Part shown: one piece after another, positions 1 through 32,000 of the stretch | How positions within the stretch are numbered: the stretch's first letter is position 1 | Layout: the number at the start of each line of letters is the position of its first letter | Source: Bellilinea caldifistulae | GTDB taxonomy: Bacteria > Chloroflexota > Anaerolineae > Anaerolineales > Anaerolineaceae | Direction: 5' to 3' | Length of the DNA stretch: 32,000 nucleotides | NCBI RefSeq assembly: GCF_001306055.1 | Contig: NZ_LGHJ01000019.1 | Span: 90,001 to 122,000 of the forward strand | Notes under the pieces: generated by a model | What the model was told of the DNA's origin: nothing | The model's input: the letters and a program-made list of their open reading frames with translations, nothing else | The model's database searches: none | Made by a program: the position numbers and the translations under genes

Positions 1-12
1 AGTTTACAACAG

Positions 13-55
13 ATTGCTATATAGTATTGACAATTGCTATATAGTATGCTATACT
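13..55 (+). promoter_or_regulatory. Sigma70-type promoter (TTGACA 27-32, 17-nt spacer, TATACT 50-55) with two copies of a 15-bp direct repeat, ATTGCTATATAGTAT, at 13-27 and 33-47
   Basis: The hexamers and spacer were read directly. The repeat copies are identical and start 20 bp apart. Each contains the palindrome CTATATAG. One copy ends at the first base of the -35 hexamer and the other fills the spacer. Confidence 0.55.
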
Positions 56-84
56 ATAAGCAAGATAACGAAAGGAGCGATGAG

Positions 85-279
85 ATGAACGCCGAAGAAT
101 TGAAAGAATACCTCGATAACGAAATAACAGATGCTGACATTGAGGCATGGCACAACGGAGAACTTACCCAGCACATGAGCGAACTTCTTGATTACGTCTA
201 TCTGCATATCCCAGATGCAGAAGTGCAAATCTGGGGATCCCGCGTCGGGAGCGAGCCTCTACATATCATTGTAAAATAA
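85..279 (+). CDS. Hypothetical small protein (64 aa)
   Basis: ATG at 85 is preceded by AAAGGAG (71-77). The track ORF 34..279 has its upstream part overlapping the promoter, so the internal start is preferred. No recognisable motif. Confidence 0.5.
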   Translation: MNAEELKEYLDNEITDADIEAWHNGELTQHMSELLDYVYLHIPDAEVQIWGSRVGSEPLHIIVK

Positions 280-292
280 TCAATTATCCCTC

Positions 293-316
293 GCCGGGTA
301 GGCGGTCAGACCCGGC
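293..316 (+). other. Conserved intergenic RNA stem-loop, copy A (stem GCCGGGT/ACCCGGC, 10-nt loop AGGCGGTCAG)
   Basis: 7-bp perfect stem with no following U-tract. It ends 4 nt before the SD AAGGAG (321-326). A homologous hairpin occupies the next intergenic region. Confidence 0.5.
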
Positions 317-332
317 AGAAAAGGAGACTGAA

Positions 333-662
333 ATGACTGAAAGAATTTATTCTGACACCCGCCCTTATGACGGCGGGCGAGCCGATGAGTATGGCCGCCT
401 GATTGAACTCGGCAAAGAACATTATGACCGCGTAGAACATCACTTTACCCACATTCGCGCCGGTGAGGTTTTGGAAGTTGTTACTAGCCGTAGTTACTGG
501 GGCCCGGACGGATATGAGGCTCCAGGCCGGGTTTGGCGGGTAACTTGGGACGGCGAAGGCGAAGCCAAGATTGAGTATGTCCGCGAAGCCGAGTACAGCG
601 ATTACCCACGCGGACATTCTGTTCACCGCGCGCGTGGCCATAAATGCGAGATTTGCCAGTAG
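333..662 (+). CDS. Hypothetical protein (109 aa), C-terminal HKCEICQ
   Basis: ATG follows the AAGGAG SD. The ORF is intact. No recognisable domain. Confidence 0.55.
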   Translation: MTERIYSDTRPYDGGRADEYGRLIELGKEHYDRVEHHFTHIRAGEVLEVVTSRSYWGPDGYEAPGRVWRVTWDGEGEAKIEYVREAEYSDYPRGHSVHRARGHKCEICQ

Positions 663-678
663 TTTTTCAAAAAACCTT

Positions 679-700
679 GCCGGTGGGTGGTCAAACCGGC
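679..700 (+). other. Conserved intergenic RNA stem-loop, copy B (stem GCCGGT/ACCGGC, 10-nt loop GGGTGGTCAA)
   Basis: 6-bp stem. The loop shares GG-GGTCA with copy A. It ends 2 nt before the SD AGGAGG (703-708) and has no U-tract. Confidence 0.5.
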
Positions 701-713
701 ACAGGAGGATGAA

Positions 714-1127
714 ATGATAGCGTTTTACGATTCTCGATTAGATTGTTTGTTGACTGGGAGGTTAAAAATAGACCAGTCGCCAATTATGGAAGAGTTAACA
801 CAAGTAGACATTGAAACCCAAGAAGTCAAGAAAGTAACTCTCATTTCTGGCCTTATGTCAATGGGCGAGTTAGAAAGTGCAAAGGAAATTCTTGTGCAAG
901 CCGGTTTTTATCTCGCCGACATTATTGATGCGAACGACCCTGCTTGGTATCAATATATTTACATCCGACCAGAACGCATACAATACGCCGAAAGTGCAAA
1001 TGAAATAGAGCAAGTCGAAAATGATACCGTTGTTGTCTTACCGGACGGTTACATTATCGCGATAACGGATAAGCGTGGAAATAAGATAACCCACCGAATG
1101 CGAAATAATGTGCTAATAGAACTATGA
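714..1127 (+). CDS. Hypothetical protein (137 aa), AT-rich gene
   Basis: ATG at 714 is preceded by AGGAGG. The track start at 687 is a GTG inside hairpin B. No recognisable domain. Confidence 0.55.
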   Translation: MIAFYDSRLDCLLTGRLKIDQSPIMEELTQVDIETQEVKKVTLISGLMSMGELESAKEILVQAGFYLADIIDANDPAWYQYIYIRPERIQYAESANEIEQVENDTVVVLPDGYIIAITDKRGNKITHRMRNNVLIEL

Positions 1128-1447
1128 AAACGCCTAACCTGTCCGTTCATCTCAATAACCTGAGTGCCGTGCGCGAAACCGCACGGCGTTTGGGGTTTAC
1201 ATTGTCCCGCGGCCATCGCGCCGGTGACGGCAGTATCCAGCAAATGCTGGAAGCCATTGCTGCTGGCGAGGTGCTTGTCCTCTGCCACGTCTACGACTGG
1301 CCGGAGGACATGCGCCGCGATGCCGCCTACCTGCGCGGCCTGGCCGCCCGCATTGAGCGAGATGACAACGCTCTTGCGGCAGCGGAAACGCTGCGCGGGC
1401 TAGCCGCTGCGATGGAAGCGGCGGCAGACCTGAAAAGTTTTGAATAA
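1124..1447 (+). CDS. Hypothetical Ala/Arg-rich protein (107 aa), GC-rich gene
   Basis: ATGA start/stop overlap with the upstream gene. Followed directly by a terminator. The GC-rich sequence generates several shadow ORFs on both strands. Confidence 0.5.
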   Translation: MKTPNLSVHLNNLSAVRETARRLGFTLSRGHRAGDGSIQQMLEAIAAGEVLVLCHVYDWPEDMRRDAAYLRGLAARIERDDNALAAAETLRGLAAAMEAAADLKSFE

Positions 1448-1477
1448 AAAATCCCCGCCTCACCGGCGGGGATTTTT
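1447..1477. terminator. Bidirectional rho-independent terminator between the convergent operons
   Basis: AAAAATCCCCGCC / GGCGGGGATTTTT forms a 13-bp stem with the 5-nt loop TCACC. A/T runs lie on both sides, so a U-tract is available in either orientation. Confidence 0.8.
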
Positions 1478-1517
1478 GACATATTCTTCAAACCGCTGAT
1501 ATTCCGCCAATTCATCG

Positions 1518-1859
1518 TCACTTCTGTAATTGCGCTTTGCATGATTTTTCAATCTCGTCTAATTCGTGACGTATATCAGCAGGTGTATAAGATGATTTTC
1601 CTTCCCGCGCATAATGCAACGCCGATATGTAATCACCACCCCAAATAGCCAATGTAGCGGCAGATCGGTAGATCACACTCCGGGTTGGTTCATTGTCGGC
1701 ATTTGGCAATAATCTTTTGGCTGCCATGACTTCATAAGACATTGCACATAGAGCATAAAATTTTGCCATTTCGAGGTCACCATTTTTTCTAGCAATGTAT
1801 GCTTTATCGGCTAGTTCCAATGCAGAATTGTGTAAGTTTATCGTTATATTGTCTGCCAT
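1518..1859 (-). CDS. Hypothetical helical protein (113 aa)
   Basis: The internal ATG (MADNITI...) is preceded by AAAGGAGAC. The track start at 1883 would overlap the stop of the upstream gene. Confidence 0.5.
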   Translation of the reverse strand: MADNITINLHNSALELADKAYIARKNGDLEMAKFYALCAMSYEVMAAKRLLPNADNEPTRSVIYRSAATLAIWGGDYISALHYAREGKSSYTPADIRHELDEIEKSCKAQLQK

Positions 1860-1870
1860 TTTGTCTCCTT

Positions 1871-2779
1871 TCATTTTGCCCATTGTGCGTCACATTCACA
1901 TGGATATTGACCACAATAAGGGCATATCTTGAATTTGTTTATTTTCGGCTTTGGCGGTTTCAGGTTACGCAACCGGTGTAACAACGTTCCAGGCTTCGAT
2001 TGGATCCGCCCGGCCAGGTGATCATCTTCGACTTTTGCCATCAACTCACGGATAGCCTCTTCTGACCAGCCAACCTTAACCGCTTCCTCAACCTCCGTGA
2101 TGTTGTTCTCAAATACGCCAAAGTCTCTGAGATCATCCAACAAAGACTCTGACAGCCAAACCCCCTGAGAAACCTCCTCCTCCTCGATGGGGGATTGATC
2201 ATCGTCAAAAATTTCGTTTTCGCTAGGAGGAGGAGGTTTATGTAATTTTATGTTGTAATCTTTTGTAGTAATTTTATGATTCATATTTAAGTTAATGGAG
2301 TTTCTCGATAATTGATTGTCGAGTTTCTCGATAATTAACGATGGACTTTCTCGATAATTGTTAATGGACTTTTCCAATAATAGACTTTCTCGATAATTGA
2401 CTTTCTCGATAATTGACTTTCTCGATAATTGGCATTTTTCGATCACGGCCATTATGTTCACCCTGTAATGCCATACAGGCGGAACGCTAGTTATTCTTGC
2501 GGTGATCAAACCTGAGTTTATGAGTGAGCGTCTAGCAGTTCTTTGCTCTTCTGCATTTAACCCGGTTTGGGCGTACATATCACCAACAGAGACGTAAAAA
2601 TCTGAATCTGGATAACGGACTTGCCAATACAATAATTGGCTAAGCATGATTCCGGCCTTGATACCAAATGCCTGGCAAAACTCCGGGACATACGCCGAAA
2701 TATGCCCCTCAACCTGATTAACAATGGCCGTGAAAGCCTCGTTTTTGCCGTTATTTTTGGTGTTTTTTGGTTTATCCAT
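1871..2779 (-). CDS. Replication-initiator-like protein: N-terminal winged-helix/HTH domain, repeat-encoded linker, acidic tract, C-terminal CPYC..CEC zinc-ribbon-like motif
   Basis: The N-terminal segment (IMLSQLLYWQ...GDMYAQTGLNAEEQRTARRSLINSGLI) resembles phage/plasmid replication organiser HTH domains. An iteron array sits inside the gene. The SD GAGGTGA precedes the ATG. Confidence 0.6.
   Translation of the reverse strand: MDKPKNTKNNGKNEAFTAIVNQVEGHISAYVPEFCQAFGIKAGIMLSQLLYWQVRYPDSDFYVSVGDMYAQTGLNAEEQRTARRSLINSGLITARITSVPPVWHYRVNIMAVIEKCQLSRKSIIEKVNYRESLLLEKSINNYRESPSLIIEKLDNQLSRNSINLNMNHKITTKDYNIKLHKPPPPSENEIFDDDQSPIEEEEVSQGVWLSESLLDDLRDFGVFENNITEVEEAVKVGWSEEAIRELMAKVEDDHLAGRIQSKPGTLLHRLRNLKPPKPKINKFKICPYCGQYPCECDAQWAK
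2238..2297. repeat. AT-rich segment flanking the iterons, a candidate DNA-unwinding element, with GTAATTTTATG present twice (2242-2252 and 2268-2278)
   Basis: Read directly. It is strongly AT-rich compared with its surroundings and lies immediately adjacent to the iteron array. Confidence 0.45.
2298..2446. repeat. Iteron array (candidate origin of replication): six perfect copies of TTTCTCGATAATT plus two degenerate copies
   Basis: Perfect copies start at 2301, 2324, 2347, 2386, 2402 and 2418. Degenerate copies lie at 2367-2381 and 2432-2446. Spacings are 23, 23, 39, 16 and 16 bp. Confidence 0.75.
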
Positions 2780-2833
2780 ATCAGAATATCACCTCGCTAG
2801 ATCACCCACCTTGTAGCCCGTCTGTTTGGCTTT

Positions 2834-2927
2834 GGGGACACCGTCAGGGGACACCCCCGTATTTTTGGGGGACACCCACAGGGGACACCCCCGCAAAAAC
2901 ACGGGGACACCGTCAGGGGACACCCCC
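2834..2927. repeat. Array of six GGGGACAC boxes arranged as three pairs, a candidate partition centromere and/or rep operator
   Basis: Boxes lie at 2834, 2847, 2868, 2881, 2903 and 2916. Spacing within a pair is 13 bp and pairs are 34-35 bp apart. Units 1 and 3 are identical 25-mers (GGGGACACCGTCAGGGGACACCCCC). The array lies between the parG-like stop and the rep start. Confidence 0.6.
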
Positions 2928-2933
2928 AGCAAA

Positions 2934-3296
2934 TCATTTATTCCAATTCACGACATACGAATATCGAGGGTTGTTGATTGGTTTCAGATAGGGGAGTATG
3001 TCCAATTCCCCTTTTTCAATTGCATTCAAAAACAAAACTAGTGCCAGGCTGGTTAATTGTGACTGGCTAATCTCGTAGTGTTCGGCCAGTTTAGATAGGT
3101 CGCGCATGATTGCGGGGTCAATGTCCAGCATGACACGGTTTCGCTTTGCCGCTTTTTCACGCTCACGAATTGTCTTTTTGCGCTCATCTTTGGGCAGTGA
3201 GCGTTCAGCAATGCGCCTTCGTCCCTGTGATAGAGTGGCCTCTACCACAGGGTCAATGGCGGTCAGGTCTATAAGACCGTTATCCTTGCGCTTCAT
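2934..3296 (-). CDS. Ribbon-helix-helix (CopG/ParG-like) DNA-binding protein, putative centromere-binding partner of ParA
   Basis: Basic, probably disordered N-terminus followed by a C-terminal RHH pattern (RVMLDIDPAIMRDLSKLAEHYEISQSQLTSLALVLFL). ATGA overlap with the end of parA. Confidence 0.6.
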   Translation of the reverse strand: MKRKDNGLIDLTAIDPVVEATLSQGRRRIAERSLPKDERKKTIREREKAAKRNRVMLDIDPAIMRDLSKLAEHYEISQSQLTSLALVLFLNAIEKGELDILPYLKPINNPRYSYVVNWNK

Positions 3297-4048
3297 AGTT
3301 TCAATATCCTGTTAATGACTGCCATGTAGCCGCAAGGCAATTCGGGATAGCCAACCAACGCCCGGCACTTTGGTGCAAACTCAAAGAGTGTCTTGCCTGC
3401 TCTGTGAGCCTTACGGCAGTTTGTATCTACCGGTACAACCGGATATACCAGTTCACCAAAGGTGGATACAAGGTTCTCTAATTGCTCTTGCGTTTCTACC
3501 GTTTGCCGGTCATAGAAGGTCGGAATAATCCCGCCAACCTCACAACCGGAATTTGAAAACCTGCGGATACTGCTCAAAGTTCGCAAGACCTCAACAACGC
3601 CCTTAACCGAAAACTGGTCAAGGCGTGTGGGGACAATGAGGTAATCCGCAGCCACAAGCGCAGCCGTGTGCAGCACGTCAATGGACGGCGCACAGTCGAA
3701 AATCACATAATCGTGATTGTCGTCATCCATTGCGTTCACCAGGACGTACTCCCGAAAGTCCATACCGGCTAGTTTTGATTTCAGGACAACGGTTGTTTTA
3801 TCGGAACGGACAATATCCAACCCATCATGCACGTTGATTGCTACGTCTTGCAATGTCATGTTGTTGGATATAGCACGGTTCAGGTCTCCGCCGGGGTCAA
3901 CACCAAGCGAATCGGCAACGTTACCCTGCGGGTCAAGGTCAACCAACATAACGGACTTGCCCAAGCGGGCAAGTCCGTCTGCAATAGTCACGGCTGTTGT
4001 GGTTTTACCAACGCCACCCTTTTGATTTGCGATTGCGATGATTGCCAT
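3293..4048 (-). CDS. parA: ParA/Soj-family partition ATPase (short type lacking an N-terminal HTH)
   Basis: Deviant Walker A KGGVGKTT, plus LVDLDPQGN and FDCAPS motifs. The start at MAIIAI... is preferred, with GAGG 7 nt upstream and 8 nt after the upstream stop. Confidence 0.9.
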   Translation of the reverse strand: MAIIAIANQKGGVGKTTTAVTIADGLARLGKSVMLVDLDPQGNVADSLGVDPGGDLNRAISNNMTLQDVAINVHDGLDIVRSDKTTVVLKSKLAGMDFREYVLVNAMDDDNHDYVIFDCAPSIDVLHTAALVAADYLIVPTRLDQFSVKGVVEVLRTLSSIRRFSNSGCEVGGIIPTFYDRQTVETQEQLENLVSTFGELVYPVVPVDTNCRKAHRAGKTLFEFAPKCRALVGYPELPCGYMAVINRILKL

Positions 4049-4056
4049 TTTGCGCC

Positions 4057-4287
4057 TCACAAAACGGGTTGCTCAATTTCATGTGTCAGCCAAATATCAC
4101 GGCTCAGCAAAGACTTTGACACCTCAACTTGTAGGCCCGTGGCACGCATCATCTCAATCAGTTCAGCAGGGGCTTTTGCGCTTATGCGGGCATATTTCGG
4201 CTTCACGCCGGTTGACAATTCGTAGCGTTCCAGTGCTGAGCGCAGATCCGCTTGCGTGTAAATCATGTACAAACGCCAGAAAGTCAT
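4057..4287 (-). CDS. Hypothetical small protein (76 aa)
   Basis: The SD GGAGGG precedes the ATG. ATGA overlap with the upstream ORF. Confidence 0.5.
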   Translation of the reverse strand: MTFWRLYMIYTQADLRSALERYELSTGVKPKYARISAKAPAELIEMMRATGLQVEVSKSLLSRDIWLTHEIEQPVL

Positions 4288-4742
4288 CGCCTAACCCTCC
4301 TGATGACCTCTGCAAGGTAGTAAATCGAGGCTGCTATGACATAGGCATCATTGCTTTCAATAACATTCAGCGATGAGAGTAAGTGGTGACGGATTGCGGA
4401 AAGTTCCATCGTTGCTAAGCAGTGACGGCGGTTATGGTCAAGAATTTTATTGATCAATTCAAGGATCGTATTGTGAGTAACCGTCTCTGCATAAAAAGCA
4501 GCAATCACATCACCGCAATTCGGGCAAATGTATACTAACTCTTGCGATATTTGACCATGGTTTATTTGAAAGGTGTATGCAATTGGATCATCATCCTCAA
4601 ACTTGACAAGAACATCAAACTTATTGAAATCGTGAAGTTTGATTTCAACGTCAGAGTTTTCGATGGCTTGTAATGCACGCTCTGAGATTTTTTCGTCATT
4701 TGTCTCAGTCTCAGGGCCAAAGTAGTGAATTACAGTAGTCAT
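4284..4742 (-). CDS. Hypothetical protein (152 aa) with a CPNCGD motif
   Basis: The SD GAGGTGG precedes the ATG. ATGA overlaps at both ends. Confidence 0.5.
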   Translation of the reverse strand: MTTVIHYFGPETETNDEKISERALQAIENSDVEIKLHDFNKFDVLVKFEDDDPIAYTFQINHGQISQELVYICPNCGDVIAAFYAETVTHNTILELINKILDHNRRHCLATMELSAIRHHLLSSLNVIESNDAYVIAASIYYLAEVIRRVRR

Positions 4743-4954
4743 TGTGCCACCTCGAAAGCGACTGGTTGATTAACCTTGTTGTAAATGCGTTCCCCAACGG
4801 CCTCTTTGATCATGGCATCGTTGAAGCCAATGTAAGCGAGGACGTCATAAACCAGCAGTTCAGGATCAGCCTTTTTGATTTCTGGAATGTCGTTGAGTAA
4901 TTCCTGAATGGCTGCTATAATACGAGTTGCATGGATGTAATAATACGGTTGCAT
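4739..4954 (-). CDS. Hypothetical small protein (71 aa)
   Basis: The internal ATG (MQPYYYIH...) is preceded by AAGGAG 7 nt upstream. The longer track ORF would overlap the upstream gene. Confidence 0.5.
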   Translation of the reverse strand: MQPYYYIHATRIIAAIQELLNDIPEIKKADPELLVYDVLAYIGFNDAMIKEAVGERIYNKVNQPVAFEVAQ

Positions 4955-4956
4955 GG

Positions 4957-5217
4957 CTACACTCCTTGCCCCCAAGCCGGTTTGCCGGAATCGGCTTGGG
5001 GTTCTTTTTCGTCCAGTTCCGGGTGAGGTGAATTGCAGTTTTCCCACACCCATTCGGTGTATTCTTTGCACTGCTGGCAGGTCTGATAGTGTTTCCGGGC
5101 CCGTTCAAATACCCGCCCAAATTCCTCAGATTCCATGCCAAACATTACGGCTGCCTGGTGCAGCGCACGACTAAATAGAGCGGATTGCTTGCATGGTTCT
5201 GGTTTCGTGTTTGTCAT
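4957..5217 (-). CDS. Hypothetical protein (86 aa) with a CQQC motif
   Basis: The strong SD AAGGAGG lies 3 nt before the ATG. Confidence 0.5.
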   Translation of the reverse strand: MTNTKPEPCKQSALFSRALHQAAVMFGMESEEFGRVFERARKHYQTCQQCKEYTEWVWENCNSPHPELDEKEPQADSGKPAWGQGV

Positions 5218-5422
5218 ATACCTCCTTGTTGACTAATCTTTTCCCGCACACGACTAACACCGTGCCGGTTTCAATATTGCAAAATGCCGTTCCCTCAGTC
5301 CAGTATTCAAGGTCTGACTTCGGAAACGGCATTATGTCCGTCCAGCGGAAATATCGCCCAAAGAACATACCCGTTGGGTCTTTTATGCACCGCCAGACGT
5401 ATCCACGAGGTAAAGTATTCAA
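5171..5422 (-). CDS. Hypothetical protein; start uncertain (TTG 5422 preferred, alternatives ATG 5479 and TTG 5488)
   Basis: The track start at 5488 is the TTG of a consensus -35 hexamer. If that promoter is real, the first usable start is TTG 5422, 5 nt after GGAGG. The 3' end overlaps the next gene by 47 nt. Confidence 0.35.
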   Translation of the reverse strand: MNTLPRGYVWRCIKDPTGMFFGRYFRWTDIMPFPKSDLEYWTEGTAFCNIETGTVLVVCGKRLVNKEVYDKHETRTMQAIRSI

Positions 5423-5459
5423 TTGCACCTCCAAGCGGGGAAATATATAGGACAATCCA

Positions 5460-5502
5460 ATAATACTCGGTTTCCGCATGTTTGTCAATAGACATGCGGA
5501 AA
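5460..5502 (-). promoter_or_regulatory. Near-consensus promoter (TTGACA 5483-5488, 17-nt spacer, TATTAT 5460-5465, read on the minus strand) with its -35 hexamer centred in a perfect 11-bp inverted repeat
   Basis: The repeat arms are TTTCCGCATGT (5471-5481) and ACATGCGGAAA (5492-5502). The structure follows the upstream terminator immediately. Confidence 0.55.
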
Positions 5503-5539
5503 TGAAAACAAAATAAAAGCCGTCATCTAATGACGGCTT
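5503..5539 (-). terminator. Rho-independent terminator of the excisionase-like gene
   Basis: On the minus strand, AAGCCGTCA / TGACGGCTT forms a 9-bp stem with a 5-nt loop, followed by TTTTATTTTGTTTT. Confidence 0.8.
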
Positions 5540-5554
5540 ACAAAATTGAAAGGT

Positions 5555-5950
5555 TTACAACCTGCGAATAGTCTTTTTCCCACGCCCTGGATTGCTCAAA
5601 TAATAATTTGCCAGATAAGCAATATCGGCTTCATCCAGATAAGTTCGGCGTACTGATTTGGATAAAACTTTCACATACCCTTTTTTAGCCCAACGTGAGA
5701 TTGTTTGGGTTGAAACCCCGTATTTTCTGCTCGCTTCTGAAATAAGAATACCAATCCCGGAAAGATGGGCATATTTTTCATAATCGGGTCTGTTTTCTTT
5801 TGGGATCATAGACAAGTCATTTTTATTTACAAAGATTTGATTTTCTGCCTTTATTGCTCTTATCGTACCACTAGCAATTAAGGCTTGCAACGATTTTTTA
5901 TCTAGTTTTGTGATGGTGGCTGCTTTGCTGATAGGGAGATAAGTATCCAT
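5555..5950 (-). CDS. DNA-binding protein with two HTH segments (excisionase/MerR-like N-terminus plus a second HTH)
   Basis: First segment ISKAATITKLDKKSLQALIASGTIRAIK and second segment ISEASRKYGVSTQTISRWAKKGYV. The SD GAGGAG precedes the ATG. Confidence 0.55.
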   Translation of the reverse strand: MDTYLPISKAATITKLDKKSLQALIASGTIRAIKAENQIFVNKNDLSMIPKENRPDYEKYAHLSGIGILISEASRKYGVSTQTISRWAKKGYVKVLSKSVRRTYLDEADIAYLANYYLSNPGRGKKTIRRL

Positions 5951-5955
5951 GTTAT

Positions 5956-6261
5956 TTACTCCTCTCTAAGCCACACAATGAAAGAAAGACCAACACCGCT
6001 GACCGTCAGGATAAATACCATCACCAGACAGGCCAGCAAATACACGCCCGGATAGGACAATATATATTCAACCATTCCTAAGGCATATTTAACTGCCTCA
6101 GTTGTTACCACAGTTAAAGCATCTGTTTTTATATGCACCCTGCTATTATTTGCCGCAAACCAAGCCGTGACCAAGCAGGTTGTAAATAACACCGATGACA
6201 CCAGGTTGATCATCAAGCCTGCCAGACGGTCTATATTGCGGACGGGTGACTTTGTTTTCAT
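5956..6261 (-). CDS. Small membrane protein (2-3 predicted TM helices); start uncertain (6261 or 6213)
   Basis: Hydrophobic segments LMINLVSSVLFTTCLVTAWFAA and VYLLACLVMVFILTVSGVGLSFIVWL. The longer track ORF overlaps the tRNA gene and was trimmed. Confidence 0.4.
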   Translation of the reverse strand: MKTKSPVRNIDRLAGLMINLVSSVLFTTCLVTAWFAANNSRVHIKTDALTVVTTEAVKYALGMVEYILSYPGVYLLACLVMVFILTVSGVGLSFIVWLREE

Positions 6262-6264
6262 AGG

Positions 6265-6337
6265 GGTGGCTGATGGGGGTCGAACCCACAACCACCTGAT
6301 CCACAGTCAGGTGCTCTGCCATTGAGCTACAGCCACC
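6265..6337 (-). tRNA. tRNA-His (anticodon GTG) with genome-encoded G-1
   Basis: Hand-folded cloverleaf. G-1 pairs with C73. Acceptor stem GTGGCTG/CAGCCAC, D stem GCTC/GAGC, anticodon stem CCTGA/TCAGG with loop CTGTGGA, and T arm GTGGG-TTCGACC-CCCAT. CCA is not encoded. Confidence 0.9.
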
Positions 6338-6350
6338 GTAAAGCATCCGA

Positions 6351-6380
6351 ATTCTATCACACCCTCTCGGCTTTATGCAA
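6351..6380 (-). promoter_or_regulatory. Candidate extended -10 promoter for tRNA-His (TTGCAT, 18-nt spacer, TGATAGAAT), with its -35 hexamer just upstream of, and sharing one base with, the hisS stop codon
   Basis: Read on the minus strand. The -10 hexamer ends 13 nt before the mature tRNA 5' end. Confidence 0.3.
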
Positions 6381-7644
6381 GCATTTTCTTGATCAACTCG
6401 CCGGCTTCGAGAACGGTAGCAGTAAATTGTTCGCCCCTGGCTAAATCTTTGACCGTAACCTGACCTGCCGCTGCTTCATCCGGGCCGATGATGACCACAA
6501 AACGGATATTCATACGGTCAGCAAACTTCAATTGTCGCGGCAGCCGCACCACCTCCGTGTAACCAATCGTCCTCAATCCCATTTCCCGAAACTGGTGGGC
6601 CGCTCTCTGCGATTCAATCAGTAAAGTCTCATCGAAGACCGTCACCAACACATCAGCGGGGGCTGTTCCCAGAGGAGGCAAGCAGCCATATTTTTGGAGA
6701 ACCAGACTGATCATCACATCCCCCATGGCAAAGCCCACCCCCGGCAGCGGCTCACCTCCCACGTCCGCAACCAGATTATCGTAATGCCCCCCGCCAAGAA
6801 TGGCACGCCCATCCCGTGCCAGATCATAAGCCTCGAAGACCGTACCGGTGTAGTATTCCAATCCACGGATCACCTGAGGGTTGTAGTGAACATATTCATC
6901 TGCACCCATCGCCTGCAAGGCATCAAAAAAGCGCTGCATGTCAGAAGAATTTTTCCATAATTCACGGTTATCGAGAATCGTTTTCAACCCCTCAAACTGA
7001 TCAACACTCAATCCAACCTCTATGGCATAAGCCGCCCAATCCTCCGGGCGCATTTTGTCCCGCCGGTCAATCAAACGGAACACCTGTTTTTTCACTTCGG
7101 TGTTCGTGATTCCCAATTTTTCCAACTCGGCATCCATCAACCGCCGGTCATTGACAAAAACCCCCACCTGATCCGGCTTCAATCCAGTTTTTTTGAAAAA
7201 CGCCACGCAAATCGCTACCAGTTCGGCATCCGATTCGGGTGAATTCGCCCCAATCAAATCAATATTCCACTGGAAGAACTCCCGCGTCCGACCTTTTTGA
7301 GGACGTTCGTAACGCCAAAACGGCCCAAACGACCACCATCGCAAGGGGAAGGTCAACTGCCGCTGGCGCTGAGCCACCATGCGCGCCAGTGAAGGGGTTA
7401 ACTCGGGACGCAGGGTAATTAAATCCCCTCCCCTGTCCGGAAACACGAATGCCTGTTCTTTGACCAGTTCCTCGCCCGATTTGGCAGCATAAAGATCAAT
7501 TTTTTCCAGAAAAGGCCCGTCATATTCCTGATATCCAAAAGACTCAGAGACCTCCCGAAGGGTTTGATATAGCCATGAACGGATGGCCATTTCTTCAGGA
7601 TAAAAATCGCGGGTTCCTTTAACAGAAGGAATAATTTTTTCCAT
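6373..7644 (-). CDS. hisS: Histidine--tRNA ligase
   Basis: Class II HisRS signatures (GTRDFYPEEM, LRPELTPSLARM, RYERPQKGRTREFFQ, GGGHYDNL) plus a C-terminal anticodon-binding domain. Confidence 0.95.
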   Translation of the reverse strand: MEKIIPSVKGTRDFYPEEMAIRSWLYQTLREVSESFGYQEYDGPFLEKIDLYAAKSGEELVKEQAFVFPDRGGDLITLRPELTPSLARMVAQRQRQLTFPLRWWSFGPFWRYERPQKGRTREFFQWNIDLIGANSPESDAELVAICVAFFKKTGLKPDQVGVFVNDRRLMDAELEKLGITNTEVKKQVFRLIDRRDKMRPEDWAAYAIEVGLSVDQFEGLKTILDNRELWKNSSDMQRFFDALQAMGADEYVHYNPQVIRGLEYYTGTVFEAYDLARDGRAILGGGHYDNLVADVGGEPLPGVGFAMGDVMISLVLQKYGCLPPLGTAPADVLVTVFDETLLIESQRAAHQFREMGLRTIGYTEVVRLPRQLKFADRMNIRFVVIIGPDEAAAGQVTVKDLARGEQFTATVLEAGELIKKMLA

Positions 7645-7681
7645 ACCTTTTCACATCCTCTGCCGTGTATTATGGTCTATC

Positions 7682-7710
7682 ATTTTAACATGTCCTGTCC
7701 TTTTTGTCCG
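7682..7710 (-). promoter_or_regulatory. Weak candidate hisS promoter (CGGACA, 17-nt spacer, TAAAAT)
   Basis: Hexamers were read on the minus strand. This is the only plausible match in the 217-bp divergent intergenic region. Confidence 0.2.
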
Positions 7711-7861
7711 AAGTTTAACGGCTTTTTCGCGTGACAAATGGGATTTAAGGATAGGAAATTTAACACTTATCAAATTGCTCAAATTATGTTAATGTTGACT
7801 AGATTATCGCACAACCTTTCGGGAAAACCCCGTTAGAACCTTCTCCCCAACAGGCCATGCT

Positions 7862-8239
7862 ATGAAACTGAATGAAATCGTCCAAAAACTGAACGGCAAA
7901 GTTCTCAATTCCAAAATTAATTTGGAAATCGAAGTCAAAGGCGCGGGCGGAGCCGACCTGATGAGCGATGTGCTGGCTTCCATTCAACCTCAGGCCATCT
8001 TACTCACCGGTTTGTGTAACCCCCAAGTTGTACGCACGGCGATGATGGCGGACGTTCTCGCAATTGTCCTTGTGCGCGGGAAAACCCCGCCGGCAGAAAC
8101 CGTGCAACTTGCGGAAAACGAGCGTATTCCGCTCATCAGTACCCCCTTTGGCATGTTTGAAGCCTGCGGTATCCTCTATCAAGCCGGTTTGAGCTGCCTT
8201 GAAAAACCGGTCAGCGATCAGGATTGTTTTGCCGGTTAA
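7862..8239 (+). CDS. DRTGG-domain protein (copy 1)
   Basis: Pattern GADLMSDVLA...ILLTGLCNPQVVRTA...IPLISTPFGMFE is typical of DRTGG domains. Confidence 0.7.
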   Translation: MKLNEIVQKLNGKVLNSKINLEIEVKGAGGADLMSDVLASIQPQAILLTGLCNPQVVRTAMMADVLAIVLVRGKTPPAETVQLAENERIPLISTPFGMFEACGILYQAGLSCLEKPVSDQDCFAG

Positions 8240-8257
8240 GTTTCTTAAGAATTGACA

Positions 8258-9268
8258 ATGACCGAACAGACCCCTCTTCGTAAATCCAGCCTCATCAGTG
8301 ATCAGGAAGCAGAAAACATCACCCGCGTTGAAGAACTGGCGTATGAAATCAAAGTTCAAGAGGTGATGACCCCCAATCCAATCACTATGACCGCCAGCAT
8401 GAAAATGCAGGAAGTGCTGGAACAATTCCGAGTAGCACGTATTTCCGGCGCTCCAATTGTTGAAGAGGGGCAGTTAATTGGCATTATCAGCATAGAAGAC
8501 TTGATTCGCTGTCTGATCAAGTCTGACCTCGAGGCAGAAATCCAAAAGTACATGACCCGCAATCCCTTCACCGTTAAGGGTGATGATCCGGTGGTAGAAG
8601 CCTTGAAAATGTTTGTCAGCACCAAAGTAGGCCGGCTGCCGGTGGTCAACAAAGAAGGCCTATTGATTGGCATTTTGACCAAGGGAGACATCACACGCGG
8701 ATTGCTCAAAGCCCTCCAACAGGATTACCAGACCGAAGAAGTTCGCCGCTATCGTGCCTCTCACCTTTTCGAAGATATCGAATCCGAACGAACCAGCCTG
8801 ATCCTGCGTTACAACATCAAGGCTGGCGATTTCACCCATGGCGGAGAAGCCTCATCCAAAATCAAACGGGCGCTCAGTCGTATGGGTGCCAGTCCGCAGA
8901 TCGCCCGCCGTTGTGGAATTGCCACCTACGAAGCAGAGATGAATCTTATCATCCACACCACGGAGGGAGGTGTGATTCGGGTCGAAATTGAACCTCACCA
9001 GATCTCTATTGATGTTTACGACAGCGGACCGGGAATAAAAGATGTGGAATTAGCCATGAAACCAGGTTACTCAACCGCCAGTGAGAAAGTCCGGGAATTG
9101 GGTTTTGGAGCAGGTATGGGGCTGGTCAACATTTCCCGCTGCGTGGATATCATGAAACTTGAATCCGTATGGGGTAAGGGAACCAGATTGAGGATGAAAA
9201 TCTTCCTCAAAAAAGAAGACACCGTCGGGGAAGGGCATGCTGCCAAATCTTTGGAGGAAAAACGATGA
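8258..9268 (+). CDS. CBS-pair domain fused to a SpoIIAB/RsbW-like GHKL serine-kinase (anti-sigma-factor type HATPase) domain
   Basis: Two CBS repeats (VMTPNPITM...GAPIVEEGQLIGIISIEDL and YMTRNPFTV...RLPVVNKEGLLIGILTKGDI). The C-terminal part carries EAEMNLIIHT, DSGPGI and GFGAGMGL, which match the N, G1 and G2 boxes. The start could be TTG 8252 or ATG 8258. Confidence 0.75.
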   Translation: MTEQTPLRKSSLISDQEAENITRVEELAYEIKVQEVMTPNPITMTASMKMQEVLEQFRVARISGAPIVEEGQLIGIISIEDLIRCLIKSDLEAEIQKYMTRNPFTVKGDDPVVEALKMFVSTKVGRLPVVNKEGLLIGILTKGDITRGLLKALQQDYQTEEVRRYRASHLFEDIESERTSLILRYNIKAGDFTHGGEASSKIKRALSRMGASPQIARRCGIATYEAEMNLIIHTTEGGVIRVEIEPHQISIDVYDSGPGIKDVELAMKPGYSTASEKVRELGFGAGMGLVNISRCVDIMKLESVWGKGTRLRMKIFLKKEDTVGEGHAAKSLEEKR

Positions 9269-9603
9269 ATCTGGAACAAATCATCCAGTCGCTTGATCTG
9301 AAACTGCTGACCGAGCAAAAGCCATTTCATGAAATTCAGCCAACCACTGGTTACGCAGCCGACCTGTTATCTTGCGTAATGACTGGCGCATCACGGGGAG
9401 GGTTGTGGGTGACCTTGCAGGCCCATAGTAATATCGTAGCCGTGGCGGCTTTGCTGGAATTGAGCGCCATCATCATCACCGAAGGGGCACAACCCGATGA
9501 AGCAACCATCCAAAAGGCTAATGACGAAGGGGTGACCCTTTTATCCAGTCAACAAGACACCTATCGGGTGGTGGGCAGGTTGTGGGAACTGGGCATCCGC
9601 TAA
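9265..9603 (+). CDS. DRTGG-domain protein (copy 2)
   Basis: ATGA overlap with the kinase gene. The SD GGAGGA precedes the start. Pattern AADLLSCVM...VTLQAHSNIVAVAA...VTLLSS. Confidence 0.65.
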   Translation: MNLEQIIQSLDLKLLTEQKPFHEIQPTTGYAADLLSCVMTGASRGGLWVTLQAHSNIVAVAALLELSAIIITEGAQPDEATIQKANDEGVTLLSSQQDTYRVVGRLWELGIR

Positions 9604-9646
9604 CTTATCCTCCAGGTAAGCAGGCTCCCATTCAGGGAGGTTCTCT

Positions 9647-10408
9647 TTGAAAACTTATCGGGCAGAATTGCACATTCATACGGTTCTTTCCCCATGTGCG
9701 GAGATTGAAATGCTGCCCCCGTTGATTGTCATGGAATGCCTCGAAAAGGGCATTTCCCTGATCGCCATCACCGATCATAACGCAACCGCTAATATTTCTG
9801 CGGTACAGCAGGCTGCCGAGGGAACGGATTTAACTGTGCTGCCCGGTATGGAAGTTCAAACCCGTGAAGAAGTTCACTCGTTATGTCTGTTTGACACTCT
9901 CGAACAGGCTCTTGCCTGGCAAGCAATTGTTGACCGTCACCTGCCGGCAATCCCCAATCGCCCGGATTATTTCGGCGATCAATTGATTGTAGACGCCAAT
10001 GGCGATTTTCTCAAACGGGAGGAACGGTTGCTCCTCACTTCGGTCAATTTGAGTCTGGCAGATGCATTTCATCAGGTAACCCGGTTGGGTGGATTGTTCA
10101 TCCCCGCCCATGTCAACCGCACCGCAAACGGCTTGTTCCCCATCCTGGGAATGCCCCCTGACGATATTCCATTGGAAGTTATGGAAATTTCTCGTCACCT
10201 GAAACCGGCAGAAGCGGTTAAAATATATCCGGCCTTGCATAGCTACTCGTTGATCCAGAGCGGAGATGCTCATCGCCTGGATGAAATTTCAGGGCTGAAC
10301 CAGTTCACTTTACAATCCCCCACTCTTCAAGAAATTCGACTGGCACTGCGCGGCGAACAGGGACGTTCACACCGTATCCTTTCCAGCACAATCCTCGCCG
10401 GGGAATAA
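9647..10408 (+). CDS. PHP-family metal-dependent phosphoesterase
   Basis: N-terminal ELHIHTVLSPCA motif, then AITDHN, then SGDAHRLDE. TTG start 6 nt after GGGAGG. Confidence 0.8.
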   Translation: MKTYRAELHIHTVLSPCAEIEMLPPLIVMECLEKGISLIAITDHNATANISAVQQAAEGTDLTVLPGMEVQTREEVHSLCLFDTLEQALAWQAIVDRHLPAIPNRPDYFGDQLIVDANGDFLKREERLLLTSVNLSLADAFHQVTRLGGLFIPAHVNRTANGLFPILGMPPDDIPLEVMEISRHLKPAEAVKIYPALHSYSLIQSGDAHRLDEISGLNQFTLQSPTLQEIRLALRGEQGRSHRILSSTILAGE

Positions 10409-10422
10409 CCAGCAAATTTCGT

Positions 10423-10440
10423 TTGTTACAACTTTCACAA
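10423..10440. promoter_or_regulatory. Candidate Rex (NADH/NAD-sensing repressor) operator TTGTTAC-AACT-TTCACAA
   Basis: The right half matches the TTCACAA half-site exactly. The left half matches the TTGTTAA variant in 6 of 7 positions. Half-site spacing is 7-4-7. Confidence 0.4.
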
Positions 10441-10532
10441 GGAATGATGACATTTGGTAATTACTTAACCATAAGCAAGCGAGTACACTTTGGATTGATT
10501 ATCCACAATTAATTCTACCAATTTCGTCCAAT

Positions 10533-10550
10533 TTGTTACCGGAGTAACCT
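10533..10550. promoter_or_regulatory. Second inverted repeat with the same half-site, TTGTTAC-CGGA-GTAACCT, overlapping the SD of the first operon gene
   Basis: It shares the left half-site TTGTTAC with the upstream box. GTTAC/GTAAC form an inverted repeat. It covers GGAG (10541-10544) and ends at the ATG. Confidence 0.3.
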
Positions 10551-11066
10551 ATGTTAAACACCAAACCCTCCATACCAGCCAATGATCCACTGGCTAACCC
10601 CGAACAAAAAAAACTGATTGATGAGATTCTGGAAAAAAACAAGAACCTCCCCGGTGCAACGATGGTCGTGCTCAACGAGCTTCAAAGCCGGATTGGTTTT
10701 ATTTCCGAAGCCATGCAGCAATATGTTGCCGACAAACTGCATGTACCGGTCAGTTCGGTTCATGGGGTCGTTTCTTTTTATTCTTTCTTCACCACCACCC
10801 CCCGCGGTAAGCACACCATCAAGTTCTGCATGGGTACAGCCTGTTATGTTGGTGGTATGCCTCAGTTGATTGACAAAGCCAAATCCTTGCTGGGGGTCGA
10901 ACCGGGACAAACCACACCCGATGGTGAAATCACCCTCGAAGTATGCCGCTGCGTTGGTGCTTGCAGTCAGGCTCCGGTTGTCGTTGTGGATGACAAAATC
11001 GTTGGGCGTCTCCGCCCTAATAAATTCCCTCAGGTTTTACGTTCCATTCAGGATAGCAAGCAGTGA
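10551..11066 (+). CDS. NuoE/HoxE/HydC-like [2Fe-2S] diaphorase subunit (copy 1)
   Basis: Cluster motifs CMGTAC and CRCVGAC. Context SFYSFF...PRGKHTIKFC. Confidence 0.85.
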   Translation: MLNTKPSIPANDPLANPEQKKLIDEILEKNKNLPGATMVVLNELQSRIGFISEAMQQYVADKLHVPVSSVHGVVSFYSFFTTTPRGKHTIKFCMGTACYVGGMPQLIDKAKSLLGVEPGQTTPDGEITLEVCRCVGACSQAPVVVVDDKIVGRLRPNKFPQVLRSIQDSKQ

Positions 11067-11617
11067 GAGAACTTTCCCTTCACCTGCTGGATATCGCCGA
11101 AAATAGCATCGCAGCCGGCGCGAAAAATATCACCATCACCATCCGGGAGGATACCACCGCCGACCGGTTGTACCTCAGTGTTCAGGATGATGGTAAAGGC
11201 ATGGATGAGGAAATGGTCAAAAAAGTAACCGATCCTTTCGTGACCACCCGCACTACCCGCAAGGTTGGGCTGGGCATTCCTCTCCTGAAAGCCGCCGCCG
11301 AAGCATGCAATGGCTGGCTGAAAATACATTCCAAAGTTGGTGAAGGGACATTGGTTGAGGTGGAATTTCAACGCAGCCACATTGACCGGATGCCGTTGGG
11401 TGATATTGCCGGAACTTTTCTCACTTTGCTGGTTGGAAACCCACAAATTCACTGGGTTTTCCGTTACAGTGTGGATCAGGAGACCTTCGAACTGGACGAT
11501 CAGCAGATTAAACAAGAATTGCAGGACGTCCCCCTTTCCGATCCACTGGTACTTTCTTACTTGCGCGAATTGCTGGAAAGTAATGTTCGATCACTTCAAT
11601 CCATTTCAGTTTATTAA
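11063..11617 (+). CDS. Stand-alone GHKL (histidine-kinase-like) ATPase-domain protein with no DHp or sensor domain
   Basis: N box LLDIAENSIAAGA, G1 box DDGKGMD and G2 box GLGIPLL, followed by about 70 aa of unknown fold. GTGA overlap with the nuoE-like gene. Confidence 0.7.
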   Translation: MRELSLHLLDIAENSIAAGAKNITITIREDTTADRLYLSVQDDGKGMDEEMVKKVTDPFVTTRTTRKVGLGIPLLKAAAEACNGWLKIHSKVGEGTLVEVEFQRSHIDRMPLGDIAGTFLTLLVGNPQIHWVFRYSVDQETFELDDQQIKQELQDVPLSDPLVLSYLRELLESNVRSLQSISVY

Positions 11618-11659
11618 GCGGATGAATTCCTTCATCAATCCGTAGAGAGGAGATTTACC

Positions 11660-12028
11660 ATGCCGACCATCAAAAGTTTAGACGATTTGAAAAGAATCCG
11701 TGAGGAAGCTCTGGAAAAACGCAAAGTAAAAACTGCCTCAGGCCAGGTTCAGGTGATCGTAGGAATGGGTACTTGCGGGATTGCCGCCGGTGCACGCGAC
11801 GCCATGAAAGCCATCCTCGAAACCATCCAGAATGAGAATCTTGAAGGTGTGATTGTCACCCAGACCGGTTGCATCGGCCTGTGCGAGAAAGAACCCATTG
11901 TCCAGGTTGTTGTTGGCGACCAGCCCAAAGTGACCTACGGCAAGGTCTCGCCGGATGTAGCCCGTCAGATCATGAAAGAACACGTCAAGAACGGTAATGT
12001 GCTTAAAGAATACGTAATTCAGGTTTAA
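11660..12028 (+). CDS. Thioredoxin-like [2Fe-2S] ferredoxin (HydD-like)
   Basis: Motifs GMGTCGIAAGA and TGCIGLCEKEP. The SD GAGGAG precedes the ATG. Confidence 0.7.
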   Translation: MPTIKSLDDLKRIREEALEKRKVKTASGQVQVIVGMGTCGIAAGARDAMKAILETIQNENLEGVIVTQTGCIGLCEKEPIVQVVVGDQPKVTYGKVSPDVARQIMKEHVKNGNVLKEYVIQV

Positions 12029-12074
12029 GCCTCTTATCGGTAAACCATTTTTGTAAGGCTAAAGGTTGACAGCT

Positions 12075-13856
12075 ATGAAATACTATCGCTCACATGTTTT
12101 AGTCTGTGTAGACCCGGAATGTCTTCAGAAAGGCGCCCATGAGTTGGTGGATGCCTTGCAGGATGAACTGGTCGCTACCGGCCTGATTGATGAAGTGCAG
12201 GTGCTGGAAACATCCCGCATTGGTGGATGCAGTTTAGGCCCGGAGATGATGGTGTATCCTGAGGGTGTCCATTATGTTGGAGTCACACCCGATGATGTGC
12301 CCTATCTGGTGGAAGAACACTTTCTAAAAGGGCGGGTTGTCAATAAATTCCAGATGCCCACCACCAAAGTTGTAGATGAAGAGCTTGGCGCCCCAACCCA
12401 AAAAGAAGTCCGCATTGTTCTGCGCAATTGCGGAAAAATCGACCCGGAGAATATCGAGGACTACATTGCCGAAGACGGTTATCAGGCGCTTGCCAAAGTC
12501 CTCACCGAAATGACCCCCGAAGAAGTCATTGATACCGTCCTCAAATCCGGTCTGCGCGGCCGCGGTGGGGCCGGTTTTCCGACCGGTAAAAAGTGGCAAT
12601 TTACCCGTCAGGCACCGGGGGATATCAAATATGTGGTGTGCAACGCCGACGAAGGTGACCCTGGCGCTTTCATGAACCGCCGTGTACTCGAAGGTGACCC
12701 TCATTCGGTAATTGAGGGAATGATCATTGCTGCCTACGCAATCGGCGCTCATCAAGGGTATATCTACTGCCGTGCCGAGTATCCGGTTGCGGTATCCACC
12801 CTGAACATTGCCATCCAGCAAGCCCGCAATTTGGGTTTGTTAGGAAAAGATATCCTGGGCAGCGGTTTCGATTTTGACCTTGAAGTACGCATGGGCGCCG
12901 GTGCGTTTGTGTGCGGTGAGGAAACCGCCTTGATCGCCTCCATTGAAGGCCGTCGCGGTGAACCTCGTCCGCGTCCACCTTTCCCGGCTGTACAGGGCTT
13001 GTGGAACAAACCGACCAACGTCAACAACGTTGAAACCTACGCCAACATTCCGCAAATCATTCTTAAGGGCGCGGAATGGTACGCCAGTTACGGCACCGAA
13101 AAAAGCAAAGGCACCAAAACCTTTGCACTGGCCGGTGATCTGAATCACACTGGCCTGATCGAAGTGCCTTTGGGAATCACCCTTCGCGAGATCATTTATG
13201 ATGTTGGCGGCGGCATCAAAGATGGAAAAGCCTTCAAAGCCGTCCAGATTGGCGGGCCGATGGGTGGCTGTGTCCCGGCCGAGTATCTCGATCTTCCGCT
13301 CGATTACGAATCACTTGCTCAGGCTGGCACCATTATGGGCTCCGGCGGTATGATCGTTTTGGATGAAGATACCTGCATGGTAGATGTCGCCCGCTACTTT
13401 ATGGATTTTACCCAAGATGAAAGCTGCGGAAAATGTACTCCCTGCCGGGTTGGTACACGCCGCATTCTGGAAATCCTCACCCGAATTTGCGACGGCAAAG
13501 GGCAGGATGGTGACATCGAATTACTCGAAAATCTTTGTCAGGAAATTCGTACCAACAGCCTGTGTGGATTGGGTCAAGGGGCACCCAACCCGGTAGTCAG
13601 CACTCTGCGCTATTTCCGTGACGAGTACGAAGCCCACATTTACGAAAAACGCTGCCCGGCCAAAGTCTGCCGCGCTTTGATCCGCTATGAAATTCTGCCC
13701 GATGCTTGCACGGGTTGTACGGTTTGCGCCCGCAACTGCCCGGTTAACGCCATCAGCGGTGAGCGCCGCCAGACGCATGTTATTGACCCGGATACCTGCA
13801 TCCGCTGCGGTATTTGTATGCAAGTTTGTAACTTCAACGCAGTGGTCATCGAATAA
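12075..13856 (+). CDS. Long NuoF/HydB-type flavoprotein: N-terminal thioredoxin-like domain, FMN/NAD(H) core, [4Fe-4S] site, and a C-terminal 2x[4Fe-4S] ferredoxin domain
   Basis: Motifs GRGGAGFPTGKKW, CNADEGDPGAF, ESCGKCTPCRVG and NSLCGLG. The C-terminus carries CTGCTVCARNCP and CIRCGICMQVC. The start could be ATG 12075 or TTG 12066. Confidence 0.85.
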   Translation: MKYYRSHVLVCVDPECLQKGAHELVDALQDELVATGLIDEVQVLETSRIGGCSLGPEMMVYPEGVHYVGVTPDDVPYLVEEHFLKGRVVNKFQMPTTKVVDEELGAPTQKEVRIVLRNCGKIDPENIEDYIAEDGYQALAKVLTEMTPEEVIDTVLKSGLRGRGGAGFPTGKKWQFTRQAPGDIKYVVCNADEGDPGAFMNRRVLEGDPHSVIEGMIIAAYAIGAHQGYIYCRAEYPVAVSTLNIAIQQARNLGLLGKDILGSGFDFDLEVRMGAGAFVCGEETALIASIEGRRGEPRPRPPFPAVQGLWNKPTNVNNVETYANIPQIILKGAEWYASYGTEKSKGTKTFALAGDLNHTGLIEVPLGITLREIIYDVGGGIKDGKAFKAVQIGGPMGGCVPAEYLDLPLDYESLAQAGTIMGSGGMIVLDEDTCMVDVARYFMDFTQDESCGKCTPCRVGTRRILEILTRICDGKGQDGDIELLENLCQEIRTNSLCGLGQGAPNPVVSTLRYFRDEYEAHIYEKRCPAKVCRALIRYEILPDACTGCTVCARNCPVNAISGERRQTHVIDPDTCIRCGICMQVCNFNAVVIE

Positions 13857-13904
13857 CCCAGTCCGTCACACTGATCGTCCGAATCAGACCAAAGGAGGAA
13901 AAGT

Positions 13905-14384
13905 ATGAGCGTTGAAACCAAAAGCAGCGAAAAGATACTCGAAGCGGTCAATGCTGCCATCGAAAAGTTCGGTGCAAAGCAAGAGGAATTGATTCCCATC
14001 CTGAACGAGGTAAACCGCCAATTGGGCTACATCCCAACCGAGGCGATGGAAGAAATCAGCCGCCGCTTGAAAGAACCCAAGAGCAGTTTATTTGGGGTAG
14101 CCAGTTTCTACCACATGCTCTCCACCAAACCGCGCGGGCGACACGTTATCCAATTCTGCGAAAGTGCACCTTGCCATGTGGTCGGCGGACGAGAGGTATT
14201 CGAAGCCCTGAAAGAAGAACTGGGTCTGGAGCCCAATGAAACCTCTCCGGACGGAAAATGGACGCTGATCACCACCAGCTGTCTGGGAGTTTGCTCGGTC
14301 GGACCGGTGATTGTGATTGACGAAGACATCTACGGTAATGTGGATGCCCGAAAGGTCCCGGAAATTTTAGCGCGGTATGAGTGA
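13905..14384 (+). CDS. NuoE/HoxE/FdsG-like [2Fe-2S] diaphorase subunit (copy 2)
   Basis: Motifs CESAPC and CLGVCSVGP. The SD AAAGGAGG precedes the ATG. Confidence 0.85.
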   Translation: MSVETKSSEKILEAVNAAIEKFGAKQEELIPILNEVNRQLGYIPTEAMEEISRRLKEPKSSLFGVASFYHMLSTKPRGRHVIQFCESAPCHVVGGREVFEALKEELGLEPNETSPDGKWTLITTSCLGVCSVGPVIVIDEDIYGNVDARKVPEILARYE

Positions 14385-14396
14385 AGGAGGTGCCCG

Positions 14397-16037
14397 ATGA
14401 AAATGACTCGTTCAATGGTACTGGTCTCCAGTGATCCTATCAGCATGCAGCTCGGAGCGCAGGAAGTCTTTCAGGCATTACAGGACCAAATCAAAGCCTT
14501 CGGCCTGGAGGATGAAATCTCTTTAACCATGATTGGTGATGTAGGCCGCCATGATGCCCTTCCGCTGGTCATCGTTTATCCGGAAGCGGTCATCTATGGG
14601 CCGGTTACACCGGATAAAGTCCCTTATCTGGTTGAGGAACACCTTTACAAAGGGCGGATTGCCGAAGAACTGGTTGCCTCGGTTCGCGAATTGAGCGGCA
14701 GAATTGCGTGGTTGCATGCCCGCAAAGGCACCTTACCCGCCGAACAGAGGATTGTCCTCCGGCGGGCCGGCATCATTGACCCGACCAGTATCGAGGACTA
14801 CATCCTCAACGATGGTTACATAGCGCTTGGGAAAGTCCTCACCAGCATGACTCCGGAAGAGGTCATTGAGGAGGTTAAAAAATCCGGTCTGCGCGGGCGG
14901 GGAGGTGCTGGCTTTCCAACCGGCACCAAATGGGGGTTCGTCGCCCGCGAGAAATCCGACAAAAAGTACATCATCTGCAATGCCGATGAGTCCGAACCCG
15001 GCACATTCAAAGATCGCCTGATTTTGGAAGGAGACCCCCACAGCATGATCGAGGCGATGGCCATTGCCGGTTATGCGGTTGGCGCAGATGAAGGCTACAT
15101 TTACGTACGCGGCGAATACCTGCTGGCTCAGGAACGCCTCAAAAAAGCCATCAAGGATGCCCATGAGATGGGCTTTCTGGGAAAGAATATCTTCGGCACC
15201 GATTTCAATTTTGAAATTCACATCCACGCGGGGGCTGGAGCATACATCTGCGGTGAAGAAACCGCACTGATCGAATCCATTGAAGGTAAACGCGGACAAC
15301 CCCGCTCACGTCCGCCCTATCCGACAACCTTTGGTTTGTGGGGTAAACCCACCGTGATTAATAACGTCGAAACGCTGGCTAACATTCCCCCCATCATCAA
15401 CAACGGTGCAGATTGGTATCGCAGTTTCGGCACACCCAGCAGCCCCGGCACCAAAGTGTATACCATCCTGGGAAATGTGAACGTCACCGGTTTAATCGAA
15501 GTTCCCATGGGCATCACCCTCAGAGAAGTCATCGCCATTTACGCCAAGGGCATGAAAAATGGCTCCAACTTCAAACTGGCGCAGACCGGTGGCTCAAGCG
15601 GCTCGATCATTCCCGCATCGCTGCAGGACACCCCAATGGACTTCGACTCCTACGCCAAAGCCGGTGTTTCGCTGGGTTCGGGTGCTTTGTTGATCTGCAA
15701 CGAAGATACCTGCGTGGTAGATCTGGCAAAAGTGCTGTTGAATTTCTTCCGGGTTGAATCCTGCGGAAAATGCAACCCCTGCCGAATCGGTACTCAAAGA
15801 GCCTGGGAAATGCTGGATAAAATCTCGAAAGGTCAGGCTTCCCTGAGCGACCTCGACAAATTGGCAGAACTTTCCGAAAATCTGTACATGTTATCCAACT
15901 GCGGTTTAGGGCAAACCGCCGGCACCCCCTTGCGCGATATTTTGAATTACTTCCGCGCCGAAGTGGAGGCTCATATCCGCCTGAAGATTTGCCCCGCCGG
16001 AGTTTGCAAAATGGAGGAGATGATCCCCCAACCCTGA
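14397..16037 (+). CDS. Short NuoF/HoxF/FdsB-type flavoprotein: cysteine-free N-terminal thioredoxin-like domain and no C-terminal ferredoxin domain
   Basis: Motifs GRGGAGFPTGTKW, CNADESEPGTF, ESCGKCNPCRIG and SNCGLGQ. The N-terminal roughly 100 aa align with copy 1 (VPYLVEEH..KGR) but contain no Cys. Confidence 0.85.
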   Translation: MKMTRSMVLVSSDPISMQLGAQEVFQALQDQIKAFGLEDEISLTMIGDVGRHDALPLVIVYPEAVIYGPVTPDKVPYLVEEHLYKGRIAEELVASVRELSGRIAWLHARKGTLPAEQRIVLRRAGIIDPTSIEDYILNDGYIALGKVLTSMTPEEVIEEVKKSGLRGRGGAGFPTGTKWGFVAREKSDKKYIICNADESEPGTFKDRLILEGDPHSMIEAMAIAGYAVGADEGYIYVRGEYLLAQERLKKAIKDAHEMGFLGKNIFGTDFNFEIHIHAGAGAYICGEETALIESIEGKRGQPRSRPPYPTTFGLWGKPTVINNVETLANIPPIINNGADWYRSFGTPSSPGTKVYTILGNVNVTGLIEVPMGITLREVIAIYAKGMKNGSNFKLAQTGGSSGSIIPASLQDTPMDFDSYAKAGVSLGSGALLICNEDTCVVDLAKVLLNFFRVESCGKCNPCRIGTQRAWEMLDKISKGQASLSDLDKLAELSENLYMLSNCGLGQTAGTPLRDILNYFRAEVEAHIRLKICPAGVCKMEEMIPQP

Positions 16038-16064
16038 ATCTTACTTGTTTGGAGATTTGATATC

Positions 16065-16943
16065 ATGGCCGTAGAAAACAACGTAATTTCCATTGACGCT
16101 CTTATGCCTGCCGAAATGGCCCAGAAAGCAGAAGCCATTGGCGTGAAAAAAGCCAATCTGGCTTTCTGGCCCCTGTTTGCTTTATCCATCCTGGCCGGCG
16201 CATTTATCGGATTAGGTGCAATTTTTGCCACCACGGTCAGCGCTGGTTCAGCAGCCTTGCCCTATGGGGTTGCCCGTTTGTTGACCGGTCTGGTGTTTAC
16301 GCTTGGCCTTATTCTGGTCATTGTCGGTGGTGCGGAGCTGTTCACCGGCAACAACCTGATCATCATGGCTTTCACCAATGGCAAAGTCACCCTAAAAGGG
16401 CTTATACGCAACTGGGTGATCGTCTATTTCGGTAATTTTGTTGGTTCGGTTGCCACGGCCGTACTCATGTTTTTCACCCGCCAATACACTTTTGGAAACG
16501 GTTCGATTGGCTTGGCTGCGCTGAATATCGCCAATAGCAAGGTCAACCTTGAATTTGTGCAGGCCATTGCCCTCGGTATTATGTGCAATGCGATGGTCTG
16601 TATGGCAGTTTGGCTGTGTTACTCGGCGCGTTCCACCACGGATAAAATCCTTGCCATCATTCCGCCCATCAGCGGCTTTGTGGCATGTGGTTTTGAACAC
16701 TCGATTGCCAATATGTACTTTATCCCGTTGGGATTGTTCATCAAGCAATTCGCCCCGGCTTCTTTTTGGGAATCGAAAGCCCTGGTGGATGCCGGCGTAA
16801 CCATCGAAAAATTTACCAATCTAACCTGGCAGGGTTTTTTCGTCAACAATCTCTTGCCGGTCACCATCGGTAACATCATTGGCGGGGCAGTACTGGTTGG
16901 ACTGGTCTACTGGTTCATTTTTCTGAAAAAATGGAGTAAGTAA
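16065..16943 (+). CDS. focA: Formate/nitrite transporter family channel
   Basis: FNT signatures LGLILVIVGGAELFTGN and CGFEHSIANMYF. About six hydrophobic helices. Confidence 0.85.
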   Translation: MAVENNVISIDALMPAEMAQKAEAIGVKKANLAFWPLFALSILAGAFIGLGAIFATTVSAGSAALPYGVARLLTGLVFTLGLILVIVGGAELFTGNNLIIMAFTNGKVTLKGLIRNWVIVYFGNFVGSVATAVLMFFTRQYTFGNGSIGLAALNIANSKVNLEFVQAIALGIMCNAMVCMAVWLCYSARSTTDKILAIIPPISGFVACGFEHSIANMYFIPLGLFIKQFAPASFWESKALVDAGVTIEKFTNLTWQGFFVNNLLPVTIGNIIGGAVLVGLVYWFIFLKKWSK

Positions 16944-16973
16944 GCCACTTAAGCCTTGGAAGGACTGGAGATT

Positions 16974-19739
16974 ATGGTTCAAATCAAAATTAATGGCATA
17001 GAATTGGATGTTCCAAAGGGAACAACCGTTTTAGAGGCTGCCGAAAAAGCGGGGATTACCATCCCAACCCTTTGCTATCATAAAGACCTGTCTCCCTATG
17101 GGGGCTGCCGTCTGTGCATTGTTGAACTCAAGGGCGGACGAGTGCCGATGACCTCTTGTACCCTGCCGGTAGAAAACGGCATGGAAGTGCAAACCGAAAC
17201 GGAAAGCCTGCGAAAATCTCGCCGCACCATTCTGGAACTGCTCCTCTCCACCTACTACGATTCCGGTTACGCCCAAAAAGACGAACACCCGAACGAATTG
17301 GAATACTGGGCAACCGCCTACGGTTTGGACATGAAAGCCTTCATGGCTGAAAAACCCCGCTATGAGGTCAACAGCGATCCCAATCCATTCGTTTGGGTTG
17401 ATTTAAATAAATGTATTCTGTGCGGCCGTTGCGTCCGCGCCTGCGCGGAGGTTCAGGGACGCTTTGTCTGGGGGCTTTCCGAACGTGGTTATGAGGCCCG
17501 CATCGTAGCCGGCCTGGACGAACCCATGCTGGAAGCGCGTTGTGAATCGTGCGGCGCATGTGTGGCTTACTGCCCCACGGGCGCGCTGGATAACAAGATG
17601 TCGGTTGGACTCGGCGCGCCGGATAAGGTTGTACGCACCACCTGTTCTTACTGCGGGGTTGGCTGTCAGTTTGACTTGAATGTTAAGGATGGCAAAATTA
17701 TCCGTGTGACCTCGACGCCGGATGCGCCGGTCAACGGTATGCGATTGTGCGTCAAGGGCCGCTATGGCTATGATTATGTTCATCATCCAGACCGCTTGAC
17801 CCAGCCCATGGTGCGAGAGTACCTGCTGAAAGGCGAACCTCGCAAAGACAAGAAGAACCGCGGTGAATGGGTCAAGGTGGATTGGGATACCGCCCTGAAC
17901 ATTGTGGCCGGTAAGCTCAATCAAATCCGCACTGAAAGCGGCGCTGACAGCATTGGGGTGTTGAGTTCGGCCAAATGCACCAATGAAGAAAACTACTTGA
18001 TGAATAAGTTTGCGCGGCAGGTACTGGGCACCAACAATATTGACCATTGCGCCCGTCTCTGCCACGCCAGTACCGTAGCCGGTTTGGCGATTTCCTACGG
18101 TTCTGGGGCCATGTCCAACACTATGCAGGATATTGTTGAAAATGCTCAGGCGATTTTCGTCACCGGCTCGAATACCACCGAACAGCACCCGGTCTTCGGT
18201 ACAATGATTCGGCAGGCGGTACTGAAACGCGGCGTCAAATTGATTGTGGCTGACCCCCGCCGGATTGATCTGGTGGACTTTGCCACCCTTCACCTGCAAC
18301 AAAGACCCGGTACCGACATCGCCCTGCTCAACGGCTTGATGAACATTATCCTCCAAAAAGGCTGGGCGGATGAACAATTCATTGCCGAGCGCACCGAAGG
18401 ATTTGACGAATTCAAAGCCAACCTGCAAAATTACCCGCCGGAAAAAGTTTCTGAAATTACCGGCGTCCCTCTCGAGCAGTTGTATCAGGCTGCCGAGATC
18501 ATGGGAACCTGCAAACCCATGGCCGTTTTCTGGGCAATGGGCATCACTCAGCACATTGTCGGCGTTCAGAATGTCCTAACCCTGGCCAATTTGCAGATGC
18601 TGTTGGGTAACATGGGTGTGCCGGGCGGCGGCGTGAACCCACTGCGCGGTCAGAATAATGTACAGGGCGCCTGCGATATGGGCGGGCTGCCAAATGTGTA
18701 TCCGGGCTATCAACCGGTCGCCTCCGATGCTGCCCGCGGAAAGTTTGAAACCGCTTGGGGCGTATCTCTTTCTCCCAAACCCGGCATGACCGTTACCGAA
18801 ATGATCCCTGCAGATGGAGAAGGTAAAATCCGAGCGCTTTACATCCTCGGCGAAAATCCGGTCATGACCGATCCGGACGTCAATCACGTCCGCCATTGTT
18901 TGGAAGAACTGGAATTCCTGGTTTTGCAGGAAATCTTCCCTTCCGAAACTTCGGCATACGCCGATGTGCTGCTGCCCGGTGTAACCTTCGCTGAAAAAGA
19001 AGGCACTTTTACGAATACCGAACGGCGGATTCAGCGCGTCCGTAAAGCCGTTGAGCCGGTTGGTCAATCCCGCCCCGATTGGGAGATCATCAGCGACCTG
19101 GCGCGGCGGATGATCGCCGTCAGCAACCGTAAACCCGCTGAAGCCCCACAATCCGGGTGGAATTACGGCTCACCTGCCGAGATCATGGATGAAGTTGCCA
19201 GCATCACACCATCCTACGCCGGCGTCAGCTATGAACGTCTGGATCGTGGTGAAAATCTTCACTGGCCAGTCAAGGGATACGATCACCCCGGCACGCCAAT
19301 TTTGCATATTGGTCAATTTACCCGTGGTAAAGGCCTCTTTTCACCCACCACTGATGTGCCGCCTGCCGAAAAGCCGGATGCCGAATTCCCAATGCTGATG
19401 AACACCGGGCGTGTTCTGTATCACTGGCACGGCGGCGAAATGACCCGTCGCGCCAAAGGGCTGATGGAGGTTTATCCCAAACCACTCATCGAATTGAACC
19501 CCGAAGATGCCTTGCGGATTGGTATTAACGGCAATCGAATGGTCAAAATCACCTCACGGCGTGGCAGCATTGTTTCAGAAGCCTGGGTAACCAATCGTGT
19601 TCCTGAAGGTATGGTTTACGCCAATTTTCACTTCCCGGAATCCAATGCCAACGAGTTGACCATCGCCGCGCTCGATCCAATTGCAAAAATCCCGGAATTC
19701 AAGATCACAGCTGTAAAGGTAGAATTAGCGGATGAATAA
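16974..19739 (+). CDS. fdhA: Formate dehydrogenase alpha subunit, Cys type: N-terminal [2Fe-2S] plus 2x[4Fe-4S] module fused to a bis-MGD catalytic domain
   Basis: Motifs CYHKDLSPYGGCRLC, CILCGRCVRAC, CESCGACVAYCP and CSYCGVGC. Active-site HCARLCHAS (Cys-His, no in-frame TGA). LRGQNNVQGACDMG carries the catalytic Arg context. Start moved to ATG 16974. Confidence 0.85.
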   Translation: MVQIKINGIELDVPKGTTVLEAAEKAGITIPTLCYHKDLSPYGGCRLCIVELKGGRVPMTSCTLPVENGMEVQTETESLRKSRRTILELLLSTYYDSGYAQKDEHPNELEYWATAYGLDMKAFMAEKPRYEVNSDPNPFVWVDLNKCILCGRCVRACAEVQGRFVWGLSERGYEARIVAGLDEPMLEARCESCGACVAYCPTGALDNKMSVGLGAPDKVVRTTCSYCGVGCQFDLNVKDGKIIRVTSTPDAPVNGMRLCVKGRYGYDYVHHPDRLTQPMVREYLLKGEPRKDKKNRGEWVKVDWDTALNIVAGKLNQIRTESGADSIGVLSSAKCTNEENYLMNKFARQVLGTNNIDHCARLCHASTVAGLAISYGSGAMSNTMQDIVENAQAIFVTGSNTTEQHPVFGTMIRQAVLKRGVKLIVADPRRIDLVDFATLHLQQRPGTDIALLNGLMNIILQKGWADEQFIAERTEGFDEFKANLQNYPPEKVSEITGVPLEQLYQAAEIMGTCKPMAVFWAMGITQHIVGVQNVLTLANLQMLLGNMGVPGGGVNPLRGQNNVQGACDMGGLPNVYPGYQPVASDAARGKFETAWGVSLSPKPGMTVTEMIPADGEGKIRALYILGENPVMTDPDVNHVRHCLEELEFLVLQEIFPSETSAYADVLLPGVTFAEKEGTFTNTERRIQRVRKAVEPVGQSRPDWEIISDLARRMIAVSNRKPAEAPQSGWNYGSPAEIMDEVASITPSYAGVSYERLDRGENLHWPVKGYDHPGTPILHIGQFTRGKGLFSPTTDVPPAEKPDAEFPMLMNTGRVLYHWHGGEMTRRAKGLMEVYPKPLIELNPEDALRIGINGNRMVKITSRRGSIVSEAWVTNRVPEGMVYANFHFPESNANELTIAALDPIAKIPEFKITAVKVELADE

Positions 19740-19822
19740 GCTATGAGAATGTGTGGTTTAACGGTAGCGGTATTTACAAGCAAAGAACCATTCATAAATC
19801 ATTGAGAAGGAGAGTGTCTGGA

Positions 19823-21781
19823 ATGATTACGCTAACCATTGACGGTCAACAGATTCAAGTTCCGGAAGGCACCACAGTGCTCAATGCCGCCCGAAAAGCC
19901 GGAATTCACATTCCAACCTTATGCGATCACCCCCACCTGAAACCTTACGGTGGATGCCGGTTGTGCATGGTTGAAATAGAGGGTTTCCGCACCTTGCAGG
20001 CTTCCTGCACCATACCGGCAACCAACAACATGGTCGTTCGCACCACCTCAGAGCAGATTCGGAAAGCCAGAAAGTTTGTCCTCACCTTGATATTCAGTGA
20101 GCGCAACCACTTTTGCCCCTACTGCCAGGTCAGCGGCAGCGATTGTGAATTACAAAATGCCGCCTACGGCGAGGGAATGACTCACTGGCCATTGCAGCCC
20201 AACTGGCAGCCTTATCCGGTGGATGCTTCCCACCCCTACTTCATCCTGGAACACAATCGCTGCATCCTGTGCCGGCGTTGCATCCGGGCCTGTGCGGAAC
20301 TGGTCGGTGCAAACACGCTGGGCGTTGAAGAACGTGGTGCAAAGACCTTTGTGATTGCGGATCTGAATGTCCCGTTAGGAGAAAGTTCCTGTGTCTCTTG
20401 TGGAATGTGCGTCCAGGTCTGCCCTACGGGCGCGTTGATTGACCGTCGCAGCGCCTACCGCGGCCAAAACACCACCGTAGATCATCAGCAGACGCTGTGT
20501 TTGGGTTGTTCGGTTGGTTGCGGTGTGGATATCCTCACCCGTGATCAACAATTAATTCGGATTGACGGCAATTGGGACGCCCCGGTCAATCAAGGGGTCA
20601 CCTGCAAAGTCGGTCGCTTCTATCCGGCTTTTGATGACCGCGAACGATTGAAGACACCCCTGCTCCGTAAAAACGGCAGCCTGCAGCCCGTTACCTGGGA
20701 AGAAGCACTGGAAGCCGCAGCGGAGAAGATTAAGACTGCTTCCGGCAATGGTATCGCTGCGGTTGCTTCTACCCGCCTGCCGCTTGAAAGCCTGGTCATC
20801 TTCCGCCAGTTATTCGCCGAACATTTGCGCAGCGCGGTGGTCACATCTACTGATGAAGGAAGCCGCACCGCAATCCTCTCCAAATGGGCTGAAAAACTGG
20901 GGAAGCCATTTGAAGGCAAGATTGATCAGGTCCACGAAGCCGGAGCATTCCTGGTCATGGGGGCCGATCTCGTCAATGAGCATGAGGTTTTGGGATTCTT
21001 CATCCGCAGACGCTTCCCCGAAGGGATTAAGTTGATTGTGGTGGATGAAGATCAAAATCACCTCGGTGATCTGGCGCATTGTGCCTTGATCCCTCAAAAG
21101 AAAACCCAACCTGCACTCCTGAAGGGGTTGATCGCCGCAGTAGCCAAACTCGGACAGAATCAAGTCCCGTTTAGCGGTCAACCGGATGAAGAAGTGCAAA
21201 AAGCCAGCAGTACTTGCGGTGTGGCTTCGGATCTGCTCCTGGAAGCAGCCTTCCAGTTGACCAACAGCGAGAAACCGATCATCATCTACGATCCAGCTGC
21301 CATAAACGATGATGTGATGGACTTGCTGATCACCCTGAGCCAGACAACTGGGGCCGCAATGATCAGCATCAAAGGCGGAGCCAATGCTCTGGGGGCTGCT
21401 CAACTGGATCTGGATAAAACTCTCAAATTAAACGGCCAGCAGGTGGCTTTCATTGCCATCGGCGATGAAGAACCCAAAGAAAGACTGATTCAGCAGCTCG
21501 AAAAGTGCTCCAGCATCATCGTACAGGCCAGTTACCACTCTCGCCTAACCGCAATGGCCGATGTTGTCTTTCCGGTAGTCAACTGGCTGGAACAGGACGG
21601 GCATTTCATCAACCTCGATGGACGCTTACAAACCGCTGCAAAAGTCCTTCAACCGGCTGAGACCGTTTGGACAAATGAAGCGGTTCTATCTGCGCTTGCA
21701 GATAAACTGGGTACATCCGTAGAGAGTGACTGGAAAAACGTGATTTCGATGCGGCCCTCTCCAGTCAGCATCGCCATCTGA
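19823..21781 (+). CDS. NuoG/HoxU-like Fe-S subunit with a truncated, apparently non-catalytic molybdopterin-oxidoreductase-like C-terminal domain
   Basis: The N-terminus is collinear with FdhA (CDHPHLKPYGGCRLC, CILCRRCIRAC, CVSCGMCVQVCP, CLGCSVGC) and carries an extra HFCPYCQVSGSDC motif. The FdhA active-site position reads VVTSTDEGSRTA, so there is no Cys/Sec-His. The C-terminal cap domain is absent. Confidence 0.7.
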   Translation: MITLTIDGQQIQVPEGTTVLNAARKAGIHIPTLCDHPHLKPYGGCRLCMVEIEGFRTLQASCTIPATNNMVVRTTSEQIRKARKFVLTLIFSERNHFCPYCQVSGSDCELQNAAYGEGMTHWPLQPNWQPYPVDASHPYFILEHNRCILCRRCIRACAELVGANTLGVEERGAKTFVIADLNVPLGESSCVSCGMCVQVCPTGALIDRRSAYRGQNTTVDHQQTLCLGCSVGCGVDILTRDQQLIRIDGNWDAPVNQGVTCKVGRFYPAFDDRERLKTPLLRKNGSLQPVTWEEALEAAAEKIKTASGNGIAAVASTRLPLESLVIFRQLFAEHLRSAVVTSTDEGSRTAILSKWAEKLGKPFEGKIDQVHEAGAFLVMGADLVNEHEVLGFFIRRRFPEGIKLIVVDEDQNHLGDLAHCALIPQKKTQPALLKGLIAAVAKLGQNQVPFSGQPDEEVQKASSTCGVASDLLLEAAFQLTNSEKPIIIYDPAAINDDVMDLLITLSQTTGAAMISIKGGANALGAAQLDLDKTLKLNGQQVAFIAIGDEEPKERLIQQLEKCSSIIVQASYHSRLTAMADVVFPVVNWLEQDGHFINLDGRLQTAAKVLQPAETVWTNEAVLSALADKLGTSVESDWKNVISMRPSPVSIAI

Positions 21782-21817
21782 GATTTATTGGAAAGGATTT
21801 TGGAAGGAGGATCACTA

Positions 21818-22360
21818 ATGAGCAAACCGAAAGTAGCTTCTGATTGGATGGCAGGTTGTGCTGGCTGTCACATGTCCTTATTGGATATGGATGAACGTAT
21901 TGTTAAGATTGCTGAGCTGGTAGACTTGCGTTCCACACCAATTACCGACCTGAAACACCCCGATGAGACCGGCGTTGACGTAGGCATTCTGGAAGGTGGC
22001 ATTAACAACACCAGCAACGAAGAAGTCGCTAAAATGATGCGCAAACGCTGCAAGATTCTGGTTGCATTGGGTGATTGTGCCGTTTTTGGTGGTGTTCCGG
22101 CGATGCGCAACTTCTTCACCATTGAAGAGACCCTGCGTCGCGCCTACGTCGAAACGGAAAGTACCGATGCAGAGGGAAAAATTCCCGATGATCCTGAACT
22201 GGCTCGTCCGACCCGCGTGCGAGCCGTCCATGAGGTCGTACCGGTGGACATTTTTGTGCCGGGTTGCCCGCCAGATGCAGATACCATTTTCTATGTGCTT
22301 TCAGAACTGGCACAGGGCCGCAAGCCGGTTTTGAAAGACGACAAACTGCACTGGCACTAA
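21818..22360 (+). CDS. hoxY: [NiFe] hydrogenase small subunit, short cytoplasmic (HoxY/group 3) type
   Basis: Motifs GCAGCHMS, ALGDCAVFGG and VPGCPP. No Tat signal. The SD GGAAGGAGG precedes ATG 21818. Confidence 0.8.
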   Translation: MSKPKVASDWMAGCAGCHMSLLDMDERIVKIAELVDLRSTPITDLKHPDETGVDVGILEGGINNTSNEEVAKMMRKRCKILVALGDCAVFGGVPAMRNFFTIEETLRRAYVETESTDAEGKIPDDPELARPTRVRAVHEVVPVDIFVPGCPPDADTIFYVLSELAQGRKPVLKDDKLHWH

Positions 22361-22375
22361 GAGGAGGTGTTCACA

Positions 22376-23800
22376 ATGACTACTCAGAAAATCACAATTG
22401 AACCAGTGACCCGTATTGAAGGCCACGCCAAAGTAACCATCCATCTAAACCCGGATGGAAATGTGGAACGGGCTTACCTGCACATCAACGAATTTCGCGG
22501 CTTCGAAAAGTTCTGCGAAGGGCGCATGGTCTTTGAAATGCCCACCATCACCCCTCGCATTTGTGGAATTTGCCCGGTTTCGCACCATTTGGCAGCTGCA
22601 AAGGCGGGGGATGAAGTTTATGGCTCTCCCCCTCCGCGCCCGGCTCAATTGTTGCGGGAATTGATGCACATGGGGCAGATCATTCAAAGTCACGGGATGC
22701 ACTTCTTCGAACTTGCCGGTCCGGATTTGCTCCTTGGCTTTGATGCTGACCCGGCTATACGCAATGTGGTGGGTTTGATTCAGACCAATCCCGAACTGGC
22801 TTTGAAAGCCGTCAATTTACGTAAATACGGCCAGGAGATCATCCACATCCTTGGCGGGCGGCGGATTCATCCCGTTTTTGCCGTCCCCGGCGGCGTCAAC
22901 AAAGCCTTGAAGACTGCCGAAAGAGATACCATTTTGGCCGGACTGGATGAAGTCATCTCCACCATCCAAATGGGGATTCAAATCTTCAAGGGCTGGGCTG
23001 AGAAAAACCGCGAAGACATTGATAAATTCGCCGTTTTCCCAACCGGCTATCTTGGCCTGGTCAAACCCGGTAACACCCTCGAATTGTACGATGGAGAAGT
23101 CCGCCTGATTGATGCGAGTGGAAAACAATTGGAGTTATTTGACGGCCGTAAGTATCTGGATTACATCGCCGAACACGTCGAATCGTGGTCTTACTTGAAA
23201 TTCCCCTACTACAAGAAGATGGGCTACCCGGCCGGCGTTTACCGTGTAGGGCCATTAGGCCGACTGAACGCCAGTGATCGAATAGCCACCCCGCTGGCAG
23301 ATGCCGAATTGCGCGAGTTCAAAACCCTCAACAACGGAAAACCGGTTGAAAACACCCTGTATTACCACTACGCCCGGCTGATCGAAGCCCTCTATGCCGC
23401 CGAGAATGTCCGGCTCTTATGTGAAGACCCGGATATCCTCAGCACCGACATCCTCAACACCCGCCAGAACTTCAAAGGCGAAGGGGTTGGTGTCATCGAA
23501 GCGCCGCGTGGGACCTTGTGGCATCATTATTGGGCAAAACCCAACGGCCAGCTCGAGCGGGTCAACATGATTGTAGCCACGGGCAACAATAACTGGGCAA
23601 TGAGCCATGCCGTGGATAGCGTTGCCAAGACCTACATCAACGGTCAACAAATCCGCGAAGGCCTGCTTAACCGCGTAGAAGCCGCCGTGCGAGCCTATGA
23701 TCCTTGCCTTTCCTGCTCCACTCACGCCGTCGGACAGATGCCCATCATGGTGGAGATGCTGGATCATCAAGGTAACCTCGTGAAGACCATCTCAAGGTAG
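22376..23800 (+). CDS. hoxH: [NiFe] hydrogenase large subunit (HoxH/group 3 type)
   Basis: N-terminal Ni-binding motif [11 protein letters not shown] and C-terminal DPCLSCSTH, followed by a cleavable extension. Begins VTRIEGH. Confidence 0.9.
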
Positions 23801-23801
23801 T

Positions 23802-24347
23802 ATGCAAACCGATTCAGCGTACCCTCCGCAGCAGGTTCCAGCACAAACTTCGCAGCCGGAACCTGCTGCTCAAAGAATCCTCTTACTGGGATACGGTAAC
23901 CTCGACCGGCAGGACGATGGAATTGCCTGGCATATCCTCAGAAGAGTAGCCGAAAACCTGGATGCTCAATTACCAGCCGTACCTGAACAATACCAGTATG
24001 AAGTTTCTCCTACCATTACAATCGGTTTTGCACTTCATCTGATCCCTGAACATTCCGAATGGCTGAGTCAGGTGGAACGAGTACTCTTTCTGGATGCTCA
24101 CACCGGTACCATCCCGCAGGAAATTTGCTTTACCCCCCTGAATGCCCGCTTTGAGCCATCACCGTTCACCCATCATTTGACCCCGGCGACCTGTCTGGCA
24201 TTATGTGCCGCTTTGTACCAAAAAGTACCACAGGGTGCCTTATTGTCGGTGCGGGGCTATGAATTCAATTTCAGTCAATCCCTCTCTCCGGCTGCCAGCC
24301 AACTGCTTGAACCCGCAGTTAAACAGGTAATGGACTGGCTTGGTTGA
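23802..24347 (+). CDS. hoxW: Hydrogenase maturation endopeptidase (HoxW/HycI family) with a 25-aa Pro/Gln-rich N-terminal extension
   Basis: Motifs LLLGYGNLDRQDDGIAWH and FLDAH. The start lies 1 nt after the hoxH stop. Confidence 0.75.
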   Translation: MQTDSAYPPQQVPAQTSQPEPAAQRILLLGYGNLDRQDDGIAWHILRRVAENLDAQLPAVPEQYQYEVSPTITIGFALHLIPEHSEWLSQVERVLFLDAHTGTIPQEICFTPLNARFEPSPFTHHLTPATCLALCAALYQKVPQGALLSVRGYEFNFSQSLSPAASQLLEPAVKQVMDWLG

Positions 24348-24384
24348 ACGTCAGGTCAAATTTGGTGACATGTTACCCACCTGA

Positions 24385-24957
24385 ATGATGACGCAGGTCA
24401 CTTTAATGAATATGGTATTCGGTGTTACAAAAGTAGATAACTACAAGACCGATTTGTACCCCATGCAAACATCCAGCCTGATTGAAACTCTGCGGACAAT
24501 TCCCTGGTTCCTGGATCTTAAACCCCAGCAAATTGAAGCGCTGGCTGGGATTTCCTCCATTGTACATTACAAAGAAGGCACAGCCATCTTTTGTGAAGGT
24601 GATCGAGTGGATAATATCTACATCATCCTCTCCGGCCAAATTGGCGTGGATATGGCTGTGCCTTCCCGTGGAATTGTGCGCATCACCACCGCTGAACCAT
24701 TGGACATCATCGGCTGGTCCAAATTGACCCCGGTTGTGCGACAACGCACAGCCTCCACAATTGCCCTGAAGGATTCAACCCTGCTTGTCCTGAATGGAGA
24801 TGAATTAAATCGGCTTTGCGAAGAAGACCCTCGCCTTGGATATGTCATTATGCGGCGAGTTGCCAATGTGGTTGCCAGTAACCTCCTCACGATTAAACTG
24901 CAATTGATGGACTTGATCCTTCAATCATCCAGCGAAACGGACGTTAAAACCAGGTAA
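24385..24957 (+). CDS. Stand-alone cyclic-nucleotide-binding (Crp-type sensor) domain protein with no DNA-binding domain; start uncertain (24385 or 24463)
   Basis: Motif FCEGDRVDNIYIILSGQIGV and the phosphate-binding-cassette-like RQRTAS. The protein is too short to hold an HTH. Confidence 0.6.
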   Translation: MMTQVTLMNMVFGVTKVDNYKTDLYPMQTSSLIETLRTIPWFLDLKPQQIEALAGISSIVHYKEGTAIFCEGDRVDNIYIILSGQIGVDMAVPSRGIVRITTAEPLDIIGWSKLTPVVRQRTASTIALKDSTLLVLNGDELNRLCEEDPRLGYVIMRRVANVVASNLLTIKLQLMDLILQSSSETDVKTR

Positions 24958-24976
24958 GACAATATATTCAGGGGTT

Positions 24977-25005
24977 TTTACTCCGAATTCTCTTAATGGT
25001 AGAAT
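24977..25005 (+). promoter_or_regulatory. Candidate hyp promoter (TTTACT, 17-nt spacer, TAGAAT) ending 8 nt before the hypA ATG, implying a leaderless or near-leaderless mRNA
   Basis: Hexamers read directly. There is no SD between the -10 hexamer and the ATG (sequence AAAACATC). Confidence 0.25.
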
Positions 25006-25013
25006 AAAACATC

Positions 25014-25373
25014 ATGCACGAGCTAGCCGTAACCGAATCCGTGTTGGAGATCGCTCTTCGCCACGCCGGTCAGGTCAATGCTGACCGGGTAACCGATATT
25101 TATCTGGTGATTGGAAGATTGTCCAGTATCGTGGATGATTCGGTGCAATTTTACTGGAACATCATCGCTGAAAATACACTTTGTCAGAATGCAAACCTGC
25201 ATTTCAAACGTGTTCCAGCCCGCTTGAGATGCGTTGATTGTCAATTGGAATTCGAAGTTCAGGATTCTCTCTCTCCCTGCCCCCAATGCGGTGGCTATCA
25301 CATAAATGTCATTGGCGGCGAGGAGTTTTATGTCGAATCAATCATTGTCGAAAAAGAAGGAGCAACTGTATGA
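25014..25373 (+). CDS. hypA: Hydrogenase nickel-insertion protein HypA
   Basis: N-terminal MHELAV (the MHE Ni site) and zinc motifs CVDC...CPQCG. Confidence 0.9.
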   Translation: MHELAVTESVLEIALRHAGQVNADRVTDIYLVIGRLSSIVDDSVQFYWNIIAENTLCQNANLHFKRVPARLRCVDCQLEFEVQDSLSPCPQCGGYHINVIGGEEFYVESIIVEKEGATV

Positions 25374-26041
25374 CTCCAACCCGTGTTCCGGTTGTCGAAA
25401 AAATTTTAGATGCAAACGATCAGGTTGCCCAGCAAAACCGGGCATTGTTTGACCATCATCGAACTTTTGCGATCAATGTTATGGCTTCACCCGGCGCCGG
25501 TAAAACCACCTTCATCCTCAAAACATTGGAAGGACTGTCTCCCAGATACCGTATGGCAGTCATCGAAGGGGATACCGCCCCCGTGACGATTGATGCCGAT
25601 AAGATATCTGCTTTGGGTTTACCGGTTGTTCAAATTAACACTGGCGGAGATTGCCATTTGGACGCCGTGATGCTTCATGCGGGTTTACAATCCCTGCCAT
25701 TGGATGGTGTTGATATCGTCCTAATCGAAAATGTTGGGAATCTGATCTGTCCGGCTGCTTTCAAATTAGGCTCACATCTCAATCTACTGGTTGCAAGCAC
25801 GCCCGAAGGGGACGACAAACCATACAAATACCCGAATATGTACCGTGGAATTGATGTCTTGATCATCAATAAAATGGACCTGATCCCTTACATTGATTTC
25901 AACATGGCCTATTTCCAACAGGGAGTAGAAATACTCAACCCCGGCCTACGCACTTTTCCGGTTTCGGCAAAAACCGGCGAGGGAATGTCTGAATGGATTA
26001 ACTGGCTGGATGAGGTAGTTCAACAACACCGTAAAAAATGA
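25370..26041 (+). CDS. hypB: Hydrogenase nickel-incorporation GTPase HypB (short form, without an N-terminal CxxCGC or His-rich tract)
   Basis: P-loop SPGAGKTT, GTPase-domain metal ligands GGDCH and NLICPA, and NKMD. ATGA overlap with hypA. The upstream part of the track ORF was rejected. Confidence 0.9.
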   Translation: MTPTRVPVVEKILDANDQVAQQNRALFDHHRTFAINVMASPGAGKTTFILKTLEGLSPRYRMAVIEGDTAPVTIDADKISALGLPVVQINTGGDCHLDAVMLHAGLQSLPLDGVDIVLIENVGNLICPAAFKLGSHLNLLVASTPEGDDKPYKYPNMYRGIDVLIINKMDLIPYIDFNMAYFQQGVEILNPGLRTFPVSAKTGEGMSEWINWLDEVVQQHRKK

Positions 26042-28350
26042 ATGTGGAAGCCGTAGCCGTTCGAGTTTTGGTTCGTGGAATTGTCCAGGGGGTTGGTTTC
26101 CGCCCGTTTATTTACAGCCTTGCCCAAAAATACCACCTGAAAGGCTGGGTGCGCAATACTTCCGGCAATGTGGAAATTCATCTCGAAGGCACCTCCAACC
26201 ATGTGGATCAATTCTTGTTCGAACTACAAAACCGGCTGCCGCCGCTCGCCCGCGTTGATTCGTTGCAAGTCATCAACACATTGCCTGAAAATCCGGATGA
26301 TTTTCGAATTCTTTCCAGCCAAAGCGATCCCACTCAATTCCAGCCCATCTCACCGGATACTGCCATATGCGCCGACTGCCGCCGCGAATTATTTGATCCG
26401 GCAAACCGCCGGTTTCGATATCCATTTATCAACTGCACCAATTGCGGTCCGCGCTTCACAATCATTCAGAGTTTGCCTTATGACCGGCCGAATACCACCA
26501 TGGCCGGCTTTGAAATGTGTGATACCTGCCGGGAAGAATACCAAAACCCGCAAGACCGCCGTTTTCACGCCCAGCCGATTGCCTGCCCCGAGTGCGGCCC
26601 GCAGGTTTGGTTTGAAGTTGAGGGTCGGCCAACGGCTTGTAAAGAAGCTGCCATTCAAACTGCCCGGGAGTGGATTAAGCAAGGGAAAATCCTTGCCATC
26701 AAAGGACTGGGAGGATTTCATCTTGCCTGCGATGCCACCAATCCACAAGCCGTTCAAACGCTGCGCGAACGCAAACAGCGTAGCGATAAGCCTTTTGCCC
26801 TGATGGCTTTCGATACAAAAACAATTGAAGAGTACTGTCTGATCAGCCCACAGGAAAAGGAATGGCTTGAGTCCCGTTTTGCACCGATTGTTCTCCTTCA
26901 ACCCCGTCAACCTGAAGGTTTAGCCGCTAATGTCGCCCCTCGCCAACGGCGGTTGGGTTTCATGCTGGCCTATACTCCCCTGCACCTTTTATTGACCGAG
27001 CCGGAAGAAGGTTACCCGCCCGTTTTAGTGATGACGAGCGGTAACCTCAGCGATGAGCCGATTGCGTACCGCGATGATCAGGCCCGCCGTCAACTGGCTT
27101 CACTGGCGGATGCCTTTCTGTTCCACAACCGGGAAATTCACATGCGGGTGGATGATTCGGTGGTTCAATCCCATCGTTCAAAATTGTATTTTATTCGCCG
27201 TTCTCGCGGCTTTGCACCCGATGGGTTGATGATTAATCAGGATTTACCTCCAGTACTGGCAGTTGGTGCTGAGTTAAAGAACGCCTTTTGCCTTACCCGC
27301 GGTCAATATGCCTTCCTCAGTCACTACATCGGAGATATGGAAAATTACGAAACATTCCAATCTTTTGAAGAAGGCATTTCACATTACGAGCGTGTGTTCC
27401 AAATCAAGCCTCAGGCAATTGCCAGTGACCTGCACCCGGACTATCTGGCAACGCGCTACGCCATTCAACGCGCCAGAGACCAAAACCTTCCCCTTGTTCA
27501 AGTTCAACATCATCATGCTCACTTAGTCTCCTGTCTGGGAGATAACCAATTCCCCGCCGAGCAGCAAGCGATTGGCGTGATTCTGGATGGTACCGGTTAC
27601 GGAAGCGACGGCGCAATTTGGGGCGGTGAGTTTTTACTGGGCAACCGCGCCGGCTTTCAGCGATGGATGCACCTTAAATACGTTCCTCTGCCGGGAGGCG
27701 ACGCGGCCACTCGCAGGGTCAGCCGAATTGCCCTGGCACACCTCTGGTCAGCCGGTTTGGATTGGGAAGCAGACCTGCCGCCTGTCGAAGCGCTCTGCGA
27801 GGAGGAAAGAACCATCCTGCGTACCCAGTTAGAACACCGGATAAACACCCCCCTGACCTCCAGCATGGGACGACTGTTTGATGCTGTGGCTGGCTTGTTG
27901 GGCATCCGTGATCGAATTACCTACGAAGGACAGGCCGCCATTGAACTGGAAAATCTGGCGGATGAGCACGAGACAGGAATTTATCCATTTTCAATCAACA
28001 AGGATGAAATTGACCCGTCCATGCTTTGGGAAGCCATTCTGGCAGACTGGAGAAATGGTCTCTCACTGGCGGTGATTGCCGGTCGGTTTCATAACACGGT
28101 TGCCCAGATCATCCTCGATGCCGTCCAATCCATCCGTGAGATCAGTGGCGTTAACATAGTCGCATTGTCCGGCGGAGTGTGGCAAAACTCGTTACTTCTG
28201 AAGAAAACCATACCTCTTCTGGAAAAATCATCCTTTGAAGTCCTCACCCATCAGCGTGTTCCTGCCAATGATGGTGGAATTGCGCTTGGGCAGGCCTTAG
28301 TTGCTGCAGATCAACTTCATTCCTCTTCTTTCGTTCAGGAAGGATCGTAA
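26038..28350 (+). CDS. hypF: Carbamoyltransferase HypF
   Basis: Acylphosphatase domain (VRGIVQGVGFRPF), two zinc-finger pairs (CADC...CTNCGPRF and CDTC...CPECGP), and YrdC-like plus Kae1-like domains. Confidence 0.95.
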   Translation: MNVEAVAVRVLVRGIVQGVGFRPFIYSLAQKYHLKGWVRNTSGNVEIHLEGTSNHVDQFLFELQNRLPPLARVDSLQVINTLPENPDDFRILSSQSDPTQFQPISPDTAICADCRRELFDPANRRFRYPFINCTNCGPRFTIIQSLPYDRPNTTMAGFEMCDTCREEYQNPQDRRFHAQPIACPECGPQVWFEVEGRPTACKEAAIQTAREWIKQGKILAIKGLGGFHLACDATNPQAVQTLRERKQRSDKPFALMAFDTKTIEEYCLISPQEKEWLESRFAPIVLLQPRQPEGLAANVAPRQRRLGFMLAYTPLHLLLTEPEEGYPPVLVMTSGNLSDEPIAYRDDQARRQLASLADAFLFHNREIHMRVDDSVVQSHRSKLYFIRRSRGFAPDGLMINQDLPPVLAVGAELKNAFCLTRGQYAFLSHYIGDMENYETFQSFEEGISHYERVFQIKPQAIASDLHPDYLATRYAIQRARDQNLPLVQVQHHHAHLVSCLGDNQFPAEQQAIGVILDGTGYGSDGAIWGGEFLLGNRAGFQRWMHLKYVPLPGGDAATRRVSRIALAHLWSAGLDWEADLPPVEALCEEERTILRTQLEHRINTPLTSSMGRLFDAVAGLLGIRDRITYEGQAAIELENLADEHETGIYPFSINKDEIDPSMLWEAILADWRNGLSLAVIAGRFHNTVAQIILDAVQSIREISGVNIVALSGGVWQNSLLLKKTIPLLEKSSFEVLTHQRVPANDGGIALGQALVAADQLHSSSFVQEGS

Positions 28351-28351
28351 A

Positions 28352-28609
28352 ATGTGTCTTGGAATTCCCGGTAAAATTGTCGAATTATATCAACAGGCTG
28401 GCTTACGAATGGCAAAAATTGATTTTGGCGGTGTGCTTCGGGAAGCCTGTGTGGAAACGCTGCCCGAAGCCAAAGTCGGTGATTACGCCATCATCCACGC
28501 CGGGTTCGCGCTCAATCTTTTAGATGAGCAGGAAGCCCTCGAAACCCTCCAACTACTCCGCGATGCCGGCGTGCTCGATGAAGAATTGAATCCATCCTCT
28601 CCGACATAG
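28352..28609 (+). CDS. hypC: Hydrogenase assembly chaperone HypC
   Basis: Invariant N-terminal MCLGIPG. Start chosen at ATG 28352, 1 nt after the hypF stop. Confidence 0.9.
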
Positions 28610-28620
28610 GAACGAATCCA

Positions 28621-29733
28621 ATGGACTTAAGTTTACTCAACCAGACTCTGCGGGATGAACGCCAGGTCAAGGCCGAAATTGAAAAAATCCGCCGCCGATT
28701 GACCCGCAGCTGGGTTCTGATGGAAATTTGCGGCGGCCAGACCCACGCAATTATGCAATCCGGGCTGGATCAACTTCTCCCCCCGGAAATTGAACTGGTT
28801 CACGGCCCCGGCTGTCCCGTTTGTGTGACTCCGCTGGAATTGATTGACAAGGCTTTGGCAATCGCTGCCCGCCCGGCAGTGATTTTCTGCTCCTTTGGGG
28901 ATATGCTGCGCGTACCGGGCTCCAATCAGGATCTCTTTTCGCTGCGTGCCGGCGGGGCTGATGTGCGGGTCGTTTATTCACCATTGGACGCCGTAAAAAT
29001 TGCCCAACAAAATCCGGAGCGGCAGGTGGTCTTCTTTGCCATTGGGTTTGAGACAACCGCTCCACCTAATGCAATGAGTGTGTTACAAGCCAAAGCTCTC
29101 GGCTTGAAGAACTACTCCGTGCTTGTCTCTCAGGTGTTGGTACCCCCTGCAATGCACGCCATCTTGTCCTCCCCACACAACCGCGTACAGGGCTTTCTTC
29201 TTGCCGGGCATGTTTGCACAGTCATGGGATATCAGGACTATCTACCGATTGCAGATCAGTACCGTGTGCCGATGGCTGTTACCGGCTTCGAGCCCCTGGA
29301 TCTGGTTCGGGGCATTTATTCGGTTGTAAAAATGCTGGAACAGAACGAGGTGAGGGTCGAAAACGCCTACGCCCGCGTAGTCAAACCCGAAGGCAATCTG
29401 GCTGCTCAGGCCATCATCCAAAAAGTGTTTCAGCCGGTTGATCGCAACTGGCGCGGGATCGGCCGCATCCCGCTCAGTGGATGGGGTTTACGGCCTGAAT
29501 TTTCTGAATTTGACGCCGAGCTTCGTTTTGATGTAGGAAACATTCAAACCAGCGAATCACCTCTGTGCATTGCCGGGCAGATCTTACAAGGTCTTAAGAA
29601 ACCTTTCGACTGCCCCGCATTTGCCGATCCATGCACCCCGCAAAACCCGCTGGGAGCACCGATGGTTTCCGCTGAAGGGGCATGTTCTGCCTATTACCGC
29701 TTTGCCCGTAGTTCGGCATCCATGAAAGGATAA
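28621..29733 (+). CDS. hypD: Hydrogenase Fe(CN)2CO assembly protein HypD
   Basis: Motifs [18 protein letters not shown] and FETTAP, plus C-terminal Cys-rich cluster motifs. Confidence 0.95.
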
Positions 29734-29738
29734 CGACC

Positions 29739-30803
29739 ATGTCAGAGGCTTCCTTTCCCTCCATGGAAGGGCCGGTTTGTCCCCTTCCGCTGAAGCATGA
29801 TGACCAGATCATTTTAGGACATGGCAGCGGTGGACGCCTGACCCACGATTTAATCAAAAATATATTTTTACCCTACCTAAGCAGCCCTCCTCTCCTGAGC
29901 GGAGATGATTTCGCCCGCCTGACGAGACCGAACGGCGAAGTGGTCGTTTCTACCGATTGTCATATCGTCAGCCCGCTTTTCTTTCCCGGCGGCGACATCG
30001 GCAGATTGGCGGTATGTGGTACGGTTAACGACATTGCAGTCTCCGGCGCGCAACCTCTGTATCTGACCGCCGGTTTTATTCTAGAAGAGGGCTTACCGGT
30101 TCAAACGCTCGTACGGATTTTAGAATCCATGCGCATTGCAGCCCAGGAAGCCAGCATCCAAATTGTTGCGGGGGATACCAAAGTGGTGGAAAAAGGCAAA
30201 GCAGACGGGCTCTTCATCACCACAACCGGCTTTGGCTTTTTACCCGAAGGCAGAACCATCAATGGCAGTCAGGCTCAGCCCGGTGATGTGATCCTCGTAT
30301 CCGGCAGCATGGGCGATCACGGTATTGCCGTCCTGGCAGAACGGGGTGAATTGGGATTTTCCGCCGAAATTCAGTCGGATGTCGCCCCGCTAAACGGTCT
30401 GATTCAGGATCTTTTAGCAGCTGCGCCGCATACCCACGTTTTGCGCGATCCCACCCGCGGTGGTCTGGCAACCACCCTCAATGAAATTGCAGCACAGAGT
30501 CAGGTTGGAATGCTGCTCTACGAAAACACCATTCCGATCAATCCTGCCGTTCAGGCCGCCTGCGAGATGCTGGGATTTGACCCTCTCTACATTGCCAATG
30601 AGGGTAAGATTATCGCCATCGTTCCTCCCGATGAAGCCGAGGCTGCCCTAGAGGCGATGCACCGCCACCCCTATGGAAAATCCGCAGCTCGCATTGGGGA
30701 AGTTACCCGTAACGATGCCGGGCGAGTTCTACTCAAAACCAGGATTGGGGCTACCCGCATCCTTGACATGCTGGCTGGTGAAATCCTGCCTCGTATTTGC
30801 TAA
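29739..30803 (+). CDS. hypE: Hydrogenase maturation carbamoyl dehydratase HypE
   Basis: PurM-like fold motifs and the invariant C-terminal PRIC. Confidence 0.95.
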   Translation: MSEASFPSMEGPVCPLPLKHDDQIILGHGSGGRLTHDLIKNIFLPYLSSPPLLSGDDFARLTRPNGEVVVSTDCHIVSPLFFPGGDIGRLAVCGTVNDIAVSGAQPLYLTAGFILEEGLPVQTLVRILESMRIAAQEASIQIVAGDTKVVEKGKADGLFITTTGFGFLPEGRTINGSQAQPGDVILVSGSMGDHGIAVLAERGELGFSAEIQSDVAPLNGLIQDLLAAAPHTHVLRDPTRGGLATTLNEIAAQSQVGMLLYENTIPINPAVQAACEMLGFDPLYIANEGKIIAIVPPDEAEAALEAMHRHPYGKSAARIGEVTRNDAGRVLLKTRIGATRILDMLAGEILPRIC

Positions 30804-30808
30804 AAGAT

Positions 30809-32000
30809 TTAGCGATATTGGAACTTGCCAAAGTTCCATTCAACCTGAAAATCCGGGTTCCAGGCGTTAAAAATTCTCTGGCTCAGGCGCGCCATCAGCA
30901 TATTGGCGGGTTCAAATAACAATTGCTGCGGGTCATACAGGAAAATGACCAGCACATAATCCGTCTGTGGGCCAAAGACAATGCCAGCATCACTGATGGT
31001 GTGCAAGAGACCATCACTCTCTTCGCTCCAACCGTGTTTATGCGCAAAAGGGATACCCTCCGGTAAACCGGCTTGCCCCAACACACCAATTCGATTGCGC
31101 TTCATCATCTCTAACAAAAACGCACATTTCTCGGATGTAAGTTGACCGTTGGAGATTTCCACCAGTACCCCTTGATTTGATTCGGCACAGGAGTAAATCG
31201 CCCGCAGCATCTGTCCCATATCTCCGGCCGTGGTTTGATTGTACACATCCGGATTCAGGTTGATATCCACACGTTGATTGGCAGGGGTTTCAAATCGCCG
31301 CAAGAGCGGAGCTCCAAGGTAGAAATAACCCGCCAGAAAGGTATTACGAAAACCGGCGTTTTGTAAAAATTCGGTCACTTTCAGCGGAGCCAGTGTCGAA
31401 CCAAGGTAAGTTTCCATCATTTGATCCGCTGGTGGATTTTCCGAGTAAACCATCATTCTTTCCGCCATCCGGATGAATTCATCTGGGAACGGGGGCTCAA
31501 TTTGCATCAAAGCGGTCAGTAAAATGGGAATCTTGATGGTGGAGGCGGCTGAAAAGGCAATCTCCGCCGATACTTCCTGACCATCAGCAACGGCAAAATG
31601 CACAACTTGTTGTTCGGTCAAGTGGTAAGCAAATATTTCGGCAATTCCATTGAAATTGGCTTCCTTCAACTCGTTGATGAGCACTGCCTTGAGGAGGTTA
31701 GATCCCACTTGACTGGCGGGCTCATGCTTGACAACCAGTTCAATCTTTCGATTGAACGGATCGCGTAACACACCCTGAAAACGAGCCACCGATGCCTCCA
31801 CGTCTAAATGTCTGCCTGAGACACCCGTCGAAAAACGACTGCTGCCCGGAAGAGGGAGAGGTGGAATGGAAGATATGTCGTATCGGCTGGCAATCTCGTC
31901 TTGCAGGTATGCCCTGAGTTGAGTTTCATCCAGCGAAAATTCAATCGGTAAAACCTTGGGCTGCTGCGGCTTGTTCCAGAGGTATGCCCAAAAAGAAAAT
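30809..32000 (-). CDS. Class-A-beta-lactamase-like serine hydrolase, 5'-partial (the reading frame stays open to the window edge)
   Basis: Motifs S-T-I-K (SxxK), S-E-N (SxN) and K-H-G (KTG-like) occur in the correct order. On the minus strand, no in-frame stop or start codon occurs between 31802 and 32000. Confidence 0.65.
   Translation of the reverse strand, partial: FSFWAYLWNKPQQPKVLPIEFSLDETQLRAYLQDEIASRYDISSIPPLPLPGSSRFSTGVSGRHLDVEASVARFQGVLRDPFNRKIELVVKHEPASQVGSNLLKAVLINELKEANFNGIAEIFAYHLTEQQVVHFAVADGQEVSAEIAFSAASTIKIPILLTALMQIEPPFPDEFIRMAERMMVYSENPPADQMMETYLGSTLAPLKVTEFLQNAGFRNTFLAGYFYLGAPLLRRFETPANQRVDINLNPDVYNQTTAGDMGQMLRAIYSCAESNQGVLVEISNGQLTSEKCAFLLEMMKRNRIGVLGQAGLPEGIPFAHKHGWSEESDGLLHTISDAGIVFGPQTDYVLVIFLYDPQQLLFEPANMLMARLSQRIFNAWNPDFQVEWNFGKFQYR

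What the first reader, a model, noticed from the sequence alone, without database searches (positions are those of the whole stretch)
7862..10408. DRTGG / CBS-GHKL serine-kinase-like / DRTGG / PHP phosphoesterase cassette upstream of the redox operon: a possible non-canonical partner-switching module with no H2 sensor
Seen in the sequence:
- The four genes are tightly linked (8252/8258 follows 8239, and 9265 overlaps 9268 as ATGA) and lie immediately upstream of the hydrogenase/FDH operon on the same strand.
- The kinase-like domain is of the SpoIIAB/RsbW anti-sigma type, not a DHp-containing histidine kinase.
- It is fused to a CBS pair, a domain type that in other proteins binds adenosyl ligands.
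- It is bracketed by two small single-domain DRTGG proteins and followed by a PHP phosphoesterase.

Inference:
- The layout resembles kinase + substrate(s) + phosphatase, as in STAS/PP2C partner-switching. Here DRTGG proteins would replace STAS and PHP would replace PP2C.
- From memory, similar domain sets accompany sensory [FeFe] hydrogenases (HydS/hfs-type clusters) in Firmicutes and Thermotogae. No sensory hydrogenase or PAS protein is present here, so the input may be energy or redox charge sensed through the CBS pair.
- The biochemical logic of this cassette is, to my knowledge, uncharacterised.
Basis: partly seen in the sequence, partly recalled or inferred. Interest (0 to 1): 0.75.

Follow-up and report, generated by a model that had tools for sequence, protein, structure and literature searches.

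The report
Energy-sensing regulatory cassette for hydrogenase operon
Four small regulatory genes in front of a hydrogenase/formate-dehydrogenase operon are the adenine-nucleotide-sensing (CBS) version of a widespread, uncharacterised signalling cassette that normally carries a hydrogen-sensor protein and that appears to act through the redox repressor Rex.

Summary
The four genes are real, at the stated coordinates, in Bellilinea caldifistulae (Chloroflexota). The order DRTGG1, CBS-kinase, DRTGG2, PHP recurs across more than 12 phyla, and 39 of 44 well-flanked loci lie beside NuoE/NuoF-type redox enzyme genes.

The kinase domain is SpoIIAB-like by sequence profile and by fold.

- **Sensor swap:** the same cassette, with positionally orthologous DRTGG1, DRTGG2 and PHP, occurs around group D/M2e putative sensory [FeFe] hydrogenases. 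There the same kinase is fused to, or next to, the H-cluster protein. Here the CBS pair takes the place of that H2 sensor.
- **Rex link:** DRTGG1 is fused to the redox repressor Rex in a family of at least 120 protein clusters. The rex gene precedes DRTGG1 in seven loci. A Rex box lies between PHP and nuoE in the window.
- **Fifth member:** a small standalone HATPase (11063-11617) also belongs to the system.

Both DRTGG paralogues keep an invariant D-x-x-S motif, which could be a phospho-acceptor. Against the strict partner-switching analogy, DRTGG is not STAS-like, and PHP resembles Endonuclease Q and nucleotide phosphoesterases rather than known PHP protein phosphatases. Phosphotransfer is untested.

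Verdict: a new variant of a recognised but uncharacterised system, and worth experiments.

The parts
7862..8239 (+). DRTGG1: small single-domain DRTGG protein (125 aa). The invariant motif D32-L-M-S35-D36 has its Ser35 codon at 7964-7966. This is the member that is fused to Rex in other lineages.
   Evidence: - Pfam DRTGG 1.4e-8.
- AlphaFold model pLDDT 86.8, with Ser35 at the N-terminus of helix 34-40.
- Foldseek best hits are AF1212 and the CBS-PPase DRTGG domain.
- Conservation across loci.
- Rex-DRTGG1 fusions.
8258..9268 (+). Sensor kinase (336 aa from ATG 8258; alternative TTG start at 8252). It has an N-terminal CBS pair (about nt 8351-8716), a long helix and a disordered linker. The C-terminal SpoIIAB-type GHKL domain lies at about nt 8804-9217.
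   Evidence: - Domains.
- Invariant N box E227/E229/N231, G1 D257-x-G-x-G, and G2 G284-F-G-x-G-x-G-L-x-N (338-aa numbering).
- SpoIIAB is the best PDB match by profile (2.6e-12) and by fold.
- The domain arrangement is undefined in the model (pTM 0.47).
9265..9603 (+). DRTGG2: paralogue of DRTGG1 (112 aa), translationally coupled to the kinase through the ATGA overlap. Invariant residues are Y30, D33-L-L-S36, T50, H54 and N56. The Ser36 codon is at 9370-9372.
   Evidence: - Pfam DRTGG 4.1e-8.
- hhalign against DRTGG1 gives 99.9% probability and 24% identity, with the D-L-x-S motif aligned.
- Conservation across loci.
- ATGA overlap read directly.
9647..10408 (+). PHP-family metal-dependent phosphoesterase (253 aa). 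Its metal-ligand set is conserved: H9, H11, D43, H44, E69, H77, H155, D207 and H209. S15 and C17 are also conserved.
   Evidence: - Pfam PHP.
- Invariant residues across 41-63 orthologues.
- The best solved relative is Endonuclease Q, covering most of the PHP domain in two stretches (8.6e-17). Next come pAp-phosphatase, RNase AM-like proteins and TM0559.
- A GGAGG precedes the TTG start.
10423..10440 (.). Rex-operator-like palindrome TTGTTACAACTTTCACAA. It has 2 mismatches to TTGTGAANNNNTTCACAA and lies in the PHP-nuoE1 intergenic region, upstream of a conserved promoter-like element.
   Evidence: - It is the only match with 2 or fewer mismatches in 32 kb, against 0.20 expected.
- Rex boxes lie 23-38 nt upstream of nuoE1 in the related loci L002, L005, L011, L012 and L013.
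- Rex boxes also lie upstream of DRTGG1 or rex in other loci.
- The consensus, and a Rex site before the C. bescii hyd operon, are in PMC6391272.
10551..11066 (+). NuoE/HydC-like 2Fe-2S subunit, the first gene of the regulated redox operon.
   Evidence: - Pfam 2Fe-2S_thioredx 1.8e-45 and NCBIfam HoxE/NuoE.
- It is fused to the small HATPase in L151 and L152.
11063..11617 (+). Fifth conserved member: a standalone histidine-kinase-type ATP-binding domain (184 aa) with no DHp. A conserved S-H-x-D-x-x-P-x-G motif follows the ATPase core.
   Evidence: - Pfam HATPase_c 7.5e-17.
- The profile hits HK catalytic domains (KinB 5.3e-16), and the C-terminal 80 aa have no PDB match.
- It is present in 38 of 44 CBS-type and 23 of 26 HydS-type loci.
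- It is fused to PHP in L098 and to NuoE in L151 and L152.
11660..23800 (+). The rest of the target operon: 2Fe-2S ferredoxin, NuoF, a second NuoE/NuoF pair, the FocA formate channel, FdhA, a NuoG-like subunit, and the NiFe small and large subunits.
   Evidence: Pfam and NCBIfam scans.

Best explanation
This is the CBS-sensor version of a conserved signalling cassette dedicated to operons for NuoE/NuoF-containing (Bfu/HydBC-type) redox enzymes.

**Core and sensor.** The core has a SpoIIAB-type Ser/Thr kinase, two paralogous DRTGG proteins, a PHP phosphoesterase and a small standalone HATPase. The sensor is exchangeable. In most lineages it is a group D/M2e [FeFe]-hydrogenase-like H2 sensor, fused or adjacent to the kinase. 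Here, and in many other phyla, it is an N-terminal CBS pair, which most likely binds an adenosine-containing ligand that reports energy or redox charge.

**Proposed mechanism (inferred).**
1. Ligand occupancy of the CBS pair sets the activity of the kinase.
2. The kinase binds DRTGG1 and DRTGG2 and phosphorylates them on the invariant Ser of the D-x-x-S motif.
3. The PHP enzyme resets them.
4. DRTGG1 passes the state on to the NADH-sensing repressor Rex, whose operator lies between PHP and nuoE1.
5. Transcription of the hydrogenase/FDH operon therefore integrates NADH/NAD+ (through Rex) with a second signal (adenylate here, H2 elsewhere).

The small HATPase and PHP may form a second branch that acts on the NuoE subunit.

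**Shown:** gene content, conserved order, the sensor swap, SpoIIAB-type fold and motifs, intact PHP metal site, Rex-DRTGG1 fusions, rex synteny and Rex boxes.

**Inferred:** ligand identity, phosphotransfer, PHP substrate, a physical DRTGG1-Rex contact when the two are separate proteins, and the sign of regulation.
For: 1. **Conserved order.** Counts are from 80 genome loci spanning more than 12 phyla.
   - A DRTGG gene lies upstream of the kinase in 63 of 75 loci and downstream in 66 of 76.
   - PHP lies within 2 kb in 58 of 72.
   - The small HATPase is present in 38 of 44.
   - NuoE and NuoF are present in 39 of 44.
2. **Variable catalytic partner.** It can be [FeFe] HydA, FdhA, a NiFe hydrogenase, a NuoG-HdrA fusion or a NuoF-GltD fusion, so the constant partner is the NuoEF module.
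3. **Sensor swap.**
   - The kinase domain is 45-53% identical to the N-terminal HATPase_c_2 of proteins carrying Fer4 + Fe_hyd_lg_C + PF04060.
   - In 80 metagenome loci found with these proteins, the gene upstream of the kinase/sensor is DRTGG1-type in 56 of 63 loci and the gene downstream is DRTGG2-type in 50 of 59. PHP follows in 44 of 49.
4. **Kinase competence.** N, G1 and G2 boxes are invariant in 37 diverse homologues. SpoIIAB is the best structural relative.
5. **Candidate acceptor.** The D-x-x-S motif is kept widely.
   - DRTGG1: Ser35 is invariant in 58 CBS-type sequences, and the motif is found in 52 of 54 HydS-type ones.
   - DRTGG2: Ser36 is invariant in 60 CBS-type sequences, and the motif is found in 51 of 51 HydS-type ones.
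   - Rex fusions: 118 of 120.
   - The Ser sits at a helix N-terminus after a strand.
6. **Rex link.**
   - Rex-DRTGG1 fusion proteins occur in L086, L091, L151 and L152, and in a family of at least 120 clusters in Thermoleophilia, followed by kinase/HydS, DRTGG2, PHP, HATPase and the hydrogenase genes.
   - A rex gene lies directly upstream of DRTGG1 in 7 loci.
   - Rex boxes lie before nuoE, DRTGG1 or rex in many loci and in the window.
   - Rex sites before hyd operons are documented (PMC6391272).
7. **CBS pair.** Canonical ribose-binding motifs are present. The closest folds are adenine-nucleotide-, Ap4A- or SAM-bound CBS pairs.
Against: - No experiment shows phosphotransfer.
- The DRTGG fold matches DRTGG domains, the HprK/P N-domain and the MurE N-domain, not STAS. 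All known SpoIIAB-family substrates are STAS proteins (established knowledge).
- The PHP protein is nearest to Endonuclease Q and nucleotide phosphoesterases, not to the PHP protein phosphatases CpsB/YwqE.
- A rex gene was not looked for elsewhere in the Bellilinea genome; none is in the window or in the 10-kb flanks of the Anaerolineae loci.
- The window's Rex box has 2 mismatches, and 19 of 100 shuffled windows contain one match somewhere.
- In many phyla the cassette sits inside the operon, between nuoF and the catalytic gene. The HATPase-NuoE and PHP-HATPase fusions point to an enzyme-level target rather than, or as well as, Rex.
- Five of 44 well-flanked loci lack adjacent NuoEF genes; three of the five are spirochaetes.
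- The locus samples are the best 80 hits of each scan. They are not a random or phylogenetically corrected sample.
Confidence: 0.5

Rival explanations
1. Enzyme-level control. The cassette regulates the assembled NuoEF-type complex post-translationally, by phosphorylation of, or ATP-dependent binding to, NuoE/HydC or NuoF. The small HATPase and PHP would be the effector pair. Rex co-location would only reflect shared regulon membership. This reading is not exclusive of the main explanation.
For: - In Cloacimonadota, Bacteroidota, Planctomycetota and others the cassette lies between nuoF and the catalytic subunit gene, inside the operon.
- The small HATPase lies between nuoE and the ferredoxin gene in the window and in Firmicutes.
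- There are HATPase-NuoE fusions (L151, L152) and a PHP-HATPase fusion (L098).
- No DNA-binding domain is present in the window's cassette.
Against: - The Rex-DRTGG1 fusions form a large family and are hard to explain without a transcriptional output.
- The fusions that support this rival are few: one locus, and two near-identical loci.
Confidence: 0.25
2. No phospho-relay. The DRTGG proteins are small-molecule-binding or adaptor subunits. The GHKL domain works as an ATP-dependent binding switch, sequestering a partner as an anti-sigma factor does. The PHP enzyme hydrolyses a nucleotide or phosphodiester signal, not a phosphoprotein.
For: - DRTGG folds resemble nucleotide- or ligand-binding N-domains of MurE and HprK/P, and the regulatory insert of CBS-pyrophosphatase.
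- The nearest PHP relatives cleave nucleic acids or nucleotides.
- SpoIIAB itself also acts by binding (established knowledge).
Against: - The kinase catalytic motifs, including the N-box Glu, are invariant.
- An invariant Ser in both DRTGG paralogues, absent at the aligned position in AF1212, suggests an acquired acceptor.
- PHP and both DRTGG proteins are kept whether the sensor is a CBS pair or an H-cluster protein. So PHP is not there to process a CBS ligand specifically.
Confidence: 0.2
3. The proteins are maturation or assembly factors (flavin, FeS or cofactor insertion) for the NuoEF module, not regulators.
For: - Tight operon linkage with NuoEF regardless of the catalytic subunit.
- PHP proteins can have non-regulatory roles.
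Against: - Exchangeable sensor domains, a SpoIIAB-type kinase and fusion to the transcription factor Rex are hallmarks of signalling.
- Some cassettes occur without nearby NuoEF genes.
- Purified, structurally solved HydABC complexes do not need such subunits (own knowledge, not checked here).
Confidence: 0.04
4. Chance juxtaposition or a defence/mobile module unrelated to the redox operon.
For: The PHP N-terminus weakly resembles TrlF-type proteins, and the CBS pair weakly resembles an anti-phage CBS protein, in NCBIfam. Both are far below the cut-offs.
Against: - There are no PADLOC hits.
- Gene order and context are conserved in more than 150 loci across many phyla.
Confidence: 0.01

Closest known systems
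Group D (M2e) putative sensory [FeFe]-hydrogenase clusters upstream of trimeric bifurcating hydrogenases, for example TamHydS, Cthe_0335, Athe_1292, Csac_1857 and Teth39_1463 (PMC3561251, PMC8163306, PMC13104023)
   Same: - Same cassette: DRTGG1, HATPase_c_2 kinase, DRTGG2, PHP and the small HATPase, next to NuoE/Fdx/NuoF.
- The kinase domain is 41-53% identical, and the flanking genes are positionally orthologous.
- Signal transduction is unknown in both.
   Different: - The sensor differs. Here an N-terminal CBS pair is fused to the kinase and no H-cluster protein is encoded.
- The regulated enzymes here are FDH and a NiFe hydrogenase, not [FeFe] HydA.
- The papers read here mention only a 'kinase' or a 'regulator' next to HydS, and no paper in the library links DRTGG or PHP proteins, or a DRTGG-Rex connection, to hydrogenases.
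SpoIIAB-SpoIIAA-SpoIIE and RsbW-RsbV-RsbU/P partner-switching modules
   Same: - The kinase domain is SpoIIAB-type by profile (2.6e-12) and by fold (TM about 0.78), with N, G1 and G2 boxes.
- It is flanked by small candidate substrate proteins that carry an invariant Ser, and by a metal-dependent phosphoesterase.
   Different: - There is no STAS protein, since DRTGG has a different fold.
- There is no PP2C domain.
- There is no sigma factor.
- The likely output is the repressor Rex or the enzyme itself.
- The kinase carries its own sensor domain.
Group C HydS (PAS) / hfsABCD systems with Ser/Thr kinase and PP2C phosphatase (Ruminococcus albus, Thermoanaerobacterium saccharolyticum; PMC5707799)
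   Same: A proposed sensor plus kinase and phosphatase that regulates hydrogen and fermentation genes. Genetic evidence for a regulatory role exists in that system.
   Different: That system has PAS and PP2C domains and no DRTGG or PHP. Its kinase was not compared with the one here.
Rex regulon control of hydrogenase operons (Ravcheev 2012, cited in PMC6391272)
   Same: An operator of the TTGTGAAN4TTCACAA type lies directly upstream of nuoE/hydC, as for Athe_1295 in C. bescii.
   Different: Rex is known as a stand-alone NADH sensor. A DRTGG partner or DRTGG fusion has not been described in the library searched.
CBS-pyrophosphatase regulatory insert and SpxR/YtoI-type regulators (CBS + DRTGG in one polypeptide)
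   Same: A CBS pair and a DRTGG domain occur together in adenine-nucleotide or Ap4A-dependent regulation. The DRTGG fold matches at 5e-7.
   Different: - Here the DRTGG proteins are separate genes.
- They persist when the CBS pair is replaced by HydS, so they belong to the kinase core and not to the CBS sensor.
Endonuclease Q and related PHP phosphoesterases (COG1379)
   Same: This is the best solved homologue of the PHP protein across most of the domain (8.6e-17). The metal ligands are conserved.
   Different: The PHP protein lacks the zinc-finger and C-terminal DNA-binding domains of EndoQ (253 versus 400 aa). Its genomic context gives no link to DNA repair.

Membership tests
SpoIIAB/RsbW-type (HATPase_c_2) serine kinases | GHKL fold closest to SpoIIAB, with no DHp/H-box dimerisation domain | tested here: met
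   - The profile hits SpoIIAB at 2.6e-12 and RsbW at 1.8e-5, with HK catalytic domains at 1e-4 or weaker.
- Foldseek matches SpoIIAB at TM 0.77-0.79.
- Between CBS2 and the ATPase the model shows only a helix and a disordered linker, and no His is conserved there.
SpoIIAB/RsbW-type (HATPase_c_2) serine kinases | Intact ATP-binding and catalytic motifs (N box E..N, G1 DxGxG, G2 GxGxG) | tested here: met
   E227, E229, N231, D257, G259, G261, G284, G286, G288 and G290 are invariant in 37 diverse homologues.
Partner-switching module (anti-sigma kinase / STAS antagonist / PP2C phosphatase) | The substrate or antagonist is a STAS-domain protein | tested here: not met
   No STAS domain was found by Pfam. 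The top 50 Foldseek matches of the DRTGG1 model contain no STAS/SpoIIAA structure.
Partner-switching module (anti-sigma kinase / STAS antagonist / PP2C phosphatase) | PP2C (SpoIIE/RsbU-type) phosphatase | tested here: not met
   The phosphoesterase is PHP-family, with no PP2C domain.
Partner-switching module (anti-sigma kinase / STAS antagonist / PP2C phosphatase) | The kinase phosphorylates a conserved Ser/Thr of the small partner | not testable with these tools
   The only evidence is indirect: Ser35 and Ser36 are invariant within a shared D-x-x-S motif at a helix N-terminus.
Partner-switching module (anti-sigma kinase / STAS antagonist / PP2C phosphatase) | The output is a sigma factor bound by the kinase | tested here: not met
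   No sigma factor turned up in the window ORFs scanned or in the neighbourhoods of L161/L162. Rex is the recurrent DNA-binding neighbour and fusion partner.
Group D/M2e HydS-associated regulatory cluster | Conserved genes DRTGG1, HATPase_c_2 kinase, DRTGG2, PHP and small HATPase next to NuoE/NuoF genes | tested here: met
   Gene maps of 80 + 80 loci, with orthology by best HMM.
Group D/M2e HydS-associated regulatory cluster | Presence of the H-cluster (Fe_hyd_lg_C + C-terminal FeS) sensory protein | tested here: not met
   No Fe_hyd_lg_C domain was found in the window ORFs scanned. The CBS pair occupies the sensor role.
PHP-family protein phosphatases (CpsB/YwqE type) | Detectable sequence relationship to CpsB/YwqE | tested here: not met
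   The profile search of the PDB at E<=10 lists EndoQ, pAp-phosphatase-like proteins, RNase AM, TM0559, PolC, YcdX and HisPPase, but no CpsB or YwqE.
PHP superfamily metal-dependent phosphoesterases | Conserved HxH, D/H, E, H, H and DxH metal ligands | tested here: met
   D43, H44, E69, H155, D207 and H209 are invariant in 41 orthologues; H9, H11 and H77 are kept in at least 90% of them.
Rex regulon member | Rex operator in the promoter region | tested here: met
   TTGTTACAACTTTCACAA at 10423-10440 has 2 mismatches, with 0.20 such matches expected per window. Rex boxes lie 23-38 nt upstream of nuoE1 in 5 related loci.
Rex regulon member | A rex gene in the same genome, and binding of Rex to the site | not tested
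Binding needs an EMSA.
CBS-domain adenosyl-ligand sensors | Bateman pair with G-h-h-S/T-x-x-D/N ribose-phosphate motifs | tested here: met
   The motifs are GIISIED and GILTKGD, and the pattern is kept in 37 homologues. The fold matches AMP-, ADP-, ATP-, Ap4A- or SAM-bound CBS pairs. The ligand itself is untested.

The most novel reading that the evidence does not exclude
A previously unrecognised class of bacterial partner switch. In it, SpoIIAB-type kinases phosphorylate DRTGG-domain proteins instead of STAS proteins. A PHP enzyme resets them instead of a PP2C phosphatase. The output is direct gating of the NADH-sensing repressor Rex instead of a sigma factor. The sensors are plug-in modules: an H-cluster protein for H2, or a CBS pair for adenylate or redox nucleotides. 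This would explain how group D 'sensory' hydrogenases signal. It would also show that many anaerobes tune electron-bifurcating enzymes to energy charge as well as to NADH.
Probability: 0.35. Interest if true: 0.85.

Novelty: new variant of a known kind. Interest (0 to 1): 0.7.

Why it matters
Electron-bifurcating hydrogenases and formate dehydrogenases set the H2, formate and NADH balance of fermenters, syntrophs and gut and digester communities. How they are regulated beyond Rex is unknown.

The hydrogenase field states explicitly that the signalling partners of group D sensory hydrogenases are unidentified (PMC13104023, April 2026). This analysis contributes three things:

- **Concrete candidates.** It names two DRTGG proteins, a SpoIIAB-type kinase, a PHP enzyme and a small HATPase.
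- **An output.** It ties these proteins to Rex through a large family of natural Rex-DRTGG fusions.
- **A second input.** It shows that the same core is used with a CBS sensor in more than 12 phyla, which implies an energy-charge or nucleotide signal.

All of this can be tested directly with purified proteins, and genetically in tractable thermophiles. It is also relevant to engineering H2 and ethanol yields.

Tried and rejected
- **STAS-like fold for DRTGG:** rejected. The Foldseek top 50 contain only DRTGG, HprK/P N-domain, MurE N-domain and weaker unrelated folds, with no STAS/SpoIIAA structure.
- **PHP as a CpsB/YwqE-type protein phosphatase:** no detectable relationship even at E<=10.
- **DRTGG as an accessory of the CBS pair (as in CBS-pyrophosphatase):** rejected as the primary role, because both DRTGG genes persist in cassettes that have HydS instead of CBS.
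- **DRTGG2-PHP fusions suspected from long 'PHP' ORFs:** domain mapping showed these are ORF-start artefacts. Only the Rex-DRTGG1, PHP-HATPase and HATPase-NuoE fusions are real.
- **The roughly 430-aa N-terminal extensions of the L087/L090 sensor kinases:** in L090, the one whose sequence was read, the extension is a low-complexity high-GC reading-frame artefact; L087 is assumed to be the same.
- **Defence-system reading:** no PADLOC hits.
- **Literature:** searches for DRTGG + hydrogenase, PHP/CBS + bifurcating hydrogenase, and Bfu + kinase found nothing that describes the cassette.
- **Structure prediction:** The kinase model gives no defined CBS-kinase orientation (pTM 0.47).
- **Terminator-like hairpin at 9625-9639:** the number of such sites is at chance level (5 found, 5.9 expected).
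- **Rex box upstream of DRTGG1 in the window:** none found with 3 or fewer mismatches.

Full report
**What is in the sequence.** The window comes from Bellilinea caldifistulae (Chloroflexota, Anaerolineae); the kinase is 100% identical to WP_061917509.1.

- DRTGG1: 7862-8239, 125 aa.
- CBS-CBS-HATPase protein: 8252/8258-9268. RefSeq uses ATG 8258, giving 336 aa.
- DRTGG2: 9265-9603, 112 aa.
- PHP protein: 9647-10408, 253 aa.

I read the junctions directly. The stop TAA is at 8237-8239. The ATGA overlap is at 9265-9268. A GGAGG precedes the TTG start of PHP.

Upstream lies divergent hisS with tRNA-His. Downstream lie these genes:
- NuoE, a 184-aa standalone HATPase, a 2Fe-2S ferredoxin and NuoF
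- a second NuoE/NuoF pair
- FocA and FdhA
- a NuoG-like protein and the NiFe small and large subunits
- HypABFCDE

No PAS or Fe-hydrogenase domain was found among the window ORFs scanned. Public annotation gives all cassette proteins only generic names.

**The kinase.**
- A profile of the C-terminal domain finds SpoIIAB (2.6e-12, nearly full length) and RsbW (1.8e-5) ahead of every histidine-kinase catalytic domain.
- The AlphaFold model (pLDDT 82) matches five SpoIIAB entries at TM 0.77-0.79.
- The N box (E227, E229, N231), G1 (D257-x-G-x-G) and G2 (G284-F-G-x-G-x-G-L-x-N) are invariant in 37 homologues down to 32% identity.
- There is no DHp or H-box. CBS2 runs into a long helix and a disordered linker, and the domain orientation is undefined (pTM 0.47).
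- The CBS pair carries the canonical GIISIED and GILTKGD ribose-binding motifs. It matches CBS pairs solved with AMP, ADP, ATP, Ap4A or SAM.

**Conservation and context.** One scan of about 186,000 species genomes returned 80 loci. They come from Chloroflexota, Thermodesulfobacteriota, Planctomycetota, Cloacimonadota, Bacteroidota, Fidelibacterota, Nitrospirota, Atribacterota, Verrucomicrobiota, Kiritimatiellia, Spirochaetota, Thermotogae and others. I annotated them with the window's own proteins.

| Feature | Loci |
|---|---|
| DRTGG gene just upstream of the kinase | 63 of 75 |
| DRTGG gene just downstream of the kinase | 66 of 76 |
| PHP within 2 kb | 58 of 72 |
| Small HATPase in the locus | 38 of 44 |
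| NuoE and NuoF in the locus | 39 of 44 |
| A catalytic subunit in the locus | 37 of 44 |

The catalytic partner varies. It can be [FeFe] HydA, FdhA, a NiFe hydrogenase, a 1090-aa NuoG-HdrA-like fusion or a NuoF-GltD fusion. The constant partner is therefore the NuoEF (Bfu/HydBC) module.

In several phyla the cassette sits inside the operon, between nuoF and the catalytic gene. Of the five well-flanked loci without adjacent NuoEF genes, four carry only part of the cassette (three spirochaetes and one treponeme relative) and one (L021) lies beside NiFe hydrogenase genes; in the two whose neighbours were scanned, other flavoenzyme genes lie nearby. These samples are the best-scoring hits, not a corrected census.

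**The sensor swap.**
- An exhaustive HMMER search showed that the nearest non-CBS relatives of the kinase domain (45-53% identity) are N-terminal domains of 430-600-aa proteins. These proteins carry 4Fe-4S motifs, Fe_hyd_lg_C and the PF04060 C-terminal FeS motif. This is the architecture described for group D/M2e putative sensory hydrogenases such as TamHydS (PMC8163306, PMC13104023).
- A metagenome scan seeded with these proteins returned 80 loci. Their layout is DRTGG1, then the kinase (140 aa) and sensor (about 450 aa), then DRTGG2, PHP, the small HATPase, and NuoE/Fdx/NuoF/HydA.
- The kinase and sensor are fused in 12 loci and split in 64.
- Among the loci where such a neighbour was called, the upstream neighbour is DRTGG1-type in 56 of 63 and the downstream neighbour is DRTGG2-type in 50 of 59. 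PHP follows in 44 of 49.

The CBS pair in Bellilinea occupies the sensor slot of a core that elsewhere uses an H2 sensor. Because both DRTGG genes and PHP persist regardless of the sensor, they belong to the kinase core and not to the CBS pair.

**The DRTGG proteins.**
- DRTGG1 and DRTGG2 are paralogues (hhalign 99.9%, 24% identity).
- Both keep an invariant D-L-[LM]-S motif (Ser35 and Ser36).
- In HydS-type cassettes the motif is present in 52 of 54 DRTGG1 and 51 of 51 DRTGG2.
- In the DRTGG1 model (pLDDT 86.8) the Ser sits at the N-terminus of a helix after a strand. This is a plausible acceptor position.
- The archaeal DRTGG protein AF1212 has Leu at the aligned position.
- The fold matches DRTGG structures, the HprK/P N-domain and the MurE N-domain, not STAS.

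**The PHP protein.**
- Metal ligands H9, H11, D43, H44, E69, H77, H155, D207 and H209 are conserved.
- The closest solved relative is Endonuclease Q, covering most of the PHP domain in two stretches (8.6e-17). Then come pAp-phosphatase-like proteins, RNase AM and TM0559.
- CpsB and YwqE do not appear even at E<=10.
- It is probably an active phosphoesterase, but its substrate class is open.

**The Rex connection (new here).**
- A gene with the Rex domains (Put_DNA-bind_N + CoA_binding) lies directly upstream of DRTGG1 in seven loci and is divergent in another.
- In L086, L091, L151 and L152, Rex and DRTGG1 form one polypeptide.
- A database search with that fusion found at least 120 clusters of 307-409 aa, almost all covering at least 93% of the fusion and so both halves. 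Where a source names the organism it is Thermoleophilia. They are annotated simply as Rex, because the precomputed Pfam hits miss the DRTGG part. The DRVSDLL motif is present in 118 of 120.
- Two long contigs show Rex-DRTGG1 followed by kinase/HydS, DRTGG2, PHP, HATPase, NuoE, Fdx, NuoF and HydA.
- In the window, the only match to the Rex operator consensus with 2 or fewer mismatches is at 10423-10440, in the 142-nt PHP-nuoE1 spacer. The expectation is 0.20 per 32 kb.
- Related Anaerolineae have Rex boxes 23-38 nt before nuoE1, next to a shared promoter-like element. Other loci have them before DRTGG1 or rex. Of 33 hits in 2 Mb, 22 are intergenic.
- A Rex site 39 nt upstream of the five-gene hyd operon of C. 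bescii is documented (PMC6391272).

**The fifth gene.**
- The 184-aa HATPase (11063-11617) is a histidine-kinase-type catalytic domain without DHp. It is followed by a conserved S-H-x-D-x-x-P-x-G motif and an 80-aa tail with no solved relative.
- It is annotated 'histidine kinase' in C. thermocellum as Cthe_0339 (PMC3990059).
- It lies either after PHP or between nuoE and the ferredoxin gene.
- It is fused to PHP in one locus and to NuoE in two near-identical loci.
- This hints at a second, enzyme-directed branch.

**Interpretation.**
- *Well supported:* this is a dedicated signalling cassette for NuoEF-type redox operons with an exchangeable sensor.
- *Most likely mechanism:* a sensor-controlled SpoIIAB-type kinase acts on the two DRTGG proteins at the invariant Ser. 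PHP reverses this. DRTGG1 communicates with Rex, adding a second input to NADH sensing (adenylate or a related nucleotide here, H2 elsewhere). This mechanism is inferred, not shown.
- *Resemblance to partner switching:* it works like a partner switch but fails three defining membership features: STAS, PP2C and a sigma factor.
- *Rivals:* enzyme-level control through the small HATPase, PHP and NuoE; a non-phosphorylating binding switch with PHP acting on a nucleotide; and, unlikely, a maturation role.

**Literature.**
- As late as April 2026 it calls for identifying the interaction partners (PMC13104023).
- In the library searched, no paper connects DRTGG or PHP proteins, or a DRTGG-Rex link, with hydrogenases.
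- The finding is therefore a new (CBS-sensor) variant of a recognised but mechanistically uncharacterised system. It makes an open question directly testable.

Noticed in passing
L086:2018-3193, L151:5897-6991, L152, L161:9001-10146, L162:9001-10113; proteins P0390-P0509: There is a large family of Rex proteins with an unannotated C-terminal DRTGG domain. It has at least 120 clusters of 307-409 aa, from Thermoleophilia where named. Public names and the precomputed Pfam hits show only the Rex domains.
   Followed up: yes
window 11063-11617; L151:9838-11127; L098:2271: The small standalone HATPase inside the nuoE-nuoF cluster has a conserved S-H-x-D-x-x-P-x-G motif after the ATPase core, reminiscent of an H-box but C-terminal to the core. 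It also occurs fused to NuoE and, once, to PHP. Its role is unknown.
   Followed up: partly
window 10551-23800: The operon encodes two NuoE/NuoF pairs, a FocA formate channel, FdhA, and a NuoG-like subunit with a molybdopterin-like domain next to the NiFe small and large subunits. This suggests a formate/H2/NADH enzyme system built on two bifurcating-type modules. Its composition was not analysed further.
   Followed up: no
window 24385-24957: A 190-aa protein with a cyclic-nucleotide-binding domain and no detected DNA-binding domain lies between the hydrogenase genes and hypA. It may be another regulatory input.
   Followed up: no
window 23802-24347: A 181-aa ORF directly after the NiFe large subunit has no Pfam hit. 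It recurs after HoxH-like genes in L016, L021, L024 and L059. It may be a divergent maturation protease or accessory protein.
   Followed up: no
window 1-6336: The region next to tRNA-His (6263-6336, - strand) mostly has lower GC (0.43-0.50 against about 0.52). Most of its ORFs have no Pfam hit. It also holds a ParA-like ATPase (3293-4060) and an HTH_17/MerR excisionase-like protein (5555-5950). It looks like an element integrated at tRNA-His.
   Followed up: no
L045:6643-9936, L038:12372-15650, L023:12539-15787: Proteins of about 1090 aa fuse a NuoG-type N-terminus (2Fe-2S and 4Fe-4S) to an HdrA-like flavoprotein. They are encoded after the cassette and before NiFe hydrogenase genes in Cloacimonadota, Bacteroidota and others. 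This is an unusual NuoEF-HdrA-NiFe combination.
   Followed up: partly
proteins P0233, P0254, P0260, P0269: Relatives of the kinase domain (about 45% identity) carry a 130-aa N-terminal region with no Pfam hit. This may be a third sensor type for the same kinase core.
   Followed up: no
L066:8788-19792 (Breznakiella homolactica); L060 (Sphaerochaeta): In spirochaetes the cassette, often without DRTGG1, is not next to NuoEF genes. In L066 it lies near the glutamate synthase genes GltB/GltD, and in L060 near an FMN reductase. Its target may be different there.
   Followed up: partly
window 10495-10513: A degenerate second half-palindrome (TTGGATTGATTATCCACAA) lies downstream of the promoter-like -10 element. 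It aligns with the Rex boxes of related Anaerolineae and may be a weak second operator.
   Followed up: no

Follow-up and report, generated by a model that had tools for sequence, protein, structure and literature searches.

The NiFe-HydABCSL hydrogenase of Acetomicrobium mobile (NiFe-Bfu, type 3; PDB 7T2R and 7T30; Feng et al. 2022) is encoded by a bifurcating operon that includes a HisK gene, the enzyme having been purified without HisK. In the 2022 survey of Bfu enzymes, NiFe-Bfu was listed only for Synergistetes and Halorhabdus. Bifurcating and non-bifurcating NADH-dependent beta subunits are distinguished by published sequence criteria concerning the NADH-, FMN- and SLBB-site motifs (Losey 2020), and in S. 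wolfei there is the precedent of a HydB devoid of B3/B4 that is NADH-only. Concerning formate, a focA-fdhA-nuoG-hoxF-hoxE contig has already been drawn for a Lost City Chloroflexi MAG (PMC7117926), and Bellilinea caldifistulae, a cultured member of the Anaerolineae and the host of the locus considered here, has been tabulated as a producer of formate and H2 (PMC5481317).

The window, i.e., the whole stretch of 32,000 nucleotides analyzed, contains at 10551–24347 twelve tightly spaced genes on the plus strand. The open reading frame listing and the Pfam/NCBIfam scans bear out the gene order of the preliminary description: C1, a HATPase_c-only gene, HydD, B1, C2, B2, FocA, FdhA, HydA, HydS, HydL and HydP (Table 1). 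The GTG start of the HATPase_c-only gene overlaps the TGA stop of C1 as GTGA. With the longest open reading frames, the intergenic gaps were −4 to 48 nt. The starts of B1, FdhA, HydS and HydL lie 3–10 codons downstream of the longest-frame starts, and HydA starts at 19823, as indicated by the public annotation of the same genome and by a GAAGGAG ribosome-binding site followed by ATG. So, the twelve same-strand genes and the GTGA overlap described before hold, but the upper limit of about 50 nt for the gaps does not, as the corrected FdhA-HydA gap is 83 nt. The PHP gene is separated from C1 by 142 nt. Terminator-like and promoter-like motifs within the cluster were not more frequent than in shuffled sequence, and nothing speaks against the apparent single transcription unit.

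The same layout was found, over their extent, in L082 (the record of the same genome) and L083 (a sequencing-run assembly with identical FdhA), and it is kept from B1 onward in L081 and L084, assemblies from two independent relatives (HydL 95% and 91% identical, respectively). This recurrence rules out an assembly artefact. The upstream DRTGG/CBS-CBS-HATPase/DRTGG/PHP quartet precedes the operon in most related loci, and the downstream order of the cNMP-binding and Hyp genes is identical in L081, L082, L084 and L085.

Table 1. Features of the operon and its flanks (positions in the window).
Feature	Position	Strand	Evidence
Upstream putative regulatory genes	7862..10408	+	Pfam; DRTGG, CBS-CBS-HATPase, DRTGG, PHP-domain
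DRTGG	7862–8239	+	Pfam
CBS-CBS-HATPase	8258–9268	+	Pfam
DRTGG	9265–9603	+	Pfam
PHP-domain protein	9647–10408	+	Pfam
HydC1, NuoE-like, [2Fe-2S]	10551..11066	+	PF01257 154.8 bits; four Cys ligands kept
'HisK', HATPase_c-only	11063..11617	+	PF02518 62.2 bits
HydD, small thioredoxin-like [2Fe-2S] ferredoxin	11660..12028	+	weak PF01257 22.2 bits; NF041612 45.8 bits
HydB1, long NuoF-like flavoprotein	12075..13856	+	870 bits to 7T2R_B; C-terminal 2x[4Fe-4S] domain
HydC2, second NuoE-like [2Fe-2S] subunit	13905..14384	+	PF01257 158 bits; four Cys kept
HydB2, NuoF-like, 546 aa	14397..16037	+	alignment with B1; ligands tabulated for 42 orthologues
FocA formate channel, inserted gene 1	16065..16943	+	PF01226 270 bits; TIGR04060 297.8 bits (cutoff 290.1)
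FdhA, Mo/W-bisPGD formate dehydrogenase alpha, inserted gene 2	16974..19739	+	TIGR01591 833 bits (cutoff 666)
HydA, NuoG-like Fe-S subunit	19823..21781	+	314 bits to 7T2R_A; PF13510, PF10588, Fer4, PF04879, PF00384
HydS, [NiFe] hydrogenase small subunit	21818..22360	+	PF01058 107 bits
HydL, [NiFe] hydrogenase large subunit	22376..23800	+	570 bits to 7T2R_D
HydP, large-subunit C-terminal maturation protease	23802..24347	+	TIGR00072 50.5 bits (cutoff 47.45)
cNMP-binding protein, downstream of HydP	24406–24957	+	Pfam
HypA, B, F, C, D, E maturation genes	25014–30803	+	Pfam

Concerning the hydrogenase, HydL scored 570 bits against 7T2R_D, compared to 428 against MvhA and 421 against HoxH, and it contains the metal-binding motifs (an 11-residue motif and DPCLSCSTH). 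These scores place HydL in the A. mobile HydABCSL type and not in a sensory clade. They support a cytoplasmic, NAD/ferredoxin-linked enzyme of that type, in agreement with the cytoplasmic, NAD-linked [NiFe] hydrogenase anticipated earlier. HydS is 71–96% identical in Anaerolineae loci and 46–67% in more distant ones. HydP gave no match in the Pfam scan. HydA is 652 aa long and its molybdopterin domain is degenerate; it is of the NiFe-HydABCSL type and not a short HoxU, so that the former 'NuoG/HoxU-like' label does not fit it; it is the predicted link between HydSL and a flavoprotein head. HydB1 contains the ligands for clusters B1–B5, with every Cys/His ligand of the N-terminal part, the B2 site and the C-terminal 2x[4Fe-4S] domain being present. 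Of its motifs GAFM/PPFP/GGPMG, the first two have the residues of bifurcating subunits for the NADH and FMN sites, and the third is a GGPxG version of the SLBB-site GGPSG; this bifurcating pattern holds across 60 orthologues. HydC1, the position of which corresponds to HydC in the A. mobile operon (PMC8880783), is the predicted partner of B1. The role of 'HisK' in the HydABCSL operon is accessory or regulatory, and HydD is kept in nearly all the related loci, including L003, which is devoid of C1/B1. As judged by sequence, the backbone C1-HisK-HydD-B1...HydA-HydS-HydL-HydP matches the A. mobile NiFe-HydABCSL operon, and by analogy with the characterized orthologue B1C1-HydASL would be bifurcating.

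In the second flavoprotein, HydB2, the N3-type [4Fe-4S] and the 'B2' site (Cys3His) are retained, and the N-terminal [2Fe-2S] ligands and the entire C-terminal 2x[4Fe-4S] domain are lost. Its motifs GTFK/PPYP/GGSSG are the non-bifurcating pattern of Losey 2020, which holds across 42 orthologues. All the published sequence criteria point to a non-bifurcating, NADH-dependent beta subunit, and the B2 proteins form a monophyletic clade apart from all the B1-type subunits. By these sequence features, C2B2 would be a non-bifurcating, NADH-only head that has FMN, but no clusters leading to ferredoxin. The earlier view of one bifurcation-type and one simple flavoprotein is thus maintained, but the simple one is not HoxF/FdsB-like in a phylogenetic sense: with 621 bits to A. 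mobile HydB versus 393 to FdsB and 307 to HoxF, B2 is a derived paralogue of Bfu-type HydB. Feng et al. place the Cys3His 'B2' site on the low-potential branch, and some unusual function of B2 is conceivable because this site is retained. HydD, as a free [2Fe-2S] ferredoxin, could conceivably stand in for missing domains.

The distribution of both heads was recorded in the 58 loci that had 8 kb or more of upstream sequence: B1 and B2 were both present in 36, B1 only in 15, B2 only in two, and neither in five. In 36/58 loci, C2B2 lies between B1 and HydA (with the HydC2 orthologue between B1 and B2), in each case with no FDH gene there. C2B2 is the sole flavoprotein pair in the operons of L003 and L064; the former is arranged as HydD-C2-B2-HydA-S-L-P, with histidyl-tRNA synthetase upstream on the opposite strand, like the window. 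In L085 and L047, with the same flanks as the window, B2 is followed by HydA without FDH. Since C2B2 is kept in operons without any FDH, it is not a private FDH diaphorase. It belongs to the hydrogenase operon as an ancestral element, conserved in most Anaerolineae, and, to judge from the operon variants, would dock to HydA. The operons with only B2C2 might use a B1C1 pair from elsewhere in the genome.

These data bear on whether C2-B2-FocA-FdhA forms a self-contained, FdsGBA-like, NAD-dependent FDH, with C2B2 dedicated to FdhA and the hydrogenase using only B1C1. The C2-B2-(FocA)-FdhA order mimics FdsG-B-A, the NADH- and FMN-site residues of B2 are complex-I/FdsB-like, the best solved match of FdhA is the NAD-dependent FdsA of R. 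capsulatus, and FdhA without its own BC pair occurs mostly in C2B2-containing operons. However, such a cassette, which the preliminary description implied, is very improbable, considering that C2B2 is directly 5′ of HydA, with no FDH in between, in 36 loci, persists in the FDH-less close relatives L085 and L047, is not accompanied by another BC pair in L003 and L064, coexists in L033 with a separate BC pair beside FdhA, and has a B2 nearer to Bfu HydB than to FdsB.

So, only focA-fdhA is an insertion. FocA is found at the B2/HydA site of the window and of L081, L084 and L002, and is absent from the collinear L085 and L047. Relative to HydL identity, focA-fdhA is present at 100%, 95% and 91% (window, L081 and L084), focA alone at 90% (L002, B2-FocA-HydA), and neither at 88–89% (L085 and L047, B2-HydA); the presence among close relatives is patchy and not graded with HydL identity. 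By this comparison, focA-fdhA is the sole, recent insertion, present only in a Bellilinea sub-lineage. FdhA is of the Cys type, with the catalytic Cys-His in HCARLCHAS plus an RGQNNVQG motif, and has a NuoG-like N-terminus (768 bits to R. capsulatus FdsA, 6TG9_A) without the His-ligated cluster motif that HydA has. No separate flavoprotein pair is encoded for it in this locus. Its orthologues in L004, L017, L023 and L024 have TGA (Sec) at the catalytic Cys position.

FDH/FocA linkage to the hydrogenase operon is recurrent in Anaerolineae, being found in 18–19 of 80 loci. No paper describing the exact layout of the window was found in the literature, in line with the preliminary description, which did not recognize it as a characterized system, but the synteny is less unique than assumed, because of this recurrence and of the Lost City contig. 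In other Anaerolineae the FDH genes lie downstream of HydP, in some cases together with a flavoprotein pair of their own. FdhA follows HydP without its own BC pair in L004, L009, L023 and L024 (L017 has the same downstream arrangement, its upstream sequence being too short to judge), and it has its own bifurcating-type B in L033, L016, L049 and L050. The FdhA genes appended after HydP without their own BC pair suggest selection for co-expression with the heads of the operon. FocA without FDH accompanies the operon in several species (L002, L007, L010, L012 and L014), which points to a regulatory, not structural, linkage of formate handling to H2 metabolism. This and the recent, variable character of the insertion would agree with mere co-regulation, FdhA sharing the promoter but working alone with ferredoxin or with a pair encoded elsewhere, and C2B2 being only an alternative or regulatory hydrogenase head. 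We regard this as unlikely, given that FdhA retains the full NuoG-like N-terminal Fe-S domain, which is the docking element for NuoEF heads in solved relatives, and that in different lineages it has come to lie at two distinct sites of the operon with no BC pair of its own.

Another possibility is one soluble supercomplex, a [NiFe] analogue of HDCR or Hyt/Fdh, with FdhA and HydASL wired through two NuoEF modules for direct interconversion of formate/CO2 and H2. It is in its favor that all the genes share one apparent transcription unit with short gaps, that soluble FDH-hydrogenase complexes are known with [FeFe] enzymes (C. autoethanogenum FdhFeFe and C. beijerinckii CbFdh/Hyd), and that FDH genes are repeatedly linked to the operon in Anaerolineae. 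However, FdhA and HydA are paralogues of the A type, and since the NuoG-like N-terminus is complete in both, they should compete for the same site on a BC head. In addition, no stand-alone polyferredoxin connector of the HycB/HytD type was found among the twelve genes in the Pfam/NCBIfam scans, the cofactors of the two A. mobile protomers are more than 40 Å apart, and focA-fdhA is a recent indel, with FDH located elsewhere or accompanied by its own BC pair in relatives. There is little chance, in our opinion, that the supercomplex suggested earlier is correct.

The other option put forward in the preliminary description, namely two enzymes with common subunits, is still the likeliest reading. 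We give a probability of about 0.6 to an A. mobile-type bifurcating operon, expanded with C2B2 and focA-fdhA, that encodes separate ABC-type complexes with shared heads. Separate enzymes with two common NADH heads are favored over a wired formate-H2 supercomplex because FdhA and HydA are paralogous, the same docking site is expected for both, and a connector ferredoxin is not among the encoded proteins. Instead of one fused machine, the cell probably has several related H2/formate enzymes built from common parts. There would be two catalytic arms, HydA-HydS-HydL for H2 and FdhA for formate/CO2, the latter as a self-contained A-type subunit (NuoG-like N-terminus plus Mo/W-pterin domain), and two NADH heads, bifurcating B1C1 and non-bifurcating B2C2, that would assemble into separate complexes. 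The bifurcating hydrogenase would couple NADH and reduced ferredoxin to H2. The B2C2-headed form may link H2, and perhaps formate, to NADH as the only electron carrier, with partners keeping H2 and formate low. FocA would carry formate across the membrane, and the connection between formate and H2 would be made by joint regulation and by the NAD(H)/ferredoxin pools that both use, with no direct wire.

Compared to A. mobile NiFe-HydABCSL, the window has orthologous HydL, HydS, HydA, HydB and HydC, the same HisK, HydD and HydP accessories and gene order, and all the B1–B5, C1 and A-cluster ligand motifs in B1, C1 and HydA; it differs by the interruption between HydB and HydA by C2B2 and focA-fdhA, and by its host being a member of the Anaerolineae. 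B2 resembles the non-bifurcating NADH-dependent beta subunits in the T..K NADH site, the Tyr FMN site, and the lack of GGPSG and of the C-terminal 2x[4Fe-4S]. However, its partner would be [NiFe] HydASL and/or FdhA instead of [FeFe] HydA, it is co-encoded with a bifurcating-type B1 in one operon, and it still has the Cys3His site and, at the N-terminus, a thioredoxin-like domain free of clusters. With FdsGBA(D) of Rhodobacter capsulatus and Cupriavidus necator (PDB 6TG9 and 6VW7), FdhA shares full-length alignment to FdsA, the Cys-type active site and the NuoG-like N-terminus, and the C2-B2-...-FdhA order resembles FdsG-B-A. On the other hand, the window has neither FdsD nor dedicated FdsG/FdsB, its FdhA is devoid of the His-ligated cluster motif, its B2 is a Bfu-derived paralogue rather than an FdsB orthologue, and FocA lies between B2 and FdhA.

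Like the [FeFe] FDH-hydrogenase complexes (HDCR of A. woodii and T. kivui, HytA-E/FdhA of C. autoethanogenum, and CbFdh/Hyd of C. beijerinckii), the window co-encodes FDH and a soluble hydrogenase. However, the latter is [NiFe] and there are no small polyferredoxin connectors; in Hyt/Fdh the two enzymes share one bifurcating BC core, whereas in the window each has its own NuoG-like A subunit and there are two BC pairs. In common with the group 3d bidirectional HoxEFUYH, the hydrogenase is cytoplasmic and NAD-linked with NuoE/F/G-like diaphorase subunits, but HydA is much longer than HoxU (about 240 aa), B1 has extra N- and C-terminal cluster domains, and HydL is nearer to A. mobile HydL than to HoxH. 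Anaerolineae genes of this type are usually annotated as HoxEFUYH. Finally, in E. coli formate hydrogenlyase (FdhF plus group 4 Hyc), as in the window, a formate channel, an FDH and a [NiFe] hydrogenase are genetically linked, and formate could be interconverted with H2 + CO2 in both. The E. coli system is membrane-bound, of group 4 and without NuoEF modules, whereas the window encodes no membrane subunits of this kind and the intermediates are probably NAD(H)/ferredoxin.

The cluster consists of twelve ORFs, whose products were assigned by Pfam and NCBIfam scans, in gene order, as C1 (NuoE-like), HisK (a HATPase_c-only protein), HydD (a small thioredoxin-like [2Fe-2S] ferredoxin), B1 (NuoF, 593-596 aa, with a C-terminal 2x[4Fe-4S] domain), C2 (a second NuoE), B2 (NuoF, 546 aa, without that domain), FocA (TIGR04060 score above cutoff), FdhA (formate dehydrogenase alpha subunit; TIGR01591, 833 bits, cutoff 666), HydA (NuoG-like, with a degenerate molybdopterin domain), HydS and HydL ([NiFe] small and large subunits) and HydP (maturation protease; TIGR00072 score above cutoff). 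This is the order of the preliminary description, including the GTGA overlap between the C1 stop and the HisK start. The gaps of about 50 nt or less given there hold for the longest ORFs (-4 to 48 nt), except that the HydA start supported by the public annotation (GCA_001050215.2, contig DF967971.1; FdhA is GAP11147.1) and by a GAAGGAG ribosome-binding site leaves 83 nt between FdhA and HydA. Promoter- and terminator-like motifs that might split the cluster were as numerous as in shuffled sequence, and hence uninformative. The genome record of the organism itself (L082) and a sequencing-run assembly with an identical FdhA (L083) match the layout as far as each extends, and in two related loci with HydL 95% and 91% identical (L081 and L084) it is seen from B1 onward. 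Since the layout is common to two independent relatives' assemblies and to the genome record, the nesting is not an assembly artefact, and a chimera was ruled out as its cause.

Positions of features in the window and in related loci of other assemblies (L numbers)
Locus	Position	Feature
Window	1-6300	Upstream of HisRS; mostly - strand small genes, several ORFs without Pfam match
Window	3293-4060	ParA/MinD-like ATPase
Window	5555-5950	HTH/MerR-like protein
Window	7862-10408	Regulator-like genes: DRTGG, CBS-CBS-HATPase, DRTGG, PHP-domain
Window	10551-24347	Twelve-gene cluster, + strand
Window	18060-18062	FdhA catalytic codon, TGC (Cys)
Window	19823	HydA start
Window	24406-24957	Cyclic-nucleotide-binding-domain protein, 183-190 aa
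L003	4778-12014	HydD-C2-B2-HydA-HydS-HydL-HydP only
L004	3374	B1 lacking B5 Cys
L005	3456	B1 lacking B5 Cys
L007	3437	B1 lacking B5 Cys
L004	16437	FdhA catalytic codon, TGA (Sec)
L017	5077	FdhA catalytic codon, TGA (Sec)
L023	13965	FdhA catalytic codon, TGA (Sec)
L024	13075	FdhA catalytic codon, TGA (Sec)
L009	14953-17755	FdhA after HydP, then FdhD
L011	7415-12033	HydA-HydS-HydL(-HydP)
L016	7229-10546	Long HydB-type subunit
L053	4517-7624	Long HydB-type subunit
L062	5917-7191	Two B-type subunits before HydA

Concerning the flanks, the regulator-like genes stand upstream of the operon in nearly all Anaerolineae loci; similar gene sets precede [FeFe] HydABC operons in Thermoanaerobacterales. The cyclic-nucleotide-binding-domain protein has no recognisable DNA-binding domain; its gene lies between HydP and HypA in many loci, and in other species focA/fdhA is inserted just upstream of it.

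Judged by its sequence, the hydrogenase belongs to the NiFe-HydABCSL (NiFe-Bfu, type 3) family, with every testable feature in place. HydL finds its best match in subunit D of the Acetomicrobium mobile enzyme (7T2R_D, 570 bits, against 428 for MvhA and 421 for HoxH) and carries both the N-terminal RxCGxCxxxH and the C-terminal DPCxxCxxH motif, the latter as DPCLSCSTH. B1 scores 870 bits with 7T2R_B and has all the Cys/His ligand positions checked for clusters B1-B5, and C1 has four Cys. HydA aligns with 7T2R_A over residues 26-658 (314 bits), and its domains (PF13510, PF10588, Fer4_7, PF04879 and a weak PF00384) make it NuoG-like, with a [2Fe-2S], a His-ligated, 2x[4Fe-4S] and a C-terminal cluster and no H-cluster. 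The motif of the His-ligated cluster, the entry point of electrons from the small subunit in type 3 Bfu enzymes (2022 Bfu survey), is that of PF10588. The A. mobile operon comprises HydABCSL with HydD, HydP and HisK (Feng et al., PMC8880783), arranged, to judge by gene numbers Anamo_1675-1678 and 1681, as C-HisK-D-B-A-S-L-P. The simultaneous H2-dependent reduction of NAD+ and ferredoxin has been shown only for this orthologue (PMC8880783), by analogy with which B1C1-HydASL would be a bifurcating hydrogenase. In several related loci (L004, L005, L007, L023, L025, L041 and L043-L046), an otherwise complete bifurcating-type B1 retains only one of the three N-terminal Cys positions checked for the [2Fe-2S] cluster B5, as might be expected if B5 is a dead end that the enzyme can dispense with.

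The second flavoprotein, B2, had been taken for a simple protein of the HoxF/FdsB kind next to a bifurcation-type B1. The functional half of that distinction agrees with the residue patterns described below, but the kinship does not: B2 is 53% identical to B1 and scores 621 bits with 7T2R_B against 393 with FdsB and 307 with HoxF. With Bfu-type HydB as its best solved matches and a clade of its own in the neighbour-joining tree, orthology to HoxF or FdsB was rejected. In that tree, which took in Bfu-type B subunits from these loci only, the B2 proteins are monophyletic and apart from all B1-type proteins, including those beside FDH genes. A HMMER search of 1.84 billion representatives with B2, returning only lengths and identities, gave best matches of about 50% identity, mostly to proteins of about 600 aa or longer.

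B2 has retained the ligands of the N3-type [4Fe-4S] cluster and the Cys3His site (the "B2" cluster of Feng et al.), lacks the C-terminal domain that holds clusters B3/B4 and, when aligned with B1, shows Ser/Ser/His in place of the B5 Cys ligands of the N-terminal thioredoxin-like domain. The same pattern was found in 42/42 orthologues examined. Losey et al. 2020 (PMC7311640) use three residue criteria to tell whether a beta subunit is bifurcating; the non-bifurcating kind has Thr/Ser and Lys/Ser/Ala at positions 232/234 of T. maritima HydB in the NADH site, Tyr at position 367 in the FMN site and an SLBB domain without GGPSG (PMC7311640). The NADH site reads GTFK, the non-bifurcating form, in all 42 B2 proteins, and GAFM, the bifurcating one, in 58/60 B1 proteins (GAFA in the other 2); the FMN site reads PPYP in 39/42 B2 and PPFP in 53/60 B1; in the SLBB domain B2 has GGSSG and B1 GGPMG, GGPxG being missing in 42/42 B2 and present in 60/60 B1. 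B2 also has fewer Fe-S domains than bifurcating HydB, another criterion of Losey et al., there being no ferredoxin-branch clusters. The Syntrophomonas wolfei enzyme, whose HydB is without B3/B4, is NADH-dependent and ferredoxin-independent (summarised in PMC11406978 and PMC9304861). These ligand and residue patterns, together with this precedent, lead us to read B2C2 as a predicted non-bifurcating NADH head and B1C1 as a predicted bifurcating one.

The distribution of the second pair was mapped by placing the window's proteins on 80 species-representative loci centred on HydL homologues, with architectures counted among the 58 loci having at least 8 kb upstream. The arrangement C1-HisK-HydD-B1-C2-B2-HydA-HydS-HydL-HydP is found in 36/58 loci and a single, A. 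mobile-type B1C1 in 15/58 (mostly Planctomycetota, Verrucomicrobiota and deeper Anaerolineae), while two loci (L003 and L064) have C2B2 only and five have HydASL without adjacent flavoprotein genes. None of the 36 loci with both B1 and B2 has an FDH between B2 and HydA, and only L002 has focA there. L003 (HydL 85%) lacks the regulators, C1, HisK and B1, and its upstream neighbour, as in the window, is histidyl-tRNA synthetase (HisRS) on the opposite strand; it follows from this layout that C1, HisK and B1 were lost and C2B2 kept. By sequence, L003 is thus a natural version of the operon with the predicted non-bifurcating head only. The position of C2B2 directly upstream of focA-fdhA had implied a four-gene FDH cassette (NuoE2-NuoF2-FocA-FdhA). 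The synteny map of the 80 loci speaks against this, and the cassette was rejected, since C2B2 is orthologous to the pair conserved in FDH-less hydrogenase operons and is the sole pair in L003 and L064; it is a conserved constituent of the hydrogenase operon in Anaerolineae, and so is probably no diaphorase reserved for FDH.

Other arrangements were also seen. In L011, L006, L013, L022 and L063, which include an Anaerolinea thermophila-like genome, no flavoprotein genes adjoin HydA-HydS-HydL and the upstream genes are on the opposite strand, so the heads are encoded elsewhere or absent. In L062 (Chloroflexota), a GltD-fused bifurcating-type B is followed, just before HydA, by a second NuoE and a 424-aa complex-I-like NuoF (KPPYP), which may represent an independent origin of the two-headed arrangement. 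Many distant NiFe-HydASL loci (L053, L016, L050, L051, L054-L057, L059, L061, L062, L070, L074 and L079), with hosts that include Planctomycetota, Verrucomicrobiota and some Anaerolineae, encode a HydB-type subunit of 1010-1105 aa. In L053 and L016, the two scanned with Pfam, a GltD-like module (Fer4_20 + Pyr_redox_2) stands where a ferredoxin domain normally forms the C-terminus, which points to a fusion giving the flavoprotein a further NAD(P)H site.

As to the formate genes, loci with identical flanks differ at the B2-HydA site alone, and the differences do not track HydL identity: B2-FocA-FdhA-HydA in the window, L081 and L084, B2-FocA-HydA in L002 (HydL 90%) and B2-HydA in L085 and L047 (88-89%). 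This indicates that the insert consists of focA-fdhA alone and is confined to some members of the genus Bellilinea. Of the 80 loci, 18-19 carry FdhA and/or FocA, as a rule downstream of HydP. FdhA occurs on its own, in some cases with FdhD, in L004, L009, L017, L023 and L024; FocA occurs on its own in L007, L010, L012 and L014; and in L033, L016, L049 and L050 FdhA comes after a C and a bifurcating-type B of its own. On this comparison, the nested FDH extends, in one lineage, a link between hydrogenase and formate genes that recurs in others. In L009, FdhA is followed by FdhD and then, on the opposite strand, by a MobA-like gene and a Mutator-family transposase, which hints at a route by which such operons acquire FDH modules.

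The window's FdhA can be aligned from end to end with FdsA of the NAD-dependent Rhodobacter capsulatus enzyme (6TG9_A, 768 bits). It has the NuoG-like N-terminus, Mo/W-bisPGD domain, catalytic Cys-His (in HCARLCHAS) and conserved Arg (RGQNNVQG motif also present) of FdsGBA-type and type 1 Fdh-Bfu alpha subunits, with motifs for the [2Fe-2S], 2x[4Fe-4S] and Mo-proximal clusters and none for the His-ligated one, a pattern that fits the type 1 "A" subunit of the Bfu scheme. The Cys-type assignment made earlier was right; L009 and L033 likewise have TGC, and Sec codons occur in orthologues.

Whether the locus encodes one supercomplex or two enzymes sharing subunits had been left undecided. As paralogous subunits of the A type, each with a NuoG-like N-terminus of its own, FdhA and HydA would be expected to compete for one docking site on a BC head; among the 12 products (Pfam) there is no polyferredoxin that could act as a connector in the manner of HDCR or Hyt/Fdh, and the two protomers of the A. 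mobile dimer are >40 A apart. These points together favour, over a supercomplex, separate ABC-type complexes from two arms (HydASL and FdhA) and two heads. B1C1 would dock to HydASL as in the characterised orthologue, and B2C2 would do so as suggested by the B2-only operons. FdhA would use B1C1 or B2C2, unless some other part of the genome encodes a further pair. The order of the genes points to B2C2 for FdhA, and the bifurcating-type FdhA partners in L033 and similar loci point to B1C1. In this scheme NADH and reduced ferredoxin would be reoxidised by these enzymes to give H2 or formate, and FocA would let formate out or in; this agrees with the listing of B. caldifistulae as a producer of H2 and formate (PMC5481317). 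The formation of either product from NADH only is feasible at low product levels only (PMC13556243), which would be a reason for the cell to keep both heads. The most far-reaching reading, tentative and with a probability of roughly 0.3, is a "mix-and-match" redox kit, in which two interchangeable NADH heads and two interchangeable arms would give up to four enzymes, and the cell would switch H2/formate production between ferredoxin-coupled and NADH-only modes as partners change H2/formate levels; in its extreme form, mixed hetero-oligomers would act as a soluble [NiFe] formate hydrogenlyase.

Overall, the initial observation was confirmed and its interpretation supported in part. The two-headed architecture conserved across Anaerolineae is a more general and more interesting finding than the nested FDH. 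To our knowledge, the bifurcating and the non-bifurcating kind of NuoF-type flavoprotein have been compared until now only from one organism to another. In dozens of Anaerolineae species, genes for both kinds lie together, next to a single set of catalytic-subunit genes. Anaerolineae are abundant fermenters of digesters and sediments, and methanogens receive their H2 and formate. Should one [NiFe] arm be served by both heads, and in Bellilinea the FDH arm too, the operon would amount to a natural experiment on what makes a Bfu enzyme bifurcate; it would also show how fermenters adjust their output of H2 and formate to the activity of partners. Since B. caldifistulae is cultured, the question is directly testable.

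Concerning known systems, no description of tandem bifurcating and non-bifurcating heads was found in the open-access literature, which on a NiFe-FDH operon in Anaerolineae yielded nothing specific, only generic "HoxEFUHY" annotations and the figure of a Lost City Chloroflexi contig. That contig is drawn with focA-fdhA beside nuoG, hoxF and hoxE and is not analysed further there (PMC7117926); with it and the recurrent formate linkage, the architecture is less unique than first thought. In the 2022 Bfu survey, the entries for NiFe-Bfu are confined to Synergistetes and Halorhabdus, and a dual FDH-hydrogenase function is given only for [FeFe] enzymes. HDCR and Hyt-Fdh differ in being [FeFe] systems, the enzyme here being [NiFe] and 0/12 products a stand-alone polyferredoxin. 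Unlike group 4 membrane-bound formate hydrogenlyase, the region 7862-30803 has no integral membrane NuoH/L-like genes, and HydL groups instead with 7T2R_D, MvhA and HoxH. The HoxU-like and HoxYH names used at first do not suit the locus either: HydA has 652 aa with PF04879 and PF00384, whereas HoxU is short (about 240 aa) and, as 5XF9_B, covers only HydA residues 27-234; HydL is nearer 7T2R_D than HoxH; and HoxF is without the extra N-/C-terminal cluster domains, B1 having the C-terminal one. The genes of relatives are annotated as HoxEFUYH, and such routine labels, like "NuoF", hide in metabolic reconstructions a likely ferredoxin-coupled enzyme. The closest likeness is with A. mobile, whose gene order is matched exactly in the window but interrupted between B and A.
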